Virus record (IMG/VR): IMGVR_UViG_2909288124_000003 | Coordinates: 1-52,915 of that record | Source: a virus | Lineage: Duplodnaviria > Heunggongvirae > Uroviricota > Caudoviricetes | DNA length: 52,915 nt | Direction: 5' to 3' (one strand) | Shown: one piece after another, positions 1 through 52,915 of the stretch | Numbering within the stretch: the stretch's first letter is position 1 | How the letters are laid out: each line of letters starts with the position of its first letter | Program-made: the position numbers and the translations under genes | The notes under the pieces: model-generated | The model's database searches: none | What the model was told of the DNA's origin: nothing | Seen by the model: the letters and a program-made list of their open reading frames with translations, nothing else

Positions 1-111
1 ATGATTTACATCGGTCTACCGCAATGGTCGCATCCTAAATGGGTGCGGTTGGGGATCACCAGCCTTGAAGAGTATGCCCGCCAATTTAACTGCGTGGAGC
101 GGGAAGAATAA
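1..111 (+). pseudogene. yecE: Host yecE (DUF72 family) 5' fragment, interrupted by prophage insertion
   Basis: Reads MIYIGLPQWSHPKWVRLGITSLEEYARQFNCVE then diverges into 3 codons and a stop. The same protein resumes in frame at 45251 after the att core. Confidence 0.7.
86..99. repeat. attL core: 14-bp direct repeat TTAACTGCGTGGAG, identical copy at 45243..45256
   Basis: Exact 14-mer found at both prophage/host junctions inside the yecE reading frame. Coordinates are approximate to +/-1. Confidence 0.6.
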
Positions 112-223
112 AATTCACTAAAGAACGCCCAAGAGCATGAGTTTTCTTTAGCTTATTCATAACGTTATAAAAAAGTTCATATGTAATTCGGTAAAGTTCA
201 TGCATAAATAAATGCCCCACTGA

Positions 224-272
224 TGCCCCATTACTGAATTTTTTGCCCCACGTATGCCCCATCAGATCACCG
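224..272. promoter_or_regulatory. Putative integrase arm-type binding sites (four TGCCCCA repeats in two pairs about 10 bp apart)
   Basis: aaATGCCCCActgATGCCCCA...ttTGCCCCAcgtATGCCCCA just inside attL. Two further TGCCCCA copies lie inside the int 3' end near attR. Confidence 0.4.
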
Positions 273-591
273 GACAGTCGTCATCCAGTCTGTTACGCGT
301 ATCGGTAACGAAATGGGTGACGACGCCGATCACCTGAAGCTCATCGAGACTTTCCCCCTCTATCGCATCACCGTCATGCGTGATGAACGCCTGTCCGAGA
401 ATCTTCCCGAAGTAGCTACGCCCTTCCATGGTGGTGAGCAGTATGTCGCCCTGCCGCACCATCAGCCCCCTGTCGACAACGGCTAATCCCTCCGACGTCT
501 GAATCACCAGGCTGTTCGAGGTCAGGCCGCAAATGTTGTCGGCGGTTAATGTCGCTGATACATAGTCAGCTGCCGGTGAAGGAAAGCCCAT
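262..591 (-). CDS. UmuD/LexA-type S24 peptidase-fold protein, UmuD'-like (begins at the position equivalent to the UmuD cleavage site)
   Basis: MGFPSPAADYV... aligns with UmuD GFPSPAADYVE and the C-terminal VFGVV(I/T)H motif. Start trimmed to the ATG 1 nt after the upstream ORF stop. The canonical GDSM serine motif is not obvious. Confidence 0.55.
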   Translation of the reverse strand: MGFPSPAADYVSATLTADNICGLTSNSLVIQTSEGLAVVDRGLMVRQGDILLTTMEGRSYFGKILGQAFITHDGDAIEGESLDELQVIGVVTHFVTDTRNRLDDDCPVI

Positions 592-592
592 A

Positions 593-832
593 TCACAGCC
601 CCCCGTTCGGATTGAACTGGAACCAGAGCTTGTCGTCGCCCTCTTCCGTCGATGCGTCACGGAACGTGCGCGCATTCAGTCTGATCCACCGGTTGGCCTC
701 ATCGGGTGACATGTCGTGGTTAAGCGCGGCGAGGTTGCGCACGAATGCGCTGGTCCGGACTATCTTGCGGCCAGACGGCTCGCGGGTGATCGACCTGTTG
801 AAAGCTGAGATTTTATCGTCGTAACGCGGCAT
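593..832 (-). CDS. Small SOS-regulated protein (79 aa), first gene of a LexA-box operon; function unknown
   Basis: ORF MPRYDDKISAF... with RBS AGGGAGGGAG, directly downstream of a LexA box. Its stop lies 1 nt before the UmuD'-like ATG. Confidence 0.45.
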   Translation of the reverse strand: MPRYDDKISAFNRSITREPSGRKIVRTSAFVRNLAALNHDMSPDEANRWIRLNARTFRDASTEEGDDKLWFQFNPNGGL

Positions 833-852
833 GACTCCCTCCCTAAAATCTA

Positions 853-872
853 TACTGTGTATGCATACAGTA
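853..872. promoter_or_regulatory. LexA (SOS) box TACTGTGTATGCATACAGTA overlapping the promoter of the 832..262 operon
   Basis: Perfect CTGT-N8-ACAG palindrome about 20 bp upstream of the ATG at 832, with a TTGATC -35-like hexamer upstream on the minus strand. Confidence 0.7.
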
Positions 873-940
873 TTTTTAATTCGAAGGGAGATCAATACTG
901 GTTATAACTATCAATCACCAGAACAGGGATTATTCGCGCA

Positions 941-2209
941 TCAGCTCGGGCTACTGTCAGCACCACCACCTTGTTGTGCGGCTTTCAGTTTCTGGTTGAA
1001 CACCGAACTTTCTGGCATTTCGAGACGCAGGTCTATCCATCGCCCGGCGGGAATATCCATCGGCTCACCTGCGACGATCATAGCGGTTTCACTGTCAAAG
1101 CGACGTTTAAAAACCGACACGATAATGGTTCCGCCCTGAGTGGATTGCGTCTCCACAAAACACAGGGGGTTGCCATTTGAATCCTGTGGGATTTCAATAG
1201 TCCAGCCGTCAGCGTGTAGCCCGACAGCGCCACGTATTTCATATACGCCAGTAGCAATTTTTTCCGCTGTAACGCCTTCCGCCTCCATATTGGTCGCGGC
1301 ACAGCCAGAAAGTGAAAAATCTTCGAGAAAACCAGCAGGCATGCCTCTGTGATCATTGGTAAGTCGCACAACAGGTGAGGCTTTTTTTATAAACCCGTTT
1401 GCATCAACAGTGGTTGTCAGATTGTCCAGCAACAGACGGGTTGTTGAAACCCCCGCAGTGCCGTATCCGGACATTACACGGATGCCCCTGGCAAAATAAT
1501 GCACGCTCATGAGAAACCACGTATCGTTTGCTCCCACCCATAATGTGGGCGCACTTTGTGGAATTTCATAGAATTCACCCGTCATTGGCAATATGTTCTG
1601 TAGGGTTGCAAGACTGAATCCCCTCATTTTTGCCACGACGTTATCAATCACAGATTCACTGGTCGAATTATATTCGGATACAGGAAATCCTTTTTTCAAA
1701 CCAAGCCCTTCACGTGCGCTGGCCTGGGTAGTACCGCCAGTACCGCCCTGCTTTACAGACAATGCTGTGGTCAGCCCTTCCAGACTGGTGATGTCTTTAT
1801 TTACCCCTTTTTTTGCCATGCTGCCAATGGAGGGGATGCTCATGCTTACACCGTTGATGGTGACCGTGATCATCTGGTTGGCTGTAGTGCTGGCGAACGC
1901 CTCCCATGCCCCAATGTTCTCATCGTACTCGTTAATGAGCTGGGAAATGCTCTGAGCCAGCCCGTCAACCGAGATATTGTCTGATACCAGAATGCCGTAC
2001 TTCTTGCCGCTCAGCGCCGGTGATGCAGCAGGCGTTACCGTCATTGACGTGGCGCTATTCACGGATGAAATCTGAAACAGCTGCACCGGGTTAGACATCA
2101 CGATAATCGTCTGGCCAGCGCGAACCTGGCTGGCGGGTGCCGTCCAGTTCGTGCCCGTGCCGGTGGCGCTGTTTCCGTTAATGGCGATGGTTCCAGTGTT
2201 ATAAAGCAT
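941..2209 (-). CDS. Putative side tail fiber / receptor-binding protein
   Basis: Long ORF distal to J. Probable start MLYNTGTIAINGNSATGTGTNW, rich in G/T/S/N as in fiber proteins. Confidence 0.45.
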   Translation of the reverse strand: MLYNTGTIAINGNSATGTGTNWTAPASQVRAGQTIIVMSNPVQLFQISSVNSATSMTVTPAASPALSGKKYGILVSDNISVDGLAQSISQLINEYDENIGAWEAFASTTANQMITVTINGVSMSIPSIGSMAKKGVNKDITSLEGLTTALSVKQGGTGGTTQASAREGLGLKKGFPVSEYNSTSESVIDNVVAKMRGFSLATLQNILPMTGEFYEIPQSAPTLWVGANDTWFLMSVHYFARGIRVMSGYGTAGVSTTRLLLDNLTTTVDANGFIKKASPVVRLTNDHRGMPAGFLEDFSLSGCAATNMEAEGVTAEKIATGVYEIRGAVGLHADGWTIEIPQDSNGNPLCFVETQSTQGGTIIVSVFKRRFDSETAMIVAGEPMDIPAGRWIDLRLEMPESSVFNQKLKAAQQGGGADSSPS

Positions 2210-2267
2210 ATTTTCTCCAGGCAATAAAAAACCCCGCCGAGGCGAGGTTTGCATTGAAAATCATGAG

Positions 2268-2501
2268 TTATTTACATGTCGTGCTTGTGAATGTGTTCGC
2301 ACTTACCCAGCGCCAGTTAAAGGGATATCCGGCCCGGTATTGCGTCTGGTTGTTTTGCTTTCGAACGGCGTAAATCATAACGGTATTCTCATGGCCACCC
2401 ATATATGCCGTGCCGCTGCAAATCGGTTTCTGTTTCTCAAGTACACCAGCGCAACCAGACAGCATTAAAGCGCCCGCTATGCAGATAATTAGCCTTTTCA
2501 T
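2268..2501 (-). CDS. Small lipoprotein, possibly Cor-like superinfection exclusion protein
   Basis: 77 aa with signal peptide and lipobox (LMLSGC). Size and position downstream of the tail genes match cor of phi80/N15-type phages. Confidence 0.4.
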   Translation of the reverse strand: MKRLIICIAGALMLSGCAGVLEKQKPICSGTAYMGGHENTVMIYAVRKQNNQTQYRAGYPFNWRWVSANTFTSTTCK

Positions 2502-2612
2502 TTTGATAGTATCCAGAGGTATTCAGTAGCTTCGAAGATACCAATACATAATCGATGGATATAATTGATTAGATAGATCAATATTATGTTATTGATCGCT
2601 AAAAACGATCAA

Positions 2613-3287
2613 TCAATCATAGGCCGCTGTATTTATGGCGGTTAATGAAATGCCAGTATTCGTTCCCCCTACAGGTGAACCTGTCCCAGTGGAGGTCCCC
2701 CCTGCGTTTATCCTCGTATTGGCCCCGTCAAACCTGCATGAAGAATAAGCATTTATCGTGTAGATAGTCGGAGGCTGGGTTGAATTATTCACATTGATGG
2801 TCTGACCCAACTGAGCAGGTGCAACGGCCCATGACCCGCTCAGCGTCTGGTCAATATTTATCCCGCCGTTTGCACCAGGCGTGCCAACCGTCTGCAGGTC
2901 TGATAGCACACGGGACTCATTAGTTAACACAAGCTTTCCGCTCGCATCCCATATTGCCAAACCCCATTTCGGTAATATCTGCGGGAATATGGCAAAAACG
3001 TACGCCGTTAAAGTGAAACTTTGGTTGTAGGGATTAACACCAACAACATACACATTACCGCCGTTCCTGTAAGACATAACCGGAGTGGGCTGTGCTGTAT
3101 TGGTGGTTTTGATAAAAACCATCACTGGGTAATCAGCGTTTAAAGCGATATTTTGAGCAACCTGCTGAGAACTGCCATTAGCAGAGGAGTTGAAGGTATA
3201 CTTCCCGTAAAGACAGAAAGGCGTTGATTGTGGCGTTACAAAGGGATTCCCGTTATCCATTAATATCATCGCGCCAAATTCGGCCAT
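2613..3287 (-). CDS. Hypothetical tail-associated protein
   Basis: 224-aa ORF between J and the fiber gene, G/N/T-rich. Confidence 0.35.
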   Translation of the reverse strand: MAEFGAMILMDNGNPFVTPQSTPFCLYGKYTFNSSANGSSQQVAQNIALNADYPVMVFIKTTNTAQPTPVMSYRNGGNVYVVGVNPYNQSFTLTAYVFAIFPQILPKWGLAIWDASGKLVLTNESRVLSDLQTVGTPGANGGINIDQTLSGSWAVAPAQLGQTINVNNSTQPPTIYTINAYSSCRFDGANTRINAGGTSTGTGSPVGGTNTGISLTAINTAAYD

Positions 3288-3589
3288 TATGCTTTCTCCA
3301 TGAAAACGACCACCTCACATTTAGAGGCCGGGTAATTACCCAGGCCCACAGAAGAGGCTGCGGTTACGGTTATTGTGTTCCCTGACGCGACAATGCTCCT
3401 CCCTACGCTGTTACCTCCTTCATCAAGTGAGAGCGCAAAACCGACCTTCATTCCTGAGGGTACAGTGAAAGACCAGCTGCCGGAGTTTTGTCCGGCGGCA
3501 AGTTGTATACGTCCAACAACGGAAACGGGCTTGATTCCGTAGTTGTTGGGGTTTCCCGAAGCATCCCAGGTCTGTATTCCATAAGCCAT
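3287..3589 (-). CDS. Hypothetical protein immediately downstream of J
   Basis: 100-aa ORF packed tightly after the J stop. Confidence 0.35.
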   Translation of the reverse strand: MAYGIQTWDASGNPNNYGIKPVSVVGRIQLAAGQNSGSWSFTVPSGMKVGFALSLDEGGNSVGRSIVASGNTITVTAASSVGLGNYPASKCEVVVFMEKA

Positions 3590-3590
3590 A

Positions 3591-6500
3591 TCAGAACACC
3601 CCCGTTAATCGGCCAACCTGCACTCTCAGAACGTTGTTGCCATCCTTGACGCTGATTGTCTGGTTGGTCTGCTTCATGGCTCCCTCCCCAGCTGTCGAAC
3701 CGTAGTTCTCAAACGTCCCGGACTTATCCAGTTTCCAGCCTACTGAGCCAGCCACATAGTTATTCGACTGGATGAAATTGCCGATTTTTGCATTGCTGAT
3801 GGTGCCGTCCTGAATGAACGTTTCCCGGATGAACGTCTGCCCGTTCTGTATCACGAAAGGCAGCGACACAACGGCACCGGCCTGCGTGGTAACAGCAAAA
3901 CGGTCTGCCAGAAAAATTACCTGTGATTGCATGCCGCCAGGTGTATTTTGTACCCCTATGCCCATACCTGCAGCGTAATACTGGCCGTTAGCGGCAACGC
4001 CAACTTTGATGTTGTACATCGCGTTTAGGTTGCCGTTTACATCTGCCACCGCCTGCGCCGTCTGGTTGATGGCTGCAGTCTGCCCGTTCACTGTCACCGT
4101 CAGAGAGTTAATCTTCGTGGCGGATGCCTGGGTGAAATCAGCCAGTGTCTCCGTCAGGTCGGTCGCGTTCGAAACATTCCCACCCGCAGACGCATCAAGC
4201 GTAACCAATGCCCGGGCAACCGCCTGGCTGGTATCGGCAATGGTGGTGTCTATCCGGTCAATTTTTGCGACATTGCCGTTATTGGTGGCAGTCTGGGAAC
4301 GGCGGGAAGTCACCTGCGCCAGGCTGTTCTGGATCACGGCAATTGATGAGTTTTTGACACCGCCGGTCATGCCGTCCATCGACACAGAAATCTCGTCGAT
4401 CTTCACTTCGGCCTGAGCCAGCCCGTCAGCGTTCTCCAGGATGTCTTTCGCCTGCTGCTCGAGTTCGTCGGCATGGTTTTTAATTTCGTCAGCCATGCCA
4501 GCAATTTTTTCGTTGCTGTCCACCGCGTTCTCGATCAGGTCTTTGAACGTTTCCGACTCTTTCATATCCTCCAGAATGTCATTAGTTATTTCGCTGACAT
4601 CTATCGAGGACGTGCCCATGATCCAGTCGGTCCAGTCCCCGGCGTTACCGATACGGTCAATCAGGCGCGCGCGGTACCACTGGCGAACGCCGGCAGGCAT
4701 GGGGCCATGCTGATAATCTGCAGCCGGGTACGGCACCAGGACCAGCAGTTCAGGATTGGCGTAGTCGGCAGTTGTGGCGCGCTGAATCTCTGTATAGGCC
4801 GTGTCGCCTGAGCCATCCGGAAATTTCCAGGTCAGGTCGATATGCCAGACCACATCTTCGGTCGCCAGGAAGTTGAGCGGAGTACCCGGTTTTCCCGTTT
4901 TACCGGAGAGATAAGTTGTTTCACCGTATCCCCATGGTGACGACGTATCCTGCGCATTCAGCGCCCGTACGCGCACGTCATAGCTGCCCGAATAAATGCC
5001 CTGAACCGAGAAACCCTGCGCGCTGGTAACCGGAACGTTTATCCAGTCCCCGTTGTCCTTACGCCACTGGGCAACATACCGGATTGCGCCCTCTACCTTA
5101 TCCCATGACACGTCCAGGCTTGCTACAGTCAGCCCCTGAGACACATGATCGCTCTCAGTCACCACGATATTCTTCGGAGCAGACAGGACGCTTATCGGCG
5201 TGACGGTGATCGGGGGAGACTCGACCCGAACGCCGTCATCGATGTAACGATATTTGTTTGGATCGTGCTGAACGGCCGTAATAGTGAAACCGCCTGTACT
5301 GTCGTCGTTAGCCGCGATTGAGGTGACCCTGAAGTACTGTATTGCGAGGTTATCACTGTCTATCGCCCAAACAGCGCCCGCCACAGGAACCTGACTGAAT
5401 GCCGTAGCCACCGTCACCGTTTTTTTATCGGCGCTCACCGCGCTGATTGTCCGCGTCTGGGCTTTTCCGTCGGGAAGGTTAACCACCAGCCGGTCTTTCG
5501 CCGCGTAGTCTATTTCTCGATCGAGGGTAATTTGGCGGCCGTTGGCCGCGCTTATACGGCCCCCGTTCTCCTTACCAGAGCGGAAAGGATCGGCGACACC
5601 GATAATTTCAGCGGGCAAAGGGATATAACCGTCCAGCCCCACGCCAAACGATACGGTCCCGTCTTTGGCATTGGAGAGCAATACCCAGCGACCGCGTCGG
5701 TGCGCTTCACTTTGCGAGGTGCAGCCGATTGCGGTCAGGGACGTCTGCCGGACGTCGTAACGTTCTACAAGCGCCGAATCGTAAACCCCCTCAACGGTAT
5801 CGCTGTAATGGTTCTGCGGATCGGACCAGGACACCAGGCAGGAGCTGTAGCGATTCTTGTATGAGCCGCCCGCATAAGTAAACAGCCCATCGATAACGTT
5901 TGAGACGTTATAAACCCAGTCAACATCGTCCTGCGGGACGTCTGCCTGGACATAAATCTGATCGTTGCCCCAGAACGTTATTCCACGAAATACCGCGGCG
6001 AGATCGTTAAGTACCTGCCAGGCGTCCTCCTGGCTCTGAATGAAAACGTTGCAGGTGAAACGCGGTTCGGTGCCACCGGCCCCGTCGGAAACCATTTCGT
6101 CACAGTACTGGGCGATTGAATACAGCGCCCACTTATCCACCATGGACGCATCCACGCGCGTGCCCATGCCGTAAATTTCATCCAGAACCAGATCGTAAAA
6201 GATCCAGGCAGGGTTATTGGACCATGCCATTTTGAACCCGCCGGACCATGAACCAGAATAGGTTCGGGTTTTCGGATCGTAATTATCCGGAACCTTAATC
6301 AGCTTGCCTTTTATCTTACAGGTCACTTTCGGCGCGCTGCCGTTGAATTGGCTGCTGTCCACTTCGACATACAGGAGCGCTGTTAAAGGATAACGAAGCT
6401 TGCTGTCGATGACTTCCGCATACGAAAACACCTTGAAGGCGTTAACCAGTTTCGAATTTGATCCGCTGGCATCAGCCGTAATACGCCTGACCCTGACAGA

Positions 6501-7082
6501 CCAGCCGGACGTGGATTTTGGCAGATCGATACGGTGGTCACGCTGATATTCCGTCGTGGTCTTTCCGTCAAACTTGCCGTTTACAACCGTTTTCCAGGCG
6601 CCGCCGTCCGTTGATAAATCGATCGCATACTCGGTGACCGTGCCCACCATATCGCCATTATCTTTATAGAGATACTGGACCGGAAGGCTGAGCTTGATAC
6701 GGATGGCATCCAGGGAAAGGTTTGTAAACTGGCGCGTCCAGGGCGCGGTGGTGGTGACAGTTGTGCCCACGGCCAGCTCGTTGTCGACCTGGGGCATCCC
6801 GGCAATATAGGTCTGGTCCTGTGTGCCCTTGCGGAACTCCCATTTCACGCCGCTGAAGTTGTATTCCCCGCTGTCGTTTGCCAGCGGCGTATCGTTGAGA
6901 AAAATGTTCTGAGCGGTCAGGTCGCCCTGTATTTCCCCCTCAGAAACGGCAATGAGCATTTTTAATTTTGCGACCGACAGCAGATCGTCAGGCTGCTCAA
7001 CCGGAGTATGTGAACTGCCACCTCCCCCTTTGGCACCCTGCAGGATGGTTTCTTGTTTAAGAAGCTGCATTTTTTCACCCAT
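3591..7082 (-). CDS. Tail tip / host specificity protein J (central tail fiber)
   Basis: 1163 aa with the lambda J N-terminal region; the length matches lambda J (1132 aa). Confidence 0.85.
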   Translation of the reverse strand: MGEKMQLLKQETILQGAKGGGGSSHTPVEQPDDLLSVAKLKMLIAVSEGEIQGDLTAQNIFLNDTPLANDSGEYNFSGVKWEFRKGTQDQTYIAGMPQVDNELAVGTTVTTTAPWTRQFTNLSLDAIRIKLSLPVQYLYKDNGDMVGTVTEYAIDLSTDGGAWKTVVNGKFDGKTTTEYQRDHRIDLPKSTSGWSVRVRRITADASGSNSKLVNAFKVFSYAEVIDSKLRYPLTALLYVEVDSSQFNGSAPKVTCKIKGKLIKVPDNYDPKTRTYSGSWSGGFKMAWSNNPAWIFYDLVLDEIYGMGTRVDASMVDKWALYSIAQYCDEMVSDGAGGTEPRFTCNVFIQSQEDAWQVLNDLAAVFRGITFWGNDQIYVQADVPQDDVDWVYNVSNVIDGLFTYAGGSYKNRYSSCLVSWSDPQNHYSDTVEGVYDSALVERYDVRQTSLTAIGCTSQSEAHRRGRWVLLSNAKDGTVSFGVGLDGYIPLPAEIIGVADPFRSGKENGGRISAANGRQITLDREIDYAAKDRLVVNLPDGKAQTRTISAVSADKKTVTVATAFSQVPVAGAVWAIDSDNLAIQYFRVTSIAANDDSTGGFTITAVQHDPNKYRYIDDGVRVESPPITVTPISVLSAPKNIVVTESDHVSQGLTVASLDVSWDKVEGAIRYVAQWRKDNGDWINVPVTSAQGFSVQGIYSGSYDVRVRALNAQDTSSPWGYGETTYLSGKTGKPGTPLNFLATEDVVWHIDLTWKFPDGSGDTAYTEIQRATTADYANPELLVLVPYPAADYQHGPMPAGVRQWYRARLIDRIGNAGDWTDWIMGTSSIDVSEITNDILEDMKESETFKDLIENAVDSNEKIAGMADEIKNHADELEQQAKDILENADGLAQAEVKIDEISVSMDGMTGGVKNSSIAVIQNSLAQVTSRRSQTATNNGNVAKIDRIDTTIADTSQAVARALVTLDASAGGNVSNATDLTETLADFTQASATKINSLTVTVNGQTAAINQTAQAVADVNGNLNAMYNIKVGVAANGQYYAAGMGIGVQNTPGGMQSQVIFLADRFAVTTQAGAVVSLPFVIQNGQTFIRETFIQDGTISNAKIGNFIQSNNYVAGSVGWKLDKSGTFENYGSTAGEGAMKQTNQTISVKDGNNVLRVQVGRLTGVF

Positions 7083-7112
7083 AAAAAAAGGTGCCGAAGC
7101 ACCTTTAAGTTA
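7083..7112 (-). terminator. Hairpin plus U-tract immediately upstream of the J start (attenuator-like)
   Basis: Minus strand reads AAAGGTGCTTCGGCACCTTTTTTT directly before the J ATG. Confidence 0.35.
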
Positions 7113-7124
7113 GTGGCCGCTGGC

Positions 7125-7742
7125 CTACTGCTGATCGCTCGAGTACATACCGGCGCTGACTATCGCTCCCCCTGCCTCAGTCAGACCGTAGGCCAGGGGG
7201 ACAGGATGCCCCATAGCGACGGTATTGACCGGCGCCCCGAAGGCGTAGTTAGGCGTGTTGTCCGTGCTGGAGGATTTACCCGCGCCGAAGGATGGCTGGG
7301 GCGTGAGCATCTGGACAACGCCCCCCAGCATCATCGACACTCCGACCCCTGTCAGAATTGACGTGGCGCTGATAGCTGTTGCACTCATCGCCGCGCCCCA
7401 GGCTGCCATGCTCGCACCAGCGGTAAAGAATGCAGCGACCAGCGCAACAGCCCCGACAACTATCTGCAGGACGCCCGAACTTTTGGCCCCCTCATAAACG
7501 GGCACGATCCGGTACACGCTTCCACCGCGGGTCATATCAAACTCTTCCAGCCCGATATTGTTGCCACCGTTAAAAAAGGCGAAACGGATCCCCTTCATAT
7601 GAGCTTCAGACATATATTTTTTGAATCCGGGAACCTGTGAACACATGGCCCTGAGCATCTCGCGCAGGTCGGCAACATCAAACTGAACGCGTTTACCGAA
7701 TTTTTTTGCCATTTTACCTTCGAGAATAAGCGTCTTAACCAT
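7125..7742 (-). CDS. Tail assembly protein I
   Basis: Lambda I-like size and position. Start trimmed to MVKTLILEG overlapping the K stop. Confidence 0.7.
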   Translation of the reverse strand: MVKTLILEGKMAKKFGKRVQFDVADLREMLRAMCSQVPGFKKYMSEAHMKGIRFAFFNGGNNIGLEEFDMTRGGSVYRIVPVYEGAKSSGVLQIVVGAVALVAAFFTAGASMAAWGAAMSATAISATSILTGVGVSMMLGGVVQMLTPQPSFGAGKSSSTDNTPNYAFGAPVNTVAMGHPVPLAYGLTEAGGAIVSAGMYSSDQQ

Positions 7743-8454
7743 GCATTCTGTCCTTATGCCTGACCACCCGGACCGTTCTGTCGCGATAATATTTTCCATA
7801 AGGCGTTCGCGAAGAAAGGTGCCCGAAAAGATGATGGAGAATGATGTTATCACCCACATATACCGCGGCGTGATTAGTCACCGATGCCTGCACACTCATC
7901 ATGATGATATCTCCGGGCTGCATTGCACCGGCGGCAATCTCAACGAATCCCTCACGCTCCCAGTTGTCGTCGTAGAGACGCTCCTTGCCGCTCTCCCACC
8001 ATTCGTAAGGTACTGAATAATTGCCGAGAACAATGCCGTATTCGCGCAGATAAAATTCACGGATAAGCGACCAGCAGTCGGCGTAACCCAGCACCCACTG
8101 CCGCCCGGCATAATCCCGGTCTTCACGCGGGGAAATCGTACAAAAATCCCCGTCCGGCCAGGACATGATCCCCCACTCAATCCCCGACCAGTCGCACTGG
8201 ATCCGGTCCAGCTCTGAGGGCACCAGCCGAACCACATCCGGATGGGAATGAATGAGCATGATGATCTCACCGCGCGCGCGGGCAGCGAGCTGGTCTTCCG
8301 GGGAGAGCGTGAATGTCTCCTCGGGTTTATCGGCAATGTTGCGGCAGGGAATAAAGATTTGTTGCTGGCCTGACTGAACAATCAGGCCGCAGGCTTCTTT
8401 GGGGTATTCAGCAGCGACGTGCTGACGGATAGCATCCAGCAATTTTTCACGCAT
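7735..8454 (-). CDS. Tail assembly protein K (NlpC/P60 and MPN-like)
   Basis: Lambda K-like sequence with an HSHP motif. Start trimmed to MREKLLDAIRQH just after the L start. Confidence 0.7.
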   Translation of the reverse strand: MREKLLDAIRQHVAAEYPKEACGLIVQSGQQQIFIPCRNIADKPEETFTLSPEDQLAARARGEIIMLIHSHPDVVRLVPSELDRIQCDWSGIEWGIMSWPDGDFCTISPREDRDYAGRQWVLGYADCWSLIREFYLREYGIVLGNYSVPYEWWESGKERLYDDNWEREGFVEIAAGAMQPGDIIMMSVQASVTNHAAVYVGDNIILHHLFGHLSSRTPYGKYYRDRTVRVVRHKDRMHG

Positions 8455-8456
8455 TT

Positions 8457-9194
8457 TTATTTCCCCTGCAGGTTTGCAGCCGGAAAACCGCCGAACGGCA
8501 GCGGCGCATCCGGGCCGTGACGATCCTGACAATCCTGCCGGCGGCCGCCACAAACATCTTTCGACGGGTCATCGGTCGGTGTACCGTCTTTGGTAAAGTA
8601 TTTCGTGCCGTTGTAATCGCATCCGGTCCCGCTTCGGTACCAGCCCCGCATACACCAGGTGCAGACAGGCGTAATCTGCCGTGTCGGCAGCTGCAGGCTC
8701 TGAATATCGAAAGGAGAACACAGCTCGAAATCAACCTGTACCCGCGTCTCTGCGGTTTTAGCATTGACGTAAAAGAGCTGTAAGCGCTCATCGGCCGGGC
8801 TGGCACCCGGATTACCGTTTTTCCAGTTGGCGGCATCGAGATACTTCGAAAGCGTGGTATGGATTTTGACCTTAGCCCTGACCATATCGTCATATTCAAG
8901 ACACAGCGCGGTGACATAGTTTCCGACGTTCCCGACGGACAGCGTGGGCGTTGGCTGGGAACCTGTACTCGATAACTCCATCCCCTTAAGTTCGTAGGGA
9001 TGGGGATCGTACTGGTTTCCCTGCCAGATAATGGCGGGCAGATTTTCTGCGGCGAAGGCTGCCCACCCCTCTTCCTGAATATTGTGCGCATGAAAACGCA
9101 GCACCTGATCCATACCGAATTCAGTGCCGTCGATCTCAATCAGCTGAATAACGCTGCCGGGCTCAAGCTGTTGTATGTCTGCCGTAAAACTCAT
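8457..9194 (-). CDS. Minor tail protein L
   Basis: MSFTADIQQLEPGSVIQLIEIDG... with the C-terminal cysteine cluster typical of lambda L. Confidence 0.8.
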   Translation of the reverse strand: MSFTADIQQLEPGSVIQLIEIDGTEFGMDQVLRFHAHNIQEEGWAAFAAENLPAIIWQGNQYDPHPYELKGMELSSTGSQPTPTLSVGNVGNYVTALCLEYDDMVRAKVKIHTTLSKYLDAANWKNGNPGASPADERLQLFYVNAKTAETRVQVDFELCSPFDIQSLQLPTRQITPVCTWCMRGWYRSGTGCDYNGTKYFTKDGTPTDDPSKDVCGGRRQDCQDRHGPDAPLPFGGFPAANLQGK

Positions 9195-9250
9195 ACTCCC
9201 CCCATAAAAAAAAGCCGCCCGGAGGCAGCTTTCAGTGTTTTTCGAGAAAA

Positions 9251-9589
9251 TCAGGGCGCGAACGCCTGTTCAAAAGTGAAGGCCACAGTGGCTTTTTTCC
9301 CGGTAGGGAAAGAAACGCTGAACGAATCGGCCTTCATTCTGAACAGCTTTTTTTCACCCCATGGAGTGGTCCACCAGAACGATTTAGTAACGTGAGACAT
9401 CAGGAAAGCGCGCAGCGCAGCCGCCTCCTGTCTGGTGCCCGTCCAGTCCAGGTTCCACGTTTCCTGTTTGTCGTTGATCCCCATCCCCGCTATCTGTTTG
9501 TAGCCATCCCCGAACTGGGCCTGCAGCGTTCGGGCTGTTTCAGTGCCCTGCGCTGTTTTTCGCGTGCGCCAGGTAAACGTGTCCGTCAC
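9251..9589 (-). CDS. Minor tail protein M
   Basis: 112 aa, lambda M-like, overlapping the H stop. Confidence 0.75.
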
Positions 9590-12500
9590 TGTGTCCTCCT
9601 CGAATAAAGCACGCCGCCCGCGGACATTTCTTTTTTCAGTCGCTCGGTGATTGTCTGCTGAACAATCGCCTGCAGCTGTTTCGCCGTCCCCGTGGCGTTC
9701 GCCTGATTTATGCTTCCGTCACTCCCCTGCTGGCTGATGCTGACTGGGGCATAAACACTGATCCCGCCCATGCCAGCACCGGCTGCGTTCCCGCCGCCGA
9801 CCAGACCACCCGAGGCATACCCGCGCATCAGGCGATAGAGATTAGCCACGCCGATGCGGCTGGTTGATTCTTTGGTGAAGACGAATTCCCCGCGGTGAAC
9901 GATACCGGCTGGCTCGTACTTGCCGCCGTGCCCGGTAAAACCGCCCACGTCAAAACCCTGTGGCCGGTATGACGGGACCGCGAATGACTGACCGGCAGAG
10001 GAGGTTTTCGCCCCGCCGCTAACCCAGCCCATTGCACTCTGGATGGTGTAAGCCACCAGCAGCTGGTTGATAACGGACACAATCATTTTAAGGATCGAGC
10101 TGGTGAATTCCCTGAAGCTCGCCTTCCCGGTTGTCGTCAGGCTGGTAAGCTGGCCCGCCAACCCGCTGAACGTAGCCTGAGAAATCTGCTGAACGGAGCT
10201 GAAAACGTTTGTCGCTGAATCCTGATATTCGGCCCAACCCTGTTTCGCACCGGCCAGCCAGTTTGCACGCAGGGCATCTTCAGCTTCGAACGTCGCCCTT
10301 TGCTCTTCCAGAACCTTTTGCTGCGCCTGAGGGTTGTACGAATAGCTTTCGCTGAGACGCTGCAGCGTAGTTTGTCGCCCGGCTTCCCGGGTGGATACCC
10401 CCTCAGACTGAGCCTGCAGGCCCGCCCTGGCGGCTTTTTGCTGCTGCTCAAACTTCACGGCCTGATCGGCCAGCTGGTTGAGCTTTTGCTGGCTGGCAAC
10501 CTTATCGCCCAGATCGGCCAGCTGCCGCTTGTACTCGAGCGTTTCTTCCTTGTGCGCCAGCAGGGATTTTTCCTTCACCGTAAGCTGACGACGCCCCGCG
10601 GCCTCCTGCAGAACGGTGAACTGATTTTCAGTCTGCCAGAGATCCTGACGCTGTTTGCTTATGACGTCGTTTACGCTGGTATGCTGCTCGAGCGTTTTAA
10701 GCTGGGCCTGAAGGGTGAGGAGTTCAGCCTGAGCTTTTTCCTCTGCCTTATCACCAGCAGGAGTGGTGTATCCTTTCGACTTGGGGACTTTTGGATCCTT
10801 ATAGAGTTCCTCTATCCCCTTTCTGGCCTGAGCAATCTCTGCCTTACTGAGCGGCTTAACACGCTGTCCCTCTGGAAGAAATTGCGTTTTTTTGACCAAT
10901 TCAGCATTTGTTGTGATGGCTTTATTGAGTTCCCTTTCAGCATCTGCCCTTTTCTGTGCTTTGCTCGCTCCTGCGTCCAGGTACTTGTTCAGAATCCCCT
11001 GTGCTTTCACTCCTTCAGTATTCAGCTGCTGCGATTTGACCTGTGCCTGGTTGTAACCCTCCTGTGAACGAATCACAAAAGTAAGTTCACTTTCCTTCTG
11101 ACGTAATGCAGCCAGCTCTTTTTCTGCTGCACCCCCATCACCAGTATTGCCCATTCCAAAAACACCCGGCCGGGTGTTATCCGTCAGGGTTTTTATCCGT
11201 GCCCTGACAGACTCCAGCTGATCGCTGGCCGTTTGCTGGCGACCAATACCAAGGGCGGCATCCCAGTAAGCGCCCCATGTATCCGTTACGCCACGAACAA
11301 AGCGATCTATCAGACCCAGGTTATCAAGTACCTGCTGGCTTCGCTGTTGCTCAGCAGCACTATAAGCCTGCGCGGCCTTCTCTCCTGCCGCCTCTTTATC
11401 ACCCCTGCGCTCAAGCTCGGAAATATATTGGAACTGAGCTGCCGAGAGGTAATGTAGCTGACGGTTAAGCTCTTCTGACGCCTGTGATGGCGAATCATAT
11501 AATTTCTTAAAGTTCGCGAGGGTTTTATCCACCGACTGCCCGACCGCGTCCTCCATTGCTGCAGCCGTCGTGGTGATGTATTCCAGCTGGTTTCCCCGGA
11601 ACTGCCCGCTACCAACAACCTTCGCAAGAGTGGCAGCTGCATTTCCGGTGGTAACACCTGCCGTTTCTGAAATTTTGCGAGCTAAATCGCTCAGCTGTCC
11701 GGTTGTCTTACCGGCATAATTCCCCGTCAGAATAAGCTGTTTATTAAATTCAGATGCTTCACTGCTGCCTTTGTACCAGGCAACGGCCAGTAGTGCCAGC
11801 CCCCCGACTAGCCCACCCATAGCAAGACGTACTGGAGTCAGAGCCCTCAGAAAACCTCTGCTGTGTTCTGTATTCTCCGCCAGTGCATTGGCATTTTCAG
11901 AAAGTGATTCCTCGGATTCATCTGCGGATGATTTAATCCCCAGTAACTCCTCTTTGATAATCTGGAAAAGATTACCGACTCCACCGAATGAATCGCTGAT
12001 TTGCCCGCCCTGCTGCATTAGGACCATCCACAGCGGCATTCCACCTGCTATCGAGGTTGCAATATCCGTAAACTGAGCGGGTAACATACGGATCGCCTGG
12101 CGATACTGCCCGGCACTGAGCGTTCCTCTTCTCCATGCATTTTCCTGTTCCTGAAGTCTTGCAATAAGTGGTGCAGCTTCTTCACTTACACCCAGTTGCG
12201 CGGCCTTCAGATTCAGTAATTCGGTTCTGGATAATTTTTGTTCTTCAACCTGGGATTTGAGCTGTTGGAGAAACCGGGATCGAGCCTGACTGGCTTTTTC
12301 TTCGGCCTGTTGTAGTTCTTTTTGCCGGGCCGTGGTCTGGGATATCAGCGCAAGATAATCCTGCTGCGTGATATTCCCCTGCGCACGGGCCTTCCGGAAT
12401 TGCTCCTGAACCGACGACAGAGAGTCCGTTTCTCCGGTCAGCGACCTCACGCCATCAATCTGTCGATAGAACGACGCCGCCAGCGCATCCTGTTGCTGCG

Positions 12501-12846
12501 CAAGCGCTGATGCCCGGGATGCGTTCTCCCTGAGTTGCTCACTTAATCCAGCCACTCGCTGGTAGGTTTGTTCAACGGACTCGCCGACTTTTTGCATGTC
12601 AGCGCTAAGACCAGCTGCAGCCGTTGACTGCTGAGCCAACATATCCGACATGGCCGCACCGCTGCCTGCAGCTGCATTAGCAAGCGCCGAGGCCTGCAAT
12701 TCTGCGGCCTGTTGCATACGTGTACGGACTTTTTCGGATTCGTCCCCCATTCCGGTTAGCTGCCCCTTTATACGGGCAACCTGCTCGCTAAAAGTGGCAC
12801 TGTCGACATCAAGGTTGATGACCAGGTCGCTAATCTGCTGGGCCAT
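9586..12846 (-). CDS. Tail tape measure protein (lambda H analog)
   Basis: 1086-aa Ala/Gln-rich coiled-coil protein between GT and M. Confidence 0.85.
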
Positions 12847-13138
12847 ATCGGATACCTCCTGTTATCCCCTCAGCGGCGGTCATCAGCGTATCATCATCCG
12901 GCTCGTCATCGCTGATGACGCTTTCCGAAGGAGAAAGCAGGCTGAAATGTGCGGGGGTAAGTTCCGGATCGCGGAAGAAAAGAGTAGAGATGGAATAAAG
13001 CAGCCCGGAGAAATGCGCATCGAGCTGTGCGTCCTGAAAATAATGCTCCCGGTAGAACAGGTGCCAGTCGCCCAGTTCACTGGAAGTCATCCCAGCCAGC
13101 ATGGCGCGCCAGTCGGGTCGACCGAACTCGCGCGCCAA
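12830..13138 (-). CDS. T extension of the tail assembly chaperone (made as a G-T fusion by -1 frameshift)
   Basis: ORF in the -1 frame relative to G and open across the G stop, in the conserved G/GT position upstream of the tape measure gene. Confidence 0.6.
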
Positions 13139-13152
13139 ATTCAGGACAAACT

Positions 13153-13593
13153 TCAGCTCGCTGGCAAGGGCTTTTCCGCGGTAACGGATTCTTCGTTAGC
13201 AGAGGATTCAGTTACACCCTCCACGTCCTGATGATCACCTTTCTCATCTTCAACGGGGAATAACATGCCTGATAGTAGTTTGACCTGCATTTCGGCTTTG
13301 CCGATAGCCTCCGGCGGCCAGCCGCTCAGGACCTGCTGATACAACTTTTCCACATCCGTGCCGGCCGGATCGTTATGCCACAAAGACATCGCGATCAAGC
13401 GCGCACCGCAGCGAATATTTGAACCTATCAGCCGGGTCGTGACTTCCTGATCGCTTATGCCATCGCTGTCAGCGCTGACGGCCTTCTCCTCATTTGCCAT
13501 AAACGTGAGGAACTCAATACGCTGAAGGGCCGACAGCTCGAAGATGGTCAGGGACTCTTTTTGCCAGGTGAAATTATCTTTTTTCAGAAACAT
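13153..13593 (-). CDS. Tail assembly chaperone G
   Basis: 146 aa between V and the tape measure gene, ending ...AEKPLPAS. Confidence 0.7.
   Translation of the reverse strand: MFLKKDNFTWQKESLTIFELSALQRIEFLTFMANEEKAVSADSDGISDQEVTTRLIGSNIRCGARLIAMSLWHNDPAGTDVEKLYQQVLSGWPPEAIGKAEMQVKLLSGMLFPVEDEKGDHQDVEGVTESSANEESVTAEKPLPAS
13171..13177 (-). other. Putative -1 programmed frameshift slippery site GGAAAAG (lambda GGGAAAG analog)
   Basis: Heptamer 7 codons before the G stop. The -1 frame is open from here into the T ORF. Confidence 0.45.
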
Positions 13594-13603
13594 GAGCCTT
13601 TCC

Positions 13604-14347
13604 TTATGCTGCTGTTACGGTGACTTTGCAGACCGCAACGAAATTACCGTCGCTGGTCATAACAATAATGTCAGCGGTGCCTGCCGCCACGCCGGTGACC
13701 GTGATCGCATTGCCGCTAACGGTGACCGTTGCTTTTGCCCCGTCAGAGGTTGCCACGCGGAACGAGGTATCTGAGGCGCTGGCAGGGTTAACCGTCACAT
13801 TGAGCGTTGTTGTTGCGCCGACGGCCACGCTTACCGTGGCTTTATCGAGCGTAACGCCGGTCACGGGGATATTCGGGGTCCCGCTTTCTTCTGCCAGTTC
13901 CGGCTTGCCGGTATTGGTGATTTTCGCTGTACGGGTAATGACCTCTTTTGCCGGAATGGCTTTACCCAGGCTGCTGCACCAGCCGCGGAAAACGTCGACG
14001 GTACCGTTCGGGTATTTGATTTTGTAATAGCGTACTGAGCCATCAATAAACCATGCGACCAGGTCTTTTTGCCCTTCTTCACCCGGCTTCCAGGCGAGGG
14101 TGAACGAGGTATCGCCAGCAGATTTTGCCCCCTGGGCCGTCGCGTTCCAGTCGGCATCTTCGTCGTCGAGGTAAGTGTCGTCATACGATTCGGCGGTCAT
14201 CTCGCCCGGCGTCAGCTCTTTAATTTTCGCCAGACGGTTCCAGTCGATATCCGAGAGTGGGTTAGCGAAAGCGTTGCCCGTTCCGGTGTAAAGCCAGAGT
14301 GTGGTACCGGCGCCTTTTACGGGTGCCAGCGGGTTTGGAGTAGGCAT
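13604..14347 (-). CDS. Major tail protein V with C-terminal Ig-like (Big_2) domain
   Basis: Lambda V-like N-terminus and a C-terminal Ig-like repeat ([23 protein letters not shown]). Confidence 0.8.
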
Positions 14348-14356
14348 AAGTACCTC

Positions 14357-14758
14357 TTAAATTGAATAGGTGATTAAGTACGTGAAATCGACAGAACCCC
14401 AGGTGGCCATTTCATCATCCCGCTGATAGTCATAACCCTGCGGGGTGAACGTCTCGACCAGTTCGGTCAGACCCGGTATGAAGGCCATTGCCGGATACAC
14501 TTTCTCTTCCATCCAGGAATCAAGCGCGCTGTCGGGGCTGGAGGCTTTAAGAAATACCTCGATGTGAACAACCGCCTGCCACGAATCTTCGTCAAGCGAA
14601 TCGCCGGTGTACTCCGCGTCTGAAAGGTAAACAGCCACGGCAGGGAGATCCTGCTCTTCAAGAAAAACAGGGCGCCCGTCAAACCAGGTGACCGTGTCGG
14701 TGATCTCGGCTTTCAGTTTTGCCAGAATGGCTGCACGAATTGCGCTGTGTCTGTTCAT
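14357..14758 (-). CDS. Tail terminator protein U
   Basis: Strong match to lambda U motifs (FDGRP, AVAVYL, AEYTG, HIEVFL, GYDY(Q/R)RDD). Confidence 0.8.
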   Translation of the reverse strand: MNRHSAIRAAILAKLKAEITDTVTWFDGRPVFLEEQDLPAVAVYLSDAEYTGDSLDEDSWQAVVHIEVFLKASSPDSALDSWMEEKVYPAMAFIPGLTELVETFTPQGYDYQRDDEMATWGSVDFTYLITYSI

Positions 14759-15333
14759 CGCTTCAGGTGAATCCTCAGTTGGTTTTTCAGGGCTGCGGAA
14801 AGTTCTTTAGGCATATCGCTTTCAATAAGGCGCTTTGAAATAGCGGTGAATGCCACGGTGAGCGGTGTCTCAAGAGGAACTTTGACCACATCAATCGGAT
14901 AACGGGCCTGACCTACGCGCCGCATGACTTGCCAGCGCCCGTTCGCAAGCTGTTGAATAAAAGCGTTACGAAAGGTATAGGGTCCGATTTTGAGGACGCT
15001 ACCCGCTCCGTTTCTGGCCCCTTTTTTACGCGAGAGCCGGACGCGCGCCGTGCCGAGCTTAATCGCGGGAAGATTACCGCGGTTGATTTTTATCGACGCG
15101 ACCGGGCGATCGTGGCGGGCCTTGCGCAGACGGGAACGCTGCCGGACCAGACGAACCGGAAGCCCCTTTTTCCGGTTATCATCAACTGTTGCTTCTTTCG
15201 CTACAGCTTTGCTCCCCTGGCTTATCGTTCTGCTGGCCACCCGGTTAAGTGCTTTTGCGGTTGCCTCAGGAACGATTAACCGGCTGAGGCTGTTCAGGTT
15301 CTGAATAGCCCTTTCCAGTCCTTTCACAGACAT
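14755..15333 (-). CDS. Tail completion protein Z
   Basis: 192 aa, same length and position as lambda Z, basic composition. Confidence 0.65.
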   Translation of the reverse strand: MSVKGLERAIQNLNSLSRLIVPEATAKALNRVASRTISQGSKAVAKEATVDDNRKKGLPVRLVRQRSRLRKARHDRPVASIKINRGNLPAIKLGTARVRLSRKKGARNGAGSVLKIGPYTFRNAFIQQLANGRWQVMRRVGQARYPIDVVKVPLETPLTVAFTAISKRLIESDMPKELSAALKNQLRIHLKR

Positions 15334-15342
15334 AGCGCCTCC

Positions 15343-15618
15343 TCATTCGAGATGGATGCGGGGTTTTCCGTTGAACATGTCATAGCGGGTAACGATCAGG
15401 TTCTTACCGTCGTAGTCGACGCTGTCGTTTCGGCGTGGCTGGTAAAGCTCAGAGAAAACCACCAGCGAAGTACCTGTTCCCGACAATGGCCCCATTTCCT
15501 CGAGTTGCTCGGCGGGAACAACGTCATAGCTGCTGCCATTGATGATCGCTGTCTTTCCCATCTTTTTTATAGTGGCCGCGTCCATGCGCGCCGCCATCCG
15601 GTCAAAGGAGTTAGGCAT
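15343..15618 (-). CDS. Head-tail connector protein (FII-like)
   Basis: Start trimmed to MPNSFDRMAARMDAATIKKMGK; resembles the lambda FII N-terminus. Confidence 0.5.
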   Translation of the reverse strand: MPNSFDRMAARMDAATIKKMGKTAIINGSSYDVVPAEQLEEMGPLSGTGTSLVVFSELYQPRRNDSVDYDGKNLIVTRYDMFNGKPRIHLE

Positions 15619-15937
15619 TGATCTTAACTTCAACAACGGTGGTGTTTGCCCCTGCATCTTCCCAGGCGATGCCCGCGGCAACGGCGTCCGTTTCTTCGAT
15701 CGTGATTTTGCCGTCCTTCAGATACACCTGCGCCCCGGCAGTAACCGCATCTGCGGATACTTTTGGCAGGAGGAAAACACCCTCAGTAAAACCGTCCCCG
15801 GTATCGCCAGCCGGGATATCGGTAATTGCCACCGCGATAAGTTTTCCAACAACAACCGGGTCGCCGCTGTGAACATCGGTTGCACCACTGTTTACCAGAG
15901 GGATCGTTTTCCCGTCCTGCGCATAGTTCTTAGCCAT
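15611..15937 (-). CDS. Head decoration/cement protein (DUF2190-like)
   Basis: 108-aa Gly/Ala/Val-rich protein immediately after the capsid gene. Confidence 0.55.
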   Translation of the reverse strand: MAKNYAQDGKTIPLVNSGATDVHSGDPVVVGKLIAVAITDIPAGDTGDGFTEGVFLLPKVSADAVTAGAQVYLKDGKITIEETDAVAAGIAWEDAGANTTVVEVKINA

Positions 15938-15978
15938 AACTTCTCCATTCAGCCCCTTTCGAGGCTGGTTTCAGGTAT

Positions 15979-15997
15979 AAAAAAAGCCCTTACGGGC
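15979..15997 (-). terminator. Rho-independent terminator/attenuator after the major capsid gene
   Basis: Minus strand GCCCGTAAGGGC hairpin followed by TTTTTTT. Confidence 0.45.
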
Positions 15998-16019
15998 GTC
16001 TGTTTGTCAGGACTGTTTT

Positions 16020-17966
16020 TTACTGACCAGAGGATTTGGTCATGCCGCGATAGTCCAGCGGCGCCACGCCAGCATCAATACGCACTTTCGTGGCGATACC
16101 ATCAGTGGTGAAGCCTTCCTGCTGATCGATGTATGGCGTGTCGACGCCGTTGAGATAAGCGACCTCAATGGTGTCGGTGCCCTTCGCGGCAGCCAGATAC
16201 CAGGCTTTCGCATCAGCTTCATCCAGACGTGGTTCGGCAATGACTTCTGCAAAGTTCTGGATAGGGTTAACGATCCCGGCATTGATGTCTGCACCTTTAA
16301 CACTGGCCGACTTGATGGTCTGATTTGCCAGAGTTTCCAGGGCGACGGGCACCAGCATGTAGGCCGGACGGATATTCAGGGTTCGCTCCCCCTCCTTCTG
16401 CAGACGCATCAGCTTGCGCGATTCGTCCAGGCTGGCCACAGAAATTGCACCCGAGCTCAGGTTCTTGTGATCGGCATGGAACAGCGCCTTTCCGTCTGAG
16501 AGTTTCGGGTTTTTGGTCAGAATGGCGTAAACCAGATCGCCAATCGTTGCTTTCGCCGCGCGCCCCATCTTCATCGGTACGTCGGTAAGCTGGTTCAGAT
16601 CGTCGTTGATGATCGCCTGGCGAGTTACTGAGAAGATTTCACCATACGTGGCAAGCGCGATGGTTTCGCCTTTGTCACTGGTAGTGATGTACTTGTACTC
16701 AGCCCCTTCGCGAACCTGTCGCAGAGAAGGGAACCCACCCATACCGACACGATGCGCCGTTTTGAAGTCCGACAGCTGGCCTTTTTTGGTCCACTGCTCG
16801 AAGGTTTCCTGCGCCTCGTCCCAGCCCTGAATCAGCGCTTTGTTCGCAACATCAAGCAGAATGTTGCCAAAGTCAGAGGTGCTGTGGGTCAGCGCCAGGC
16901 CAACCATCTGCATCGGGTTGTAGCTGGCCACGCCGATACCTTTTTCTGTCAGGGCCATACGCGCATACTCGCGCAGCGTCATACCGTTATAAACGTTATC
17001 CCGCTCCTGACCTTCGAACCCGGCACGCGCCATCAGTGCCTGGCGAATACCATCCGCGACGAAGTTACCGTTGCCCGCATGAATATGCGGCTGAGTGGTT
17101 TTATTGGACGGCGTGGCCGTTTTACCGAGTTCTGCCAGCAGCAAATCTTTCGCCTTATCGACGGAGCAATCAGGGTCGGCCACACACTGATTCTGCAGTT
17201 CCATGTGCTTATTACCGAACATGGCAAAGAGATCGCCGATAGCGTTAACACGGGTTTTCTGCTCAGCCAACACCTGCGCGCGGATCGCATTTTCATCCGG
17301 TGCCGGGTCTGTTTTTGCCTGCGGTGCCTGAGGCTGGGTAATAACCGGGTCACGCTGGGTAGTGTTGCGCGGCGGGGTGATCATGTTGCGAATGCTTTTT
17401 GGCATTTTTTCAAATTCCTCAATACGTTTTGAATGAATACAGGCCATAGCCTGAAGGGATGGTGTCACCTGGTCGGCAAAACCCAGTTCAAGGCACTCGC
17501 TGCCGTTCATCCAGGTTTCGTCCTCCAGCATTGCCGCAATTTCTTCGGTGGATTTTCCGGTTTTCTGTGCATAAGCCGGGATAAGAACGGATTCAACCTT
17601 GTCGAGAAGATCCGCATAGTCGCGCATATCGCTCGCGTCACCACCAGCAAACCCCCAGGGCTTATGGATCATCATCATCGTGTTTTCAGGCATGATGACC
17701 GGATTGCCTACCATCGCAATCACCGAGGCCATGGAGGCCGCCAGACCGTCGATATGTACGGTAATCGCCGCGCCGTGGTGCTTCAGCGCGTTATAAATAG
17801 CAATTCCGTCGAAGACATCACCACCGGGCGAGTTGATATAAAGGTTGATGTGGGTGACGTCCCCAAGTGCCCGGAGATCATTGACGAACTGTTTCGCCGT
17901 TACGCCCCAGTACCCGATTTCGTCATAAATAAAAATGTCGGCCTCACTGTTATTGCTGGCCTGCAT
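16020..17966 (-). CDS. Prohead protease (ClpP-like) fused to major capsid protein
   Basis: N-terminal ClpP-like region (INSPGGDVFDGIAIYNAL, MASVIAM) and C-terminal HK97-fold capsid region. Start trimmed to MQASNNSE just after the portal stop. Confidence 0.75.
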   Translation of the reverse strand: MQASNNSEADIFIYDEIGYWGVTAKQFVNDLRALGDVTHINLYINSPGGDVFDGIAIYNALKHHGAAITVHIDGLAASMASVIAMVGNPVIMPENTMMMIHKPWGFAGGDASDMRDYADLLDKVESVLIPAYAQKTGKSTEEIAAMLEDETWMNGSECLELGFADQVTPSLQAMACIHSKRIEEFEKMPKSIRNMITPPRNTTQRDPVITQPQAPQAKTDPAPDENAIRAQVLAEQKTRVNAIGDLFAMFGNKHMELQNQCVADPDCSVDKAKDLLLAELGKTATPSNKTTQPHIHAGNGNFVADGIRQALMARAGFEGQERDNVYNGMTLREYARMALTEKGIGVASYNPMQMVGLALTHSTSDFGNILLDVANKALIQGWDEAQETFEQWTKKGQLSDFKTAHRVGMGGFPSLRQVREGAEYKYITTSDKGETIALATYGEIFSVTRQAIINDDLNQLTDVPMKMGRAAKATIGDLVYAILTKNPKLSDGKALFHADHKNLSSGAISVASLDESRKLMRLQKEGERTLNIRPAYMLVPVALETLANQTIKSASVKGADINAGIVNPIQNFAEVIAEPRLDEADAKAWYLAAAKGTDTIEVAYLNGVDTPYIDQQEGFTTDGIATKVRIDAGVAPLDYRGMTKSSGQ

Positions 17967-17979
17967 GCGGAACCACGAA

Positions 17980-19479
17980 TTACTTTTTGCGCTGGCTTTC
18001 GGACGGTGGCGCGCCCGGTTCTTTGGCTTCGGCACTGGTGCCTCCTTTATCATTGGCGGGGTCGGTGTCAAACACCAGGCCCTGTTCACGGTTCTCGTCA
18101 ACCTCAGCTTTACGGCGTGACTTAACATCATCCGGGTTGCGACCGCTGGCACGTATCCAGTCGGATTCAGTAGCAGCACCGCCGCGGATCTGCGTTTTCC
18201 AGGCATTCGCTTCTTTAACGGGATCAATCCACGGCATAACGGGCCCCGAATAAACCGCGTTATAAAGCGAGTCCATATCAATGCCTCTCGGCAGCTTGAT
18301 TTCTCCGGCAGCAATAGCCATCTTGAGCCAGGCTCGGTACATGGGCCGGGTCACTGAACCGATGAACCAGTCCTGAAGAATCAGATAGCCGTCGGTTGAC
18401 TCGACAAGCTCCTGCCGCTGGGCACTGTACGTTCCGTTGTAGTTTCTGGATGTGCTGGAAAAGCTGAGGCGACTGCCGGCGGACACGGCACGCAGCTGTC
18501 CGTTACGAAACGATTCGAGGTTAGGGTTCGGGCGATCGGATTTAATCATCCCGATTTCTTCCCCGGCCTGCAGTTCGTCATAGAGCATACCGGGCTGAAT
18601 CATCAGCTCGCGGTCATCGCTGCTTGAATCAGAATCGAAGCTCTGTCCGTCGCCTTTTTTGATATACATGCCGAGTGCCGCAGCAATTCTGGCAGCAGTA
18701 AGCTCCGAGTCCTCGTATTCTTTCAGCGCGCTCAGACGCATCAGAACACCAGACAAAAGAGACGTTCCGCGGGTCTGGTGCAGGCGTCGGGTGAATTTGA
18801 GATGCAGCATGTTCTCTGCATCTATCTCTTTGGTATCAAACTGACGCCCGGATACTGGCAGGCTTTTATAGACCTGATATTTTTTCGGGCGTCCCCAGTT
18901 ATCGACAAAAACGCCCTGATTGAGCTGGGTGGCAGCATCGCTGTTCATCGGCACAAAGTCCGGCTCCAGCGCTTCCAGCCAGAACGGCACGCCAGCAACC
19001 GGCTGAAGACCATTTCCGGTACCGCGAACCAGCTGAGCAAATACCTCACCGTCCCGGAGCCACGTTCGCAGCATCAGCCGCTCCAGCATTGGGCGGGTAA
19101 ACTGGGTTGTGACATCTGGCCTTACGGACCATTCGCCCCACTTTCGGCGGATATCAGTGGCCAGCTTTTTAGCGATCTTCCCGTTACTCAGCATCGGATG
19201 CGGTTCAACTATGATGCCCTTCGCACCCACCACCCTTTCTTCCAGCTTGTCGAAAACGCCGATCACCAGATCGTGGTTGTTATCCAGCCAGCGCGCCTGC
19301 TGCCTCAGCGAAACCGCCCCCATCTGGCTGAGCTGATCGGCTGAACGATTTTCCTTCTGGGCTTTGTGGGTACGCGTTTGCTTTACCGCCTCATACGCTT
19401 TAATAACTGCGCGGGCACGCAGGCGTGAGGCTTTCCAGCCTGGTGAAAACAGGCCAATCGCATCATCTAAAAAACTCAT
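17980..19479 (-). CDS. Portal protein (lambda B-like)
   Basis: 499 aa located between W and the protease-capsid gene. Confidence 0.8.
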   Translation of the reverse strand: MSFLDDAIGLFSPGWKASRLRARAVIKAYEAVKQTRTHKAQKENRSADQLSQMGAVSLRQQARWLDNNHDLVIGVFDKLEERVVGAKGIIVEPHPMLSNGKIAKKLATDIRRKWGEWSVRPDVTTQFTRPMLERLMLRTWLRDGEVFAQLVRGTGNGLQPVAGVPFWLEALEPDFVPMNSDAATQLNQGVFVDNWGRPKKYQVYKSLPVSGRQFDTKEIDAENMLHLKFTRRLHQTRGTSLLSGVLMRLSALKEYEDSELTAARIAAALGMYIKKGDGQSFDSDSSSDDRELMIQPGMLYDELQAGEEIGMIKSDRPNPNLESFRNGQLRAVSAGSRLSFSSTSRNYNGTYSAQRQELVESTDGYLILQDWFIGSVTRPMYRAWLKMAIAAGEIKLPRGIDMDSLYNAVYSGPVMPWIDPVKEANAWKTQIRGGAATESDWIRASGRNPDDVKSRRKAEVDENREQGLVFDTDPANDKGGTSAEAKEPGAPPSESQRKK

Positions 19480-19667
19480 CCAAACCTCGCCAGCCTGTAG
19501 CCGGGTCGCCCACGGCGTTTGTTATTGAGCGTTGCCAGTCGTCGCTCCCATTCCTGACGGCCTTTTCTGATTTCCGACAGGTTTTCGAGCGTCATCTGTT
19601 GCCCGTTGAAAGTGATTGATTTCCCCTCCAGAACAGACAGCTCGGCTGCAGCATAGCGGTCGATCAT
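19476..19667 (-). CDS. Head-tail joining protein W-like
   Basis: Small ORF between terminase and portal. Start trimmed to MIDRYAAAEL so it does not overlap the terminase. Confidence 0.5.
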   Translation of the reverse strand: MIDRYAAAELSVLEGKSITFNGQQMTLENLSEIRKGRQEWERRLATLNNKRRGRPGYRLARFG

Positions 19668-19687
19668 GTTTTGAATATCTGCTGGAT

Positions 19688-21790
19688 TCACACCCAACCT
19701 CCTGACGAAGACCACGGATTAGCCTGCTCGGTTACGGGCTTCTCACGTTTTGGTTTTGGTTTAGATTTCGGCGCAGGCGGCGGGGATGGCATTTCGCCAG
19801 CTTCCGTCTGCGTGTCCTCGATCCACGTTTCCCGCCGTGCCCACTCAGGAGCTGACGGCCATTTGATTTTTTCGTAACCACTAAGGATGGCGAGCGCGTC
19901 GGCATAAACGAGCAGGTCAAATGCTTCGTTTGCGCCCCGGCCGGGCTTACTCCATTTCCCTTCATTCGAGCGTTCCTCATACGTCAGTTCGTCATAGAAC
20001 CAGCTGCCCAGCCAGGCGGGGAAATGCACATAGCCAGGGCCGGGTGAATCACGCCACAGCGCATTATTCACCCGGTCTTTAAGGGCATCGGTCTGGAGAA
20101 GATAAAGAGGCACATCACCAGTCGCCTGTGCGCGGCGCGTTGATCTGCCCGTGTTGTCGGGAAACGTTCGCTGGATAAGTTTGCTGCGCCTGACGCTGTC
20201 CCCTTTGAAGAGATAGATACGCTTACCCAGCCCCTCACGGCGACATCTGCGCCAGAACTTGTAGGCATTATCCGTCACGCCATCTTCGCCCCCTGAGTCC
20301 ACGGCCATCGACATCAGCCGCATGCCCTTTGATGGGTCAGCTGCGAGCGGCCACGTTTTATCAAAGACGTCAGTGAGTAAAAGATCCCAGTCCTCCGGAT
20401 AGCTCGCCGGATCCACCTGAATGCTTTCACCGTTGCCGTCGCAGCGCAGCGAATGCCGGATGTTGTAACGGTCAACTATCCAGCGCTCACCCATACTTCC
20501 ATAACCCGTAATCTGCACAACAAAGCGCCGGTTGCGCCCGGCCTGCACGTCCACGGTCGCAGTGAGAAACTGCACGCCGTTCGGTACCGAACGTTTTGGG
20601 ACGTCTTCGGCACGCTGCTCGAGCAATTCACTTTTACGCTGCTCCATGCTGGCTCGCGGCAAATAGGGCCTGCCGAAATCGGTGTTGATCACCGTCTTCA
20701 GGGTTTCTTCGCTGCGCGTGGATTCATATTCCTGCTCGGCGGTCAGAAACTTATAAATAAGCTGCGCCCAGGTCTGGTAAGCAGCTGCCGGACCTTCCAT
20801 CCAGAAGGAGGCAATACGGGAACGACGGCCATCACCGCTAACCAGGCCTTTCCTGTCGATGGTTTGCCCGTCCCGGAGCCAGACACATTTCATGTTAAGC
20901 GCACGCTTCATGTCCGGTGTGATCCTGCCTTTACAGGCAGGGCACTGAAGAAACGCCGCTTCGCTGGCAAGCACAGGATCGCTGCTGTCGCGGTATCCGG
21001 TCATATTGTCCATTTCCGGCTGGAAATATTCGCCGCAATGCGGGCATGGCCAGTAAAGACGACGGCGGTCACCACGGTTATAGAGCGATAAAATTCCGGT
21101 GGTCGGAGGGGCTTCATGGGGCGTGGAGCGCCGCCATTTTGTGTCTCTGATATCCCTCCCGGGCGAGCTCTCAACCAGCGTCATCCCGGAGGACATGAAT
21201 GTCGTGGTTCGTTTCGATGCCAGTGAAAAAGCATCCCCCTCCCCGTCGATATCTTCCGGAAAGCGGTCATAATCCGTCAGCGCCACACTTTTATAGTCCG
21301 AGGACGACATGATATTGACGGATGGCCAGCCCAGCTTCAGATAGTTACCGGCGCGGAATGTACGGTCGTAGACGTTGTTATCGTTACGTCTTGGGCTTAG
21401 CCGGGTTTTAACTTCAGGGCTACAGCGAAAAGTACGGTCCAGGCGTTTTTTGGAATGCTCGCGCGCTTTTTCCTCAGATACCTGAATTACAAGCATATCT
21501 GCCGGATCGCAGACAATGTTATAAACGATCCAGCCGTCAATCAGCCCGATGGTTTTACCCGTTCGCGCTGGGCCCACAAACACAACCGCATCGTATTCAC
21601 GCGATGCCAGACAGTTCATCGGCTCAATCACATAGGGTGCCAGATCCGGATCCCACGGAACTGAGTTTCCCGCCCCCATTGGCACGCGCATATAAGTACT
21701 GACCGCATCGGCCACCGGCATACGACGCGGGGCTCGTAAAATACCGGAAACATCGCGGCGGATGTCCCTGGCGGATGCCCGCTTTGCCAT
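19688..21790 (-). CDS. Terminase large subunit (lambda gpA-like)
   Basis: 700 aa with a Walker A-like GPARTGKT motif and C-terminal nuclease region. Confidence 0.85.
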   Translation of the reverse strand: MAKRASARDIRRDVSGILRAPRRMPVADAVSTYMRVPMGAGNSVPWDPDLAPYVIEPMNCLASREYDAVVFVGPARTGKTIGLIDGWIVYNIVCDPADMLVIQVSEEKAREHSKKRLDRTFRCSPEVKTRLSPRRNDNNVYDRTFRAGNYLKLGWPSVNIMSSSDYKSVALTDYDRFPEDIDGEGDAFSLASKRTTTFMSSGMTLVESSPGRDIRDTKWRRSTPHEAPPTTGILSLYNRGDRRRLYWPCPHCGEYFQPEMDNMTGYRDSSDPVLASEAAFLQCPACKGRITPDMKRALNMKCVWLRDGQTIDRKGLVSGDGRRSRIASFWMEGPAAAYQTWAQLIYKFLTAEQEYESTRSEETLKTVINTDFGRPYLPRASMEQRKSELLEQRAEDVPKRSVPNGVQFLTATVDVQAGRNRRFVVQITGYGSMGERWIVDRYNIRHSLRCDGNGESIQVDPASYPEDWDLLLTDVFDKTWPLAADPSKGMRLMSMAVDSGGEDGVTDNAYKFWRRCRREGLGKRIYLFKGDSVRRSKLIQRTFPDNTGRSTRRAQATGDVPLYLLQTDALKDRVNNALWRDSPGPGYVHFPAWLGSWFYDELTYEERSNEGKWSKPGRGANEAFDLLVYADALAILSGYEKIKWPSAPEWARRETWIEDTQTEAGEMPSPPPAPKSKPKPKREKPVTEQANPWSSSGGWV

Positions 21791-22290
21791 CAGTCCTCCT
21801 CAGGCTGCTCCTCCTCTTTTCCAGCGTCCTGCACCTTCTCCGCCATCTGGTCGCGCAGATCATCGATAACACTTTGCACACGAACTACCGCAGCAGGCGT
21901 TAAAGCACAGTCGCGCTCGAGCACATCCGGGAGGGTTTCAAGTACCATGACGACGGCTTTCGCCATCAATGAGAATTCTCGCGCCACTTCATCTGCGGGT
22001 ATTAACTGCCCCGTATCCTGTTCGAACTTCAGCCTCTCGTTCTCTGCTTTCCAGTGGGACAGCCTGTCAGAAGGGGGCATATCGTCGATGTTGGCCGAAA
22101 CGGTAGGGATCATCAGTTCGGTCAGAATGTCGGTCACCAGATAGAGCTTTAACTTGCTATTGCTGCCTGGAGCAGGTTCAACATTTTTCAGTCTCGCGGC
22201 AACCGTCTGACGGTGTACGCCGGTTATCCCTGCCAGCTGGTTGATATTGAGTTTTAAAGTGGCAATTTCCTGGTCCATGATGGTGAACAC
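21790..22290 (-). CDS. Terminase small subunit (Nu1-like)
   Basis: 166 aa with N-terminal HTH (LAGITGVHRQTV) and acidic C-terminus, immediately upstream of the large subunit. Confidence 0.7.
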   Translation of the reverse strand: MFTIMDQEIATLKLNINQLAGITGVHRQTVAARLKNVEPAPGSNSKLKLYLVTDILTELMIPTVSANIDDMPPSDRLSHWKAENERLKFEQDTGQLIPADEVAREFSLMAKAVVMVLETLPDVLERDCALTPAAVVRVQSVIDDLRDQMAEKVQDAGKEEEQPEED

Positions 22291-22387
22291 TTTTTGAACG
22301 ATTCGACATGTTGCGAAAATGGCCTCTAATTAAATCAAAGACCTGCGCACATGATGATGATGACCCTGGATCCGAAAAACTAGCCGT

Positions 22388-22412
22388 TTCCCGCGAGCGC
22401 GCCGCCCCGTGG
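22388..22412 (-). other. cos-like site (cosN candidate)
   Basis: Minus strand GGGGCGGCGCGCTCGCGGG resembles the lambda cohesive end GGGCGGCGACCTCGCGGG, about 100 bp upstream of the small terminase gene. Confidence 0.45.
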
Positions 22413-22558
22413 TAGGCAACCCCGCCGGGAGGACCCATAAGAAAACACAGGTCCGACCGCCGTTTTGAATTCTCTTCTAAACGACTCTAGTTTGATTTGA
22501 GTATGCAATACGCGTAAAAAAGCCCCGCATAGGCGAGGCTGGAATCAGACAGGGGGGA

Positions 22559-23461
22559 TTAAGACTGGATATTCCAAATCATTGCGTTACCGTTATGATT
22601 TTCAATGATTTTTGCCAGTGGTGCTCCACCAAAAGAATGCATGTAGCTGTGATGTATAGTCAAAACCAAATCTTGAAGTACTTGATCACTTTCAAGTTCG
22701 GTAACATTCAACCCAATTTTCTGCGCCTTATCAAAATGAATATGACGCGAGTGGGTATAGGTTGTGTGATGGTTGTTTAACTCTGAACAAACATGTGTTG
22801 CTTTTGATTCTGCCTCAGGATCATTATCAAACATGCCTGTCATAAGCCAATGCTTAACAATCTCATTTGCCCATTTGATTGCTTTCTCACACTCGCCGAT
22901 GATCGTCGGGTTTAGCTTTTGAAGAATGAACTGCCACATCTGAACAGCTGCGGGATTTTGAAAAATTTCCGTCTGCGCACGATTCCATTCTTCAATGATG
23001 GCATGGGTGGAGAAACCGTTGAACTGAGGATCAATTGGGCCAATGTTGGACTGTTTACCCATGATGATTTCATTGGCACAACATGCAAGCATAGTTCCGC
23101 AGGACATTGAAATCATAGGAACAATTGCTCTGATGTTAGTTCCAAACTTCGACCTTAAGTAATGCCCGATTGATTCCAAAGCGGCAATATCACCACCTGG
23201 AGTATGAAGTATCAAATCCAACCCTTTTGATACATCTAAACCATTGATGGCTGTCATCAACCCGTTCTTATCATCATCAGTCATCTGAGTAAGATGGCGT
23301 ACTTCTGCACCACCATGCTGTAACCACCCTGAGTAATATGTGATTACATTTCTTCCAGTATGATTCGAAAGTTGAGATAAGTATTTACGGCGAACCTCAT
23401 CCATAGGACTTTTATGGGCGAGAGCCGTTATCTCGCCCAGTACGTCGCTCCAATTAGGCAT
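22559..23461 (-). CDS. Clp-fold serine protease-like protein (SDH/SppA-like), moron
   Basis: 300 aa with LILHTPGGDIAALESIG and MISMSCGTMLACCA motifs. AT-rich and set between Rz and cos (the lambda bor position). Confidence 0.45.
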   Translation of the reverse strand: MPNWSDVLGEITALAHKSPMDEVRRKYLSQLSNHTGRNVITYYSGWLQHGGAEVRHLTQMTDDDKNGLMTAINGLDVSKGLDLILHTPGGDIAALESIGHYLRSKFGTNIRAIVPMISMSCGTMLACCANEIIMGKQSNIGPIDPQFNGFSTHAIIEEWNRAQTEIFQNPAAVQMWQFILQKLNPTIIGECEKAIKWANEIVKHWLMTGMFDNDPEAESKATHVCSELNNHHTTYTHSRHIHFDKAQKIGLNVTELESDQVLQDLVLTIHHSYMHSFGGAPLAKIIENHNGNAMIWNIQS

Positions 23462-23464
23462 AAA

Positions 23465-23665
23465 TCAGTACGTGTAAAGTTGATGACTTGTAGTTTGGTT
23501 TTGCTTCGATTGTGTAGCGGTACCTTGTGAGTACCAAACACCTGTGTTTCCACTCGTACTAGTTTGCTGTGCCATTACACGAGAAGCGAAGTTGTTAACA
23601 GTTTCACCAGTCAACATTTCTGCCGGTTTGATATTGTAAACATCGTAGAACTCAGCTGGGGTCAT
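23465..23665 (-). CDS. Small hypothetical protein co-transcribed with the protease-like gene
   Basis: 66-aa ORF with RBS AGGAG, ending 3 nt before the downstream ATG. Q/T/S-rich C-terminus. Confidence 0.4.
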   Translation of the reverse strand: MTPAEFYDVYNIKPAEMLTGETVNNFASRVMAQQTSTSGNTGVWYSQGTATQSKQNQTTSHQLYTY

Positions 23666-23754
23666 AATGATAGCTCCTTTTATAGCGCTACATATAGTGC
23701 CTGTGCCAAGGGGGACATACTATATGTGCCATTGTTGTCATATTTAAATGTGCA

Positions 23755-23776
23755 AAAAGCCTCAAAAGAGGCTTGA
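23755..23776 (-). terminator. Rho-independent terminator after the Rz/Rz1 lysis cassette (bidirectional hairpin)
   Basis: AGCCTC-TTTT-GAGGCT hairpin followed by TTTTT on the minus strand. Confidence 0.45.
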
Positions 23777-24035
23777 AAAAGATGCAAAAATACTATCTAT
23801 GACGTGACTATAGCTACTTACCCACAGTTTATACAAGCCAAAAATGCTAAATTCAGATAATCCTATTCGCTGAAAAACTACACAAAAGCTACGTTCATCT
23901 TGTCATTAGATAACGTCAGTAACTTTCACTGGATCTAAGCCATTGGTGAAAAAGCTAATTGCATGATGAAGCACTGTAATGTAGCAGTTGAGGTTGTTAA
24001 ATGAGAATCACCCTAACAATGTCAACGGACATTAT

Positions 24036-24572
24036 TCATTTTCGTAACTTCTCAATCTCTCGTATACCCGCCAGGTTATTGTTGCCCTTCTCAATAACAG
24101 CCAGCAAAGGTTCAATCCAGAGGACGGCCTGGCAATACGTCATTGAGCTGGCGGCAGCGGTACTATCATCGGTTGCGTTAGTGTTCCCGGTATCGGGGTG
24201 CATTGCGCTGGCACGTAAACGGTACGCGTATTTGAGCAGCCCACCAGCGACATCAGCAGGAACAGGCAGATCACAGGTCTTTTCACGTCGGAGAATCTCC
24301 CGGTATTCGATGACAGTTTTCTCAGTACCGGCATCGATCAGCGAGTTAAGGCGGTTGGCGTTCTCTGCTATCTGGTTAAACCGATTGAAGTTGAAAGCCT
24401 GTGTAGTTATCACCGTCGCCTGCAGCGCGTTATCATTACGTAATACCCGATTCTCACTCTGTTCTGTTTCAAGAGCTGAGCGGCTACGAACCAGTAATAC
24501 GCTAAGCACTGCAATAATGATTACGACAGCCACCAGCAGAACCGCAACAATCGTAATTTTTCTGGGTTTCAT
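24036..24572 (-). CDS. i-spanin Rz
   Basis: N-terminal transmembrane helix then coiled coil; contains an embedded out-of-frame lipoprotein ORF. Confidence 0.7.
   Translation of the reverse strand: MKPRKITIVAVLLVAVVIIIAVLSVLLVRSRSALETEQSENRVLRNDNALQATVITTQAFNFNRFNQIAENANRLNSLIDAGTEKTVIEYREILRREKTCDLPVPADVAGGLLKYAYRLRASAMHPDTGNTNATDDSTAAASSMTYCQAVLWIEPLLAVIEKGNNNLAGIREIEKLRK
24140..24334 (-). CDS. o-spanin Rz1 (embedded in Rz in an alternate frame)
   Basis: 64-aa ORF with lipobox LVGCS and a proline-rich mature part, wholly inside the Rz gene. Confidence 0.55.
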   Translation of the reverse strand: MPVLRKLSSNTGRFSDVKRPVICLFLLMSLVGCSNTRTVYVPAQCTPIPGTLTQPMIVPLPPAQ

Positions 24573-25144
24573 CAGAATACCCCCGGAACTGATACCGGAA
24601 TGCCAGGGTTAAGCGGCCCGAGTCCATCCCCCAGAACCTGAGGTTTCTCTGCCCACAGGCAAACTTCACGCTCAATCTCACGCCTCGTGATTAAACCCTT
24701 CCACTGTTTGTCACCAGCATAGATCCAGCGCCGCAGTTGTTCGCATGCGCCTTTCGAATCACCCTGGTTGATTTTTCGTAACAGTGTGGAGGTTTTGAAG
24801 TTTCCCGCGCCTACGTTATACGCAAATGAGTACAGCGCCCCTCTCATCGTTTCGGGGATCGGAGCATTGATATATGGGTTAATCTGTCGGGCGACAATAT
24901 TCAGGTCTTTATCCAGCAGCGCCTGGCACTCTGCTTTGGTGTAGGTCTTGCCGAGGATAATATCTTTACCAGTATGGCCCCAGCATACAGTCCACACTCC
25001 AACAACATCCCGATAAGGCTGATAGCGTACACCTTCAAGGCCATCATTACCCGTTGGGCCAGTAATCAACGCCGCAGCGATAGCAATAGCGCCAGCGGGT
25101 ATCGCTGCAATAACGCTATTCTTCAGCTTTGGTGGCATAGCCAT
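24572..25144 (-). CDS. SAR endolysin (phage 21 R-like lysozyme, GH24)
   Basis: Gly/Ala-rich N-terminal signal-anchor-release helix followed by a lysozyme region ([11 protein letters not shown]) resembling phage 21 R. Confidence 0.8.
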
Positions 25145-25394
25145 TGCGCCGATCCTCCCGTTCTTTCCAGCGGAAATACCAGTTCACTGCACAGGTAATA
25201 ACAGTGCATGCGATACCGACAATAATTGCCCAGTCGCTCAGGCTTAACCCTGCAATTCTGTCGGCCAACATCCAGGACACCTCTTTTGCTGTTTTTGCTG
25301 TTTCGGCATATGCCTTCGCTGATACACCGCAGCCGGTCAGCGTGGTGCCTGTTCCATATGAAAGTCTGCTGTAAATGGTGCTCATTCTGGTCAT
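25116..25394 (-). CDS. Holin (pinholin S21-like)
   Basis: Small membrane protein with a C-terminus like S21 (YF(R/K)x(K/R)EDRR), overlapping the endolysin start. Confidence 0.6.
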
Positions 25395-25601
25395 AGCCTC
25401 ACCTCCGATTTTTCGGATGGCGCTGTGTGTGTGTTTGAAAAGGGTCAGGCTTCACGGGCTGGATTTATCAACAAAGCACGTAGCGGATGATTCCCGTGAG
25501 CCTGAAATTGATGAATATGTCTGAAATAACTAGACCATTAGTAAAACAACTCGATAAATGTGGTTAAATGAGACTACGTTCTCACAACTTAATTAGTACC
25601 A

Positions 25602-25772
25602 ATGATTATCAAGCCCTGCCCCTACTGCGGAAAGTTAATTAACCCAGAATCACTTGTGTGTAGCCACTGCCGGATAGTGAATCCTTTTGTGAAGGCCAGC
25701 AGAAGAGAAAAAGCGAAGAATGTATTAGTAATCGCTCTCGTTGCTGCTTTTTTAATTTGGATGATTCTCTGA
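25602..25772 (+). CDS. Small zinc-ribbon membrane protein (56 aa), not in the ORF track
   Basis: MIIKPCPYCGKLINPESLVCSHCRIV... followed by one hydrophobic helix; below the ORF-track size cut-off. Confidence 0.3.
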   Translation: MIIKPCPYCGKLINPESLVCSHCRIVNPFVKASRREKAKNVLVIALVAAFLIWMIL

Positions 25773-26210
25773 GTTGCCAGTTTTCAATGAAGATAATGCG
25801 GGCAAAAAAAGCCTGCTCGGACGAACAGGCATGAAAAATAACAATACCGTCAAGGAGGTGGCGCCGGGTGCCTCCCGGTGGAACAGCCCCAGCCGACTAG
25901 TTCCGCGCAAACAAACCTGGACAAAAAAGTTTGACTGGACGCCCCGCCGCATAGGGGGATTCACCACGAACCAAAAGATAAAATCATCCGGTGACCGGGG
26001 CAATATCTAACCGGAACTTTTCAGAATCACTTATTGTTTCCTGGAGAGTACATGAGCGTTGGTGAATTCACGTGATGCTTTTGGATGAGCGCTGAACCCA
26101 AAGGTCAGTATTTTCACACAGCAATTTTGCAAAAAGCAGCGCCCATTCAAAACCAGGTCGCTTTCCAGTCACTCCGGGGACCCCATCATCGCAGACCGAA
26201 AAGCTTAAAC

Positions 26211-26285
<75 letters not shown>

Positions 26286-26288
26286 ATA

Positions 26289-26364
<76 letters not shown>

Positions 26365-26366
26365 AG

Positions 26367-26440
26367 TGGTCCGCCACCGGAGCCTCGAACCCCGTACCAC
26401 AACACCTGGGTTGCCGCTCTTCCCGATGAGCTAGTGGCGG
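26367..26440 (-). tRNA. tRNA-like sequence with non-canonical anticodon arm (possible pseudo-tRNA or unusual tRNA)
   Basis: Canonical acceptor, D and T arms and CCA, but the anticodon stem pairs only with a 6-nt loop (CCAGGU) in my manual fold; 74 nt. Confidence 0.4.
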
Positions 26441-26442
26441 TC

Positions 26443-26519
26443 TGGTGGCCCTTGCTGGACTTGAACCAGCGACCGGGCGATTATGAGTCGCACGCTCTAA
26501 CCAACTGAGCTAAAGGGCC
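26443..26519 (-). tRNA. tRNA with CAU anticodon, tRNA-Ile2 (lysidine) type
   Basis: Anticodon loop CUCAUAA; sequence resembles E. coli ileX-type tRNA rather than initiator or elongator Met. Confidence 0.65.
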
Positions 26520-26644
26520 GGGAGCAAGAAGATACATAGGTAAAACTACCCTTGCAATAATATGGTTTTATGATGAAAAACAATCAGGGAAATGGTTAAA
26601 TATCAAGCGGCAGTGCTTTCAATCTAACCAGAGCAAGGGAAGAT

Positions 26645-27595
26645 ATGATTTTTATTAAAAACGGCAATAGCTTTGATCGCATTAATGACTGGACAGAAAT
26701 TCAAGCTCGGGAAAGCTATCATTCCAGGCTGGAACTGACCGATCAACAATTATCCGATGTTTTTGGTTATTATGATGACCTCCCGGAAGAAATCCCGTGT
26801 GGCAAGTCGAGCTGTCGAACAGGCCATAAAAAAGGGTTTCTTGTTCTTACTGAGGATGGTCTGGAGACGAACCTGGGTCACGTTTGCGGTACAAAAGTCT
26901 TCGGTATAGCATTTGAAAACCTAGCCACTGACCTCGAGAAAAAGGCAAATTTCCACAGATATCTAACAGCCCTCAAGGAAGCCAAGAAAAATATTTTTCT
27001 CCATTACCAAGCAAAAGCCAAAATCGAAGCCAGTGAACCATCATTAGAATGGGTCGCACATAAAATTTTAGATTTAAGAGATTCTAAAGTAGTTGGCCGA
27101 GCCGGGAGTCAAGCTTTGAAACGTATGGCTGCTTTAGGAGATGGAAAAGTTTTACTTCCCAGAAGGAAAACCAAGGAAGAAATGCAGTTGTCGAATGTTA
27201 TGTCTCAAAAACCTTCCGATAACGAAGATGAAAATGCTGAGGATAATGTAAAACCACAATTCATCGACGAAGTAATTGGCATTGTTCGTAATCCTGAATG
27301 CCTCCTCAACGATTATAACATAGCGCTAATCTTCGAAAGAGATATTCGCCTTGTGCTGGAAGAACTCAATAATTGCAATCCTGACGATATTCCTGAGAAG
27401 AAGGTCATGTCATTAGGATTAAAAGTTTCCAGGCTGAATGAAAGATTTCAATTCCTTCAGGATCGTTTTGAGAAAGCATGTATATATCTCACAAAGGAAA
27501 ACTTTAAACCTTTAAATCATCAACTACATTTGAAAAAATCAATTAGCAATAAAGATAAGGCCCTTTTCAGTTCTTTCGTTAACTCGCTGCCATAA
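26645..27595 (+). CDS. Hypothetical 316-aa protein, AT-rich cargo gene antisense to the late operon
   Basis: Clean ORF with RBS AGGGAAG, low GC relative to the phage backbone, no recognisable motifs, ends at a bidirectional terminator shared with the late leader. Confidence 0.5.
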   Translation: MIFIKNGNSFDRINDWTEIQARESYHSRLELTDQQLSDVFGYYDDLPEEIPCGKSSCRTGHKKGFLVLTEDGLETNLGHVCGTKVFGIAFENLATDLEKKANFHRYLTALKEAKKNIFLHYQAKAKIEASEPSLEWVAHKILDLRDSKVVGRAGSQALKRMAALGDGKVLLPRRKTKEEMQLSNVMSQKPSDNEDENAEDNVKPQFIDEVIGIVRNPECLLNDYNIALIFERDIRLVLEELNNCNPDDIPEKKVMSLGLKVSRLNERFQFLQDRFEKACIYLTKENFKPLNHQLHLKKSISNKDKALFSSFVNSLP

Positions 27596-27616
27596 AAAAG
27601 CCCCGCAAGGGGCTTA
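27596..27616. terminator. Bidirectional rho-independent terminator (late-leader tR' and terminator of the plus-strand cargo gene)
   Basis: AGCCCC-GCAA-GGGGCT hairpin flanked by an A-run on one side and a T-run on the other. Confidence 0.6.
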
Positions 27617-27703
27617 TTGTTGAAATCTTTCAGGCGTTACTCCGCATGATTAGAAGCATACACGACAACTTCGGACAAAATCAAGCCTTATGTCGTAATA
27701 ATG

Positions 27704-28540
27704 CTAAATTTCGTCACCTTCTTCGCCTAAACTGGTTGCAGATTGAAATTCTCTTGCGGCGTTTCCCTCCTCCTGCTGACAAATGCTTACCAGCGCCTCA
27801 AGAAACGGTTTCCAGTTGCGAGTCCATGTTCTGACGTGCAGATCCGGAACGCGCTTCAGTATCACTTTATAGGCTGCGGTAGACGGCACCGCAGAAAATC
27901 CATTTCCGCTGCAGCGCTCGCAGGTTTTAAACACCGGCGCGCCGCGCTCGCTTGTGGCCTTGCGGTCTAGAACCTCGCCTTTACCGCCGCAACGACAACG
28001 GGCGCTGATCGTTCCCTTGCCTTCGCAAGCATCACAGACCGCCGGTACAACCTCTGTTACCTCCATCCACTGCTCCCAGTCAGACGGTCGAACAGCACGA
28101 GAGCGGCAGGCCCAGTATGGAGCTTTACCCCATGGGTACGAAACCTTGCGGGTAATCTGTTCGCGGGTTGTTCGTCCGGTACCACTGCAGCTGTGACACG
28201 TCACGCTTGTAGCCGCCGAACGTGAATAATCAGCAAAGGCAAATTGTGCCAACATCTGCATGCACCATCCGAACTGCCCACCAGCTGCTTTGCGAACATT
28301 CTTCGGTGCGACATCCATCGCATATCGCGCCAGCGCCTGAACTGCGAGCTGTTCATCCGTTTTGCTGATTCCCGCTTTACCGAAGAACGCCGCCAGTCCG
28401 AAGCGCGCACGGCTGCTGGTGGTGCCAATTGCCGCCATTACATCTGTTCCTGTAAGGCGGTCCGGAGAGGTTCCTTTCACGTCGTCGCTGATGTGCATAC
28501 CCTGAGGGCTAAAGTGTTTTAGTGAAGCTTCAAGTTTCAT
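27704..28540 (-). CDS. Antitermination protein Q (lambda Q family, 278 aa with extra Cys-rich insert)
   Basis: Matches lambda Q blocks: FSP..., L(S/T)GTDVMAA, FAYADY(C/S)RSAAT, C..C.GTGR, P(A/S)(S/T)AAY. Confidence 0.75.
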   Translation of the reverse strand: MKLEASLKHFSPQGMHISDDVKGTSPDRLTGTDVMAAIGTTSSRARFGLAAFFGKAGISKTDEQLAVQALARYAMDVAPKNVRKAAGGQFGWCMQMLAQFAFADYSRSAATSVTCHSCSGTGRTTREQITRKVSYPWGKAPYWACRSRAVRPSDWEQWMEVTEVVPAVCDACEGKGTISARCRCGGKGEVLDRKATSERGAPVFKTCERCSGNGFSAVPSTAAYKVILKRVPDLHVRTWTRNWKPFLEALVSICQQEEGNAAREFQSATSLGEEGDEI

Positions 28541-28543
28541 ATC

Positions 28544-28894
28544 TCAAACCCTCGTTACGTTGCTGGCTTCCCACTCGAGATCAAACTCGCTTTGCGGCTT
28601 ACCGACCAGGTAGTTAAATGGTTTTTTCTCGCCTTCCAGGAACTGGTGAGAGCGAGAGTCGAAATTAGCTCCGATGTCACCGATCCACCCTTCGCCCTCT
28701 CGTTGCTTCAACAAGCGAATCATTGAGGCAGGAAGATTGATTGCGGCCTGTTCGTCTTTGTCGAGGCTCTCATAACCCATACGGTCCGCTTTTGTTTCTG
28801 CGATACTGGTACCGCGAGATTTACCCAGACCAAAGGCACCTGCAATTGCTGCCAGCGCGGCAACAATCAGGCCGATAATCATTTCAAGTCCCAT
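28544..28894 (-). CDS. Membrane-anchored protein at the end of the second lysis cassette (possible spanin or lysis accessory protein)
   Basis: Start trimmed to MGLEMIIGLIVAALAAIAGAFGL (one N-terminal TM helix) with a soluble C-terminal region. Confidence 0.35.
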   Translation of the reverse strand: MGLEMIIGLIVAALAAIAGAFGLGKSRGTSIAETKADRMGYESLDKDEQAAINLPASMIRLLKQREGEGWIGDIGANFDSRSHQFLEGEKKPFNYLVGKPQSEFDLEWEASNVTRV

Positions 28895-28901
28895 AGTGAC
28901 C

Positions 28902-29516
28902 TCACACCAGTGCGGCTTTAGCTTTGGCGTAACGTTCACGGCGGTCTTTAATGCCGTTCTGCCCGCCGTTAATAATCTGCGTGACGCGTTCCACATCCCC
29001 CGAATAGAGGAGACAACCGCGTAACGTGAAGTACCATGCCGCCGAACGGGCCGCGTGTCGCTCTTGCGTCAATAGTTCCGGAGTGCTCACAAGGTCAAGC
29101 TTCAGCGCCGTACCGCATTTGGTGTAGTTCTCACGACCAGTGATTTGCAGCAGGCCACGACCGCGATATTTCCAGCCATCACCCTGACTGTTATTCCCCA
29201 TGCGGTCACCATAAACCAGATTGGCTATTTGTGGCTGGTGAGCGACCTGTTTACCATCGACACGCCCCAACATTTCGCACTGATACGTCGTCAGGCGCTT
29301 ACCGAAGGTTTTCTTCAGCCCTTCAACCGAGTAGTTAAAGTTCTCTACCAGCGAGGTAAAGCCATTGGATTCATGCCCAACTTGTGCAATGAACATGGCC
29401 TGATCGTTAGCTGCTGTGATTCCAAACTCTTTCATTGCAGCATCAATGTGCGGAAACCAGCGCGCAGCTAACCCGGCGCTAATGCCAGCCGCCTTTTGAA
29501 ATTGTGATTGGTTCAT
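28902..29516 (-). CDS. Endolysin, GH19 chitinase-like lysozyme
   Basis: 204 aa with lysozyme-like blocks (FIAQVGHESNGF, GRGLLQITG, AAWYF), following two small membrane proteins. Confidence 0.65.
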   Translation of the reverse strand: MNQSQFQKAAGISAGLAARWFPHIDAAMKEFGITAANDQAMFIAQVGHESNGFTSLVENFNYSVEGLKKTFGKRLTTYQCEMLGRVDGKQVAHQPQIANLVYGDRMGNNSQGDGWKYRGRGLLQITGRENYTKCGTALKLDLVSTPELLTQERHAARSAAWYFTLRGCLLYSGDVERVTQIINGGQNGIKDRRERYAKAKAALV

Positions 29517-29797
29517 TAGTGCCTCAGATGATCAACCAGGCGCGCAACGTTGCCTCTGACGGCCACTAGCACGGAAAGGAAAATAATGTTGGCCCCAATA
29601 GTGGCCCATGACGAATGAGGATAAATCCCGCACAGGTAGGCCAGAGGCACAGCGCTGTACGTGACAGTAATTAGCCAGGCTAAACGCGAAACCCACGGAC
29701 GATGGCGTGAATCACCACGACGATAAAACATCAGGGTAATCACCACCCCGACGCATAGAAGAGCGTTGATTGTTGCCGATGGGTCATTTAGTACCAC
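29516..29797 (-). CDS. Holin-like membrane protein (3 predicted TM helices)
   Basis: 93 aa with three hydrophobic segments, immediately upstream of the endolysin. Confidence 0.5.
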   Translation of the reverse strand: MVLNDPSATINALLCVGVVITLMFYRRGDSRHRPWVSRLAWLITVTYSAVPLAYLCGIYPHSSWATIGANIIFLSVLVAVRGNVARLVDHLRH

Positions 29798-30170
29798 CAG
29801 AACCTCCCCGGCGCGTTATCAGCGCCACCAAAGAGCCGACATCCTGGTTGTTCAGGAACGTCAGGATTTTGACAGCTAAAGCCGAAACGATTACGGCACC
29901 GATGGCATCCAGAGGCTTATCACTGTAACCAGTCCAGTCAGCCAGCTTTGAACCAACCAGCCCTGAGCAGATGATCCCGGCGATGTAGGACACGACAAAA
30001 TACGCCAGCCGGCGCGCTGCACTCAGGTCCGCGGCGGTTGCAATGTAAAATACAGCCACGGCAAATGCGCCAAACACCACGCCGTAATCGGTTCCGGAAA
30101 CAAATCCATAGACACTGGCTCCCGTCAGGACACCACCAGCCAGCCCAGTACCGGAAATCGGATCGGACAT
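29784..30170 (-). CDS. Holin-like membrane protein
   Basis: 128 aa, Gly/Ala-rich with multiple hydrophobic helices; first gene of this lysis cassette. Confidence 0.45.
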   Translation of the reverse strand: MSDPISGTGLAGGVLTGASVYGFVSGTDYGVVFGAFAVAVFYIATAADLSAARRLAYFVVSYIAGIICSGLVGSKLADWTGYSDKPLDAIGAVIVSALAVKILTFLNNQDVGSLVALITRRGGSGGTK

Positions 30171-30324
30171 TTAGCCCCCTCTTTATTGCTGTGAGTCCTC
30201 TCAGAATGAGGGGAATAAAAAAGGTCACCAGCGGCGACCTAGAGGTGAGTACTATTTTTTACATTAGGGTGATAAGAGGTCATATTTAATTTAAGCCTCA
30301 TAGAGGCTAGGTGTAAAGAACAAG

Positions 30325-31074
30325 TTATTTCCATTTAAATGAATCAATAACTTTCTGAATTATATCACGCACAACCTCTAATGTTTCACGTGTAACATCA
30401 ACCTTGCCGTAACTACCATTACCCATTGTGCAACCGAAACTAGAACCAGACAAATGACTAATAACAAGTACACCACCCTCAGATTTTATTCCACCATCAT
30501 CAATGGGTTGTAACTCAATCAATTTACCTCGTTTCTTTCCTAATACTCTATCTTCAATATGGTGTGATGAGTCTCTGACATGAATTAAATCTGGAAAAGC
30601 CTCACCCATCATCATTTTAATTTTAGATATTCTACTTTGGACTTCTGGTTCCTCAGGAAGAATATTAATTATTTTTTCGATTGTATCCAATGAATATAAA
30701 AATGATTTCGCATATATAAAAGGCAAGCTATGTTGCAAATAACTTGGTAGTTTCCCTTCATTTAATTTTTTTTGATTAAGGATTGATTCTACTTTTTTAC
30801 TTAACTTATCATGATTTTCAAAAACACTTAAGTCAAACTCATGTTCTATAGATTTTTGAATTTGAATCCTTTCCTCTCTGTCTTCCAACCATTCTCTTCT
30901 AGATTCAAAAGCGCCTTGTACATTCGCTATTTCTCTATCAAAAAATAAAAGTGACACAAATGCTTCATTAAAACAAGACTCTAACTGACTGATAATACGC
31001 TCAACATTTCGAGACCATTGGCTATCATCACTGTCGATCCAACTCCCAGGTTTAACTAACTCCATAATTTCCAT
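30325..31074 (-). CDS. Hypothetical 249-aa protein, AT-rich moron directly downstream of the Q-like gene and its terminator
   Basis: Clean ORF, low GC, no recognisable motifs, flanked by terminator-like hairpins. Confidence 0.5.
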   Translation of the reverse strand: MEIMELVKPGSWIDSDDSQWSRNVERIISQLESCFNEAFVSLLFFDREIANVQGAFESRREWLEDREERIQIQKSIEHEFDLSVFENHDKLSKKVESILNQKKLNEGKLPSYLQHSLPFIYAKSFLYSLDTIEKIINILPEEPEVQSRISKIKMMMGEAFPDLIHVRDSSHHIEDRVLGKKRGKLIELQPIDDGGIKSEGGVLVISHLSGSSFGCTMGNGSYGKVDVTRETLEVVRDIIQKVIDSFKWK

Positions 31075-31138
31075 TTCGCCTCCTGATTATCATCATTTAA
31101 CTCAATTTCTCATCTAATATGATAACCAAAAAGGACAC

Positions 31139-31161
31139 AAAAAACCCGCTCAATGGCGGGT
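31139..31161 (-). terminator. Rho-independent terminator downstream of the Q-like gene (tR'-like)
   Basis: Minus strand CCCGCCATTGAGCGGG followed by TTTTTTG. Confidence 0.5.
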
Positions 31162-31211
31162 TCTTGATGTTTGTTGCTCAGTTCGCTTTAACGTCCCGAG
31201 CCTACCACAAT

Positions 31212-31790
31212 TTAAGCACTTTCTTGCTCACTCTGCAACTTAAATCTGTCGCTATTTGTGCCGAATGCGTCACAAACTGGAGCGTACAGGATCGATTCTG
31301 CAAGACTTAGCCAAGTGTCAATGCGTCGACGACAGGTGATCAGCGGCCAGTCAGGATGTTTAGCCTGCAGTTCATTGGCCATCTGCAGCTTGCTCTTGCG
31401 TAGGCGATGGCGGTCGACAATCACGCTATAGAGCGATCGGTAGTCATCATTCATCAGTACAGAAGCAATGACACCATCCACTAACAACCCTTCTTCGTCT
31501 GAACAGAACGCCAGGCCGCTTTTATTTTTGCTGTTGAGGATTTCACGAAGGTACGCTTCAAGTTCAGGTTTGGTGATGCCTGATTTCTTCATACGGCGAA
31601 GCGCATCATTGATAGCTGTCTTGGTGATTTTCCCGGATGCCAGAAGCTGGTTAAACATGTTCCCACCACTACCACCGCCGATATAAGACCAGCGGCCCCA
31701 CATGCGCAACTTACCCTGTATCCAGATGCTTTCCAGAGTACGAAGACGAACCATTTCACCAGATTTACCAACTTCAGAAGGATTAATCAT
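31212..31790 (-). CDS. Putative second antitermination protein (Q-like, different family from the one at 27704..28540)
   Basis: 192-aa basic protein in the canonical Q position (after the nin-like genes, before a terminator and a lysis cassette). The family assignment is from my recollection of 82-type Q motifs, not a search. Confidence 0.4.
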   Translation of the reverse strand: MINPSEVGKSGEMVRLRTLESIWIQGKLRMWGRWSYIGGGSGGNMFNQLLASGKITKTAINDALRRMKKSGITKPELEAYLREILNSKNKSGLAFCSDEEGLLVDGVIASVLMNDDYRSLYSVIVDRHRLRKSKLQMANELQAKHPDWPLITCRRRIDTWLSLAESILYAPVCDAFGTNSDRFKLQSEQESA

Positions 31791-31804
31791 TTAGCGTTCT
31801 CCAC

Positions 31805-32794
31805 TTACGCCAGTACGCCGATTGCCAGCGCACGATCTATAACCCGAAACACCAGGACCAGTTGGTCACCGTATTTCGCTTCAAATGCCACAGGATCAGC
31901 ATGCAACTCGTCGTGATGCTCTCTGCACAGAGGAATCACAAACAGGTCGTGTGCCTTTGTACCCATTCCACCCTGCCCGTGGCCAATCAGGTGATGGGGG
32001 TCGTCAGCTTGCTTGTTACAGCAGACGCACGGCTGGGCCTTAACCCATCTCGTGTATTTCTCATTCACCCAGCGGCGACGCTTGGGTTTAAGCATGAAGG
32101 ATTCCGGCGTCTCTGGGTCAACCTTCATTGCCACTATCTTTTTCGCTTTCTCCTGTACCAGTTGTTTGGCGGGTAATGCCGGAACAATATCGCTTTCACG
32201 TGTTACCGACTGGTGGGACTCTTTCTTCAGACGAAGAGCTTTATGTGCTACGGCTTCAGGTATCTCATCAGCCAGGTCGCTCCTGACCATCCACCAGCAA
32301 AACTCCGGCAGTGTAAGAATGTGGTCCTCACTGAAACCTAATTGGCCGTTTACAACCTTCAGTAGCCAGGATACCAGGTTTTCACGGGCTATACCCGCCA
32401 GACCTTCAGTGAACTGATCACGAATTTTTAAGTCACAGCCCCAGCACGTGCGGATTGAGCCAGGTGCATGCCGGGTTATGGTGTAGTTGCGATCGTGCCA
32501 CTCGCTGTGTGGGTACTGACATTCCAGTTTTCTTTCGAGCCAAGCATCCAGTGAATTGAGTCCACCTGCACGATGTATGACCTTCTGATTTTCGAAGACA
32601 TCACGCATTAACGGATCATTCTGAAGCTCCTGAGTTGTCTCAGGCAGCAGACCAGACGGTAACTCAGCCATTGACTCTGCCTGTGGCTCGATAAGAACAC
32701 GCCCACGTCTGAACAGATGCATCAGTTCACTGCCTGGGCGAAATAACACTACCCCGGTCATCGGTGCCACTTCAGGTGTCAGTAATGCCCTCAC
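31805..32794 (-). CDS. DUF968-like protein with C-terminal HNH/zinc-finger-like motif
   Basis: 329 aa with C-terminal CVCC...HH...H cluster; nin-region position typical of Rac/Qin-like prophages. Confidence 0.45.
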   Translation of the reverse strand: MRALLTPEVAPMTGVVLFRPGSELMHLFRRGRVLIEPQAESMAELPSGLLPETTQELQNDPLMRDVFENQKVIHRAGGLNSLDAWLERKLECQYPHSEWHDRNYTITRHAPGSIRTCWGCDLKIRDQFTEGLAGIARENLVSWLLKVVNGQLGFSEDHILTLPEFCWWMVRSDLADEIPEAVAHKALRLKKESHQSVTRESDIVPALPAKQLVQEKAKKIVAMKVDPETPESFMLKPKRRRWVNEKYTRWVKAQPCVCCNKQADDPHHLIGHGQGGMGTKAHDLFVIPLCREHHDELHADPVAFEAKYGDQLVLVFRVIDRALAIGVLA

Positions 32795-33513
32795 GCTACC
32801 TGCCCCTTAGCAATATGCTCTGCCCACAGACCACCAATCCAACGAACACCCTTGGCGGTGAAGCGGGACTGATTGAACGCGTAATTTGTCTGGTTTGTCG
32901 TGCCCGTCTTCACCTCGAAGCGCCCTGCTTCGATATGCTTGCTCTTTGGCGTAAGAACACGGTTAAGCCGGTACATGATGCCGTTCTCAATCAGGAACAT
33001 CGCAAACTCTGGCTCTTTGGCGTTAAGCAGCTTGGCCACCTGTCGGAAAGTCATTGAACCAGTAGCCGTCACATACCGATCAACGAACTCGGCCTTCGGT
33101 GCCGCTACTGCCAGTTCTTCACTCAGGCGCTGTTTCTGTTCTGCCAGATCAGCAGCAAGGCGCAAAGCTTCAGGAAGTGACCGTGGAACAATCATTCCAC
33201 CGCTGCTCTCCAGTTCCTGCCAACGGTCAACAAGTCGGGCCGTGAACTCTGGTGACAACTGGGCAACGATCACATAGCTATCACGCTTATTCACTTCGTA
33301 GTGATGATAGGTCTGTCCGTTCTGGGGATGGGTGTACTGCAATGCAGCATACCCTTCAATCACACCGGAATTCATGAGGCGCTCTATCGTTACGCAGACA
33401 TTGCTGTGCCGGGAATCGACCAGTTTTGCAATCTCACGGCTGGACATGGTTATCTGCTGCCCAACAGCTGCTGTATGGTGTGCCTGGCACATTACGGTGA
33501 TGTTCATCTGATT
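32791..33513 (-). CDS. Antirepressor (Rha N-terminal domain plus KilA-C-like C-terminal domain)
   Basis: ITMSSREIAKLVDSRHSNVCVTIERLM is typical of the Rha family. The start is uncertain because there are several in-frame Met codons. Confidence 0.6.
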   Translation of the reverse strand, partial: NQMNITVMCQAHHTAAVGQQITMSSREIAKLVDSRHSNVCVTIERLMNSGVIEGYAALQYTHPQNGQTYHHYEVNKRDSYVIVAQLSPEFTARLVDRWQELESSGGMIVPRSLPEALRLAADLAEQKQRLSEELAVAAPKAEFVDRYVTATGSMTFRQVAKLLNAKEPEFAMFLIENGIMYRLNRVLTPKSKHIEAGRFEVKTGTTNQTNYAFNQSRFTAKGVRWIGGLWAEHIAKGQVA

Positions 33514-33532
33514 CATGCTCTGTCTCCACTTA

Positions 33533-33922
33533 TCAGGCGGCTGCACCCGCCACAGTTTCAAAACGGCTGATCGTTATTTCTACCCTTCCAGGCTTTACTG
33601 CCGGCCCCCACTCGATAGCCATCCGCTTAACCTGACTATCGTCTTCCCAGACTCTGGCATTCGTCAGTGCGTCGAACAGCGCTTTGTTGTAGTTGTCCAG
33701 ATCCCGCCGTCTGTTATCTGGCGGGAAAAGAACTATGTTTACCTCAACGTTGACGTTAACTGGTTTAGGTATACCGCCGTACTGCTGCACAACAGAGGCG
33801 TAAACATTCTTCTTGAACTTCCTCCCCATCTCACTTATCAGATGCTTACCCTTTAACGCGCCGCGGTCAGGGGACCGGTAATAGGTGTTAACAGTTGGCG
33901 GGAATGGCAACGTTAGTTTCAT
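33533..33922 (-). CDS. rusA: Holliday junction resolvase RusA
   Basis: MKLTLPFPPTVNTYYR... is the characteristic RusA N-terminus; ATGA overlap with the upstream stop. Confidence 0.8.
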   Translation of the reverse strand: MKLTLPFPPTVNTYYRSPDRGALKGKHLISEMGRKFKKNVYASVVQQYGGIPKPVNVNVEVNIVLFPPDNRRRDLDNYNKALFDALTNARVWEDDSQVKRMAIEWGPAVKPGRVEITISRFETVAGAAA

Positions 33923-34239
33923 TGCTGAACACCTCTCGCTTCCAGCCATGACAAGGCGCGTTCTCTTGAATCGCTATCACCGTTAATGAGTGACTTGATG
34001 ATCGATATCGCGTCTACCTCATCGTTTGCTGAAATAACGGTAATCCCTCTGGAAACTCCAGGCGCAACTGAGATATATCCCTTCTTCGCTATGGCCTTCA
34101 CATGCTCCGCTGCAGCGTTCGGTGATGAGCAACCAATCAGCCCAGCCAGTTCACATATCGTTGGAGGGAATCCGAACCGGCGCTGATAGTTCACGATCGA
34201 ACCAAGTACTTCACTTTGTCTCACGGTAAGTTTGTTCAC
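33919..34239 (-). CDS. LexA DNA-binding-domain-only protein (no S24 peptidase domain)
   Basis: LTVRQSEVLGSIVNYQRRFGFPPTICELAGLIGCSSPNAAAEHVKAIAKKGYISVAPGVSRGI aligns with the LexA N-terminal winged helix. The protein ends after about 106 aa. Confidence 0.6.
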   Translation of the reverse strand: MNKLTVRQSEVLGSIVNYQRRFGFPPTICELAGLIGCSSPNAAAEHVKAIAKKGYISVAPGVSRGITVISANDEVDAISIIKSLINGDSDSRERALSWLEARGVQQ

Positions 34240-34240
34240 T

Positions 34241-34459
34241 TCAGCGCTCCTTAATCCGCTTGTTCAGAATCCCGACTTCGAGATACAAATGAGATGGCGT
34301 AAAGCCAAGTTGCTTAACCATCCCCATGGCACCGTTAAAAATTGGCCTGGCTATTTCGTCACAATTCATACCAGGATTAGCCTTGCGTTTAGCGGTTATT
34401 TCCTCGTTGCATCTTCTGGCGATGTTACGAAGCGCGTTACGTGCTTCAACGTCCTGCAT
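34241..34459 (-). CDS. Hypothetical small basic protein
   Basis: ORF in the nin-like region; start uncertain. Confidence 0.3.
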   Translation of the reverse strand: MQDVEARNALRNIARRCNEEITAKRKANPGMNCDEIARPIFNGAMGMVKQLGFTPSHLYLEVGILNKRIKER

Positions 34460-34637
34460 AAGCCACCTCCAGCAGCGGAGCAGGTTTACCAACGTAACCA
34501 GGTGACATGATTACATCAGGATTTTCTGCCTGATTTCCCCAGTGATGCCAGCCGGGAGCCGAACAGCGGCTGAACAACTCAATGCGTGATACATCGCCGT
34601 ATAATTGCTCCAGACGGTAACGCGCTTCTGCTGGCTT

Positions 34638-35114
34638 CTAGCTGTGTTCGCTGAGTGGGCTGTAGATAACCTGTTTTACGCTCGCATTCTGACGCTCAAG
34701 ACCTTTCCCTCTGGTAGCGATTAACAGATCCTCGGTATTGGCGCGGGTATAGTTACCACCGTTCATTCGGGTCTGAGCGTTCAACAGGTCGAGGAAGTCG
34801 TAAAAGTCCTCTACACCACCAGCCTGAAGCGCTTTATTGATATGCTGTTCTGCCAGTGAGTTAAGCTTCACCCAGGTGAATCCCTTCATGGTCCGAACCT
34901 TAAAACCCCATGCCTCAGCCAGTTCGATAGCTTCGCGGGTGTGTGTACCGGTGAACCACATGGCCAGAACGGAATTTTCCGCAGCCAGCTCCCAGACAGG
35001 CAGGCGTTTTATGTCGATGAGTTTCATCGTGCCGTAATGGTTTTCCGCTGCACCATTGCTGATGGTGTTTCCGTATTCCCACGGCGGATCAGCGTAAATC
35101 AGTGAATAGCCCAT
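34638..35114 (-). CDS. DNA N6-adenine methyltransferase (DPPW motif, MT-A70/Dam-like), orphan
   Basis: MGYSLIYADPPWEY catalytic motif. Its ATG overlaps the stop of the upstream ORF, and no adjacent restriction gene is seen. Confidence 0.7.
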   Translation of the reverse strand: MGYSLIYADPPWEYGNTISNGAAENHYGTMKLIDIKRLPVWELAAENSVLAMWFTGTHTREAIELAEAWGFKVRTMKGFTWVKLNSLAEQHINKALQAGGVEDFYDFLDLLNAQTRMNGGNYTRANTEDLLIATRGKGLERQNASVKQVIYSPLSEHS

Positions 35115-35557
35115 TAACGACCTCCCGAAAATCGACCAGCCAGATAGCACCCGTCTTCAGAAATAACCGCTGGTTTAGCCAGGCCAAGACAGCGCTGACG
35201 TTCTGCCAGAATTGCTGCTCGCTCTGATTCAATAGCTGACACGCTGAACGCTTGCATGTATATCGTCGCGGCACGGTGAAAGAGGCCTTTCGACTCCACA
35301 CATTTCGCCGTTTCCATCAGGGCGCTGACTTCAGGGGTTGGTTCAAAAACCTCGAAGTGGCAATCTGCTGGCGGTTCTGCGTAATAGCGATAACACTTTC
35401 CCGCGTGTTTACGTGTTGCACGCTTTGTATCAACTAGTCGGCATACGGCACGCTGAACCGACTGAATATCGTATTCTGTCAGTGCTGCAGCTATCTGCTT
35501 GTTGGTTAGCCCAGGGTTCTGAGCTACAAACATCTGGATAGTTTTCAGTAAGCTCAT
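35114..35557 (-). CDS. Hypothetical protein with N-terminal HTH, replication-module position
   Basis: 147 aa between the O-like gene and the methylase, translationally coupled to the methylase. Confidence 0.4.
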   Translation of the reverse strand: MSLLKTIQMFVAQNPGLTNKQIAAALTEYDIQSVQRAVCRLVDTKRATRKHAGKCYRYYAEPPADCHFEVFEPTPEVSALMETAKCVESKGLFHRAATIYMQAFSVSAIESERAAILAERQRCLGLAKPAVISEDGCYLAGRFSGGR

Positions 35558-35559
35558 CG

Positions 35560-36468
35560 TTACCCCCTGAAGCCCGCAGGAATCGTTGTATCAACAGGAC
35601 CAAAATCCATCACATCGCGCCTTTTAGCGCCCCAGTCAGCGCGCTTGGGTCGTCCCTTCTGGTCCCAGCGGGTGGCGCTTTGCAGATAGCTCTCGAATTT
35701 CCTCGGTCCGAACAGCGTTTCAGGTCGCATGTACTGGTACTGCTCGTCGTTCTCGTGCCAGTGCTCATGTTTGAGGTCGATAACAAGTTGCAGGTCAGCA
35801 ACGCTGTAACCATCACGCAGTCGGGCACGGATGTTCTCCAGGGATGTTTTTGACTTCTGATACCGGGATCCGCTGATTTGGTTCAAATGGGACAACACCA
35901 AAATCGCCTGATCAGTAATCACAACTTCAGGGTCTGGTTGCCCTGCAACCGGACAAGAGTCTTTACCTGTAATCTCTGTAGTACTCTCTGTTGTATTCTC
36001 TGTAGGATCATCAGTGCATTTTGACCTAATGACAGCGGTTCGTTTTGACCTGATGGAGTGTGTCACTTTGACCTCTTCCATCGTGTCATTTTGACCTGAT
36101 GGAACAGCGCATTTTGACCTCTTCGATTCGGTCACTTTGACTTCATCTAAAAGCTCGCTTTCATAGTTGATCGTGTAGAAGTTGGTCATGTCGCGTTGAG
36201 ACTTGTTCAACTGCTCAATTTTGAGCACGCCGAGTGTCTTCAGGCGGGTGAAGGTACGCTTCAGGGTCGACTCAGACCAGAACGGGAACTGCTCCAGCCA
36301 CTGTTCTGTCGTGTTGTAAATCCAGCGTACACCATCACTTTCCATGCCTGATTTGGTCTCTTGCAGCCAGTAATTAATCTGCTGCAAAGCAATCGCCTCA
36401 TTCAGGCCAATGCTGTATGCAAGTTCAGGATTTATTACTATTGGCCGCGATGTCATTAACAGGCTCAT
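35560..36468 (-). CDS. Replication initiator (lambda O-like replisome organizer) containing origin iterons
   Basis: N-terminal organizer-like region and C-terminal conserved phage region; the repeated peptide linker is encoded by the DNA iterons. Confidence 0.7.
   Translation of the reverse strand: MSLLMTSRPIVINPELAYSIGLNEAIALQQINYWLQETKSGMESDGVRWIYNTTEQWLEQFPFWSESTLKRTFTRLKTLGVLKIEQLNKSQRDMTNFYTINYESELLDEVKVTESKRSKCAVPSGQNDTMEEVKVTHSIRSKRTAVIRSKCTDDPTENTTESTTEITGKDSCPVAGQPDPEVVITDQAILVLSHLNQISGSRYQKSKTSLENIRARLRDGYSVADLQLVIDLKHEHWHENDEQYQYMRPETLFGPRKFESYLQSATRWDQKGRPKRADWGAKRRDVMDFGPVDTTIPAGFRG
36017..36143. repeat. Origin iterons: six copies of (C/T)NTTTGACCT spaced 22-25 bp inside the O-like gene
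   Basis: gcattttgacct, cgttttgacct, tcactttgacct, tcattttgacct, gcattttgacct, tcactttgactt at regular spacing. Confidence 0.7.
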
Positions 36469-36637
36469 TCTGACCCTCTATTTCCCTGAATTTACGCTGG
36501 AACTGTTCGAGTGGACTGAAGCACTCATGCTCATATCCGTCGCGCAGGTATATAACCCGTTGAGTTTCTGGTTCCCACCGGATAACCCTGACAGGGACGC
36601 CGTAACTGTCTTTAAACCATCTGTTGAGTGCTCGCAT
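36425..36637 (-). CDS. Hypothetical small protein
   Basis: 70-aa ORF with protein-like composition between the YdaT-like and O-like genes; overlaps the O-like start by about 40 nt, so it is uncertain. Confidence 0.3.
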   Translation of the reverse strand: MRALNRWFKDSYGVPVRVIRWEPETQRVIYLRDGYEHECFSPLEQFQRKFREIEGQNEPVNDIAANSNKS

Positions 36638-36812
36638 TCGACCTTCTCCGCCTGGCCGTTGAAATCACCTACAACCCAATCAGCAAACTGGTAGCAGACA
36701 GGCTCAAAGCATCCGGATACCATTACCCCATACACGAACTGCACCGGACCTTTTCCACCCGGCATAGGTCGAGCAATAAGTTGCGACCTGCGGTACTGTG
36801 TTGTTACACTGT

Positions 36813-37376
36813 TCATGCGTTAGTTTCTCCACTGATACGACACGCCAAGGCGCCCGGAGCTGCACACTCGCGGGCGTCACCTTTTCTGCCTGTTGAAACG
36901 AATACGTCAATCGCCTGATCTGAAACACCAACCCCATAAAGCGCCATAAATCCCAGGAACCCGTGAATCTGGTGGCGGAGCTTCTTACTGAATAATTCTG
37001 AAAGCGTTTTGCGCTCTGATGAATCAATTACCCCATCAGCCGCTGCTGCCATCTTGGCATTAGCCAGCTCACCAGATGCTGCTGCCGCTTTCATCTCAAT
37101 GCTGTACAGCTCAACGTTATCCAGGCTCTCAGCAGTTGGAACATCCACCAGCCATTTCCCTTTGCGGTTCGCCTGGTACTCGGCCAAGTAACAAGAACCA
37201 GACAGGTCCTCCATCCGTTCCAGTTCTGCCAAGGTAAAGAACCGACTGCCACACTTCTGGTACAGGTGGTTGTGGAACTGGTCGATAGTCATCCCTAAAT
37301 CGGAAGCCATACCTAAGCGACCATGCTTGTGTGCCTTACACATCAGACGGATTGCTGTATTTATGCTGTCTACCAT
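36813..37376 (-). CDS. YdaT-like protein (cII-position regulator)
   Basis: Start trimmed to MVDSINTAIRLM with RBS AGAGGGA; sits downstream of the Cro-like gene as in Rac-type prophages. Confidence 0.5.
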   Translation of the reverse strand: MVDSINTAIRLMCKAHKHGRLGMASDLGMTIDQFHNHLYQKCGSRFFTLAELERMEDLSGSCYLAEYQANRKGKWLVDVPTAESLDNVELYSIEMKAAAASGELANAKMAAAADGVIDSSERKTLSELFSKKLRHQIHGFLGFMALYGVGVSDQAIDVFVSTGRKGDARECAAPGALACRISGETNA

Positions 37377-37407
37377 GTTGATTTCCCTCTGGTAGTTAAT
37401 AATCAAC

Positions 37408-37665
37408 TTAAAGTTGACTATTGTTGTTAGCGGAAGGTATGCCGTCATTTTTGTTCGGATAAATATCAGGTCGTAATTGATGGGGAGTTACTACCCATCC
37501 GCCCCATTGGCAGAGTTGAATAACTCTTTCAGAAGGTACTCGGTTCTTTGCAATCCAGTTCGCAACAGATTGAACTGATTGGAATTCAAACCGCCTTGAT
37601 ACCTCTGAAATCGACCCGATCGCCTTCACAGCTTTAGCTGTTACATTCTTGTGTTGAGATGACAT
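37408..37665 (-). CDS. Cro-like HTH regulator (YdaS family)
   Basis: 85 aa, start trimmed to MSSQHKNVTAKAV with RBS AGGAGA; divergent from the repressor gene. Confidence 0.65.
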   Translation of the reverse strand: MSSQHKNVTAKAVKAIGSISEVSRRFEFQSVQSVANWIAKNRVPSERVIQLCQWGGWVVTPHQLRPDIYPNKNDGIPSANNNSQL

Positions 37666-37770
37666 GTGTTCTCCTATGACTAAGCCTGCATCAATACTAC
37701 TCATAGTAGCAATTATTAGCAACTTAAAATAGAAATGACAACTATGCCTTGTGCGCTTAATCTTCTACTT
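37666..37770. promoter_or_regulatory. Immunity region (OR-like) between the Cro-like and cI-like genes, with palindrome CTACTCATAGTAG at 37697..37709
   Basis: Divergent intergenic region; the CTACT...AGTAG half-sites recur in the promoter at 38560..38589. Confidence 0.5.
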
Positions 37771-38454
37771 ATGGTGGAAAATGCTAAATACAAAGACTTT
37801 GCCGAAAGGCTAAACAGGTCTCTCCAAGAGCAATCTATTGGAGTTAAAGAATTGTCAGAGTTCAGTGGTGTCTCGTATGAGATGGCGCGGCGCTACACTC
37901 TTGGTACTGCAAAGCCGAGAGATGAGAAGATGATTCGAATTGCAGAAAGACTTGCCGTCTCACCGGCTTATCTTGATTATGGTGTGCCTGTTAATGGTGG
38001 CGACGCGCCAGCCAAAGGCACGGTCAGAATAGAGCAATTGGATGTTCATGCTTCAGCCGGTTCCGGATATATAAACCAACCATTCCCTACAATAGTGAGC
38101 TCAATAGAGATTCCAGAAGAGAGGATCTTCGAGTTGTTTGGTCGTAGAAGCCTTGATGGCATCGTCATGATAAATGTTGATGGCGATAGCATGATGCCCA
38201 CGCTTTGCCCAAAGGACCTGCTTTTCATAGACAGCAAGGTTGAACAATTCAGCGGCGACGGCGTTTATGTGTTCAATTTTGAAGACAGTACGTTCGTTAA
38301 ACGTTTGCAGAAGGTAAAAGGGCGCCGACTGGCAGTTCTTTCAGACAATGAACATTACCCGCCCTTCTTCATAGAGGAGCATGAAATGAATGAACTATAC
38401 ATATTCGGCAAGCTAATCAGATGCTTACCTCTAAAAATGATAGAGTTTGGCTAA
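37735..38454 (+). CDS. cI-like repressor (HTH plus S24 LexA-type autopeptidase domain)
   Basis: N-terminal HTH and C-terminal S24 domain with the GDSM serine and VKRL lysine motifs. The start may be at 37771 instead. Confidence 0.8.
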   Translation: MTTMPCALNLLLMVENAKYKDFAERLNRSLQEQSIGVKELSEFSGVSYEMARRYTLGTAKPRDEKMIRIAERLAVSPAYLDYGVPVNGGDAPAKGTVRIEQLDVHASAGSGYINQPFPTIVSSIEIPEERIFELFGRRSLDGIVMINVDGDSMMPTLCPKDLLFIDSKVEQFSGDGVYVFNFEDSTFVKRLQKVKGRRLAVLSDNEHYPPFFIEEHEMNELYIFGKLIRCLPLKMIEFG

Positions 38455-38473
38455 TAATTAATTCATCAAGAAA

Positions 38474-38494
38474 CCGGCGAAAGCCGGTTTTTTT
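38474..38494 (+). terminator. Rho-independent terminator after the repressor gene
   Basis: CCGGC-GAAA-GCCGG hairpin followed by TTTTTTT. Confidence 0.6.
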
Positions 38495-38559
38495 ACGCCT
38501 CAAATTCCTCACCTCATAACACTACACTACTAAAAATTTCATTTTTCTACTTTTTGTTG

Positions 38560-38589
38560 TTGCAATTATCTACTTAAAGTAGCTATAGT
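38560..38589 (+). promoter_or_regulatory. PL-like sigma70 promoter (TTGCAA, 18-bp spacer, TATAGT) with embedded operator palindrome CTACTTAAAGTAG
   Basis: Hexamers and palindrome read directly from the sequence. The palindrome at 38570..38582 shares half-sites with the one at 37697..37709. Confidence 0.5.
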
Positions 38590-38698
38590 CATTGCATCGA
38601 AAGCGAACAGGCAGGACGCCCACGAAGTAGCCGCCGGTGGCATATGAATAACCGGATGATTCGCTGACAGAAAACTTAGGTTGGGGGTAGAGGTTTAC

Positions 38699-39064
38699 AT
38701 GAATCATTTATTCACATGCTCATTTTGCGGAGCAACCGAACTGGGAGCGATAAAGATCGTCGCAAAAGGTGGTAAGGACGAACCTGCCATCTGTTCGGAA
38801 TGCGTAGTCACATGTGTAGAAAAAATGATCCTGACTAAAAAATCAGAGGCTGAAAAACCAACCTCTGATAACGAAATAATATCAGTCGATAAAAAACTAT
38901 TTAAAGAGCTTCTTCAGCTTGTCCTCAACCATCCTGATTTCGGAAGTAAGCTGGCTGCTGTTGACATTGATAGTAGCTCCACATCGACAAGTGAAACTTT
39001 TGTTCGACTTGAGCCAAGCGATTTTCTTCTTCGTCTTAGTGCCGCACTTAGGGCATGCGGGTAA
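38699..39064 (+). CDS. ClpX zinc-binding-domain-like protein (zinc ribbon) in the lambda N position
   Basis: LFTCSFCG...AICSECVVTC resembles the ClpX N-terminal zinc ribbon (CSFCG...ICDECV..C). ATG at 38699 with RBS GGGGTAGAGG. Confidence 0.5.
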   Translation: MNHLFTCSFCGATELGAIKIVAKGGKDEPAICSECVVTCVEKMILTKKSEAEKPTSDNEIISVDKKLFKELLQLVLNHPDFGSKLAAVDIDSSSTSTSETFVRLEPSDFLLRLSAALRACG

Positions 39065-39446
39065 CGTAATTTCCTGGTTATCAAAAGCGCCCATAAACAT
39101 CCCTCTTGGTTGTGTGAGAACACCAAGATACCACCACGCCTGATGTGGTTAAAAGCAGGCCAAAGCAATAACAAGTACTTCCCTGTTCTGGCGGCCCGGT
39201 GTTTTCCCGTGTATTTCCGGTAACCGCCAGCCTTTTTCAGGGCACAACGATGAGAACATTGACGAGCAAGGCATAAGTGCTGGTTCGATTCCAGACAGTC
39301 CCATTTAGTTGGGAGGGTTGGGCAGGGAAAAGGTTCGTTCGATTCGAACACCGGCAATGTTCTCTTCGTTGTGGTGAATTGCAGTCCATCGAGACAACCA
39401 GAAGACAAGCGCCTGGCGCCACAACTTGAATGCTGCGTGAAGTGTT

Positions 39447-39492
39447 GGCGGTACCAGTTACATCCCATCAATTAGCTGGTACCGCCCTTTTT
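39447..39492 (+). terminator. Strong rho-independent terminator inside the structured non-coding region
   Basis: GGCGGTACCAG...CTGGTACCGCC (11-bp stem) followed by CTTTTT. Confidence 0.55.
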
Positions 39493-39678
39493 ACACAACA
39501 GAAAAGGGCATCACCGGGCGACGGGCTCATAACCCAATCCACCCGGGCAAAAAGAAAGCGGTCTCTCAAGCCGCCGACCAATGCAGGTGCCCTTCTCTGT
39601 TGTGTATGGAGAAAGTTCGGCGGTGGCAGCCGCCTTAACTTCGTGTATGGACTAAAACCTTGTGCAGAGGAAAGTTAA

Positions 39679-40596
39679 ATGAAATTACCTAAGTTCCGTA
39701 ACGCAATCGTGTACCGCGCCACACTACCTAGCATTGAAGCTATCGAGGGGCATCTGCTTGAACTCCCCTACTCCGAGATTGGTGAAACTGAGTTTTCACG
39801 CGCCTCTTTTGTGCCAAACCCGATCACTGGCGAATTGGTCACCCCAATATCAGGTGGGTATGCCATCGTGATCCGCCATGATCAGAAAATCATTCCCCAG
39901 CATGTTGTTTTGAAGGAAGCCGCAGCACGGATCCAAAGAATCGAAGATATGTCCGGGAGTAAAATCAAACGTATCGAACGATTAGCAATTATCGACAGCG
40001 TCCGCGTTGACCTGTGTAAACGGGCATTTGTTAAATCAACGCTGATCCTTGCGTTGTACAGCACCAACGAAAAGCTATTAGTGGTCAATACGACCAATAA
40101 AAATATTGCCGGTATGGCTGTGGCTATGCTGGTGAAAGTTGTCGGTTCCGTTAAAACAGAAACAATCAACATTAGCGATATTAAGAACGGTTTAACTACG
40201 CGGTTGAAAAACTATATCAATGGCGTGGCCAATGCTTTTGAAGGGTTTACCGTCGGCAATTATATCCAGCTGTCCCGCCTTGCCGATCAAAATGAAGTTA
40301 TTCGCTACTCAGCTGAACACGACTCAATTCAAAGCGAGCTAGTTGATAGCCTTAATAGCGGCTTTACCGCTGATAAAATGGAGCTAGCAGGATGCGGTGT
40401 ATCGTTCATCCTCACCGAAAATTTCCATTTTTCGCGCATCAATACCCAAGCCCAAACATTCAACGATGAAGATGATAAAGCATTTCAATGGCGCCATCAG
40501 GCCGGGACGGATCTACTCCAATTCAGCAAAGTAGTAAACCTGATGTGTGATCTTCTTTCGTACAAAGAAGAACAGCCACAAAAACCCGCAGCCTAA
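39679..40596 (+). CDS. RdgC-like recombination-associated protein
   Basis: N-terminal F(K/R)N..VYR motif and overall pattern resemble E. coli RdgC; sits in the recombination module. Confidence 0.55.
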   Translation: MKLPKFRNAIVYRATLPSIEAIEGHLLELPYSEIGETEFSRASFVPNPITGELVTPISGGYAIVIRHDQKIIPQHVVLKEAAARIQRIEDMSGSKIKRIERLAIIDSVRVDLCKRAFVKSTLILALYSTNEKLLVVNTTNKNIAGMAVAMLVKVVGSVKTETINISDIKNGLTTRLKNYINGVANAFEGFTVGNYIQLSRLADQNEVIRYSAEHDSIQSELVDSLNSGFTADKMELAGCGVSFILTENFHFSRINTQAQTFNDEDDKAFQWRHQAGTDLLQFSKVVNLMCDLLSYKEEQPQKPAA

Positions 40597-40703
40597 TACC
40601 CCAGACCGTAATTAACCCATGTCATGGGTTGGGTTGCTGCACGCTAAATTTAGCAATTCATTAATTTAATAGCGCGGTGCAGCGCGCCAATATGGAGAAA
40701 ACC

Positions 40704-41243
40704 ATGAGCTACATTCAGACATTATCCGGCAAACATTTTAATTACCTCGATATCCAACAGGACGATATCGTGATCGAGGATATTGCTACCGCGTTGTCTC
40801 ATATCTGCCGTTTTGCAGGGCATCTTCCTGAGTTTTATAGCGTCGGCCAGCATAGCGTTTTAACCAGCCACCTCGTTCCGCAGGAGTTTGCATTAGAAGC
40901 ACTGCTTCATGATGCTGCTGAAGCCTACCTGCAGGACATCCCATCCCCGCTTAAGCACCTGCTTCCGGATTACCAGGTGATCGAAGCTCGCGTGGATGCA
41001 GCCATTCGGCAGAAGTTCGGCCTACCGACGGAACAACACCCAACTGTGAAATATGCCGATCTGGTGATGCTCGCCAGCGAACGCCGCGATTTTGAGGTTG
41101 ACGAAGGTTCCGTGTGGCCATGCCTCGAGGGAGTTGTCCCAACGGATTTATTCATTATCAATCCAGTTCGTCCTGGCCAGTCATACGGCATGTTCATCAA
41201 TCGCTTTAACGAATTGATGGAGCAGCGCCAATGCGCCGCATGA
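40704..41243 (+). CDS. HD-domain phosphohydrolase (YfbR-like)
   Basis: H...HD...D pattern (ALSHICRF, LLHDAAEAY). The start could be at 40692 or 40704. Confidence 0.6.
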   Translation: MSYIQTLSGKHFNYLDIQQDDIVIEDIATALSHICRFAGHLPEFYSVGQHSVLTSHLVPQEFALEALLHDAAEAYLQDIPSPLKHLLPDYQVIEARVDAAIRQKFGLPTEQHPTVKYADLVMLASERRDFEVDEGSVWPCLEGVVPTDLFIINPVRPGQSYGMFINRFNELMEQRQCAA

Positions 41244-41407
41244 AGGTAAAAGAACTCGTAGCGGAGGCGTTTGCCTCCGTTGCTGAATTGCCACCAAAGC
41301 ATGCACCGCTTATGCGCGAAGTCGCCACCAGACTGGACGCTACGTTCGCAGCATTAAAAGAGTCTCTGGTGCAACTGGAACAGGAACGTAAAGGTAAAAC
41401 GCCATGA
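41231..41407 (+). CDS. Small hypothetical protein (58 aa), not in the ORF track
   Basis: ORF MRRMKVKELVAEAF... whose start overlaps the upstream stop and whose stop overlaps the next ATG. Confidence 0.3.
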   Translation: MRRMKVKELVAEAFASVAELPPKHAPLMREVATRLDATFAALKESLVQLEQERKGKTP

Positions 41408-41658
41408 CCGTATTTGAATATCTCCAGGCTCACCCCAACGCCACCAGCGCTGAAATAGCTAAGGGTTTAAACAAAAAGACAGCTTCGATCGCTGGTGCAT
41501 TATCGCAACTCTATGGCACCGGCCGGATCGTGAAGTCTGGTGTTCGCAAGGGCATTCCAACATACCGTGTTAACGATATGCCGTTTGGGTGTAGTAACAG
41601 CTTAACCATGATGTTTAACCAGCTATTAAACACAGCCAGAAAGGGAACTGCACAATGA
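41404..41658 (+). CDS. Small winged-helix-like protein
   Basis: 84-aa ORF in the early-left operon. Confidence 0.4.
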   Translation: MTVFEYLQAHPNATSAEIAKGLNKKTASIAGALSQLYGTGRIVKSGVRKGIPTYRVNDMPFGCSNSLTMMFNQLLNTARKGTAQ

Positions 41659-41999
41659 GTAAATCTCTGAACGCACGTTGCATCCGTCGCTGGACCGTCG
41701 AATTTAAAGGCCGCTGCGACTCGAAACATAGCCCGTATTGGCGCAAGCGCGACCTGCGCGGTTACATCCGTGAAGCGGCACTAACTACAGCTTATTGCAT
41801 GGTTGAGCGTATGGCTGAGGACAATGCCAGGGTTGCTTTTTTCGGGTACCTGTACGGTTTGTCGCCTGAATTCTCAGCCTGGTACGATGAACGCCGTGAG
41901 TCATATCTGAAAGAAGCCCGGCGCACACTCAATAAGAACGCCACCAATGATGAGGTTGACGAGGAAATACAGAACGAGCTGGAGGCCTGGAATGACTAA
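41655..41999 (+). CDS. Hypothetical protein
   Basis: 114-aa ORF, translationally coupled to its neighbours. Confidence 0.4.
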   Translation: MSKSLNARCIRRWTVEFKGRCDSKHSPYWRKRDLRGYIREAALTTAYCMVERMAEDNARVAFFGYLYGLSPEFSAWYDERRESYLKEARRTLNKNATNDEVDEEIQNELEAWND

Positions 42000-42324
42000 C
42001 TCACTCAACAAACAGGATTTAGACGACGCACTGTACTTTGACCTTTTTGAAGGTGATTTCGGTACGCCATGCGATACCGAACTATCGAACAAAATTGTTA
42101 CCTCTCGCGGTGAATATAAATGTCACATTTGCGCTGGCGAAATTTTAAAGGGTGAAATCCATCGTAGTACGACGTGGAAATTCGACGGCGAACTCATGTC
42201 CTATCGGTGTTGCAACGAGTGCTGTGTGGCAATGGTTAAAAGCGTCAATTGTGAATATGAAGAAGAAGACCCGATAGAAGCGCGTTACGCGCTGGGCCAT
42301 CTACGCAGAGGATGGGCAGCATGA
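41992..42324 (+). CDS. Hypothetical Cys-rich (zinc-finger-like) protein
   Basis: CHICAG...CCNECC motif; start trimmed to MTNSLNKQ. Confidence 0.4.
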   Translation: MTNSLNKQDLDDALYFDLFEGDFGTPCDTELSNKIVTSRGEYKCHICAGEILKGEIHRSTTWKFDGELMSYRCCNECCVAMVKSVNCEYEEEDPIEARYALGHLRRGWAA

Positions 42325-43004
42325 CCACTAACAACCACCCGGCGCACGGTCCTGTATCACTCGAGCGCCTGCACCAGATACGCGAAATACTCAGCAAAGC
42401 AGCAGCACAAAGCGACGGCGGTAATCTCGGCTACGCAATGGCTGATGCTGTGAAGGTGATTGAAGGGGCAATTGCGGCGTTTGGTGCTGAGCCTGCACCA
42501 GTAGATATTGAAATGCTGGCCACTGCACTGAGAAACGCTCCGTTAGCGCCGTCAGATAGCCAGGGCAAGCCGAGAGCGCCGGTAGCGCCGGAGAATTGCG
42601 TAACAGCAGAACACCGTCGCGTTATTGAAATGCTGCTCAATGTTTGCGGGGCCGCATTCGAACTCGCAGATGATAGCTGTCAGCAAGATGTTGATGGCGA
42701 AGAGTGCCACGTTGTTCCAGACGACGCATTTCAGAAGCTAAGTGATGCGCTGGACGAAATCGAAAACACTCTCCCGACAGAAGATGTCGACAGGCCAGAC
42801 GTATTTCTTGCCTGGTCGGCAATGCCAAGGGCAGCGCTGAAATCTATTCTCCAGGCTGGCAACTCTCCGGTAACTCCGGATGGTTCAACTTGTAAATACT
42901 GCGGTGGCACAGGTTATTTCCGCTGGCAGCAATCAGAAAATATGTGTCCTTGCCCATATGTGGGATGTGACCAGCCAACAGCACCTAATCAAGAGAATGT
43001 ATAA
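42312..43004 (+). CDS. Hypothetical protein with C-terminal Cys cluster
   Basis: 230-aa acidic ORF ending in CKYCGGTGYF...CPCPYVGC. Confidence 0.4.
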   Translation: MGSMTTNNHPAHGPVSLERLHQIREILSKAAAQSDGGNLGYAMADAVKVIEGAIAAFGAEPAPVDIEMLATALRNAPLAPSDSQGKPRAPVAPENCVTAEHRRVIEMLLNVCGAAFELADDSCQQDVDGEECHVVPDDAFQKLSDALDEIENTLPTEDVDRPDVFLAWSAMPRAALKSILQAGNSPVTPDGSTCKYCGGTGYFRWQQSENMCPCPYVGCDQPTAPNQENV

Positions 43005-43575
43005 CGTGAACAATTTAATGATCGATCTTGAAACTATGGGCAAAAAGCCGAATGCCCCTATCGTCTCCATTGGTGCCGTGTTATTCGATCCGCAAAGTGG
43101 TGAACTGGGTCAGGAGTTTTACACCGCTGTTAATCTTGAAAGCGCTATGGAGCAGGGAGCGGTGCCGGACGGTGACACTATTCTGTGGTGGTTAAGACAA
43201 AGCTCAGAAGCACGATCAGCAATCTGTGTTGATGATGCGATGCCGATATCATCTGCCCTATCTGAACTGAGCCATTTCATTAATCGGCATTCTGATAACC
43301 CTAAATATTTAAAAGTTTGGGGCAATGGAGCTACTTTCGACAACGTTATATTGCGCGGCGCATATGAGCGTGCCGGCCAGGTTTGCCCGTGGCAATTTTG
43401 GAATGATCACGACGTCAGAACCATCGTCACATTAGGCAGAGTTGTAGGTTTCGATCCTAAGCGTGATATGCCATTTGATGGGGTTGCACATAACGCACTG
43501 GCTGATGCCCGCCACCAGGCGAAATATGTTTCAGCGATTTGGCAGAAACTAATCCCAACCACCAGCAACAACTAA
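42997..43575 (+). CDS. 3'-5' exonuclease-like protein (DnaQ-like fold)
   Basis: MIDLETMG...SIGAV...H(N/D)..FD motifs; start trimmed to MYNVNN. Confidence 0.5.
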   Translation: MYNVNNLMIDLETMGKKPNAPIVSIGAVLFDPQSGELGQEFYTAVNLESAMEQGAVPDGDTILWWLRQSSEARSAICVDDAMPISSALSELSHFINRHSDNPKYLKVWGNGATFDNVILRGAYERAGQVCPWQFWNDHDVRTIVTLGRVVGFDPKRDMPFDGVAHNALADARHQAKYVSAIWQKLIPTTSNN

Positions 43576-43615
43576 AATTTTCCCCGGGTGCAGCCGGGAT
43601 AATGGAGAAATAACT

Positions 43616-43852
43616 ATGAGCAATATTTTCCAGTTAGCTCCCAACGATTGGGTTTGTGAAAGTGTTCTGATCGCGGTGACCGGGCTCAAGCCCGGTACCA
43701 TCCTCCGGGCCAGAAAAGAATGCTGGATGATTGGGAGGGAGTATATCCACGTATCGCCTGACGGAAATCCTAAACCTTCCAGTGAGTGCATGTATAACAG
43801 AAAGGCTGTAGATGCCTGGGTCGCTTCAATGAAAAGCAAGCAGCCAGGGTGA
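43616..43852 (+). CDS. xis: Excisionase (Xis)
   Basis: 78-aa ORF immediately upstream of the integrase. Confidence 0.6.
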   Translation: MSNIFQLAPNDWVCESVLIAVTGLKPGTILRARKECWMIGREYIHVSPDGNPKPSSECMYNRKAVDAWVASMKSKQPG

Positions 43853-43910
43853 TTTGATGCCATGAAAAAGGTAAGCTCGTATCGCTCTTGGGCGTCTGGA
43901 GGTAACACCA

Positions 43911-45224
43911 ATGGATAAAGTCACATATCCAACAGGCGTCGAAAACCACGGTGGCACATTACGCATCTGGTTTAATTTTAAAGGTAAGCGTGTCAGGGAA
44001 AGTCTCGGTGTCCCTGACACCGCTAAGAACAGAAAGATAGCCGGGGAACTGCGGACATCAGTATGTTTTGCCATCCGCACAGGAACCTTTGATTATGCAA
44101 CCCAGTTTCCTGACTCCCCTAACCTCAAGGCTTTTGGTGTAAGTAAAAAAGACATTACAGTGAAAGAACTTGAAGAAAAATGGCTGGATCTGAAACGGAT
44201 GGAAATCTGCGCGAACGCATTCAATCGCTATGAATCTGTCGCAAGGAATATGGTGCCGAGGATCGGAGGTAATCGCCTGGTGTCAGCAGTAACCAAAGAG
44301 GAATTGCTGTATCTCAGGAAAGATTTGCTAACTGGTTATCAGAGTCCGACGAAAAATAAAGCCCCGGCAAAAGGGCGAAGCGTTGTTACTGTGAACTATT
44401 ACATGACGACAATGGCCGGAATGTTTCAGTTTGCTGCGGATCACGGTTACTTAGAGGTGAACCCATTCGAGGGAATTAAACCTCTGAAAAAAGCCAGGGC
44501 AGAACCAGATCCTCTGTCTCGTGATGAATTTATTCGCCTGATAGATGCATGCCGGCATCAGCAGACGAAAAACCTGTGGTCATTAGCAGTGTACACAGGA
44601 ATGCGTCACGGGGAACTGGTCTCCCTGGCCTGGGAAGATATCGACCTGAAGGCGGGAACAATTACCGTCAGGCGTAATTATACGAAACTTGGTGAGTTCA
44701 CTCTACCGAAAACCGAGGCAAGCACAGATCGAGTGGTGCATCTTATCCAGCCCGCAATCAGCATCCTGAAAAATCAGGCTGAAATGACAAGGCTGGGCAG
44801 GCAATATCACATTGAAGTGCAGTTACGTGAGTACGGTCGTTCGGTGACCCATGAGTGTACATTCGTCTTTAACCCGCATGTGGTCAGACGCAGTAAGCAG
44901 GTCGGATTTATCTACCGGGTCGATTCAGTAGGCGACTCATGGGAAGCGGCACTAAAGCGCGCGGGGATCAGACACAGAAAGGCGTACCAGTCACGACATA
45001 CCTATGCGTGCTGGTCATTATCTGCTGGTGCAAACCCGAGTTTTATTGCCAGTCAGATGGGGCATGCGAGCGCGCAGATGGTGTTCAATGTTTACGGTGC
45101 ATGGATGGCTGACAGCAGCGCAGAGCAGATCGCAATGCTGAATCAGAAGCTGGCAGATTTTGCCCCATTGATGCCCCATAGCCACGAGAGCAGTACTGGA
45201 GGATTATTAAAATCAGTAAGTTAA
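43911..45224 (+). CDS. int: Tyrosine integrase
   Basis: 437 aa with C-terminal catalytic R...HxxR...Y region; ends 18 bp before the attR core; arm-type repeats lie in its 3' end. Confidence 0.85.
   Translation: MDKVTYPTGVENHGGTLRIWFNFKGKRVRESLGVPDTAKNRKIAGELRTSVCFAIRTGTFDYATQFPDSPNLKAFGVSKKDITVKELEEKWLDLKRMEICANAFNRYESVARNMVPRIGGNRLVSAVTKEELLYLRKDLLTGYQSPTKNKAPAKGRSVVTVNYYMTTMAGMFQFAADHGYLEVNPFEGIKPLKKARAEPDPLSRDEFIRLIDACRHQQTKNLWSLAVYTGMRHGELVSLAWEDIDLKAGTITVRRNYTKLGEFTLPKTEASTDRVVHLIQPAISILKNQAEMTRLGRQYHIEVQLREYGRSVTHECTFVFNPHVVRRSKQVGFIYRVDSVGDSWEAALKRAGIRHRKAYQSRHTYACWSLSAGANPSFIASQMGHASAQMVFNVYGAWMADSSAEQIAMLNQKLADFAPLMPHSHESSTGGLLKSVS
45161..45178. promoter_or_regulatory. Integrase arm-type sites (two TGCCCCA copies) within the int 3' end
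   Basis: ttTGCCCCAttgaTGCCCCAta, same heptamer as the four copies near attL. Confidence 0.4.
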
Positions 45225-45242
45225 CCCCTAACGCCCGTCATG

Positions 45243-45256
45243 TTAACTGCGTGGAG
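45243..45256. repeat. attR core: 14-bp direct repeat TTAACTGCGTGGAG
   Basis: Identical to 86..99. Host yecE sequence resumes in frame immediately after. Confidence 0.6.
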
Positions 45257-45652
45257 GGCAACACCACGCTTTACGCCCTGCCGAAACCCGAGGTTGTCCT
45301 GCGCTGGCGTGAGCAGACCACAGATGACTTCCGCTTCTGTTTTAAGTTTCCGGCGACCATTTCGCATCAGGCAGCATTACGGCATTGCGATGATTTAGTG
45401 ACTGAATTTTTGACCCGCATGTCACCGTTGGCTCCGCGCATTGGGCAATACTGGCTGCAACTGCCTGCCACATTCGGCCCACGGGAGCTGCCTGCGCTTT
45501 GGAATTTTCTCGATTCTCTCCCTGGCGAATTTAATTATGGTGTGGAAGTCCGCCATCCACAGTTTTTCGCCAAAGGGGAAGAGGAACAAACGCTTAATCG
45601 CGGTTTACATCAGCGCGGCGTTAATCGGGTGATTTTTATTAGACACGTTTAA
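45251..45652 (+). pseudogene. yecE: Host yecE (DUF72) internal fragment, truncated again at about 45640 by element 2
   Basis: GNTTLYALPKPEVVLRWREQTTDDFRFCFKFPATISHQ... continues the protein from 1..99 and then diverges (NRVIFIRHV stop) where the AT-rich second element begins. Confidence 0.7.
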
Positions 45653-45702
45653 ATACACCACCTAAAGCGATACAATCTAGGGCATCAGTTTTGAGGTGAA
45701 CA

Positions 45703-47226
45703 ATGAAACGTGCCATTTCTTACATCAGGTTTTCATCTGAGAAGCAATCCCGAGGTGATTCACTACGCAGACAGTCTAAGATGGTTAATGACTGGCTTAA
45801 GGCTCATCCTGAGTACTACCTTGACCAAGATTTATCCTTCCGTGATTTGGGGGTGAGTGGGTTCACTGGTAAGCACTTGAAAGGTGGCTTAGGTGACTTC
45901 TTAACCGCTATCGAGAAAGGGCTTGTTAAAGCTGGTGATACACTACTAATCGAGAGTTTAGACCGTCTGTCACGTCAAGATGTAGACCAAGCAAGCGAGC
46001 TACTCAGAAACATTCTTCGCTCTGGTGTAGATGTAGTCACCCTGTCCGATGGTGAACATTACACAAAAGAGAGTTTAAAAGACCCGTTAGCTCTGATTAA
46101 AAGCATTTTGATAATGCAACGAGCGCATGAGGAATCATTACGTAAGGCTGAGCGTATCCAAGCTGCATGGGATGCAAAGAAAGAAGCTGCTAAAGCTGGT
46201 ATCAAGATTTCTAGGCGTTGTCCTGCATGGCTTAAGCTTAATGATGACCGTAAAAGCTTCTCTGTGATACCTGAGAAAGTGGAGACTGTGAAGAGGTGCT
46301 TTCAGCTACGGTTAGAGGGTAAGTCTATCTGGGAGATTGTCAGAACTCTTAATGCTGAAGGTCACCGGTCGATGAACCAATACAAGCCGGGTAAGTTTGG
46401 TCAAACCTCAGTGCAAGACCTTTTGAAGAATCGCTCTGTAATTGGATACTTTACCCCGAAAGGCTGTGAAGAGATATCTGGTTATTATCCTGCAATTATA
46501 GATGAAACAACATTCTACAAAGTTCAACAACTATCACATTCTCGTTATGGAAAGAGGTCTGTTTCAGATAAACCATTGAGTGTGAATCTCTTTAAAGGTG
46601 TTATCCGTTGTTCTGAATGTGGTCATGCTCTGATTATCACAGGCTTTAGCGATACAAGAAACGGGATTTATCGTTGTCCTCTTCGTAATGAAAACCGTTG
46701 CAATGCCAAAGGGCTGTCACGTAAGCAAACCGATGGTACATTACTTGCCCTGCTATCTCGTCTTGACCGATTTGATAGCGATATGACGAATGTCATTGAT
46801 GCATTGAAGCTACACCGTGAACACATCTCAAACAATATTGAAAAGCTGGTACAGCTATCACTTGAAATTGAAGATTTGTCAGCTATTACCATCAAACTAA
46901 AGCAGTTAAAAGGTGAGCTATCACAGGTTGATGCGGATATCGAGAAGGAGACACAACGCCTTAAATCTATTGATGTGGGGTGTTTGTCTGATTGTGACTT
47001 GACTACAAAGGCGGGAAGGATTGAAGCACAACTGATAATCAAAAGTGCTGTTAAAGAGGTCGTTTTAAATACTGCTAAACGTCGCTGTAAAGTAACTTTT
47101 CACAATAGTAAGTCAATCACCCTACCAATAACAGAAAACCCCTCAGAGGACGTTACAGAGGCTATACAGTCGCTTTCTGAAGTCACTGAGAGGGGGTTGA
47201 TAGATGTTGATGAGGTTATCATATAG
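45703..47226 (+). CDS. Large serine recombinase (serine integrase) of a second integrated element
   Basis: N-terminal resolvase-type catalytic region (ISYIRFSSEKQ), recombinase and zinc-ribbon region (CSECGH...CPLRNENRC), coiled-coil C-terminus; sits at the junction with yecE. Confidence 0.8.
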   Translation: MKRAISYIRFSSEKQSRGDSLRRQSKMVNDWLKAHPEYYLDQDLSFRDLGVSGFTGKHLKGGLGDFLTAIEKGLVKAGDTLLIESLDRLSRQDVDQASELLRNILRSGVDVVTLSDGEHYTKESLKDPLALIKSILIMQRAHEESLRKAERIQAAWDAKKEAAKAGIKISRRCPAWLKLNDDRKSFSVIPEKVETVKRCFQLRLEGKSIWEIVRTLNAEGHRSMNQYKPGKFGQTSVQDLLKNRSVIGYFTPKGCEEISGYYPAIIDETTFYKVQQLSHSRYGKRSVSDKPLSVNLFKGVIRCSECGHALIITGFSDTRNGIYRCPLRNENRCNAKGLSRKQTDGTLLALLSRLDRFDSDMTNVIDALKLHREHISNNIEKLVQLSLEIEDLSAITIKLKQLKGELSQVDADIEKETQRLKSIDVGCLSDCDLTTKAGRIEAQLIIKSAVKEVVLNTAKRRCKVTFHNSKSITLPITENPSEDVTEAIQSLSEVTERGLIDVDEVII

Positions 47227-47240
47227 TTGAGATTCTATCG

Positions 47241-48014
47241 TCAGTAGCGCTTGTGAGGATTCACAGACAGCCTCTTCAAAACATTACCTGTACCAGCATT
47301 ATTAAGCACCTTTGCAGCTTGCTCATTAGCGGCATCTGAGAAGGTGCTTTTTCCATTCTCAACTTTGACACTTCTACCACAATTGATACGGGCTTGAAGT
47401 TGCTCATTAGAAAGTTCACTCGTAGAGCGATTATATAGCTCCTGACACAGCAACATACCATTACCTAAACTTGTTGTAGTGTTCCCTGTATTCTTTTTAC
47501 TGGTAGCACCACCATCATTTGTGGTAGCCGTTTTGCCAGTAGCAGCCGAAATATCCGTTTGACCTACGATTGAACGAAACTCTACACCTTGGAAGGTCAT
47601 CTGAATACGAAGACCATTAGCAATGGTATGCTCTTTACTCGCTTTAAACTGAGTAATGATACTATCAGTGATAGATATTCCATCTTTACAAACAATAGTG
47701 ATGATTTGCTTCTGGTCTCGCCATTGTTCAACCGTAGAAATAAAGGTCTCTACAAGTTGCCCCTGTCTGGTTAATAGAACTGAACCCGTCGAATCAACCA
47801 CTACAACACCGCTAATAGAGATGGTCTTAGGTGCTCTCTGAACATTATCAGTGATAGTTTGCCCCGATTGCATAGCCTGAGTTGTCACCATCATCGGTGA
47901 GTCATAGTCCATCTGTTCAGTAGCTGTTAAGGCAAGAAAAGATTCTACATTATCTCTAAGGTGAAAATAGATACCATCTTTACCTGAATATCTAATTTGC
48001 TTTGTGTCAAACAT
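47241..48014 (-). CDS. Hypothetical protein (possible tail component) of element 2
   Basis: 257-aa ORF downstream of the tape-measure gene in an AT-rich region. Confidence 0.4.
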
Positions 48015-48033
48015 TGTTGTTATTCCTATTCTG

Positions 48034-48098
48034 TTAAGCGTGAGCTACGTGAAATCTAATTTTTGATGTTGGTATCTGTTCAGAAGATTTCACGTAGC
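48034..48098. repeat. Conserved intergenic palindromic element, copy A
   Basis: TTAAGCGTGAGCTACGTGAAATC and GATTTCACGTAGC (13-bp perfect inverted repeat) flank a 29-bp spacer, about 20 bp upstream of the RBS of the 48014..47241 gene. Confidence 0.6.
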
Positions 48099-48187
48099 AT
48101 TCGACTATTCATAGTTGAATCGTCATACTAGATAAAGATTAATAGATTGCCATGTGTGGCAATAAATATTAGTAGTTCTAACATTGT

Positions 48188-50269
48188 TTATTCCTCTGGG
48201 TAAGCTGAGCTAATCAAGGTATCTTCCTGCATACGATTAATATGCGATGTGGTTCTTTCATCAATAACCTTTCCATCAAGTACCGTCTGAGTTGTGATAT
48301 TGATTGTCTGAGGCTGAATATTTACTGACGGCTTGATAACCTTTAAATCTTGTGTGAATGTTTCCACTCGACCTTTCAGATTATTTAATGCTTCATGTGA
48401 AATCTGTGGAACATCTTTTGATTTGCCATGAACCATAGCCCATAAAACAGCGGCTAAAGAGTTCATGTCACCAGTCAATGCTTGGTCTGTGGGTTCCACC
48501 TTTGACCTTACAACTTTGTCAATTGGATTATCTGACTTACTCATCTGACGTTCATAGAACGGTTTAACAATGGAGTTAATCACATCAGTTGCCATACCGA
48601 CAATCATTACTTTGGTAATTGCATCAGCTACAGATAATTTTCCTTTACCACCTTCAACACTACCAGTACCAGAACGTGAATTGATTCTTCCCGCTGCTGT
48701 ATTTGCGACATTTCCAAGCGTGGAAATAGCCCTAATTAAGTTCCAGATACCACCTACAGCACCAATACCAGACCTTACAGCGACAATACCAGCAAGTCCC
48801 TTTAATGCACTTAACAGGCCATTTGCGATACCATCAGCTACAGCTTTTTGAGTGTCATTTAATTCTCTGTAAGCAAGGGTCACTCTGTCAAAGAATCCCT
48901 GCACTCGGTAGCTAATCGTGGTTAAATCATCAATACCGTTTGACATGCTTTTCATCAGGTCGCCAAAATGTTCACCAAGACTTTTAGATTGACCACCTAG
49001 TGAATTAAGTAAATTAGTCAGTGACCTTGTAAAATCTACCAGACCTTCCTGTGAACCATCGAACATTAAGGCCAGATTATTATTCCATGAATTACTTAAG
49101 CGGCCTAACTGCGTCTGAGTAGAGTTAATAATCTTTTCCCATCCACCAGCTTTATCAATCATCCTTCCCATTTCAGCGGATACTTTAGGAAGAACATCTT
49201 TAGAAAGAACCTTACCGTCTTTCATGGCCTTGTCTAATTCTTCCGTAGTCATCCCAAGACTTCTGGCAAATAACTGGAAAGCACCTGCCATTCTGTCCCC
49301 TAACTGACCGCGTAATTCTTCAGCCTGAATCTTTCCTTTAGATGCCATCTGCTCGAAAGCTTTTAAAATCCCGTTAATTTCATCGGTGCTTAGCCCCATT
49401 AATCTGGATGTACCAATCACATTACTAAATAGGGATTCTTTCTGGCCTGCATCCATATCACCAGCACCAGCGGAAAACTTAGCAAAACTGCTTAATGTTT
49501 CAATCTGGTCTACACCACTACTATCAGCAAGATTCTTAACAAATTCTGTAGCTCGTTTAGCACCTTCATCACCTAAAACGAATTGTGCCGCTCGTTGTGA
49601 TGCTTCTTTTTTCAGACCAACTTCCATAACCTTCCTATAAGCTTCTAAGGCTGTCTGAAAACTATAAATGGCTGTACCTGCTTTGATTGCACTTGTAGCT
49701 AATACATCTAAACCATTTGAAGCATTTTCACTGTGATTGTTTTTGCTGGTGGTCTTGTTAAACTTAGAAAGTGTTTCACGTAGATTTTGATTTAACTTTG
49801 CTAACTCACGATTAAAAGCTTCGTTCCCAAGTGTCTTGGATTTACTAGCTAGCCCATAAAACTGGCTCTTAATGTATTTCTCGACAATTGGGTTAAGACC
49901 TTTCAGCTTGGTCATATTAGCTGAATAAGCTGCTGTGATTGCTCTGTTGCCGCTAATTCGTGGCTGTCTTGATTGTTTTGGAGGATTAACAGTGTCATTA
50001 AATCTGGTGGCAAACTGAAATGCTTTTGTGCTTTTTGCTCTCTGTTCAATCTTGTCAAAGGTCTTATTAAACTTCCTTTCAAGTTGCCCTAAAGAGCTTG
50101 TCAGATTGCTGTCAAGTTGCTTGGTATCGACCTTAAACGCCCTATTCAAATTACGTTCAATTCTTTGTGCTGACTGCAAAGCTGCCTTTTCAACTCTTTG
50201 CAGACCTTTAATAACGTTCTCGCTGAAGCCTAGTTCAACGATAAACGAATCAACTGTGAATTTGCTCAT
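48188..50269 (-). CDS. Tail tape measure protein of element 2
   Basis: 693-aa helical protein with the conserved tape-measure block (KGKIQAEELRGQLGDRMAGAFQLFARSLGMTTEELDKAMKDGKV). Confidence 0.7.
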   Translation of the reverse strand: MSKFTVDSFIVELGFSENVIKGLQRVEKAALQSAQRIERNLNRAFKVDTKQLDSNLTSSLGQLERKFNKTFDKIEQRAKSTKAFQFATRFNDTVNPPKQSRQPRISGNRAITAAYSANMTKLKGLNPIVEKYIKSQFYGLASKSKTLGNEAFNRELAKLNQNLRETLSKFNKTTSKNNHSENASNGLDVLATSAIKAGTAIYSFQTALEAYRKVMEVGLKKEASQRAAQFVLGDEGAKRATEFVKNLADSSGVDQIETLSSFAKFSAGAGDMDAGQKESLFSNVIGTSRLMGLSTDEINGILKAFEQMASKGKIQAEELRGQLGDRMAGAFQLFARSLGMTTEELDKAMKDGKVLSKDVLPKVSAEMGRMIDKAGGWEKIINSTQTQLGRLSNSWNNNLALMFDGSQEGLVDFTRSLTNLLNSLGGQSKSLGEHFGDLMKSMSNGIDDLTTISYRVQGFFDRVTLAYRELNDTQKAVADGIANGLLSALKGLAGIVAVRSGIGAVGGIWNLIRAISTLGNVANTAAGRINSRSGTGSVEGGKGKLSVADAITKVMIVGMATDVINSIVKPFYERQMSKSDNPIDKVVRSKVEPTDQALTGDMNSLAAVLWAMVHGKSKDVPQISHEALNNLKGRVETFTQDLKVIKPSVNIQPQTINITTQTVLDGKVIDERTTSHINRMQEDTLISSAYPEE

Positions 50270-50287
50270 TGTTCATATTTCACCTCT

Positions 50288-50352
50288 TTAAGCGTGAGCT
50301 ACGTAAAAAATAATTTTTGGTGGGTATATCTGTTCAGAAGATTTCACGTAGC
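50288..50352. repeat. Conserved intergenic palindromic element, copy B
   Basis: Same element as 48034..48098 (shared TTAAGCGTGAGCTACGT and TCTGTTCAGAAGATTTCACGTAGC), about 20 bp upstream of the tape-measure RBS. Confidence 0.6.
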
Positions 50353-50436
50353 ACACATACAAAAAAGGGAGAAACTACCGAATAATATCGATAATCTCTC
50401 CCCGTGTTATAGATTCGATTAGAAGCTAATCTCAAA

Positions 50437-50652
50437 TTAATGCCTGACAAGATAATGTAGTTCCGTTTCACCTATGATTTGAGCATCAGAAGGAATACGG
50501 TCGATACACCATTTTGGAATCTTGCGTGTTTTTGGTTTGCGTGAGGTGATAATTTGATGTTTGGTTTTAATTCTTAAGGCTGGCTTAGTTTGTAACTTTA
50601 AGTTTTCACAAACAGACTTAATAGTTTCATAGCGTTCTGTTAAATCAATCAT
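50437..50652 (-). CDS. Hypothetical small basic protein
   Basis: 71-aa ORF in element 2. Confidence 0.35.
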   Translation of the reverse strand: MIDLTERYETIKSVCENLKLQTKPALRIKTKHQIITSRKPKTRKIPKWCIDRIPSDAQIIGETELHYLVRH

Positions 50653-50674
50653 TCATCACCTCACATATGCATAA

Positions 50675-51379
50675 TTAAACAGCCTTGCTAAATTCTCGTG
50701 GAACACTCAGAAAATCATTGAAGCTGATAATCTGTGCCAACTCTTGACGGTACTCCTTAGCCAGCGCTTGATGGTCACTAATCAGCTTAGCCAGTCTTGA
50801 TTTCAGCAAATTAATCTCATTTTCTCTTGCTTTCATCAGTTTCTCTTTGGCAATTTCTTCAAGCTCAGCTTGTGATTTATCAGCAACAATTAGAGACAGT
50901 CGATGTGGTGCTCTGACAGCTCTTTCTGTACGAACAACTCTTTGACCTTCTGGTAAATCTGCAATCACTTTACCAATCTCTACAGGGTCATACCCCCAAC
51001 CGTCACGGTCTAGTCGAGAGAAATAAGCATAAGAATTGGTTTGAAGCTCCATCAAAATAGCCATTTCGTCAATTTCGTCTTCAAGCTTGGACTGAATTTT
51101 CTCGTAAACACTTCTCATTGCTTCTTGAGAGTCTCGAAGGTCTTTGAAATATTTGCGTTGCAGCTTCAGTTTCAAATCAAGCTCACATTCCTCATTCATC
51201 GAAAAATCAATTTCAACTCTTGGAATCTCGATTGGTTCTGGTGGAATATATGGACCTTTATTTACTTCGTGCGATTCCCGCCAAGCTCTATCAAAAGATT
51301 CACGCAAAGTTAATTCGTGAATATCAAGTGCACTTGGTCTGTTCTCAACAATCATTTCGTGTTCATTACGAATGGACAT
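50675..51379 (-). CDS. Hypothetical protein (coiled-coil C-terminus)
   Basis: 234-aa ORF in element 2. Confidence 0.4.
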   Translation of the reverse strand: MSIRNEHEMIVENRPSALDIHELTLRESFDRAWRESHEVNKGPYIPPEPIEIPRVEIDFSMNEECELDLKLKLQRKYFKDLRDSQEAMRSVYEKIQSKLEDEIDEMAILMELQTNSYAYFSRLDRDGWGYDPVEIGKVIADLPEGQRVVRTERAVRAPHRLSLIVADKSQAELEEIAKEKLMKARENEINLLKSRLAKLISDHQALAKEYRQELAQIISFNDFLSVPREFSKAV

Positions 51380-51934
51380 TAATATTTTCCTCTTCTAAGA
51401 TAATTTATGTTTCAGTTTTTAAAAAGCACACCTGACAGCCTATCTAAACTTAGAAGAGACTTAAAAGGCGGTTTGCCAAGTATGCTTTTTAAAAGCTGAA
51501 AAAAGCCCTAAACATAATCTGTGAAGGGCTTTGGAGGTTTGCTTTATAACGTTAACGAAGTTTCAGGAAAAACTTTCTTTAAGAGTTCTGCTTAAAAGCT
51601 CTTAAAGAAAGCCCTAACTCATGATTAGGGCAAAGCTGTAAGGATTCAATAACGAATGAACAAAGACTTTTTGAGATAGCCTCTCAGACTAAACTGAAAG
51701 GCCATGACGAAAAGCATTGCACCTTTCCAACTCAGAATATAGTTATCATCGATGTAGAACGATTAATAGTTTAATTCAAGGAGAATTGCTCTCCTCATAT
51801 ATACAATTATGTCATGCTCAAGGTTATTTGTCAACAGCTTTTAACAGATTGGTAACATCAATTTTTATTTACCGTGTTGCCCACCCAGCAACCAACAAAT
51901 AAACCCAAAGCTGTCCAAGCAATTATTAAGCCCA

Positions 51935-52258
51935 TTAATGCACCACCTTCGAATCCGTAACCAAAACATTGTCAGCGTACAAAATTACTATAGCCGCCTT
52001 GAGATATTTTTCAGGGCTAATGCTGTATTTGTTCGTTTGCTCGATAACCAATCTTTTCATGTTTGAGTCGCTAACGGGAAACATAAAACGTGGTTCACCA
52101 GTTTCAATTTCCTGAATAAAATCTTCAATTGCTTCTGAGTTTTCAGCCATCAGCTTTAACAGCCTGTCAAAGTCAATGCTAATACCTGCATCAGTGAAGC
52201 TTTGCACCATCATAGCAGTGTCGGTATCAATAAAAATTTGTAATGGGTAACTGTTCAT
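51935..52258 (-). CDS. Hypothetical acidic protein
   Basis: 107-aa ORF in element 2. Confidence 0.35.
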   Translation of the reverse strand: MNSYPLQIFIDTDTAMMVQSFTDAGISIDFDRLLKLMAENSEAIEDFIQEIETGEPRFMFPVSDSNMKRLVIEQTNKYSISPEKYLKAAIVILYADNVLVTDSKVVH

Positions 52259-52415
52259 TTCTTAAAATCTCCTTTTTCACCAGACCTCCTCAATCGCTCT
52301 GTAACGAGCTAAACAGTCTTTTTCAGGGGTAGCCTGTACAGTGGTATTACCCACCCTAAAATAAGATAGTTTTTTGCGTTAGAATGCGATTGAGAGCGTC
52401 TGAGAAGCTGTTTTT

Positions 52416-52703
52416 CTAATTTCTCTTAAAGTCTCGGACTTGCATAAGATTTTTTGGTCTGGTATCGGCTCTGTTACCATTTCGATGGATAATTTGCTTG
52501 TTGGATTGATAGCCATGATAAAGAAACCAGACAACATATTTCACGTAGAAAGTGTATCGGCCTATATTAAATGTTTTGTTGCCGTAGTCGTCGGTATTTA
52601 TCGTGACTGACTCTCCATCAGACCAGCACAGGGAATCACTGGATTCATCATAGATAAGGTGTTCTGTAAAATATCGCCTAACATCTTCATGCCAAGGTTT
52701 CAT
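52416..52703 (-). CDS. HNH endonuclease-like protein
   Basis: IIHRNGNRADTRPKNL resembles the HNH H-N-N motif; ATGA overlap with the upstream ORF. Confidence 0.45.
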   Translation of the reverse strand: MKPWHEDVRRYFTEHLIYDESSDSLCWSDGESVTINTDDYGNKTFNIGRYTFYVKYVVWFLYHGYQSNKQIIHRNGNRADTRPKNLMQVRDFKRN

Positions 52704-52915
52704 AAAACCTCCTCACCCCAATAACCTAATTCAATCTTGTGACGCTCAAACCATTCTGGCTTGACTGCTGCTTTCAGTGTTTCATTTGGGCCAATGGCTT
52801 TAATGAAAATATCTTTTGAGTTATGGATGTCACCGAATCCGTTTCCTTCAATCAGGAGGTCGGAGATGTAGCGAATCATTTTATCTGTGTGGTATTCAAA
52901 GGTAACGCATAGCAT
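52700..52915 (-). CDS. Hypothetical protein (possibly 5'-truncated by the window edge)
   Basis: ORF begins with ATG exactly at the window end and is translationally coupled to the HNH-like gene. Confidence 0.3.
   Translation of the reverse strand: MLCVTFEYHTDKMIRYISDLLIEGNGFGDIHNSKDIFIKAIGPNETLKAAVKPEWFERHKIELGYWGEEVL

Follow-up and report, generated by a model that had tools for sequence, protein, structure and literature searches.

The short palindromes on both sides of the repressor gene of this prophage raise the question of whether they are operators of an immunity switch and, if so, which protein acts on them and what is placed under its control. In the window, i.e. the whole stretch of DNA analysed (52.9 kb, 52,915 nucleotides), CTACTNNNAGTAG has two exact matches, one on each side of the cI-type repressor gene, with none expected, as none of 100 dinucleotide-preserving shuffles contained an exact match. 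These are the two palindromes of the preliminary description, CTACTCATAGTAG at 37697-37709 and CTACTTAAAGTAG at 38570-38582, both located where it had placed them. In full, the site spans 13 bp and is a palindrome with the consensus CTACTTAAAGTAG, in which the outer CTAC/GTAG are nearly invariant and the centre is A/T-rich; the 5+3+5 symmetry proposed earlier (CTACT...AGTAG) should be replaced by a symmetric unit of 6+1+6 (CTACTT-A-AAGTAG). When up to two mismatches are allowed, the whole window contains 15 sites against 11.9 expected, that is, no enrichment; six of the 15 are concentrated in 2% of the window, at 37404-38582 (Poisson estimate of about 1e-6). In the literature searched, no paper mentions the operator sequences, the sole return being an unrelated human case report.

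The identities of the cro and cI genes, previously assumed, were borne out by domain searches. The cI-type repressor (37771..38454, plus strand, 227 aa) consists of Pfam HTH_3 and Peptidase_S24 domains and has the helix-turn-helix GVSYEMARRYTLG as well as the cleavage-site-like ASAG, GDSM and KRL motifs. ASAG, KRL and GDSM are invariant across 45 distinct cI homologues, and so is the HTH core YEMARRYT, rare substitutions being found just outside it, in the flanks within GVSYEMARRYTLGTAKPR; the core stays invariant while the identity of the N-terminal domain goes down to 49%. A search for solved structures related to cI by sequence found none. Separated from cI by an intergenic region of 105 bp (37666-37770), the divergent cro-like gene (37408..37665, minus strand) encodes an 85-aa protein with a YdaS-family HTH (Pfam PF15943, E 4.8e-9). 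Of 44 distinct homologues, nearly all have its putative recognition helix, SVQSVANWI, unchanged; the variants, the Providencia-type one and three others, differ by one residue each. A CII-like gene lies beyond the cro-like gene. On the other side, cI is followed by an intrinsic terminator read from the sequence (38463..38484, plus strand; ACCGGC-GAAA-GCCGGT and then T7), which was not listed by the terminator scan tool and whose stem is maintained in relatives by compensatory changes, e.g. GCCGAC/GTCGGT and GTCAGC/GCTGGC.

Three dyads between cro and cI overlap conserved candidates for the promoters PR and PRM. OR1 (37697..37709, CTACTCATAGTAG, an exact motif match) lies in the spacer of PR and covers 3 nt of its -10 element. 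All of the 67 loci compared have it at offset -74, its CTAC/GTAG positions carrying 1.8-2.0 bits and its left flank at most 0.5 bits. OR2 (37720..37732, CAACTTAAAATAG, two mismatches) covers 3 nt of the PR -35 element and ends 2 nt short of the PRM -35 element; it occupies offset -51 in 66 of the 67 loci, and the stretch AAAATAGAAATGAC is invariant in a 49-sequence alignment, more distant relatives having CTACT.AAAATAG. The third dyad, the OR3 candidate (37765..37777, CTACTTATGGTGG, two mismatches), spans the PRM start and the cI ATG. It is found at offset -6 in most of the related loci and is nearer to the consensus in distant relatives (CTACTCATGGTAG, CTACTTATGGTAG), degenerate (CCACT..GGTGG) in a group about 80% identical, and replaced in some relatives by an extra site within the PRM spacer; its conservation is confounded by the constraints of the start codon (coding) and of the promoter.

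As to the promoters themselves, the window has two candidates for PR on the minus strand. The one that we adopt (37694..37722; -35 TTGCTA at 37722-37717, 17-bp spacer, -10 TAGTAT at 37699-37694) would start transcription near 37687, as expected by analogy. In all of the relatives checked, a promoter at this position ranks first or second among the minus-strand candidates, with a -10 element whose end lies 77 or 80 nt ahead of the cI ATG. The other, TTGTCA-18-AATAAT (37712..37741), is the best minus-strand consensus match in the window. It was rejected as the main cro promoter because it decays in many relatives, scoring just 5-7 there, whereas TTGCTA-17-TAGTAT or its equivalent shifted by 3 nt is found in every relative checked; possibly, it is a tandem PR. 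PRM (37735..37763, plus strand) combines -35 ATGACA (37735-40), a 17-bp spacer and -10 TAATCT (37758-63), and ATGAC(A/T/G)-17-TA..CT ranks first or second among plus-strand candidates in nearly every relative, with one exception ranking lower. Its start is expected, again by analogy, at 37770/37771, so the cI mRNA should be leaderless; there is no Shine-Dalgarno sequence ahead of 37771. The RefSeq annotation makes cI a protein of 239 aa starting from 37735. We did not adopt this start because these bases behave as the PRM -35 element and the -10 TA..CT is kept across codon boundaries: its T1, A2 and T6 are constant while the overlapping codons change the amino acid. The probable start of cI is 37771; a longer protein from 37735 is possible, since the reading frame 5' of ATG 37771 stays open in all relatives.

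The second cluster of dyads is located 3' of the cI terminator, on the outward promoter PL (38560..38589, plus strand; -35 TTGCAA, 18-bp spacer, -10 TATAGT), which was found by a consensus scan and whose start is expected near 38596 by analogy. OL1 (38570..38582, CTACTTAAAGTAG) lies in the spacer of PL; it is a perfect palindrome of 13 bp and an exact match to the motif, is conserved in relatives and is the top weight-matrix match in the window (24.2 bits). OL2 (38547..38559, CTACTTTTTGTTG, two mismatches) abuts the PL -35 element. The CTACT half-site noticed earlier near 38546 does exist, at 38547-38551, but it is the left half of this complete operator and not a lone half. Relatives have CTACTTTTTGTAG or CTACTTTTAGTAG as OL2, always 23 bp from OL1, and the block of OL2, TTG(A/C).., OL1 and -10 is conserved in 60 distinct relatives, with mosaic sequence directly beyond it. 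A third OL site at 38527-38539 (CTACTAAAAATTT) was considered and rejected, as it scores 4.9 bits and is present only in close relatives. In total, the putative OR-like and OL-like operators that had been suggested comprise at least five sites rather than two and a half.

The motif search across related prophages, proposed together with these palindromes, found about 75 related loci, ranging from Escherichia to Providencia, Proteus and Pantoea, with the sites at fixed offsets and diverged flanks. The set, with cI 60-100% identical, comprised 64 IMG/VR loci, two isolated Providencia phages and 10 genomes of Mixta, Pantoea, Providencia, Proteus, Rouxiella and Morganella. The centre-to-centre spacing of 23 bp, the same for OR1-OR2 and for OL2-OL1, is constant in all relatives, and in nearly all of these loci OR1/OR2 stand at -74/-51 and the OL pair 23 bp apart. 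A weight matrix trained solely on relatives with cI at most 93% identical placed OR1, OR2, OR3, OL2 and OL1 among its six best matches in the whole window. The sixth-best (13.0 bits) is a possible outlying site at the junction of the cro stop and cII (37404..37416, CAACTTAAAGTTG), 293 bp from OR1. It overlaps the cro codons Q-L-stop, and its arms, C(A/T)AC..GTTG, are retained only where cI is at least 86% identical; it is a weak candidate. The weaker sites OR2, OL2 and OR3 (13-16 bits) are not significant singly, because each lies inside the range attained by shuffled sequence (mean 12.7 bits, maximum 19.8); what supports them as putative operators is their position, spacing and conservation.

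Two very close relatives are the E. coli Nissle 1917 prophage (NZ_CP172017, 2.18 Mb; L068) and Phi06_2987 S (KM389288; L001), which are 99.8% identical to the window over 37400-38720 and have the same sites. The C at 37702 in OR1 is private to the window; both of these and nearly all relatives have T. The Nissle 1917 prophage lacks a 245-nt stretch (39249-39493). A phage repressor gene 'pr' was studied in Nissle 1917 (PMC5987069); it is not the present repressor gene, as its primers are absent from the window. The closest isolated phages are the Providencia phages PSTRCR_117lys (MW358929) and PSTCR8lys (MW057859), with cI 60-63% identical. Their CTAC..GTAG sites occupy -74, -51 and -6, and their OL pair is the same too; they differ in host genus and in the genes after PL, and their records annotate the repressor gene and no operator features. 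Beyond these two, we found no characterised phage with this repressor, the next relatives being about 38% identical.

The motif follows one part of the repressor. The cI HTH is conserved wherever CTAC..GTAG is present. In a natural domain-swap control, the Providencia/Proteus loci L204-L207, 56-58% of the C-terminal domain is shared and the HTH is different; they have no CTAC..GTAG sites, and TAGCA-N3-TGCTA is repeated there in the same O2/-35/O1/-10 layout. ST64B and SfV, whose repressors are unrelated, have yet other palindromes. The earlier reading of the palindromes as a repressor motif is strengthened in this way: the sites keep fixed offsets, track the DNA-binding domain of cI rather than its C-terminal domain, and overlap conserved sigma-70 promoters on both sides of cI. 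What has been observed are the sites with their spacing and conservation, the promoter-like elements overlapped by them, and the fact that they co-vary with the DNA-binding domain.

We consider it highly probable, from the sequence and by analogy, that the region is a lambdoid prophage immunity switch, in which cI dimers act on 13-bp palindromes at PR, PRM and PL. In this case the repressor dimers would recognize the consensus CTACTTAAAGTAG by means of the HTH GVSYEMARRYTLG, each early promoter having two sites 23 bp apart in the order O2, -35, O1, -10. Occupation of OR1 and OR2 would switch off PR (cro, cII, replication), and that of OL1 and OL2 would switch off PL and the early-left operon. 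Since 2 nt separate OR2 from the PRM -35 element, the repressor bound there may also stimulate its own leaderless transcript from PRM; such activation is uncertain, because the predicted PRM start follows the centre of OR2 by about 45 bp, compared with about 42 bp in lambda. OR3, over the PRM start, could switch PRM off when the repressor is abundant. The putative recognition helix of the Cro-like protein is conserved almost to the same degree; this protein would probably occupy the same sites in lytic growth, and the five sites are as likely to serve Cro as cI. SOS induction would proceed via RecA-stimulated self-cleavage at the ASAG site. Our expectations for binding and its cooperativity, for PRM activation, for what OR3 does, for the use of the sites by Cro and for the start points are modelled on lambda, 434 and P22.

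Could the palindromes instead bind one regulator only, Cro or cI, or a third, e.g. CII-like, protein, with no two-repressor logic? The identity of the binding protein is beyond what sequence alone can tell; cro accompanies cI and the operators in every locus checked, and the recognition helices of both proteins are conserved across the family, so that co-conservation does not discriminate between them. Nevertheless, we regard this as improbable. In L204-L207 the operator changes along with the N-terminal domain of cI (cI alone was compared), and OL, lying 3' of the cI terminator on a promoter directed away from cro, is a classical target of a maintenance repressor. CII-type activators act elsewhere, on direct repeats of establishment promoters and not in the spacers or on the -35/-10 hexamers of early promoters. 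Still less probable, and in our opinion hardly tenable, is the explanation that the repeats are not protein-binding operators and are conserved just because PR and PL are related promoters, through shared spacer or UP-type sequence or through duplication. It is true that all strong sites lie within or against promoter hexamers, that A/T-rich spacers are common at promoters and that the window-wide count at up to two mismatches does not exceed chance. However, perfect dyads are not normally conserved in promoter spacers, and here the bases conserved best are those of the dyad arms, the -35/-10 hexamers being variable among relatives; moreover, the same dyad recurs at OR3, outside any spacer, and where the HTH is replaced the dyad is replaced wholesale by another one. 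As for chance palindromes, for which the short arms (5 bp) and the A/T-rich neighbouring DNA could speak, they are refuted already by the fixed positions of the sites in about 75 diverged loci, as well as by two exact matches with none expected, and may be practically discounted.

The proposed cI switch is close to that of lambda in most of its arrangement. Both have a divergent cro and a cI composed of an HTH and an S24-type C-terminal domain, operators overlapping PR, PRM and PL, OR2 on the first bases of the PR -35 element with OR1 in the spacer and -10, an apparently leaderless cI mRNA from PRM, and the order of cI, terminator and OL/PL. Adjacent sites are 23-24 bp apart in lambda, and the PR and PRM starts, predicted here to be about 83 bp apart, are separated there by 82 bp. 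The differences are that the lambda operators are 17 bp long and TATCACCGCCGGTGATA-like while ours have 13 bp, that this prophage has two clear OL sites only and lacks rexAB and the N gene, and that 45 bp separate OR2 from OR3, which here covers the PRM start and ATG but in lambda lies in the PRM spacer. OR3 may have been rewired by being placed on the leaderless cI start. The operators of phage 434 are 14-bp sequences of the type ACAA-N6-TTGT; like them, the present sites are short dyads with the outer 4 bp nearly invariant and an uncontacted, A/T-rich and variable centre, and the repressor is of the HTH_3 type. They differ in having another half-site sequence and one bp less, and the likeness is not based on the repressor sequence. 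The possible outlying site at the cro/cII junction, weakly supported as it is, resembles in location the OFR operator of HK022, found between cro and cII. On this evidence, the immunity specificity appears to be new but of a known kind, an ordinary lambda-style switch.

The transcript from PL begins with an element of another nature, a structured leader RNA of 72 nt (38599..38670, plus strand; 92.8 bits with a covariance model) at the 5' end, about 3-7 nt after the predicted start. Its helices (38602-07/38660-65 and 38634-38/38651-55) show compensatory changes in 10 of 14 pairs. An Rfam search of 38440-39700 at E up to 10 found no family above threshold and nothing over the leader core (best match, 22.7 bits against a threshold of 54), and that of the whole window at gathering thresholds gave tRNAs and STnc100 elsewhere only, with no family for the operators or the leader. 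The leader RNA is what OL1 and OL2 control, but it lies outside the immunity-specific module. It is a movable module common to many temperate enterobacterial phages with unrelated repressors and without an N gene, among them ST64B, SfV, SfII, SfIV, mEp460, Yersinia YeP1-3 and Pectobacterium ZF40. When the 1.3-kb region was used as a query, about one in four complete E. coli genomes gave a match, and almost all of the matches sampled cover the leader element only; in the K-12 cryptic prophage CPS-53 the leader is absent. According to the covariance model, each phage has one copy, always in the PL transcript and never in the PR operon. The first ORF past the leader encodes a ClpX-type zinc-finger protein. 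In 50 of 64 distinct contexts, the nearest upstream ORF on the same strand (at least 80 aa) ends 100-300 nt before the leader, and the six of these that were tested all encode HTH and/or S24 proteins.

This organization resembles that of the put antiterminator RNAs of HK022 (PMC9378689): in both cases, a phage that has no N gene encodes a structured RNA of about 70 nt, the first base of which lies no more than about 10 nt from the PL start. The present leader differs in having a closing helix and in the lack of a second, putR-like copy in the PR operon. It cannot be assigned to the put RNAs of HK022 or HK639, as neither the PL-putL region of HK022 nor the putL annotated in HK639 could be aligned with it significantly, and a comparison with putL/putR-type sequence (CGAACGGCGCG ... 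AAACCATGCGTCGG ... GGCGGG.TCAGGA) revealed no similarity within it. We only tentatively suggest, as a possibility with the balance rather against it, that the leader could represent a second, put-unrelated class of cis-acting RNA that renders RNA polymerase terminator-resistant in the early-left operon.

A likely operator code (CTACTTAAAGTAG), a promoter map and a probable cI start are now given for an immunity group to which, in the collections searched, no characterised phage belongs. It occurs in prophages from Escherichia to Proteus, among them one of the probiotic strain E. coli Nissle 1917. Direct tests of superinfection immunity, of induction and of how stable the prophages are in those strains become possible, and the repressor and its operator are a candidate orthogonal pair for genetic circuits. 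Together with its domain-swap relatives, this group forms a natural pair for following how changes in the HTH re-specify a 13-bp dyad in an unchanged promoter scaffold. The lambda paradigm is confirmed here and not extended; it is the neighbouring leader RNA that could open new ground.

In every feature visible from its sequence, the region around the two palindromes is a lambda-type switch. ORFs and Pfam matches give the lambdoid order of immunity genes: a CII-like gene (Phage_CP76, 36813-37376, minus strand), a Cro-like gene with a YdaS-family helix-turn-helix (HTH) (cro, 37408-37665, minus), an intergenic region of 105 bp and the repressor gene cI (37771-38454, plus), whose product combines HTH_3 and Peptidase_S24 domains. 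A hairpin with a T-run (38463-38484, plus) forms the cI terminator, which covaries in the relatives and is clear by eye, though absent from the output of two terminator-scan runs. It is followed by PL, a sigma-70-like predicted early-left promoter (TTGCAA-18-TATAGT, 38560-38589, plus; a consensus match), and by the early-left genes: an ORF with a ClpX-type zinc finger, rdgC and, farther along in the Nissle copy, exonuclease, xis and int. Over 37400-38720 the window shares 99.8% identity with a prophage of E. coli Nissle 1917 and with Phi06_2987 S, a phage record that carries no annotation; among 5,426 complete E. coli genomes, 32 contain 80% or more of this stretch.

The preliminary description read palindromes at 37697-37709 and 38570-38582 (here OR1 and OL1) as suggesting the binding motif of the phage repressor; both stand at these coordinates. 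Nowhere else in the 52.9 kb does CTACTNNNAGTAG occur exactly, and 100 shuffles gave no exact match. Four further sites with at most two mismatches lie within the same 1.2 kb, namely OR2 (37720-37732, CAACTTAAAATAG), OR3 (37765-37777, CTACTTATGGTGG), OL2 (38547-38559, CTACTTTTTGTTG) and an outlying perfect palindrome at the cro stop/cII junction (37404-37416, CAACTTAAAGTTG). The CTACT near 38546, described as a half-site, is the left arm of the complete site OL2. The centres are 23 bp apart in both pairs (37703/37726 and 38553/38576), and the consensus, CTACTTAAAGTAG, has 6+1+6 dyad symmetry. With a weight matrix trained solely on relatives whose cI is at most 93% identical, the six top matches of the whole window all fall inside 37404-38582; OL1 scores 24.2 bits and OR1 18.9, of which OL1 alone passes the shuffle maximum of 19.8, and the weaker sites (13-16 bits, against a shuffle average of 12.7) are insufficient on their own.

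The outlying site, the sixth-best matrix match, lies 293 bp from OR1 and overlaps the final cro codons, its arms being conserved in close relatives only; it resembles the OFR site of HK022. At 37702, within OR1, the window has C in place of the T found in E. coli Nissle, in Phi06_2987 and in 33 of 36 distinct relatives (CTACTCATAGTAG against CTACTTATAGTAG); OR1, the strongest OR site, bears a private change here.

The proposed search for the motif across related prophages bore the motif out. Searching viral contigs with the repressor protein yielded 64 loci (cI 64-100% identical). In nearly all of them OR1 and OR2 stand at -74 and -51 from the cI ATG, and OL2 and OL1, with the same 23-bp separation, follow the cI stop by about 90 and 113 nt; OR3 stands at -6 in most. 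The same pattern is found in two isolated Providencia phages (cI 60-63% identical) and in ten genomes of Mixta, Pantoea, Providencia, Proteus, Rouxiella and Morganella. In distant relatives OL2 (CTACTTTTAGTAG) and OR3 (CTACTCATGGTAG) are nearer to the consensus than in the window, and are therefore true members of the set. Among distinct sequences the information content per position is 1.8-2.0 bits in the CTAC and GTAG arms and at most 0.5 bits in the flank to the left of OR1, and the 10-bp OR1-OR2 spacer is variable.

The promoters predicted for cI (PRM), cro (PR) and the early-left genes (PL) were assigned from consensus matches together with their conservation. PRM, ATGAC(A/T/G)-17-TA..CT, occurs in every relative and ends 8 nt ahead of the cI ATG; T1, A2 and T6 of its -10 are fixed although the overlapping codons change, which is the signature of a promoter and not of coding. 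Its predicted start at 37770/37771 would give a leaderless cI mRNA, as in lambda, and no Shine-Dalgarno sequence is seen ahead of 37771. The 12 in-frame codons upstream (37735-37770) are stop-free in 20 of 20 distinct variants; their amino acids are not conserved, and taking relatedness into account leaves the statistical support weak. In RefSeq and in the records of the Providencia phages, cI begins at the upstream ATG 37735. A longer cI could possibly be made from read-through (establishment) transcripts. PR, too, is present in every relative, on the minus strand and with a -10 that ends at -77 or -80; in the window it comprises TTGCTA (37722-37717), a 17-bp spacer and TAGTAT (37699-37694). 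Another PR candidate, TTGTCA-18-AATAAT, has the top score in the window, yet it is not conserved and was rejected as the main PR. OR1 occupies the PR spacer and touches the -10, and OR2 spans the first 3 nt of the PR -35 and stops 2 nt short of the PRM -35, which reproduces the geometry of lambda OR1/OR2; the predicted PR-PRM start distance is about 83 bp against the 82 bp known for lambda. The PL layout (OL2, TTGCAA, 4 nt, OL1, 1 nt, TATAGT) is kept throughout the family.

As to the protein recognising these sites, the N-terminal domain of cI falls to 49% identity across the family, but the segment GVSYEMARRYTLGTAKPR, which in the Pfam HTH_3 register covers the last part of helix 2, the turn and the recognition helix, is nearly unchanged (core YEMARRYT invariant, flanking substitutions occasional). 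The putative recognition helix of Cro, SVQSVANWI, is nearly invariant too. The most informative control was a domain swap, provided by a genome scan with the C-terminal domain of cI alone: in four Providencia/Proteus loci this domain (56-58% identical) is fused to a different HTH, FSTQGAVSQYLNG, the CTAC..GTAG sites are absent, and a dyad TAGCA-N3-TGCTA occurs in three copies before the gene and two after it, in the same O2/-35/O1/-10 layout. These sites (e.g., TTAGCAATGCTAA) lie about 140 nt upstream of the cI homologue and 60-110 nt downstream of it. The four loci thus represent a natural specificity swap upon a constant promoter scaffold. Still other dyads occur in ST64B and SfV, which have unrelated repressors. 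The dyad changes along with the HTH and so tracks the DNA-binding domain, as would be expected for an operator but not for a promoter spacer. This co-variation does not discriminate cI from Cro, and by analogy with lambda we take both as users of the putative sites.

Many heteroimmune phages matched by megablast share 38589-38669 only. The shared part is a 72-nt structured leader RNA (38599-38670, plus) with which the PL transcript opens, common to many temperate phages, among them ST64B, SfV, SfII, SfIV, mEp460, YeP1-3 and ZF40; the 1.3-kb query was matched in 1,381 of 5,426 complete E. coli genomes, almost all of the sampled matches covering this element only. In ST64B and SfV, too, it directly follows PL. 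The element identifies 38560-38589 as the early-left promoter and shows that the immunity-specific module ends at the PL start site. A pattern scan gave 118 distinct versions, and RNAalifold on 24 of them predicted an outer helix (38602-38607 with 38660-38665), a 3-bp hairpin and a 5-bp hairpin (38634-38638 with 38651-38655). Ten of the 14 pairs stay paired via two-sided changes, and compensatory changes support two helices; the share of paired cells is 95.8%, compared with 72% in shuffles and 24-43% with partners slid by 1-3 columns. The element is single-copy in each phage and invariably part of the PL transcript, including where a gene is inserted between PL and the element. In 50 of 64 distinct contexts the closest upstream ORF on its strand stops 100-300 nt short of it, and the six such ORFs tested encode HTH and/or S24 repressor-type proteins. 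No Rfam family was found for it, nor sequence similarity to the put RNA of HK022 or HK639. For N-less ST64B-type phages a put-like mechanism was only conjectured in a survey of lambdoid phages (PMC12315714). Our leading guess is that the leader would act as a cis-acting antiterminator, possibly a new antiterminator RNA.

Several other elements accompany the region. A 245-nt stretch (39249-39493) with T-arm-like sequence GGTTCGATTCC is missing from the Nissle 1917 copy; within it starts a long hairpin with a T-run (39449-39495, plus), with sub-threshold likeness to the 3' half of DicF (Rfam 17.7 bits, threshold 48), which would be a terminator within the early-left operon. A 67-aa ORF (38897-39100, minus) with weak zinc-ribbon/Lar-like Pfam matches (E ~0.006) runs antisense to the ClpX-zinc-finger gene at its 3' end, and a strong hairpin with a T-run occupies 38869-38842 on the minus strand. 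About 11 kb left of the immunity region (25800-26519) lie three tRNA genes (26214-26285, 26292-26364 and 26446-26519, minus) and a full-length match to the sRNA family STnc100 (25800-25992, minus; 71.7 bits).

In the proposed working of the switch, repressor pairs on O1 and O2 would occlude PR and PL, repressor bound at OR2 may assist PRM, and OR3, which lies over the PRM start, may keep cI in check; the conserved ASAG, GDSM and KRL motifs are consistent with SOS-induced self-cleavage. The sites are most like the 434 operators, likewise short dyads in which the outer bases are fixed and the centre is A/T-rich. The phage collections searched contained no characterised phage with this cI, no related solved structure was found, and the literature search found the operator sequence in no paper; the published Nissle prophage repressor is another gene. 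We consider this a new immunity specificity within the known lambda-type switches, no surprise to a specialist, but of interest for work on Nissle prophages and for collecting orthogonal repressor/operator pairs.

Follow-up and report, generated by a model that had tools for sequence, protein, structure and literature searches.

A ClpX-like zinc-binding domain on a tail antisense to a conserved zinc-ribbon gene in the PL-proximal gene of a lambdoid prophage

The lambdoid prophage analyzed here (the window, a stretch of 52,915 nucleotides taken at full length) carries, next to PL, an immediate-early gene for a small acidic two-part protein of 121 aa, which consists of a ClpX-type C4 head (residues 1-45) and a tail (residues ~59-121) encoded antisense to a second, conserved zinc-ribbon gene, termed ZR in the following. 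The designation "ClpX C4-type zinc finger protein" is already attached to the open reading frame (ORF) in RefSeq/PGAP (WP_001374361.1) and is therefore not new, but the antisense gene ZR is new here and was noticed neither in the initial annotation of this DNA nor in the NCBI annotation. As the best explanation we tentatively propose that the head may be a mimic of the ClpX N-domain that retunes ClpXP early and that the tail may oppose ZR, and that the protein is not an analogue of N.

Results

Promoters and operator-like palindromes of the immunity region

The cI-type repressor gene (37735-38454, plus strand; 239 aa) matches Pfam Peptidase_S24 (E 3.5e-17) as well as HTH_3 and is named LexA family transcriptional regulator by PGAP. 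The divergent operon starts with a cro-like gene of the YdaS-type HTH class (37408-37665, minus strand; Pfam YdaS_toxin, E 4.8e-9), which PGAP lists as transcriptional regulator. Direct reading of the sequence revealed an intrinsic terminator 3' of the repressor gene (38473-38494, plus strand; ACCGGC GAAA GCCGGT followed by seven T residues), and a promoter scan placed a PL-type promoter with the arrangement TTGCAA-18-TATAGT at 38560-38589 on the plus strand (9 of 12 matches) and a divergent cro-side promoter at 37741 to 37712 on the minus strand. Taken alone the PL-type match is not significant, as the scan yielded five promoter-like sites in this region with 3.9 expected. The spacer of the PL-type promoter contains the operator-like palindrome CTACTTAAAGTAG (38570-38582), and a second palindrome, CTACTCATAGTAG (37697-37709), is located directly 3' of the cro-side -10 element. 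Both are exact matches to the pattern CTACTNNNAGTAG, which occurs exactly twice in the 52.9 kb even if one mismatch is permitted. The initial annotation had described a sigma70-like promoter with a palindrome downstream of the cI terminator and had related this palindrome to the one between cro and cI by shared half-sites; both descriptions hold, and all of the features that it named were found at or beside their positions. Each of the two divergent promoters carries one putative operator. In related phages the sequence 5' of a conserved leader, which is described below, varies with the immunity type.

The PL-proximal ORF

The 121-aa ORF (38699-39064, plus strand) matches phrog_20296 over its full length and has a GAGG motif 6 nt 5' of the ATG; its length had been given correctly before, and the start is corrected from 38700 to 38699. 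The protein has a pI of 5.4 and a charge of -3.4. As proposed earlier the gene occupies the position of lambda N, since it is the first one 3' of the operator-bearing PL-type promoter and has behind it a terminator-like hairpin with a CCTTTTT run (39188-39237, plus strand; fold z-score -2.8), an analogue of tL1 that is kept in E. coli Nissle. The next gene of the PL operon is rdgC (39679-40596, plus strand; Pfam RdgC, E 7e-33, and PGAP annotation). E. coli FAM21845 matches the window with 100% identity, the same immunity region and the same locus are carried by E. coli Nissle 1917, and in E. coli and Salmonella prophages the gene with the zinc-binding domain (ZBD) head is the first gene 3' of the S24 repressor. 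The "phage repressor pr" described for E. coli Nissle (PMC5987069) was rejected as a counterpart; the published primers match neither the window nor the Nissle locus. PADLOC defence models gave zero matches for the 121-aa protein and for ZR.

The head is related to the ClpX N-domain

The zinc-binding domain covers residues 6-41 (38714-38821, plus strand), with Cys7, Cys10, Cys32 and Cys35 arranged as CxxC...CxxC. Pfam zf-C4_ClpX (PF06689) matches exactly these residues with an E value of 7.6e-6 and 26.2 bits, which is 0.8 bits below the gathering cut-off of 27 bits; the Salmonella orthologues of the head score 40.1-40.4 bits and thus above it, and a divergent protein with ZBD and tail (P0017) reaches 25.9 bits. 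A profile built from five phage heads and searched against all PDB sequences returned ClpX N-domains as the top seven matches (E 5.8e-7 to 1.5e-4), which span the whole domain (residues 10-47), followed by the eL43 family (E 0.03) with a single knuckle only. The NCBIfam ClpX models match the 121-aa protein at the N-terminus only (model positions 6-74), and the AAA+ ATPase module that would follow the zinc finger is absent. The CSFCG and ICSECV motifs are invariant across the five phage heads, and the identity to the ClpX N-domain is about 39% over 38 aligned residues. Furthermore, the invariant F9 and the hydrophobic M43 of the head align with F16 and I46 of ClpX, which mark the patch for binding of lambda O and adaptors (PMC7804408). 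Comparison with the Salmonella orthologues resulted in a dN/dS of 0.10-0.12 with synonymous sites near saturation. The resemblance noted in the initial annotation reflects true relatedness: residues 6-41 form a homologue of the zinc-binding domain at the N-terminus of ClpX.

The AlphaFold model of the 121-aa protein, based on a 25-row alignment, is unreliable (mean pLDDT 44.4) and consists of strands followed by a helix at residues 33-48, an order that agrees with a zinc ribbon and a C-terminal helix; a PDB fold search with this low-confidence model (pLDDT 44) returned nothing meaningful. When homologues were sought with the head by itself, just two proteins were obtained. Literature searches on phage ClpX zinc-finger proteins yielded no study of this family and no described phage protein that copies the ClpX N-domain.

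A conserved zinc-ribbon gene on the opposite strand

ZR (38897-39094, minus strand) encodes a basic zinc-ribbon protein of 65 aa (pI 9.7) with a CPxCG...CxCG pattern and a C-terminal helix, and it runs in-register antisense to the tail, so that the last ~55 codons of the 121-aa ORF are antisense to it. PGAP annotation of the gene is absent, and the RefSeq annotation lacks it in 39 of 39 carrier genomes; in an older GenBank annotation it is listed as hypothetical protein BHT24_10380. In 14 lineages ZR is uninterrupted and its start and stop are conserved, and its dN/dS (omega) of 0.10-0.24 indicates purifying selection that is stronger than on the tail. Therefore, the idea that ZR is the shadow of the plus-strand gene was rejected, because its dN/dS is lower by far. 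The AlphaFold model has a mean pLDDT of 74.6. Comparison by fold returned only generic zinc ribbons of archaeal ribosomal proteins (best E 0.2), sequence profiles gave weak matches only (Lar_restr_allev, E 0.006; YnfU family, E 0.003), and the ZR sequence profile had no match in the PDB.

The gene also carries sequence signals of its own. A Shine-Dalgarno (SD) sequence, AAGAGGGA, stands 5' of the ATG at the third codon, and a conserved upstream region (39101-39162, minus strand) includes this SD and the extended -10-like element TGGTATCTT at 39126-39134. We infer that this region is a promoter; it is conserved across lineages whose ZR proteins share just 62-80% identity. At the other end a terminator scan identified an intrinsic terminator with a 12-bp stem and a T-run (38832-38869, minus strand). 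Compensatory changes preserve its hairpin in the L027 and L004 lineages, and some lineages lack the terminator. Read on the plus strand, the terminator hairpin encodes the linker TKKSEAEKPTSDN of the 121-aa protein.

The tail module and coding on both strands

The C-terminal tail module (residues 59-121; 38873-39061, plus strand) is shared by proteins with unrelated N-termini and has low AlphaFold confidence and low predicted order. No fewer than eight unrelated heads precede it, AlpA among them, and the recognisable domains fused to it in frame are AlpA and two divergent versions of the ZBD. Sister phages that share the leader and the downstream genes carry an AlpA-type HTH, a coiled coil or other domains in place of the head, and therefore a ClpX-related activity is not a requirement of the first position after PL.

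The plus frame and the ZR frame are both open in all 14 lineages, 12 of which came from the search with ZR and two (L004 and L006) from the search with the plus-strand protein; one further locus outside this set carries a frameshift that disrupts both frames. The position of the plus-strand stop codon is conserved as well and corresponds to a Leu codon (TTA/CTA) of ZR. Given the ZR protein sequence and the codon usage of the window, the chance of an open plus frame is 6-25% per lineage, and a simulation along the tree, in which ZR was the only selected frame, gave a probability of about 0.001 that all frames are open, in a simple model that leaves room for other constraints on synonymous sites of ZR. 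The apparent omega of the plus frame in the tail is 0.70, compared with 1.4-2.2 in the same simulation, where selection acts on the minus strand only. After the simulation and codon-usage tests the view that the tail is only a shadow ORF was downgraded, and both reading frames appear to be maintained on the same codons. However, an omega of 0.7, which is far weaker selection than on ZR, together with the low order would allow that only the openness of the frame is selected and that there is no folded domain.

There is a different reading of the locus, according to which the tail, perhaps even the whole extended ORF, mainly serves as cover for an antisense ZR cassette that behaves like a moron-like insert inside phage operons. 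The preceding gene of the operon would read through ZR and thereby keep the PL (or late) transcripts translated and free of polarity, while head-on transcription and translation would silence ZR, or the tail would neutralise it, during lytic growth; the ClpX-like head would be upstream by chance, with a function independent of the tail. The distribution of the module agrees with this, as it follows these eight or more unrelated heads and occurs in two operon contexts, either as part of the first PL gene or between lysis and packaging genes. All head families also exist as stand-alone small phage proteins (phrog_5259, 1744, 1273 and 2790), the Salmonella head orthologues end before other minus-strand inserts such as BssS, ZR is selected much more strongly than the tail and, unlike the latter, predicted to fold (pLDDT 74.6 versus 44.4 for the plus-strand protein), and the linker of the plus-strand protein is the antisense of the ZR terminator hairpin. 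On the other hand, selection for openness alone predicts an omega near the simulated range and not the observed value, the plus-strand stop position is conserved, and the role of the well-conserved head is left unexplained. We consider this reading doubtful.

Likewise, the head could be a mere zinc-stabilised dimerisation module that is unconnected to ClpX biology and joins two tails or two copies of a partner. The ClpX N-domain indeed dimerises autonomously, besides being required for the recognition of MuA, FtsZ and adaptors (PMC5415555), and two of the other proteins with the same tail (P0005 and P0008) have predicted coiled-coil heads, which would fit a shared oligomerising role. Against this, tail-less orthologues of 61-66 aa keep the domain under strong purifying selection, and AlpA and other heads are no obvious dimerisation modules, which makes this explanation unlikely.

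A conserved leader RNA and the question of an N-equivalent

Between the promoter and the ORF lies a conserved structured leader RNA (38601-38667, plus strand) with a closing stem and two hairpins. The structure is supported by covariation: the 12 variants are 93% identical and show compensatory changes at three base pairs, and as a single sequence the leader is no more stable than its shuffles (z +1.2). A covariance model detected one copy per phage, always at the same position, and no second copy, downstream of PR included; Rfam contains no match for the leader or for the structured elements downstream. The leader is accompanied by a ZBD head, by an AlpA head or, in ST64B, by no ZBD-like gene at all (no tblastn match), and thus has no fixed protein partner at the first position after PL.

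The initial annotation had also raised the possibility that the protein is the N-equivalent of this phage. This idea found no support: the head is free of arginine, the protein is acidic, an N-family profile does not match it, and there is no boxA-like site on the plus strand between PL and the ORF. Because the protein is acidic and lacks an arginine-rich motif, and because the leader RNA occurs independently of the type of head, the 121-aa protein is unlikely to function like N.

A more general form of this idea is an early transcription regulator analogous to N or AlpA, which would contact nucleic acid or RNA polymerase through its zinc ribbon and let transcription pass the hairpin at 39188-39237 into rdgC and the recombination and integration genes. 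The position directly 3' of PL with the terminator-like hairpin next to it speaks for such a regulator, and so does the AlpA-family HTH (Pfam 62.9 bits) that takes this place in sister phages with the same leader, as AlpA of P. aeruginosa is a processive antiterminator that is released from repression when an S24 repressor is cleaved (PMC7969949, PMC9371919). However, beyond the composition of head and protein and the leader that lacks a boxA-like site and is combined with different heads or none, nucleic-acid-binding profiles other than the N family did not match either, and the nearest relatives of the head are protein-binding ClpX domains. We therefore regard a role as regulator of early transcription as improbable.

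Discussion

ClpXP degrades regulators of phages and hosts like lambda O, MuA, RpoS (via RssB) and FtsZ, and the N-domain of ClpX is the docking hub for adaptors. The initial annotation had suggested that a free ClpX zinc ribbon could compete for ClpX substrates or adaptors, and a role of the head as a decoy for this N-domain is plausible from its sequence. Once the CTACT...AGTAG operator is vacated by the repressor, the head would be the first product and could act as a mimic of the ClpX N-domain in two ways. It might soak up partners of the hydrophobic patch, which could be adaptors such as SspB or RssB or substrates that depend on the N-domain, or it might pair with the N-domain of ClpX itself. 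In both cases ClpXP would be retuned early in lytic growth. At the same time, PL transcription and translation over the tail would meet ZR head-on, so that ZR is probably shut off or counteracted upon induction.

A far more speculative extension, to which we give very little credence, is a two-strand switch. The lysogen would express ZR from a promoter belonging to the gene itself, perhaps with a role in exclusion or regulation. After induction, PL transcription would cross ZR head-on, the resulting tail, read from the complement of the ZR codons, would capture or counteract ZR, and the head would dock this complex on ClpX or block adaptors. The phage would thus have built an adaptor or anti-adaptor of ClpXP by copying the domain with which the protease recognises its partners, and the exchangeable heads, which include AlpA and coiled coil, would represent alternative uses of the same tail.

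If the head is indeed a decoy or an anti-adaptor, as in the explanation that we tentatively favor, it would represent a new route by which phages retune host proteolysis at induction and a ready-made tool to perturb N-domain-dependent functions of ClpXP. Independently of this, the locus provides good evidence for a conserved protein-coding gene concealed on the strand opposite an annotated gene and bears on the frequency of genuine antisense overlapping genes, and the mosaic of heads and tail bears on the assembly of mosaic phage genes. The same locus is harboured by the probiotic strain E. coli Nissle 1917.

Comparison with known systems

The closest known relative of the head is the ClpX N-domain (PF06689; PDB 1OVX, 2DS5-2DS8), a C4 zinc ribbon that has the CSFCG and ICxECV motifs in common with it, is matched by the profile over the whole domain and carries F16 and I46 where the head is hydrophobic as well. 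In contrast to ClpX, the head has no AAA+ module, contains a 3-residue insertion in the second hairpin (KGGKDEP versus GPSV) and is part of a free phage protein, which is expressed from a repressor-controlled early promoter and fused to an unrelated tail. Among phage proteins, the stand-alone "ClpX C4-type zinc finger proteins" (phrog_5259; gp38 of Salmonella phage F1055; Salmonella prophage P0010) have an orthologous head with 58-68% identity, and the Salmonella representatives occupy the same slot as the first gene 3' of the S24 repressor behind the same conserved leader RNA. They differ in length: the stand-alone proteins comprise 61-70 aa and end after the zinc ribbon, whereas the protein of the window runs 60 residues further in the antisense of ZR. 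The AlpA family (PF05930; AlpA of P. aeruginosa) provides an AlpA-type head at the same position, with the same tail and leader, in sister phages; the ClpX-like head is unrelated to it in sequence and fold, and the analogy is positional only.

With lambda N and Nun of HK022 the gene shares the first position after PL, a leader RNA in front and a terminator behind. Unlike N, the 121-aa protein is acidic instead of basic, has no arginine-rich motif and no sequence or profile similarity, and its leader contains neither boxA nor boxB. The leader resembles the put RNA of HK022 in its length of ~67 nt, its two stem-loops and its location directly 3' of PL (PMC9378689). It differs from put in that it lacks sequence similarity to putL in the PL region of HK022 and occurs only once per phage, a further copy 3' of PR being absent.

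The known examples of antisense regulation in lambdoid phages, oop and cII in lambda and sar and ant in P22, involve non-coding RNAs. Like phage morons, ZR is a small self-contained cassette inside an operon, and like the lambdoid antisense RNAs it would be transcribed against this operon. In contrast to oop/cII and sar/ant, the antisense partner here codes for a conserved protein, and the same codons seem to be retained as coding on either strand.

Promoter and operator of the ClpX-like gene

The 121-aa ORF (38699-39064, + strand; GAGG 6 nt before the ATG) is driven by an operator-bearing promoter, as the initial annotation had proposed, and is an immediate-early gene under repressor control. 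The promoter scan placed the promoter PL at 38560-38589 (TTGCAA-18-TATAGT), with five promoter-like matches found against 3.9 expected, so that the PL match by itself is non-significant. The strong-looking promoter and its palindrome with half-sites matching the cro-side palindrome are indeed present, and the palindrome CTACTNNNAGTAG is significant: it occurs exactly twice in 52.9 kb, without mismatch in either copy, once in the PL spacer (38570-38582) and once a short way past the -10 of the divergent promoter on the cro side (37697-37709). In phages that are related but have another repressor, the leader RNA downstream of PL is constant and the sequence upstream of it is wholly different, which looks like an immunity-specific PL/OL. 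Elsewhere, a promoter-like site on the minus strand (23757-23845) has 15 nt in common with PL (AAGTAGCTATAGTCA, operator half-site and -10) and is followed after about 40 nt by a hairpin with a T-run (AAGCCTCTTTTGAGGCTTTTT); it may produce a ~50-nt small RNA under related control.

The window is a lambdoid prophage whose immunity layout is a mirror image of that in lambda. The cII/YmfL-like and cro-like genes are located on the minus strand, and the plus strand carries the 239-aa repressor (HTH and S24-peptidase, 37735-38454) with a terminator after it, the 121-aa ORF, rdgC and recombination/excision genes. The 1.3 kb around the ORF are 100% identical to E. coli FAM21845, and E. coli Nissle 1917 carries the same immunity region. 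The window also contains a minus-strand cluster of four tRNA genes (26211-26519; Gly-TCC, Thr-TGT, Met-CAT and a fourth without an ARAGORN anticodon, 'ag') and an MT-A70 family methyltransferase gene (~34450-35115, minus strand; 47-715 of locus L001), which PGAP lists as a pseudogene with an internal stop.

The N-terminal domain is a ClpX homologue

The N-terminal head of the 121-aa protein is a conserved homologue of the ClpX N-domain, and the resemblance to the ClpX zinc-binding domain noticed in the initial annotation is real. Pfam zf-C4_ClpX matched residues 6-41 (E 7.6e-6) with 26.2 bits, 0.8 bits under the cut-off of 27 bits, and Salmonella orthologues of the head reach 40 bits. Among PDB sequences, ClpX N-domains were the only matches to a single-sequence query, which were weak, and the best seven matches to a profile of five phage heads (E 5.8e-7 to 1.5e-4, alignment spanning residues 10-47); the next family shares one CxxC knuckle only (E 0.03). 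NCBIfam ClpX models match the head at the model N-terminus only. When the head from E. coli is compared with that from Salmonella, dN/dS is 0.10-0.12 and synonymous substitutions approach saturation, which indicates that the head is a functional protein domain. An AlphaFold model of the whole protein (25 sequences) reached a mean pLDDT of only 44.4. The gene already bears the PGAP/RefSeq name 'ClpX C4-type zinc finger protein' and is present in 39 of 5426 complete E. coli genomes; PHROGs gives 'unknown function' for phrog_20296, the family of the 121-aa protein, as well as for phrog_5259, whose 70-aa members consist of the head only, and our literature search found no paper on these phage ClpX-type zinc finger proteins.

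The ClpX N-domain is an autonomous dimer needed for recognition of MuA, FtsZ and adaptors (PMC5415555). Degradation of lambda O depends on this domain, whose hydrophobic patch, marked by F16 and I46, is used in common by SspB, RssB, trigger factor and lambda O (PMC7804408). In the phage heads, a Phe is invariant at the position aligned with F16, and that aligned with I46 is taken by Met or Leu, both hydrophobic. That the head is a pure dimerisation module is unlikely in our estimation. We tentatively prefer to see it as a free-standing version of the docking domain of ClpX; it could titrate partners that dock on the patch or form pairs with the N-domain of ClpX itself, and either action would shift ClpXP substrate choice just after induction. 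Such a retuning of ClpXP is a candidate function, and the competition for ClpX partners put forward in the initial annotation is a reasonable lead.

A conserved zinc-ribbon gene antisense to the C-terminal module

The final ~55 codons of the 121-aa ORF are overlapped, antisense and in register, by a hidden conserved zinc-ribbon gene of 65 aa on the minus strand, here called ZR (38897-39094 when its start is taken as the ATG at the third codon). ZR is new here and was invisible to the initial annotation; RefSeq does not annotate it, and the one record that does is an older GenBank entry, under the name hypothetical protein. The protein combines a CPxCG...CxCG zinc ribbon with a following amphipathic helix and is basic (pI 9.7). 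AAGAGGGA is located upstream of the start with good spacing, and the terminator scan found a 12-bp hairpin with a T-run at 38869-38842. To counter bias, viral contigs were searched with ZR as query instead of the plus-strand protein, and together with four earlier loci this yielded 14 distinct lineages with protein identity down to 62%. Start, stop and zinc ligands are kept in 14/14, pairwise dN/dS is 0.10-0.24 for ZR versus 0.5-0.8 for the plus frame, variable columns fall mainly on the third ZR codon position (27, versus 17 first and 8 second), and AlphaFold (14 sequences) gave a mean pLDDT of 74.6. The upstream region including the extended -10-like TGGTATCTT is conserved across lineages, and three lineages preserve the terminator hairpin with compensatory changes, while some others lack it. 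Taken together, these features establish ZR as a genuine gene. Just before TGGTATCTT, interleaved inverted repeats (GCCTG...CCACC...CAGGC...GGTGG; 39101-39162, minus strand), conserved even where ZR identity falls to 62%, may form a regulatory site or structure.

No lineage of the 14 has a stop in the plus frame across ZR, and the frame always ends at the same place, because the ZR Leu codon at that point is TTA or CTA without exception; all other ZR Leu and Ser codons vary among synonyms and are never TTA, CTA or TCA. Given the ZR protein and the window codon usage, an open antisense frame is expected by chance in 6-25% of cases per lineage. In simulations of evolution along the inferred tree in which ZR alone was under selection, about 0.1% of runs left all 14 plus frames without a stop, and omega of the plus frame was 1.4-2.2 compared to 0.70 observed. 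Furthermore, the C-terminal tail (residues ~59-121) is fused in frame to two divergent versions of the ClpX-like head (the window type and protein P0017), to an AlpA HTH (62.9 bits), and to P22_Y8K6-type, coiled-coil and other heads. A mere shadow ORF is therefore probably not the explanation, given the open frames, the omega and the in-frame fusions to recognisable domains. The simulation is a simple one, the plus-strand protein was the query that led to two of the 14 lineages, and ZR synonymous sites may be constrained for another reason, so that we consider dual coding of both strands likely, not proven. The comparison provides evidence that the shared codons are maintained on both strands and have been shuffled among heads.

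Every head is also known as a stand-alone small phage protein (phrog_5259, 1744, 1273, 2790). The tail family is small: 1.8 billion cluster representatives contain 14 members at E < 1e-10, matched at the extreme C-terminus every time. In Salmonella prophages, a ClpX-like protein of 61-66 aa occupies the same position behind the same leader, and its ORF stops ahead of other minus-strand inserts, e.g., a BssS-like 83-aa gene (loci L003 2762-3013 and L047 3767-4018); a hot spot of genes antisense to PL seems to lie directly behind the ClpX-like gene. Another phage group has the ZR/tail module flanked by lysis and packaging genes, where it again runs antisense to the operon around it. With two operon contexts and varied heads, the module behaves like a mobile antisense cassette read into by the upstream gene. 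The ORF with its tail could be a cover for and antagonist of this cassette, with an unrelated function of the head, a reading that we regard as somewhat unlikely.

Leader RNA and comparison with lambdoid antitermination

Like lambda N, the 121-aa gene is the first after PL and is followed by a terminator-like hairpin with CCTTTTT (39188-39237, + strand; fold z -2.8), which is conserved in Nissle. The protein differs from N in being acidic with an arginine-free head, no N-like profile matched it, and the leader has no boxA. Position alone fits the suggested 'N-equivalent', which is unlikely. As the AlpA family includes a processive antiterminator derepressed via S24 repressor cleavage (PMC7969949, PMC9371919), an N- or AlpA-like regulator is kept alive at low probability.

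Compared to Nissle, the window carries a 251-nt insertion (39243-39493) with its boundary exactly at CACAAC. It contains a second terminator-like hairpin upstream of rdgC (39451-39495, + strand; GGTACCAG...CTGGTACC, then GCCCTTTTT). Two elements of ~115-130 nt (39243-39373 and 39492-39606, + strand; fold z -5.1 and -6.0) have a ~19-bp closing stem starting with CACAAC and a three-way junction inside. The first is ~91% identical in Stx2 phages, SPN1S-like Salmonella phages (beside tRNA-Arg) and an Edwardsiella phage, and looks like a small mobile structured element. Neither element had an Rfam match.

At its 5' end, the PL transcript carries a 67-nt element (38601-38667, + strand), also without Rfam match. 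Conservation of the element is ~93% among phages that differ in their repressor and first gene. The consensus fold has a closing stem and two hairpins with compensatory changes at three pairs, and a covariance model found exactly one element per phage, always at the PL position. It accompanies the ClpX-type head, the AlpA head or, in ST64B, no ClpX-type gene (no tblastn match), so that the ClpX-like protein is not its obligate partner. The element may be a cis-acting leader that serves antitermination or stability. Although it shares no sequence similarity with HK022 putL and has no PR-side copy, it is similar to putL in size, position and the presence of two hairpins (PMC9378689).

Follow-up and report, generated by a model that had tools for sequence, protein, structure and literature searches.

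Small phage RNAs that resemble tRNA and are cut from longer transcripts by host RNases have several precedents. The C4 RNA of P1 and P7 and the CI RNA of P4 are phage regulatory RNAs matured by tRNA-processing enzymes, and the tRNA cluster of T4 gives the stable 'species 1/2' RNAs; some members of this group lie beside tRNA genes and are without known function. The dicF gene of the cryptic prophage Qin of E. coli lies in an untranslated operon gap downstream of the cI-type repressor gene of this lambdoid prophage; RNase III is required for the 190-nt DicF precursor, and RNase E for the 53-nt form (bioRxiv 10.1101/2023.04.14.536235). Two further RNAs bear comparison. One is put of HK022, which is ∼70 nt long with two stem-loops and occurs immediately downstream of PL and, in a similar copy, downstream of PR (PMC9378689). 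The other is the bacterial Y RNA YrlA, in which a long terminal stem closes a permuted tRNA-like domain; this domain includes a canonical T-arm and, at its centre, a variable hairpin (PMC4201824).

The window analysed here is the whole 52,915 nt stretch of a Caudoviricetes virus (IMG/VR record IMGVR_UViG_2909288124_000003). Between its N-position gene and its RdgC-like gene lies a gap of 614 nt (39065-39678), and this gap is an untranslated, conserved part of the early operon that is related to the E. coli dicF locus. It carries a DicF-like small RNA and two undescribed folded RNAs, elements A and B, which copy parts of tRNA. It corresponds to two known regions, the ydfC-dicF-dicB gap in Qin and the 'ymfH' stretch in the prophage e14. 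The place is the same as that of dicF in Qin, as are the modules: a CACAAC...GUUGUG stem, tRNA-like spacers and an sRNA hairpin of the form GGCGG...CCGCC with a U-run. The two loci differ in that the sRNA here scores below the Rfam threshold for DicF (17.7 versus 48 bits), with another 5' seed and no ftsZ complementarity, and in that no dicB follows it; in Qin, for its part, element A is not intact and dicF is not followed by element B. Upstream of the gap, a cI-like gene (37735-38454; HTH_3 and Peptidase_S24 domains) and its terminator are separated from the N-position ORF by a predicted early-left promoter PL (TTGCAA-18-TATAGT; 38560..38589, + strand), found by a consensus scan, which would drive rightward transcription of the whole region. 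The RdgC-like gene (RdgC Pfam score of 114.6 bits) starts at 39679. A repressor gene of the cI/LexA type with element A downstream on the same strand is likewise the order in Stx2a_1447, phiNP, EPP-1, F1055, sal3 and 1720a-02.

The earlier note described the gap as non-coding, and we agree: it has no credible ORF. The only two long ORFs encode 185 aa (38914..39471, − strand) and 82 aa (39430..39678, + strand), and neither product matched a Pfam family. RefSeq has the homologous e14 stretch as the CDS ymfH, and the 82-aa ORF is YmfH-like; we nevertheless give next to no credence to a protein-coding role for either ORF. Homologues of element A (127-138 nt) and of element B (90, 92, 93, 111, 112, 114 and 115 nt) are set apart by indels whose lengths are not divisible by three, so that no reading frame is kept across them, and the substitutions compensate RNA helices. 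The folding energy of the whole gap is −222.9 against −191.2 ± 5.9 for shuffled sequences (z = −5.35, 0/20), compared with z = −0.46 in the same test for the adjacent 614 nt of rdgC coding sequence; the gap is thus structured beyond chance, as had been claimed. The z values of the parts are −4.5 for element A, −6.85 for element B and −6.15 for the terminator; a first hairpin with its run of five T residues folds weakly alone (z = −1.8, 12/200), and the fold of a palindrome region is also weak (z = −1.35). The claim that the stretch is GC-rich holds relative to its flanks only (0.49-0.52 versus 0.41-0.46). All of the features listed in the earlier note were present, within 1 nt of where they had been placed; the list did not contain a second T-arm mimic (39333-39349), a 19 bp stem around both T-arm mimics (39243-61/39355-73) or a second module closed by a stem, at 39493-39605.

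An Rfam scan had been proposed as a check, together with folding. With the gathering threshold and also with E ≤ 10, searches of the window and of every sub-region returned only sub-threshold DicF and partial tRNA matches, and ARAGORN found no tRNA anywhere in the gap, where the threshold of the Rfam tRNA model (29 bits) was likewise not reached. Elements A and B represent families absent from Rfam 15. In the library of papers covered by full-text searches, none contained their sequences, and no earlier account of them turned up under ymfH or among tRNA-like phage RNAs.

Element A (39243..39373, + strand) is a four-helix RNA, supported by an inverted repeat, by its fold and by a covariance model. 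Its closing stem P1 (39243-61/39355-73) has 19 bp with one conserved mismatch. The invariant junction J1/2 (ACGAGCAAGG) leads to P2 (39280-83/39291-94), a T-arm mimic with the loop UUCGAUU (39284-90); a variable hairpin, P3 (39299-303/39310-14), and junction J3/4 (GGGUUGGGCAGGGAAAAG) are followed by P4 (39333-37/39345-49), a second T-arm mimic with the same UUCGAUU loop (39338-44), and by J4/1 (ACCGG). The T-arm-like motif of the earlier note (GCTGGTTCGATTCCAGAC, 39279-39296) is therefore real, and has a companion. The covariance model finds 61 distinct copies with scores of 111-174 bits. Across these, 95.5% of the cells pair (37-54% in slid controls), 15 of the 32 pairs show double, compensatory changes in 162 cells and none of 500 shuffles reaches the covariation score, counts that are inflated by the shared ancestry of closely related copies and come from an alignment fitted to the model. 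G·U pairs outnumber A·C pairs by 91 to 17, from which we infer that the RNA is made from the + strand. The junctions and both T-loops are invariant save at the equivalent of position R57: both loops read UUCRAUU, in which R alone varies, and both have G...C flanks in 61/61 copies. Twice over, the element shows the T-arm pattern of tRNA, a 5 bp stem closed by G53-C61 with the 7 nt loop U54-U55-C56-R57-A58-N-N. The invariant GG of J1/2 and that of J3/4 might dock on the two T-loops to give two elbows. The sole Rfam match of the element is a truncated partial tRNA (13.9 bits) over T-arm 1, and no family corresponds to it.

These changes bear on the suggestion that the region is functionless debris, either decayed phage tRNA genes or, as the earlier note had proposed, the part of an ancestral attachment site that came from a tRNA. 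The sequences plainly derive from tRNA, the same arrays contain genuine tRNAs as well as partial tRNA-like modules, and the homologous e14 region adjoins xis-int. We nevertheless regard debris as highly improbable, because compensatory changes preserve all four helices of element A and the stems of element B, the unpaired junctions are invariant across genera and the position relative to the repressor gene is fixed: element A lies ∼0.8 kb (median 788 nt) downstream of a cI/LexA-type repressor gene on the same strand at 87 of 98 loci. An attachment-site remnant in particular is not supported: it would be a contiguous 3' part of a host tRNA gene at the prophage end beside the integrase, whereas the tRNA parts here are not contiguous and sit inside helices that compensate in the 61 copies, which come from many genera.

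A different comparison is with the Y RNAs, in which element A would be a YrlA-like RNA that binds Ro60/Rsr by its long terminal stem and displays a tRNA-like domain. The topologies match: an imperfect terminal stem, a T-arm, a variable hairpin and a second invariant arm (PMC4201824). Against this, the Ro-binding motif GNCGAAN0-1G, which lies near the 5' end of YrlA, occurs in 0/61 copies, the arm at the D position bears a T-loop in place of the D-like arm of YrlA, no Rfam family matches and no Ro-like gene or rsr link appears among the 25 commonest neighbour families, compared at the family level. Most of the host genera are also not known to have Rsr, and we find a Y RNA scarcely believable here.

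Element A occurs across Enterobacterales phages, with copies in, among others, Buttiauxella, Edwardsiella, Izhakiella, Brenneria, Ewingella, Rouxiella and Yersinia, and no phage record or genome has more than one copy. Its 25 commonest neighbour families consist of immunity genes and early genes of phages; no conserved protein partner lies beside the element other than the immunity genes, and the genes downstream differ between the 98 loci. In SPN1S-type phages the element lies outside the early operon, in an islet between the terminase and portal genes that abuts a tRNA-Arg gene, and in some phages genuine tRNA-Arg genes or tRNA-like modules without an anticodon directly adjoin it. The P1 sequence scaffold bears other cargoes in other phages, and in two cryptic prophages, Qin and e14, the stem survives around a decayed or replaced tRNA-like core. 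The cargo is thus possibly dispensable, and the stem may be the functional part. Three further structural ideas were tried and set aside. Kissing of the two UCGA loops fails since R is A in 29/61 and 25/61 copies, which makes compensation impossible; an RNAalifold alternative that pairs CGAGC with the first T-loop has three C·A mismatches against one compensatory change; and a search for tertiary contacts by mutual information gave a signal dominated by two clades, in which an extra P1 pair (columns 12-150) was alone convincing.

Element A is preceded by a terminator-like hairpin (39188..39238, + strand), which the earlier note had correctly described as a hairpin followed by TTTTT: CTGGCGG (39188-94) pairs with CCGCCAG (39225-31), and CC and TTTTT (39234-38) follow. 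With the DicF-like terminator further on, the gap holds two embedded terminators in a PL operon that need read-through, and many relatives have no N-like ORF. These points speak for a put/nut-like RNA of processive antitermination, which had also been proposed. HK022 put, which acts through the zinc-binding domain of the RNA polymerase beta' subunit, is likewise a structured RNA encoded in cis, in early operons of a lambdoid phage that lacks N. We consider this very unlikely for elements A and B, which differ from put in size, fold, copy number and promoter distance. They are multi-helix RNAs of 131 and 113 nt that start ∼650 nt (A) and ∼900 nt (B) from the predicted PL, and element A is single-copy and also occurs in a non-early context. 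A lambda-type nut site has a boxA core, (C/U)GCUCUU(U)A, and then a boxB hairpin; the boxA core ([CT]GCTCTT) is absent from 38400-39700, and boxA falls in the 3' strand of P1 in just 15/61 copies of element A, by chance of the stem sequence. A separate conserved leader (38592-38670) is the better candidate for such a role; taken as 38590-38685, this PL leader is present just once in the window and resembles nothing in 8 kb of HK022 that may not include PL. Of the functions first offered for this gap, that of one or more small or structured RNAs is the one that stands.

Downstream of element A, module D (39368..39425, + strand) is a reduced tRNA-like spacer recognized by sequence, with an acceptor-like stem (GUUGUGG/CCACAAC) around a GCGCCUGGCGC hairpin; it contains the palindrome that had been noticed earlier (GCGCCTGGCGCC, 39409-39420), and its fold is weak (z = −1.35). 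The 5' strand of its stem overlaps the 3' end of P1 of element A, so that the two stems are mutually exclusive. Other phages have larger versions of module D, with a covarying D-arm-like hairpin, after element A, and such versions also lie on either side of dicF in Qin; by this homology module D would form the 5' part of a DicF-like precursor. The DicF-family RNA itself (about 39426..39492, + strand) was assigned from a sub-threshold Rfam match, its scaffold and its position. It has a single-stranded 5' seed (..AUGCUGCGUGAAGUGUU), a 14 bp hairpin (GGCGGUACCAGUUA/UAGCUGGUACCGCC) and a U-run that together with the hairpin makes an intrinsic terminator. The strong terminator of the earlier note is thus present (stem 39447-39460/39473-39486, T-run 39488-92), but as part of a DicF-family hairpin and not as a bare terminator. 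Rfam DicF (RF00039) matches 39434-39487 with 17.7 bits (E of 0.16-0.74), below the gathering score of 48. The scaffold is common to K-12 DicF and 13 other phage copies, and the RNA shares with DicF the GGCGG...CCGCC hairpin with its U-run and a place in an operon downstream of a cI-type repressor gene. The window also holds palindromic repeats (48040-48100 and 50294-50354), which might be among the targets of this RNA. Pairing with the translation-initiation region of ftsZ was not supported: in a crude whole-molecule test with RNAduplex the duplex (−22.6 kcal/mol) was weaker than the shuffled mean (−29.7 kcal/mol), whereas the K-12 DicF control gave −38.5 against −32.0 kcal/mol.

Qin has a 7+2+13 bp stem at the position of element A, and an alignment of Qin with F1055 shows a common sequence after P1 (GUUGUGG.A.CCGCGAAAUGGCGCGGCGGUAAGUAUGGCGGG). 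Counting 190 nt back from the annotated 3' end of DicF leads to the 3' strand of the Qin stem, and positional homology and this length arithmetic suggest that the stem holds the published RNase III site at which the 190-nt precursor starts. The experimental evidence of RNase III cleavage is for this positionally homologous Qin stem only (bioRxiv 10.1101/2023.04.14.536235); for the phage studied here, a link to RNase III is suggested by the same homology and arithmetic. P1 of element A is a stem of the RNase III type, which is ∼20 bp long and often has an internal mismatch.

Element B (39493..39605, + strand) is supported by an inverted repeat, its fold and covariation. It has a closing stem of the same type (P1, 39493-39512/39586-39605; 20 bp, one mismatch), a second helix (P2, CCGGG/CCCGG), an inner hairpin, GGG-CUCAUAA-CCC (39523-35), and 3' of this a variable hairpin, GCGGU..GCCGC. 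In 16 diverse copies 97.3% of the cells pair, seven pairs show double changes and the covariation score exceeds that of all 500 shuffles, again with counts inflated by shared ancestry. The inner hairpin copies the anticodon arm of initiator tRNA, with three G-C pairs beside the loop CUCAUAA: CGGGCTCATAACCC (39522-35) is a 14-nt identity to the anticodon arm of the tRNA-fMet encoded by metZ. When the loop was left unconstrained, 92 of the 100 distinct phage copies still had C-A-U. About 20% of the copies differ at positions 37/38, and the mimicry is imperfect in that U, not A, stands at the position-37 equivalent in these. A query with 39425-39640 gave matches in 2809 of 5426 E. coli genomes, mostly to the DicF-like hairpin and the 5' half of element B; the matching stretch of e14 in K-12 is the one annotated as ymfH. 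The stretch that holds the DicF-like hairpin and element B matches about half of the complete E. coli genomes, and its K-12 annotation as the protein gene ymfH is probably mistaken.

The reading that we favour, and hold to be rather probable, is that the gap is an untranslated small-RNA cassette of the PL operon from which RNase III and RNase E yield stable small RNAs. A + strand transcript from PL would carry the N-position gene, the gap and rdgC together, with a chain of RNA modules: the terminator-like hairpin, element A, spacer D, the DicF-family hairpin with its terminator, and element B. Host RNase III would cleave the ∼20 bp closing stems of elements A and B, and RNase E would, by homology, trim the released piece to a base-pairing DicF-like sRNA that ends at its own terminator. 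In the weakest step of this scheme, the excised cores of A and B might persist as stable RNAs, A as a double T-arm mimic and B as an initiator anticodon-arm mimic, and act on host factors that recognize tRNA, while the cuts would make the mRNA of rdgC and the genes after it independent of the part upstream. The role of elements A and B could be either tRNA mimicry in trans or control in cis. In such a scheme the bounding structures are ∼20 bp RNase III-type duplexes, whereas those of the C4, CI and T4 species RNAs are acceptor-stem mimics; no similarity to that group was found by sequence or in Rfam.

It is also conceivable, if rather unlikely, that the region is a leader acting purely in cis, in which elements A and B control mRNA processing, stability or translation of the early-left genes. 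Element B, 50-75 nt upstream of the first ORF, would then be an operator that mimics initiator tRNA (towards the 30S P site, IF3 or MetRS) and the long stems would be RNase III sites that set mRNA stability, with a role in trans unneeded. Element B does always lie directly upstream of the first early-left ORF, whichever ORF that is, a conserved RUGGAGAAA motif directly follows its 3' end, and P1 stems persist in cryptic prophages despite their decayed cargo. This is countered by the occurrence of element A outside early operons, in the SPN1S-type islet, and by its invariant junctions and T-loops, which exceed what an RNase III site needs. A more far-reaching version of action in trans, which we think unlikely, is that A, B and the chained anticodon-less tRNA-like modules are phage RNA decoys that each copy one part of a tRNA, the T-arm/elbow twice in A and the initiator anticodon arm in B. 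Excised from the early transcript by RNase III, they might tie up or misdirect the host's tRNA-targeting enzymes and toxins, for instance VapC-type nucleases that cut initiator tRNA and T-loop-directed enzymes; if true, this would be an RNA-based counter-defence through partial tRNA mimicry.

Under the small-RNA cassette reading, action of the mimics in trans would make them phage RNA effectors of a new kind; action of elements A and B in cis only would still account for the processing of these operons. Both structures are under strong constraint, and they occur in early operons of numerous temperate phages that infect enteric bacteria. In this light the classic dicF locus looks like a decayed instance of something more widespread: polycistronic arrays in which RNase III-type stems and tRNA-like joints mark off the non-coding RNAs.

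The ends of the gap hold further features. Between element B and the RdgC-like gene (39606..39678, + strand) the RUGGAGAAA motif is followed by a hairpin (GGCGGUGGCAGCCGCC) and by the Shine-Dalgarno sequence of that gene (GAGGAAAG). At the other end (39104..39160, + strand) lie the hairpin H1 (CUUGGU..ACCAAG) and a P0 region, ACCAC/GCCUG/GUGGU/CAGGC, which could form a hairpin or, judged by eye only, an H-type pseudoknot. The fold of this stretch is unremarkable alone (z = −0.9); in alignment it is homologous to the sequence directly 5' of element A in e14, F1055 and sal3. The terminator-like hairpin at 39188-39238 replaces or extends the small P0 hairpin found before element A in other phages, and its GGTAACCGCCAGCCTTTTTCAGGG junction recurs at the loci L011, L016, L034, L052, L063, L084 and L091-93.

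In layout, the gap between the N-position gene and the RdgC-like gene (39065-39678) is homologous to the dicF locus. It is non-coding sequence with RNA structure under selection on the plus strand, and parts of tRNA are copied in it exactly. The features that the earlier note had listed were all found, at most one base from where it placed them: on the plus strand, a CTGGCGG/CCGCCAG hairpin (39188-39194/39225-39231) and TTTTT (39234-39238), a T-arm-like motif GCTGGTTCGATTCCAGAC (39279-39296), a palindrome GCGCCTGGCGCC (39409-39420) and a 14-bp hairpin with a T-run (39447-39492). Its description of the gap as highly structured was borne out, as the 614 nt have a minimum free energy of -222.9 kcal/mol versus -191.2 ± 5.9 for shuffles (z = -5.35), compared with z = -0.46 for the next 614 nt, a coding control; 'GC-rich' held only as a moderate increase (0.49-0.52 versus 0.41-0.46). 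The only sizeable open reading frames, 38914..39471 (minus) and 39430..39678 (plus), gave no family in a Pfam scan and there is indeed no convincing one; the flanking genes do match Pfam (HTH_3 and Peptidase_S24 for the cI-like gene and 114.6 bits for RdgC). A protein-coding region is also contradicted by the homologues, which do not keep a reading frame.

Element A (39243-39373, plus) is an inverted repeat, the 19-bp closing stem P1 (39243-39261/39355-39373), around three hairpins: a T-arm mimic (CUGG-UUCGAUU-CCAG), a variable hairpin and a second T-arm mimic (GUUCG-UUCGAUU-CGAAC). Megablast showed ∼39238-39380 to be ∼91% identical to unannotated DNA of otherwise unrelated phages (Stx2a_1447/WGPS2, 1720a-02, Edwardsiella EPP-1, Salmonella F1055, 118970_sal3, SPN1S-type Uetakeviruses, Klebsiella Kp4866-6 and Citrobacter phiNP). 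Element A is also carried by prophages of Buttiauxella, Edwardsiella, Izhakiella, Brenneria, Ewingella, Rouxiella and Yersinia and, unannotated and as a single copy each, by 78 of the 5426 complete E. coli genomes. An IMG/VR pattern scan with a covariance model gave at least 61 distinct copies (111-174 bits). In the 61-copy alignment 95.5% of the cells are paired and 15 of 32 pairs show double-sided changes (162 cells), although these counts overstate independent events, given the close relationship among the copies and the fitting of the alignment to the model. The covariation score was reached by none of 500 shuffles, and sliding the partners left only 37-54% pairing. The apparent gap in P1 holds an extra covarying pair (A-U 33, G-C 14, C-G 3, U-A 1), leaving one conserved mismatch. 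G.U pairs exceed A.C pairs (91 versus 17), and the constraint thus acts on the plus-strand RNA. Both 7-nt loops are UUCRAUU, with a purine matching tRNA position 57 as the sole variable base, and there is little or no variation in the junctions ACGAGCAAGG, UGGGCA..GAAA and ACCGG; our guess is that two invariant junction GGs could dock on the two T-loops, like G18-G19 of tRNA.

A scan of Rfam 15 with element A gave no family, the sole match being a 13.9-bit truncated tRNA over the first T-arm, and ARAGORN called no tRNA there. The earlier suggestion of a tRNA-derived remnant of an attachment site is contradicted by the covariation and the fixed position. A YrlA-type Y RNA would share a similar topology, but the Ro motif is present in none of the 61 copies, element A has no D-arm and rsr is not among its 25 commonest neighbour families. 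Further upstream, ACCAC-CAC-GCCUG-AU-GUGGU-UAAAAG-CAGGC (39130-39160, plus) could make an H-type pseudoknot whose third loop is A-rich; e14, F1055 and sal3 have this arrangement too, immediately 5′ of the position of element A.

What had been called a strong terminator does have the hairpin and T-run, and it aligns with Rfam DicF, at 17.7 bits against a threshold of 48. This DicF-like hairpin (∼39426-39492, plus), directly upstream of element B, has the scaffold UU-GGCGGUAnCAG...CUG..CCGCCCUUUU in common with K-12 DicF and 13 other phage copies; its 5′ seed is GCUGCGUGAAGUGUU, where most of the 13 have a conserved non-DicF GCUGUGUGUAGUCUU. K-12 DicF pairs with the ftsZ leader better than random, whereas the DicF-like RNA of the window does not. 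A 14-bp palindrome (GCTACGTGAAATCT...AGATTTCACGTAGC) lies in two gaps between minus-strand genes (48040-48100 and 50294-50354), and one of its arms could pair with the DicF-like seed at 15 of 16 positions, including two G.U; the match is not statistically significant (a single independent match with three DNA mismatches, 0.47 expected).

Element B (39493-39605, plus) is closed by a second inverted repeat, its P1 (39493-39512/39586-39605), and folds with z = -6.85 against shuffles. P1, P2 (CCGGR/YCCGG) and a variable hairpin covary, with 97.3% of cells paired, double changes in seven pairs and a score reached by none of 500 shuffles. The inner hairpin GGG-CUCAUAA-CCC plus the preceding C is a 14-nt identity with the anticodon arm of E. 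coli initiator tRNA (metZ); with the loop unconstrained in the collection, C-A-U is kept in 92 of 100 phage copies among the matches listed, and loop variation is limited to positions 32, 37 and 38. As element B is 90, 92, 93, 111, 112, 114 or 115 nt long among homologues, no reading frame can have been conserved over it. The terminator end GCCCUUUU is complementary to AAAAGGGC in the 5′ strand of P1 (39484-39509, plus), and this alternative hairpin could compete with the closing stem after read-through. The query 39425-39640 was matched in 2809 of 5426 E. coli genomes, in a single case over at least 80% of its length; most matches comprise the DicF-like hairpin and the 5′ half of element B. 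The K-12 match is in the cryptic prophage e14, with the cI-like gene on one side and xis-int on the other, and is annotated in RefSeq as the CDS ymfH, which covers the DicF-like hairpin and element B (2378-2689 of L130); the indel pattern of the homologues argues that ymfH is not a protein gene.

The ydfC-dicB gap of Qin, another cryptic K-12 prophage, has the same architecture, in this order: a stem (CCAUAAC-GCGAAAGCGCA.../...UGCGCUUCCG-GUUGUGG), the sequence that follows element A in phage F1055, DicF and another tRNA-like spacer. In both e14 and Qin the cargo of element A is replaced or decayed and the stem persists. The dependence of the 190-nt DicF precursor on RNase III, and of the 53-nt form on RNase E, was confirmed by Ragunathan et al. 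(bioRxiv 10.1101/2023.04.14.536235). Counting that 190 nt back from the annotated DicF 3′ end places the RNase III cut at 945/946 of the Qin sequence (L133), by our own arithmetic inside the 3′ strand of the stem. Transferred by position to the window, the cut would fall close to 39361/39362 and leave a ∼131-nt precursor with its end at the terminator. By homology, RNase III may cut both long stems of elements A and B and RNase E may trim the DicF-like RNA, and the A and B cores may persist and act by tRNA mimicry; alternatively, A and B might have a purely cis-acting role, affecting how stable the downstream message is and how it is translated. Taken as a whole, the region is related to dicF, a known locus. 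Elements A and B appear to be undescribed, as they have no match in Rfam 15 and their sequences are in no paper of the literature searched, as does their modular design (an RNase III-type stem with tRNA-part cargo).

Of the 98 non-redundant loci listed, 87 are preceded by a cI/LexA-type repressor gene in the same orientation (median 788 nt); the downstream genes vary (DUF2303-like, HD-domain or RdgC). This position and a predicted sigma-70-like promoter, PL (38560-38589), would place the modules in the early-left transcript. Put/nut antitermination RNA, which the earlier note had offered as a reading of the gap, would differ from it in size, fold, copy number and promoter distance, and a boxA core is absent from 38400-39700. 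The better put/nut-like candidate is a ∼75-nt leader (38592-38670, plus) directly after PL (AGCGAACAGGCAGGACGCCCACGAAGUAGCCGCCGGUGGCAUAUGAAUAACCGGAUGAUUCGCU), which is 80-97% conserved in ST64B, SfII, SfV, ZF40, YeP1-3, mEp460, phiNP, F1055 and others, and has no Rfam match and no second copy within the window. In phiNP no N-position ORF is annotated between the repressor gene and the leader. The N-position protein (38699-39064, plus; 121 residues) is not N-like and starts with a ClpX-type C4 zinc finger (borderline, 26.2 bits to Pfam zf-C4_ClpX with a cut-off of 27); its gene is absent from relatives such as Stx2a_1447 and phiNP.

SPN1S-type phages carry the same block as a transplanted islet, flanked by the terminase and portal genes and made up of the upstream sequence, element A, a real tRNA-Arg that abuts P1 and a DicF-like hairpin. 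In other contigs element A is chained to tRNA-like modules that lack the anticodon or the D-arm, and the last four bases of P1 overlap with the 5′ acceptor strand of these modules; the reduced version in the window (39368-39425) holds the palindrome GCGCCTGGCGCC. The anticodon-less modules (IMG/VR contigs L022, ∼1810-1925; L025; L075, ∼6640-6760; L104), which ARAGORN did not call, have an acceptor UGUGGUG/CACCACA, a normal D-arm, a conserved insert of ∼60 nt and a T-arm, with a covarying 5-bp tetraloop hairpin replacing the anticodon arm. The P1 scaffold of element A bears quite different cargoes elsewhere, unrelated or B-like (L143, 3640-3729; L089, 668-759; L025, 2196-2287; L116, 10013-10105 and 10835-10921; L024, 10659-10757; L078, 7400-7519), and this common stem with differing cargoes suggests that these phages carry a superfamily of RNA cassettes bounded by such stems. 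Elsewhere in the window, an STnc100 sRNA (25800-25992, minus; 71.7 bits) adjoins a tRNA cluster (26211-26519, minus) with tRNA-Gly, tRNA-Thr, tRNA-Met and an ARAGORN call with an abnormal two-base anticodon (26367-26440).

Follow-up and report, generated by a model that had tools for sequence, protein, structure and literature searches.

The region under study belongs to a ~12-kb Escherichia coli island which is integrated in yecE and carries a large serine recombinase. It was analysed as part of a window of 52,915 nucleotides, a term that here always means the whole stretch of DNA. The recombinase gene (45703..47226, plus strand) is convergent with a gene for a Dit-like tail or baseplate protein of 257 aa (47241..48014, minus strand; Pfam Dit_like, 3e-17; phrog_3721, 1.6e-128) which shows 74-76% nucleotide identity to Felixounavirus. 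The Dit-like gene is preceded on the minus strand by the gene for a tape-measure protein (TMP) of 693 aa (48188..50269; Pfam TMP_3; phrog_4036), a hypervariable protein with 42-95% amino-acid identity among islands. Both genes are homologues of Felixounavirus genes, which overlap by 1 nt in the phage and have no cassette of the kind described below. Further upstream lies F4 (50437..50652, minus strand), a 71-aa ORFan that is known only from this island family, with homologues in Escherichia, Citrobacter and Shigella islands only, and whose AlphaFold model (pLDDT 78) gave neither a PDB match nor a fold match.

The island also encodes HNH_3 and HNH-AP2 endonucleases and, in full islands, often a resolvase-type recombinase of 183 aa. 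About 9% of complete E. coli genomes harbour a relative, and 486 islands were counted in the E. coli collection. A literature search found no paper on this island or on its cassette. The island seems to represent a family of satellite-like elements that has not been studied before, putatively satellites of Felix O1-type myoviruses. A search of the small island ORFs for regulators (Pfam, PHROGs, NCBIfam, PADLOC) gave no family match, and no DNA-binding protein for the cassette was identified among the island ORFs. One island protein of 92 aa shows a DndE-like match below threshold.

Anatomy of the two cassettes

Two intergenic copies of a 66-nt cassette interrupt this gene string. What is reported here as observed is their anatomy, where and in which orientation they lie, how conserved they are, the fixed spacing, the fact that they are optional and their location at mosaic junctions. 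Cassette A (48034..48099, minus strand; coding strand TGCTACGTGAAATCTTCTGAACAGATACCAACATCAAAAATTAGATTTCACGTAGCTCACGCTTAA) is located between the TMP stop and the Dit-like gene, cassette B (50288..50353, minus strand; coding strand TGCTACGTGAAATCTTCTGAACAGATATACCCACCAAAAATTATTTTTTACGTAGCTCACGCTTAA) between the F4 terminator and the TMP gene. As the downstream genes are on the minus strand, the cassette has to be read TGCTACGTGAAATC...ACGTAGCTCACGCTTAA. The two shared strings on which the preliminary description was based are indeed exact and confined to the two copies: TCTGTTCAGAAGATTTCACGTAGC is present at 48075-48098 and 50329-50352 and nowhere else in the window (0 expected by chance), and TTAAGCGTGAGCTACGT at 48034-48050 and 50288-50304 only. 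A covariance model built from 38 cassette variants matches A with 84.6 bits and B with 87.4 bits; it has no further match anywhere in the 52.9 kb of the window.

Copy A contains the perfect 13-bp inverted repeat that had been described, with a 5' (left) arm GCTACGTGAAATC at 48086..48098 and a 3' (right) arm GATTTCACGTAGC at 48044..48056 (both minus strand), 29 nt apart; the right arm is followed by the tail TCACGCTTAA at 48034-48043. Copy B has the same 5' arm GCTACGTGAAATC (50340..50352, minus strand), an imperfect 3' arm in the ATTTTTTACGTAGC region (50298..50310, minus strand) and again the tail TCACGCTTAA (50288-50297); its inverted repeat is made up of 7 Watson-Crick pairs plus one G-U and three A-U pairs. 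Conserved across the collected copies are an 8-bp inverted core, TACGTGAA / TTYACGTA, and, in part, a 3' tail GCTCACGCTTAA, in which a third CACG is present. The distance of about 20 bp between cassette end and RBS given earlier needs correction, as A ends 19 nt 5' of the Dit-like ATG and B 18 nt 5' of the TMP ATG, which leaves 0-5 nt to the RBS in both copies.

The arm 10-mer CTACGTGAAA occurs in four sense and two antisense copies in the window. Exact extra copies lie inside the TMP coding sequence (49774..49783, minus strand), where 7/33 relatives have CTTCGTGAAA, and inside the HNH endonuclease coding sequence (52539..52548, minus strand), where 5/16 relatives vary; these intragenic copies are thus poorly conserved among relatives. 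The latter corresponds to the partial match noticed near 52535, which is real (ATTTCACGTAG at 52538-52548) but not intergenic.

Each cassette has its own surroundings. A strong intrinsic terminator with a 16-bp stem and a T-run (50366..50403, minus strand) is placed 3' of F4 and directly 5' of cassette B, and it is kept in all relatives, with or without the cassette. Past the TMP stop and upstream of cassette A lies a small hairpin, TTGCCACACATGGCAA (48147..48162, minus strand), followed by T-rich sequence. In addition, a pair of 15-17-bp direct repeats brackets an intergenic insert of ~170 bp that holds cassette A: copy 1, GAGGAATAAACAATGTT (48180..48196, minus strand), covers the TMP stop and a relic RBS and ATG, and copy 2, AGGAATAACAACAATGTT (48010..48027, minus strand), contains the RBS and ATG from which the Dit-like gene now starts. 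The islands L031 and L032, which have no cassette A, show the uninterrupted TMP-Dit junction GAGGAATAAACAATGTTTGAC.

The cassettes themselves are not terminators, in agreement with the preliminary description: the terminator scan did not flag them, neither arm is followed by a T-run on any strand, and the strong terminator upstream of copy B is the separate element just mentioned.

Distribution, conservation and mosaic junctions

Beyond the two copies, the full cassette recurs in relatives but not in the rest of the window. About 150 copies were collected from genomes, viromes and metagenomes, and 142/150 are placed at the F4-TMP or the TMP-Dit junction, always in coding orientation and with the tail beside the RBS; among the remaining 8/150, seven are truncated at the end of a contig, and the eighth is element C, a longer relative. 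In E. coli, 545 cassette places were found in 434 genomes, all of them chromosomal, with a median of one place per genome having any. In a sample of 13 islands drawn without regard to cassette presence, cassette A was found in 13/13 and cassette B in 9/13. To call the sites gene-by-gene, as had been done, is therefore an overstatement, since only two junctions are used and since B is missing in 4/13 of the unbiased islands and A in L031 and L032; the cassette is dispensable at either site.

Where it is present, the cassette is more conserved than its neighbours. Identity reaches 100% for cassette B against 67% for F4 and 63% for the TMP 5' end, and 88% for cassette A against 53% for the TMP 3' end and 68% for Dit. 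Together with the constant orientation directly 5' of the TMP and Dit RBS, this conservation above the flanking genes upholds the view that the copies behave as selected directional cis-elements. Conservation in the columns AAAAA, ACGTA and CACGCTTAA was imposed by the search patterns; T42, A43 and T47, which are invariant in the 38 variants, are columns not forced by these patterns. The spacer has a length of 39 nt in essentially all copies, and this length is kept even by a class whose spacer resembles the others no better than shuffled sequence does. The spacing is not absolute, however, since some variants have 27 additional or 14 missing nucleotides beside the left arm.

Could the cassette be the relic of a small palindromic, MITE-like insertion, functionless by now and kept uniform by recombination between islands? 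Element C, which would be the full-length form, is located elsewhere in the island and outside the window; it has the same arms, sits between convergent genes with no gene downstream and ends in terminal inverted repeats of ~21 bp (TTAAnCGnnnnCTACGTGAAA at both ends), compared with 13 bp in A and B. Presence and absence are clean at both sites, cassette-less B sites keep a tail-like GAACACTTAA or GAACGCTTAA, and several other small hairpin modules come and go within the same spacers; loss from some islands would follow from the instability of palindromes. However, the copies are confined to two junctions and element C, no transposase is present, and the cassette ends are without target-site duplication, the direct repeat at site A bordering the larger insert. 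An identity far above that of the flanking genes, an orientation that never varies and a spacer length that is kept despite replacement of the sequence also speak against a relic, and we consider this origin improbable.

Every combination of left and right spacer types has been found, one cassette variant occupies site A in one island and site B in another, and similarity breakpoints coincide with cassette A, i.e. the cassettes are located at mosaic junctions. Such breakpoints might also be expected if the cassette were recognised or cut by an island enzyme, either one of the HNH and HNH-AP2 endonucleases or the small resolvase-type recombinase, and if breaks at the site stimulated the exchange of TMP modules. 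The islands do encode these enzymes, element C lies ~0.5 kb from the HNH-AP2 gene, and nuclease genes mark genetic-exchange boundaries in phages and satellites (PMC10448857). The nuclease genes do not adjoin cassettes A or B, however, and the spacer was never seen inverted or excised. The spacer has neither dyad symmetry nor a central core, unlike serine-recombinase sites, and with 39 bp it is too short for inversion, making a nuclease or recombinase site very unlikely. An invertible switch was rejected, the class iv spacer not being the reverse complement of another class. A comparison with att, invertase and attC features showed an asymmetric and replaceable spacer and no IntI, and GCTTAAC fits RYYYAAC only as a degenerate 7-mer.

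Possible pairing, promoter activity and regulation

The cassettes lie in sense orientation within a string of co-directional genes, and the arms might pair in the polycistronic mRNA, with a stem-loop 5' of each RBS protecting or processing the transcript or tuning translation in such a way that TMP and Dit become separate expression units. Conserved arms around a replaceable loop would fit this idea, as would the tolerance of the loop for a 14-nt deletion and for the 27-nt insertion, which is itself a small hairpin. The predicted fold of copy A is stable (-21.5 kcal/mol, z = -6.8), and pair 9/49 is G-C, G-U or A-U but never A-C. Against it, the predicted stability is uneven, lying between -7 and -21 kcal/mol (z-scores between -0.4 and -6.8). 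Transitions in the core yield G-U six times and A-C three times, a difference that is not significant, and the wobble bias was rejected as evidence for an RNA stem.

The RNA processing hairpin of the preliminary description does not find support in covariation, the observed values being reached in 114 and 118 of 500 shuffles; five pairs never vary and the outer and inner pairs are often broken. Moreover, the conserved stem, which surrounds a loop of 35-39 nt, comprises only 8 bp and is too short for a classical RNase III site (about 20 bp), and both the constant loop length and the partly conserved 3' tail are unexpected for a simple hairpin. Rfam gave 0 matches at E<=1 in window positions 36000-52915 and only one, chance-level match in a related whole island. 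We regard the RNA hairpin as the main rival of the reading favoured below, though on the whole a rather unlikely one.

A translated cassette was considered too, in the form of a micro-ORF of 22 codons (TGC TAC GTG ... GCT TAA) ending at the TAA of the tail. No stop interrupts its frame in spacer classes i-iii or in the variant with 27 additional nucleotides, and an in-frame ATG or GTG is present 5' of many B copies. There is no Shine-Dalgarno sequence, however, the ATG at site A is in a different frame and gives 5-6 codons only, the frame is broken in the 67-nt variant and in the variant lacking 14 nt, and in class iv codon 11 is a TAA in the same frame. On the grounds of the missing Shine-Dalgarno sequence, the inconsistent frames and the class iv stop the micro-ORF was rejected, its probability being close to nil.

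The late promoter that had been suggested is not established either. The best sigma-70-like matches reach 8/12 hexamer positions and stay under the scan threshold of 9/12, at which no site was found in either cassette. In cassette A the match (48053..48082, minus strand) consists of TGAACA (48082-48077), an 18-nt gap and TAGATT (48058-48053), and in cassette B (50307..50336, minus strand) of TGAACA (50336-50331), an 18-nt gap and TATTTT (50312-50307). Among the variants, TAnnnT is invariant at a fixed position in spacer classes i-iii, with a -35 that is weak or absent (2/6 in classes ii and iii) and no TGn; in class iv TAnnnT is missing at the shared position. Cassette B is always found downstream of a strong terminator. 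Felix O1 is transcribed by the host RNA polymerase, and the authors of that study left open whether secondary promoters or read-through past terminators are used (PMC3185647).

The cassette does not seem to be borrowed from the helper. A BLAST search with both cassettes against 50,697 phage records gave nothing meaningful, the arm motif is not enriched in the whole genome of Felixounavirus EC106 (k-mer and motif scan), which also has no covariance-model match, and the late intergenic regions of the helper-type phage itself differ from the cassette; for these reasons an origin from the helper phage was rejected. By-eye comparison, the only kind made here, with sites for sigma-32, sigma-28, sigma-E, sigma-54, CRP, LexA, TyrR and IHF and with the DnaA box, lambda boxA and parS showed no resemblance that is consistent across variants. 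Partial likenesses occur, ACGTGAAA being a parS half-site, CGCTTAA resembling boxA and ATATCCACA resembling a DnaA box.

In our opinion the best explanation, which we favour tentatively and with less than even confidence, is an operator-flanked internal promoter or regulator-binding cassette that doubles as a recombination linker. The cassette would be a directional cis-regulatory module, private to one ~12-kb island family and placed at two junctions that are tightly coupled in the phage, 5' of the tape-measure gene and 5' of the Dit-like gene. The two inverted arms with their cores TACGTGAA / TTYACGTA, which the A/T-rich spacer would hold 39 bp apart, may be bound by a sequence-specific protein of island or helper origin, and in most variants this spacer would provide a weak, -35-poor -10 element of the sigma-70 type (TAnnnT). 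Binding might turn each tail gene on or off regardless of the terminator or stop codon just upstream. As the 66-bp sequence is far more conserved than the surrounding genes, it would also serve as a homologous-recombination linker for the exchange of TMP and Dit alleles. This reading draws on the constant position and orientation beside the RBS, the strong terminator ahead of B, the conservation above the flanking genes, the fixed spacer length, the promoter-like columns T42, A43 and T47, and the mosaic spacers and breakpoints. It is weakened by the low promoter scores, the spacer-length variants, the dispensability of the cassette, the location of element C with no gene behind it, the lack of arm-motif enrichment in the helper-type phage and the columns imposed by the search patterns, and the search of the island ORFs yielded no DNA-binding protein.

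A more specific scenario, which is speculative and which we think unlikely, is that a PLE-like satellite of Felix O1-type phages, not described so far, uses the cassettes as its switch points. An arm-binding factor of satellite or helper, or an element C RNA pairing with the arms, would read helper infection and free the satellite TMP and Dit to remodel or poison the helper tail, and the 66-bp modules would in addition be portable linkers for swaps of hypervariable TMP alleles in an arms race with the helpers.

If the cassettes are helper-responsive control sites, they offer a direct handle on how a widespread island activates hijacked tail genes, and the 66-bp sequence lends itself to reporter fusion or mutation. 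If they are only relics, the finding is an ordinary one. The cassette alone is a moderate curiosity, and the surrounding island is more interesting.

Relation to known systems

The promoter-early stem-loops (PeSLs) of T4-type phages (Arbiol et al. 2010, PMC2839356; Comeau et al. 2014, PMC4122927) and the cassette are both short conserved intergenic repeats beside variable genes, more conserved than their flanks, and in both a terminator is paired with a restart signal, a putative one in the cassette, at points of homologous exchange ('modular shuffling'). Repeats at gene-exchange boundaries, a PeSL-type trait, were found here in the form of conservation above the flanks, mosaic spacers and breakpoints at A. 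PeSLs, however, combine a strong sigma-70 promoter with a terminating stem-loop, whereas the cassette has a best promoter match of 8/12, an inverted repeat with a 29-39-nt loop and no U-tract, and a separate terminator near B only. Furthermore, it is present in two copies per element instead of dozens and resides in a chromosomal island instead of a T4-type phage. If the cassettes are helper-responsive control sites, they would add a second clear case, this one outside T4-type phages, in which conserved regulatory linkers drive modular exchange of a structural gene that is hypervariable.

Correia elements of Neisseria and the ERIC/IRU and REP elements of enterobacteria are small elements bounded by inverted repeats in transcribed intergenic DNA, which can supply promoters, form mRNA hairpins that alter stability and show presence/absence polymorphism. 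The cassette shares the bounding inverted repeats and the polymorphism, and the hairpin reading would make it akin to REP, ERIC or Correia hairpins or to phage RNase III sites. Those families, however, have tens to hundreds of dispersed chromosomal copies, while the cassette is restricted to two fixed junctions and element C in one island family, and its ends show no duplication comparable to the TA target duplications of Correia elements.

Cluster A mycobacteriophages have stoperators, 20-30 or more single sites per genome with a known repressor. Like stoperators and operator pairs, the cassette has a short asymmetric motif (CTACGTGAAA) recurring in the orientation of transcription near gene boundaries, and by a stoperator-like logic one repressor could silence several genes. 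It differs in its inverted pairs as opposed to single sites, in a total of only 4-6 sites and in the poor conservation of the intragenic ones, and no repressor was identified.

The island context resembles the putative E. coli satellites encoding TMP and baseplate hub (Barth, Nguyen and Seed 2023, PMC10448857) and the PLEs of Vibrio cholerae, which are integrative elements of 10-14 kb with an integrase beside baseplate and TMP genes. Like the island, they lack most morphogenesis genes and are inferred to be parasites of lytic myoviruses, and some have serine recombinases. One member of the published family (O104:H4, L157) encodes a tyrosine integrase, differs in its genes and lacks the cassette, in contrast to the Felixounavirus-type TMP and Dit and the large serine recombinase of the present family. 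Taken together, the cassette most likely serves regulation and as a linker for recombination, which would make it a modest variation on regulatory cassettes known from phages.

The island and its two cassettes

In the window, the island that carries the cassettes spans 45703-52915 and continues past the right end; it is bounded by the gene of a large serine recombinase (507 aa, 45703-47226) and also contains an HNH endonuclease gene and several ORFans. A relative with 90% identity displays the island in its entirety, with a length of about 12 kb and yecE as the insertion site; in locus L001 the whole element lies at 18650-30550. Full islands encode the large serine recombinase, a tape-measure protein (TMP) and a Dit protein of the Felixounavirus type, HNH and HNH-AP2 endonucleases and otherwise mostly ORFans. 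Relatives are found in 486 of 5,426 complete E. coli genomes, in E. albertii and in Citrobacter, and the insertion sites include yecE, wrbA and others. The gene 3' of cassette B codes for the TMP (Pfam TMP_3, phrog_4036) and that 3' of cassette A for a Dit-like tail protein (Pfam Dit_like; phrog_3721, 1.6e-128), whose DNA is 74-76% identical to that of Felixounavirus (Felix O1-like) phages. In phage EC106, the homologues of both genes are neighbours with a one-base overlap and no DNA between them. The island has the appearance of an undescribed satellite, or of a defence island, directed against Felix O1-like phages.

The island is directly adjoined by the early region of a lambdoid prophage (38000-45652, with rdgC, an exonuclease gene, an Ea22-like gene, an excisionase gene and a tyrosine integrase gene at 43911-45224), both standing in tandem at one attachment gene, yecE. 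The G+C content is raised at 4000-21000 (0.53-0.57 compared with about 0.39-0.51 in the rest of the window). Within the island, a non-coding leader of 555 nt (minus strand, 51380-51934) that is conserved in relatives separates a 107-aa from a 234-aa gene; its features include a sigma-70 promoter close to the consensus (TTGACA-N17-CATAAT with TG, 51834-51806) and hairpins resembling terminators, e.g. at 51631-51611. This leader has no match in Rfam; it could be an attenuator or a regulatory RNA.

The window contains exactly two copies of the module, 66 nt each. The 24-mer and the 17-mer from which the preliminary description defined it occur solely at 48075-48098 and 50329-50352, and at 48034-48050 and 50288-50304, respectively, with 0 window occurrences of either expected by chance. 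As every gene of this stretch lies on the minus strand, the module is read as TGCTACGTGAAATC-[spacer]-(G/T)ATTT(C/T)ACGTAGC-TCACGCTTAA. Cassette A (48034-48099, minus strand) ends 19 nt from the ATG of the 257-aa Dit-like gene and cassette B (50288-50353, minus strand) 18 nt from that of the 693-aa TMP gene, whose RBS AGAGGTG abuts the cassette. The inverted repeat of copy A is indeed perfect, with arms of 13 bp set 29 nt apart; that of copy B is imperfect. A partial third match proposed near the right end is exact at 52538-52548 but lies inside the HNH coding sequence. The arm 10-mer CTACGTGAAA recurs exactly on the coding strand there (52539-52548) and within the TMP coding sequence (49774-49783); by our own estimate, two such extra copies on the coding strand of the 5.7-kb stretch have a chance probability of about 1e-4, and both intragenic sites vary among relatives. 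A covariance model built from 38 variants matches A and B alone across the whole window.

Distribution and conserved features

Scans of viral and metagenomic contigs, together with loci fetched via protein similarity, yielded about 150 copies, all in the same orientation relative to the genes: 94 at the TMP|Dit junction (site A), 48 at the junction between F4, a 71-aa ORFan gene (50437-50652, minus strand), and TMP (site B), 7 cut by contig ends and 1 that is itself a distinct element. Among E. coli genomes, 434 carry the cassette; its 545 places there are chromosomal (median of one per genome), and it overlaps no annotated feature among the matches listed. It was not found in 50,697 phage records or in the Felixounavirus genome. 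This absence and the restriction to junctions indicate that the cassette is private to this island family and not a dispersed repeat.

Since the columns AAAAA, ACGTA and CACGCTTAA of the alignment of 38 distinct 66-nt variants were imposed by the search patterns, we added an unbiased sample of 13 islands picked via the neighbouring F4 protein regardless of the cassette. The core of the inverted repeat is just 8 bp (TACGTGAA / TT(C/T)ACGTA), and stem positions outside and inside it are often unpaired. The spacer from CTACGTGA to ACGTAG measures 39 nt in essentially all copies, the exceptions (+1, +27 and -14 nt) lying beside the left arm. Its sequence falls into at least four classes, of which class iv (L158, L160, L161) resembles the others no more than shuffled sequence does in either orientation. 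T42, A43 and T47 are invariant in classes i-iii, where they form, after an A-run, a TAnnnT hexamer; class iv does not have it. The tail GCTCACGCTTAA is frequent without being universal, with GCTCACCCTTAA, GCGCATCACTAA and CAACGTGCGTAA among the variants in the unbiased islands.

A longer relative found in full islands outside the window, element C, occupies a non-coding stretch flanked by convergent genes, at a distance of about 0.5 kb from the HNH-AP2 gene (L063:10444-10560; homologous in L001, ~29170-29300). Arms of about 21 nt at both ends (TTAAnCGnnnnCTACGTGAAA ... TTTCACGTAGAACACG(C/A)TTA(A/G)) enclose 83-98 nt or more of unrelated sequence; one variant has a cassette-like interior in opposite orientation, and the match to the covariance model is weak (30 bits). 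As element C keeps arms and tail around an unrelated interior, it shows that these, not the spacer, are the shared unit, and it hints that the cassette originated from a small palindromic element.

A DNA-level or an RNA-level element

The cassettes fail as terminators both in a terminator scan and by their sequence, as had been supposed. Of the suggested promoters there remain weak sigma-70-like matches (TGAACA-N18-TAGATT and TGAACA-N18-TATTTT in the window copies) which agree at 8 of 12 positions and fall below the scan threshold; the remaining classes score worse. A micro-ORF is ruled out by class iv and by frameshifted variants.

An RNA hairpin at the cassette is a serious rival, although we regard it as rather unlikely. 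It would accommodate the insertions and deletions tolerated in the loop and the freely varying spacer sequence, and copy A folds at -21.5 kcal/mol (z = -6.8). Other variants, however, fold as weakly as -7 kcal/mol (z = -0.4), and covariation is no different from shuffles. Pair 9/49 is G-C, G-U or A-U, and core transitions yield G-U six times versus A-C three times, which is not significant. No known RNA family matches the cassette.

The site after a terminator or stop codon and right before the RBS, the fixed orientation, a conservation exceeding that of the coding flanks and the constant arm spacing across unrelated spacers point to a selected, directional cis-element read as DNA by a putative sequence-specific factor. 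With the same conservation in mind, a palindromic relic without function appears improbable. Given these features and the weak -10-type element in most spacers, we tentatively prefer to read the cassette as an internal promoter flanked by operators, or as a site for a regulator to bind, with a second role as recombination linker. The search for a regulator yielded none: F4 is an ORFan restricted to the family, its model matches no known fold, and the remaining small island ORFs have no family matches. Felix O1 possesses neither a phage RNA polymerase nor a known sigma factor, and its authors name secondary promoters or read-through as alternatives for transcription past its many terminators (PMC3185647); it is therefore plausible that a satellite would restart transcription at host-type, factor-dependent promoters.

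Exchange at the junctions and relation to known systems

Site B lacks the cassette in 6 of the 14 loci that were compared at first and, in the unbiased sample, in 4 of 13 islands, the terminator then being followed directly by the RBS, sometimes with tail-like GAACACTTAA or GAACGCTTAA. Site A is filled in 13/13 unbiased islands; L031 and L032 have no cassette there, and their junction reads GAGGAATAAACAATGTTTGAC. In the window, the junction of TMP stop with RBS and ATG of Dit is present as a direct repeat (48180-48196 and 48010-48027) on either side of an insert of ~170 bp with cassette A, which has left a relic RBS and ATG and an ORF of 18 codons behind the TMP stop. From this repeat and the uninterrupted junction of L031 and L032 we conclude that the phage-like tight junction is ancestral and the intergenic spacers with cassettes are secondary. 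Further small hairpin modules come and go in both junctions (L006, L011, L013, L166, L167) and in long-leader Dit variants (e.g. L009:4712-4791), examples being GATAGTCTTCTATC, GGATGGCTTTCCATCC and an 80-nt leader with AAAGGCTT...AAGCCTTT; both junctions are thereby marked as hot spots of small palindromic insertions and deletions.

Compared with island L011, cassette B is 100% identical (F4 67%, TMP 5' end 63%) and cassette A 88% (TMP 3' end 53%, Dit 68%). Left and right spacer types occur in every combination, a variant that fills site A of one island can fill site B of another, and when islands are compared, similarity breaks off at cassette A and within TMP. The TMP gene (48188-50269) is hypervariable, amino-acid identity between islands ranging from 42% to 95%; the first 430-650 nt of the gene go together with the region upstream of it, and the remainder is swapped as a block up to cassette A, suggesting diversifying selection or allele swapping. 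Conservation above the flanks, mosaic spacers, movable variants and breakpoints together indicate that the cassettes bracket this gene and act as, or at least mark, crossover points. That they are nuclease or recombinase sites seems very unlikely to us.

The putative Felixounavirus satellite with its hypervariable tape-measure gene is a more notable object than the cassette. Its layout, with an integrase by baseplate and TMP genes and only a few further genes for morphogenesis, is that of putative E. coli satellites which Barth, Nguyen and Seed described (PMC10448857). The island is analogous to these yet distinct from them; a representative of that family belongs to a different lineage and lacks the cassette. 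Among known systems, the cassette itself comes closest in behaviour to the PeSL cassettes of T4-type phages (PMC2839356, PMC4122927), although both defining features of PeSL, the strong promoter and the terminator stem-loop, are missing from it; nor is it dispersed in the way of MITE, Correia and REP elements. The most fitting description is that of a variant of the known type of conserved intergenic regulatory and recombination cassette.

Follow-up and report, generated by a model that had tools for sequence, protein, structure and literature searches.

In lambdoid phages, the PR′–6S RNA–tR′ late leader is transcribed from a strong, seemingly constitutive σ70 promoter with a small gene immediately upstream and the structural genes directly behind the terminator; its short terminated product, 6S RNA, measures 194 nt in lambda. 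The locus analysed here, an intergenic gap ahead of the tail genes of an Escherichia coli island, resembles this late leader most in its layout: the promoter is of the same kind, a small gene immediately precedes it, the structural genes lie directly behind the terminator-like hairpins, and the predicted terminated transcript is ~195 nt long. Membership in the lambdoid class is not claimed, because a Q-type protein, its defining feature, was looked for and not found: neither Pfam, PHROGs and a fold search with the 107-aa gene upstream of the gap nor the other island proteins yielded a recognisable member of the Q family. The island leader also differs in being much longer and more structured, in its two predicted terminators and the predicted sequestration of a Shine–Dalgarno (SD) sequence, and it has no similarity to any phage.

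The immunity region of P4 (PLE leader, CI RNA and seqA/seqB/seqC) likewise belongs to an integrated satellite-like element and joins a constitutive promoter to a structured leader in which transcription ends prematurely, as is predicted here, with a leader RNA that is possibly a regulator. In contrast to P4, our locus has no Rfam C4 match (RF01695-type) at the gathering threshold, at E≤10 in the region or at E≤0.01 across the island, and the island holds no seqA/seqC-type repeats complementary over >9 nt to the invariant block described below. The two elements are unrelated, the island having a serine integrase, an O-like Rep and tail genes. With the SD-masking leaders processed by RNase III, namely the lambda N leader, the 5′ UTR of E. 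coli adhE and the T7 early mRNAs, the locus shares a long near-perfect duplex (P8) directly 5′ of a gene whose SD is paired by the leader. Here, however, the anti-SD is found in the loop of the P8 hairpin in a pseudoknot-type arrangement, RNase III dependence is suggested by the length of the duplex, and the sequences are not similar. Finally, lambda nut boxB and HK022 put are matched by conserved promoter-proximal hairpins upstream of terminators, including a predicted block hairpin with a 7-bp stem and a 5-nt G-rich loop (GCAAU), but an Arg-rich N-like protein is missing, the 107-aa neighbour is acidic and no boxA was recognised.

Genomic setting and conservation of the locus

The window, by which we mean the whole 52,915-nt stretch, is a segment of the E. 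coli chromosome, and its second element is an ~11-kb island between tonB and yciI; a complete island copy (L001, NZ_AP027185) served as reference. This small, phage-related island appears to have been described by nobody, and a literature search for the island or its RNA found no describing paper. It encodes an integrase, a Rep with iterons and tail genes, without capsid or terminase genes, and continues past the window end with several small unknown proteins, the O-like replication initiator and a small serine invertase. Several metagenome contigs carrying the island have a length of 11–12 kb. The genes that frame the gap are as follows.

45703 to 47226, plus strand: large serine integrase gene
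50675 to 51379, minus strand: gene of a 234-aa protein, first of the tail operon, with its ATG at 51379–51377
Following the 234-aa gene, minus strand: 71-aa gene, tape measure gene and Dit-like gene, in this order
Other side of the gap from the tail operon, minus strand: 107-aa protein gene, upstream of the gap, and HNH endonuclease gene

The neighbouring genes of the gap are all on the minus strand and, as this holds for both flanking genes, the gap has to be read on that strand. An HNH endonuclease gene lies near it in many islands. The best phage relatives of the tape measure protein are Felix-O1-like coliphages (30% amino-acid identity over the full length), and the Dit-like gene has 75% nucleotide identity to the same group; the island has the appearance of a satellite or tail-interference island whose targets are virulent Felix-O1-like phages. 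The family is strongly mosaic, with amino-acid identities between loci of 42–94% for the tape measure, 55–100% for the Dit-like protein and 22–100% for the 234-aa gene product, and with two types of integrase. PADLOC, NCBIfam, Pfam and PHROGs detected no defence system, regulator or antiterminator among the island proteins, nor was a late activator or an RNA-binding protein recognised there, and no model bears out the label ‘transposase’ that some 234-aa gene alleles carry. The 107-aa gene was considered as an antiterminator and rejected: no Pfam, PHROGs, NCBIfam or PDB sequence matched. Its 3327 homologues come without exception from Escherichia or Shigella, each labelled ‘hypothetical’; its AlphaFold model scores low (pLDDT 60.8), and a Foldseek search gave no match at E≤0.001.

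Of 5426 complete E. coli genomes, 477 (~9%) carry the gap, in every case on the chromosome and without annotation. It also occurs in E. albertii, where the locus was found through a search with the 234-aa protein and the block is identical; one scan of a genome-contig collection returned E. albertii as the single other species. Exact-match scans with the block added six IMG/VR loci and 60 metagenome loci. Altogether, 80 related loci were compared, of which 14 (L001–L014) came from BLAST or protein searches and 66 (L015–L080) were collected with the block as bait, so that block invariance is by ascertainment in the latter but not in the BLAST set and in E. albertii. Among the 14 BLAST-collected loci, the block averages 0.976 and the promoter segment 0.82 in pairwise nucleotide identity, whereas the 234-aa gene reaches 0.60 and the 107-aa gene 0.75. 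Comparison with related elements, which the sequence-only reading had named as a check, hence finds the gap in other genomes with a core better conserved than its flanking genes. The leader always stands in front of the tape-measure operon and occurs once per locus, as does the block. The GC hairpin is not a dispersed repeat of the REP kind. Distinct homologous leaders numbered 59 in the structural analysis and 67 in the analyses of terminators, SD pairing and promoters.

Predicted promoter and anatomy of the leader

The features of the gap, in the direction of transcription predicted for it, are listed here; T1 and T2 are the first and the second hairpin, respectively, of the sequence-only reading.

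51935 to 51858, minus strand: 25-codon hydrophobic mini-ORF (MGLIIAWTALGLFVGCWVGNTVNKN), outside the RNA leader
51834 to 51806, minus strand: predicted σ70-type promoter, TTGACA, 17 nt, TGnCATAAT, 11 of 12 matches (−35 TTGACA at 51834–51829; −10 CATAAT at 51811–51806; 17-nt spacer with the TG of an extended −10)
About 51799 to 51380, minus strand: leader of ~420 nt
51796 to 51778, minus strand: P1, 5′-proximal hairpin, GAGGAGA-GCAAU-UCUCCUU
Between P1 and the block, minus strand: variable stretch
51727 to 51699, minus strand: invariant 29-nt block, GAAAGGUGCAAUGCUUUUCGUCAUGGCCU
51715 to 51666, minus strand: P3, extended hairpin, AUGGCCUUUCAG / CUGAGAGGCUAU, lower stem CUUUU/AAAAG
51631 to 51604, minus strand: T2, terminator-like hairpin, GCCCUAAU-CAUGA-GUUAGGGC, ΔG −11.4, then UUUCUUU
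51612 to 51572, minus strand: P5, hairpin of 13–16 bp, UUUCUUUAAGAG / CUCUUAAAGAAAG, ΔG −16.9, its 5′ arm being the T2 U-tract
51532 to 51496, minus strand: T1, terminator-like hairpin, AAAGCCCU...AGGGCUUU, ΔG −14.0, then UUUCAG
51501 to 51410, minus strand: P8, long hairpin with 28-nt arms, ΔG −40.2, its 5′ arm beginning in the T1 U-tract
51459 to 51449, minus strand: anti-SD UCUCUUCUAAG in the P8 loop, complementary to the SD region
51399 to 51389, minus strand: SD region CUUAGAAGAGG of the 234-aa gene

The gap had been described as ~550 bp without an ORF. This applies to 51380–51857, which is truly non-coding, and not to 51858–51935, where the 25-codon mini-ORF on the minus strand is open in all 80 related loci, as a 25-aa allele or as a 21-aa allele (MELVIICFVLIGMIAGASIKV); it starts within the stop codon of the 107-aa gene upstream, ATG and TAA overlapping as TAATG. 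Its reported AT-richness is real but moderate, with a GC content of 0.34–0.35 versus 0.40 in the island part of the window.

The predicted promoter is the best σ70 match in the whole island. Its −35 element is TTGACA in 79 of the 80 loci, the 17-nt spacer hardly varies, and the −10 element reads CATAAT or GATGAT. All 80 loci carry the promoter in one and the same orientation, so an invertible segment is not indicated. From the −10 position, the transcription start is predicted at ~51799 (±2). Between this start and the ATG, no σ70-like site was found in any of 67 leaders; the simplest assumption is therefore that transcription of the tail operon passes through the terminator hairpins. The island's divergent promoter region has only the −35 hexamer and 3 nt in common with this promoter, which speaks against shared operators. 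A point against this is that a promoter serving a helper phage alone could sit undetected downstream of T1. The initial transcribed region contains −10-like hexamers followed by G-rich triplets (TATATAGGG, AATTATGGG, GTAATAGGG), a combination that may resemble a σ-dependent pause element.

The block begins ~72 nt from the predicted start. It can form a 7-bp hairpin with the loop GCAAU, which competes with the lower stem of P3, and carries an SD-like AAGGUG and an AUG opening a mini-ORF (MLFVMA...). Leader-peptide attenuation by way of this mini-ORF was rejected: its length (9, 12 or 23 codons) and the position of its stop differ between loci, so that no consistent geometry of ribosome and terminator results.

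Helices conserved as minus-strand RNA

Folding of the leader in silico gave −134.9 kcal/mol for the minus strand (z = −7.6 versus shuffles) and −117.7 kcal/mol for the plus strand (z = −5.4). From the 59 distinct leaders, RNAalifold predicted P1, the block hairpin, P3 and P8, with 14 compensated pairs. We then scored a specified structure composed of P1, P3, T2, P5, T1, P8 and the loop:SD helix. In the 59 leaders, 95.7% of 5258 pair cells hold standard pairs, as against 38–61% when the 3′ partners are slid by 1–3 columns, a comparison that favours the structure over the slid controls, the structure itself having been derived from the window's own fold. Double compensatory changes were seen at 13 pairs, and the covariation score of 0.141 exceeds that of shuffles (0.104), with 0 of 500 shuffles reaching it. 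Most leaders are close relatives, and much of this covariation represents a few inherited events, that is, two or three sequence types.

The strand on which the structure is kept can be read from the G·U and A·C cells. G·U cells (626) far outnumber A·C cells (90), several pairs alternate between G·U and G-C, and the helices are paired to 95.7% as minus-strand RNA versus 85.5% as plus-strand RNA. The excess of G·U over A·C points to selection on minus-strand RNA and not on duplex DNA.

Individual helices behave accordingly. In P1, three of the seven pairs have changed on both sides (e.g. GC in 37 leaders and AU in 20). The block hairpin is invariant and hence uninformative for covariation. The apical stem of P3 exists in three sequence versions, all of them paired (UG in 40, AU in 14 and CG in 5 leaders), and P3 shows GU↔GC swaps that are compatible only with minus-strand RNA. 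For P5, 13 nt are 100% complementary in the window and 98.9% of the cells are paired among the homologues. P8 occurs in two sequence types (32 versus 27 leaders) that are fully compensated at five pairs, and a third type was also seen. In the divergent leader L080, the T2 stem is compensated (GCCCUCA/UGAGGGC), P5 is built from different arms and T1 is kept.

Every one of the 67 leaders has 8–13 nt of complementarity between the P8 loop and the SD region. Taken by itself, the window's 11-nt match is unusual to a modest degree only (32 of 1000 shuffles reach it), but across the three sequence families the anti-SD and the SD change together:

Family 1, anti-SD / SD: UCUUCUAAG / CUUAGAAGA
Family 2, anti-SD / SD: UUCACCUCU / AGAGGUGAA
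Family 3, anti-SD / SD: AUUCACCUC / GAGGUGAAU

An anti-SD that is complementary to the SD and kept so by co-variation is the mark of an SD-sequestering leader, and suggests this role for P8.

Two terminator-like hairpins

Both hairpins noticed in the sequence-only reading are present at the positions it gave. On the plus strand, T1 corresponds to AAAGCCCT (51502–51509) paired with AGGGCTTT (51525–51532), and T2 to GCCCTAA (51611–51617), CTCATGA and TTAGGGC (51625–51631). The arrangement AGCCCT-N(3–30)-AGGGCT occurs once in the 52.9-kb window versus 0.04 expected. The two-copy unit is equally real: (T/C)TTAAAAGCT lies at 51488–51497 and 51591–51600, and its second part, AA(A/G)AAAGCCCTAA, at 51499–51511 and 51605–51617, with the copies spaced 103–106 nt. 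The duplicated unit runs from a terminator-like hairpin through its U-tract into the beginning of the following hairpin, and is repeated ~104 nt apart.

T2 has an 8-bp stem with four G-C pairs (GCCCUAA…UUAGGGC) and a 5-nt loop, and was called on the minus strand by the terminator scan both in the window and in L001. T1, likewise with an 8-bp stem, has a 15-nt loop containing a 3-bp inner stem, which puts it beyond the loop limit of the scan, and in relatives the loop reaches up to 45 nt; its tail is UUUUUUCAG, with six U in a row if the UUU of the stem is counted. By their G+C-rich stems and U-rich tracts, T2 and T1 both qualify as predicted intrinsic terminators, and RNAs ending there would measure ~195 nt and ~300 nt, respectively.

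That there are two such units holds for 54 of 67 distinct leaders, in which two GCCCY...RGGGY hairpins are followed by a T-tract; T2 is present in about 80% of distinct leaders. The remaining 13 have a single hairpin, followed in 11 by at least 4 T in the next 8 nt and in 2 by a weaker tail, so the second unit is dispensable. At least one hairpin with at least 4 T in 8 nt is found in 65 of the 67. Because the T1 loop is long and five single-unit variants (L002, L014, L050, L059 and L073) have a poor U-tract (UAUUCAG; CAUUCAG in L050), termination cannot be the key step in all loci.

The hairpin loops show instability at the DNA level. The T2 loop is inverted in many loci, relatives carry inserts of 0, 11 or 30 nt in the T1 loop, and L061 is a T2/T1 recombinant. 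In addition, three optional hairpin inserts that share GAGG(A/U)…CCGAA occur independently at three leader positions.

Weighing of the explanations

Our favoured reading, to which we assign a probability of roughly 0.55, is that the gap comprises a promoter and a 5′ attenuator leader that are read on the minus strand and serve the island's tail-gene operon; the gap would thus be a regulatory RNA locus and not an origin. A point against this reading is that the island proteins included no recognisable antiterminator, late activator or RNA-binding protein. The sequence-only reading had also offered a regulatory hub or an ncRNA locus; the comparison lends weight to this through a conserved promoter motif, compensated helices with a preference for the minus strand, the terminator-like architecture, the co-varying anti-SD:SD pair and the lack of another σ70-like promoter. 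From these features we infer transcription itself, actual termination at T2 and T1, a regulated step and a regulator.

Part of the same evidence would fit a stand-alone gene for a trans-acting sRNA of ~195–300 nt, delimited by the promoter and by T2 with T1 as back-up, for instance an immunity or anti-helper RNA with the block or the linker as its seed; the tail operon would then be transcribed independently, e.g. from a promoter used on phage infection. The strong conserved promoter has a canonical intrinsic terminator ~195 nt further on, the order of 5′ hairpin, structured body and U-tail is typical sRNA architecture, and the 29-nt block is invariant amid mosaic surroundings. However, the conserved, co-varying structure runs past T2 and T1 up to the SD of the next gene, which is unexpected if function ended at the terminator, and no downstream promoter is predicted. 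The longest complementary target in the island is 9 nt, a chance-level match, and no phage record matches either strand at E≤1. The Rfam comparison envisaged by the sequence-only reading gave no family either, the C4/CI antisense family included: scans with Rfam 15 of the window, the region and the full island copy, at gathering and permissive thresholds, returned nothing relevant, the sub-threshold matches being only plant and animal miRNA-precursor models on the long hairpin (best 27–34 bits versus a cut-off of 90). An independent sRNA gene of this sort strikes us as possible but unlikely; it partly overlaps the attenuator reading, because terminated leader RNAs can also act in trans. Distinctly unlikely, in our estimate, is a passive boundary, in which T2 and T1 merely terminate the upstream operon (107-aa gene and mini-ORF), the other hairpins are neutral or stabilising features of a 5′ UTR, and the covariation has been inherited from a few ancestral recombinant types. 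The leaders are indeed closely related and mosaic, with most double changes residing in two or three inherited haplotypes; loop inversion, indels and the T2/T1 recombinant attest to instability of the DNA; and one unit is dispensable. Yet a near-consensus promoter separates the terminators from the upstream stop codon, which is 230–330 nt away, independent haplotypes keep P1, P3, P8, T2 (in L080) and the loop:SD helix paired with a strand-specific G·U bias, and the conservation of the block far exceeds that of the genes beside it.

It is highly improbable that the gap works as a DNA-level site, such as a replication origin, a pac/cos packaging site or a recombinase site with the repeats and hairpins as protein-binding or cruciform elements. 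Such a site could account for the low GC content (0.34 versus 0.40), the direct and inverted repeats and the HNH gene nearby in many islands, an HNH gene accompanying the cos site in some phages. But the direct repeat has two copies only, one of them dispensable, the promoter points the same way in all 80 loci, and both the G·U/G-C swaps and the asymmetry between the strands argue for selection acting on RNA and not on duplex DNA. The origin proposed earlier is better placed elsewhere: four tandem 22-nt iterons inside the O-like rep gene (L001 23056–23143), 3 kb away and arranged as in lambda ori, are the likely origin of the island, and the composition profile has no special skew at the gap. 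A shared cos or pac site would require sequence in common with phages, but BLAST of the gap against 50,697 phage records gave only four 33-nt AT-rich chance matches, in Klebsiella phages, a result by which a helper-type promoter was rejected as well.

A model for the control of the tail operon

In the attenuator reading, RNA polymerase would start at the strong σ70 promoter near 51799 and transcribe the highly folded ~420-nt leader. Most transcripts would stop at the tandem hairpins T2 and T1, giving stable RNAs of ~195 and ~300 nt, and this termination would insulate the tail operon both from the leader promoter and from the upstream operon. Transcripts that read through would be silenced further by pairing of the P8 loop with the SD region of the 234-aa gene. 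For the tail genes to be expressed, some signal would consequently have to overcome termination and/or have P8 opened or cleaved. It could come from a factor that is encoded by the island or a phage and acts on the invariant 5′ domain, or from RNase III. The 28-bp duplex is long enough to be cut by this enzyme, and cleavage would part the anti-SD from the SD, in the manner of the lambda N and adhE leaders, a step suggested here by the length of P8. The terminated leader RNAs may also act in trans, which is compatible with control in cis.

More speculatively, the RNA formed by P1, the block and P3 could act as a sensor that registers when a virulent Felix-O1-like phage infects the cell. Binding of a phage or island factor would lead to read-through of T2 and T1 and unmask the ribosome-binding site, and the silent ~11-kb island would make tape-measure- and baseplate-type proteins to hijack or poison the invader's tails. 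We regard this extension as quite improbable; if true, lytic phages would face a new class of E. coli satellites or tail-interference islands whose induction is gated by an RNA switch.

Attenuation, antitermination and SD masking are well known, and the advance lies in the element and not in the principle. If the attenuator reading is right, the leader would be the control point of the island's only recognisable structural module, the tape measure and Dit-like genes with their closest relatives in Felixounavirus. The promoter, the two terminators, the masked ribosome-binding site and the 29-nt block would then offer a testable handle on how the island is kept silent and how it is switched, and an undescribed cis-regulatory RNA, possibly also an sRNA, would be added to the accessory genome of E. 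coli.

Two mini-ORFs on the minus strand

The predicted ~420-nt leader RNA of the tail-gene operon and its upstream neighbour, the 107-aa gene, bring two short reading frames into view.

51858-51935, minus strand: conserved, hydrophobic mini-ORF of 25 codons after the 107-aa gene, peptide MGLIIAWTALGLFVGCWVGNTVNKN
51646-51717, minus strand: mini-ORF starting within the invariant block (the 29-nt conserved leader segment), with an SD-like AAGGUG ahead

A TAATG overlap couples translation of the hydrophobic mini-ORF to that of the 107-aa gene. Its frame is intact in 80/80 related loci, including a second allele of 21 aa (MELVIICFVLIGMIAGASIKV), and RefSeq carries no annotation for it. The product may be a small membrane protein, and may have a toxin-like or holin-like role.

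The second frame specifies MLFVMA and then 3, 6 or 17 residues that vary, giving peptides of 9, 12 or 23 aa, the length being set by the variant of the extended hairpin P3. Because codons 1-6 are invariant even at third positions, selection on them looks to act at the nucleotide level; a role as a leader peptide is less likely.

Hairpin inserts and rearrangements in the leader

Three optional hairpin inserts of 27-30 nt occur in the leaders of L001, L005, L008, L011, L014, L016 and other loci, at separate positions (window equivalents).

~51798: first insert site
~51728: second insert site
~51516: third insert site, in the loop of the terminator-like hairpin T1

They share the motif GAGG(A/U)…hairpin…CCGAA and are independent of one another, all combinations being seen across leaders; no such insert was found outside these positions in 748 kb of loci. 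The inserts could be copies of a hairpin that binds a protein, or of a very small mobile module.

At the DNA level, the terminator-like hairpins also bear marks of template switching or recombination mediated by hairpins. In T2 (window 51611-51631 and homologues) the 7-nt loop is flipped in many loci, TCATGAG versus CTCATGA, with the stem the same, and in L061 the 5' arm from T2 is joined to the 3' arm from T1.

Lambdoid prophage part

Window 25800-26519 (minus strand) contains tRNA-Met, tRNA-Thr and tRNA-Gly together with an Rfam match to the STnc100 sRNA. At 26367-26440, ARAGORN reports a tRNA-like gene, odd in that its "anticodon" has two bases, which is absent from the Rfam output.

Nature of element 2

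45703-52915 (window); 14409-25110 in L001, a complete copy: element 2, a mosaic ~11-kb island in the tonB/yciI interval
23056-23143 (L001): four tandem 22-nt iterons (GTMAAaaATTTTGACTSASTGR-like) within the O-like rep gene

The iterons, arranged within rep much as in lambda ori, are the probable origin of element 2. RefSeq labels some alleles of the 234-aa gene, the first of the tail operon, "transposase" (L003, L007, L008, L011, L013); no NCBIfam model supports this name in the alleles tested. By tblastn the gene has no phage homologue.

Some 9% of complete E. coli genomes harbour element 2. Besides the O-like Rep it encodes two serine recombinases, a large integrase and a small invertase, and an HNH endonuclease; it contains no capsid or terminase genes, and PADLOC and NCBIfam returned no matches. 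Felixounavirus supplies the nearest relatives of both the tape measure protein (30% amino-acid identity) and the Dit-like protein (75% nucleotide identity). So far undescribed, element 2 has the look of a satellite or of a tail-interference island that targets virulent Felix-O1-like phages.
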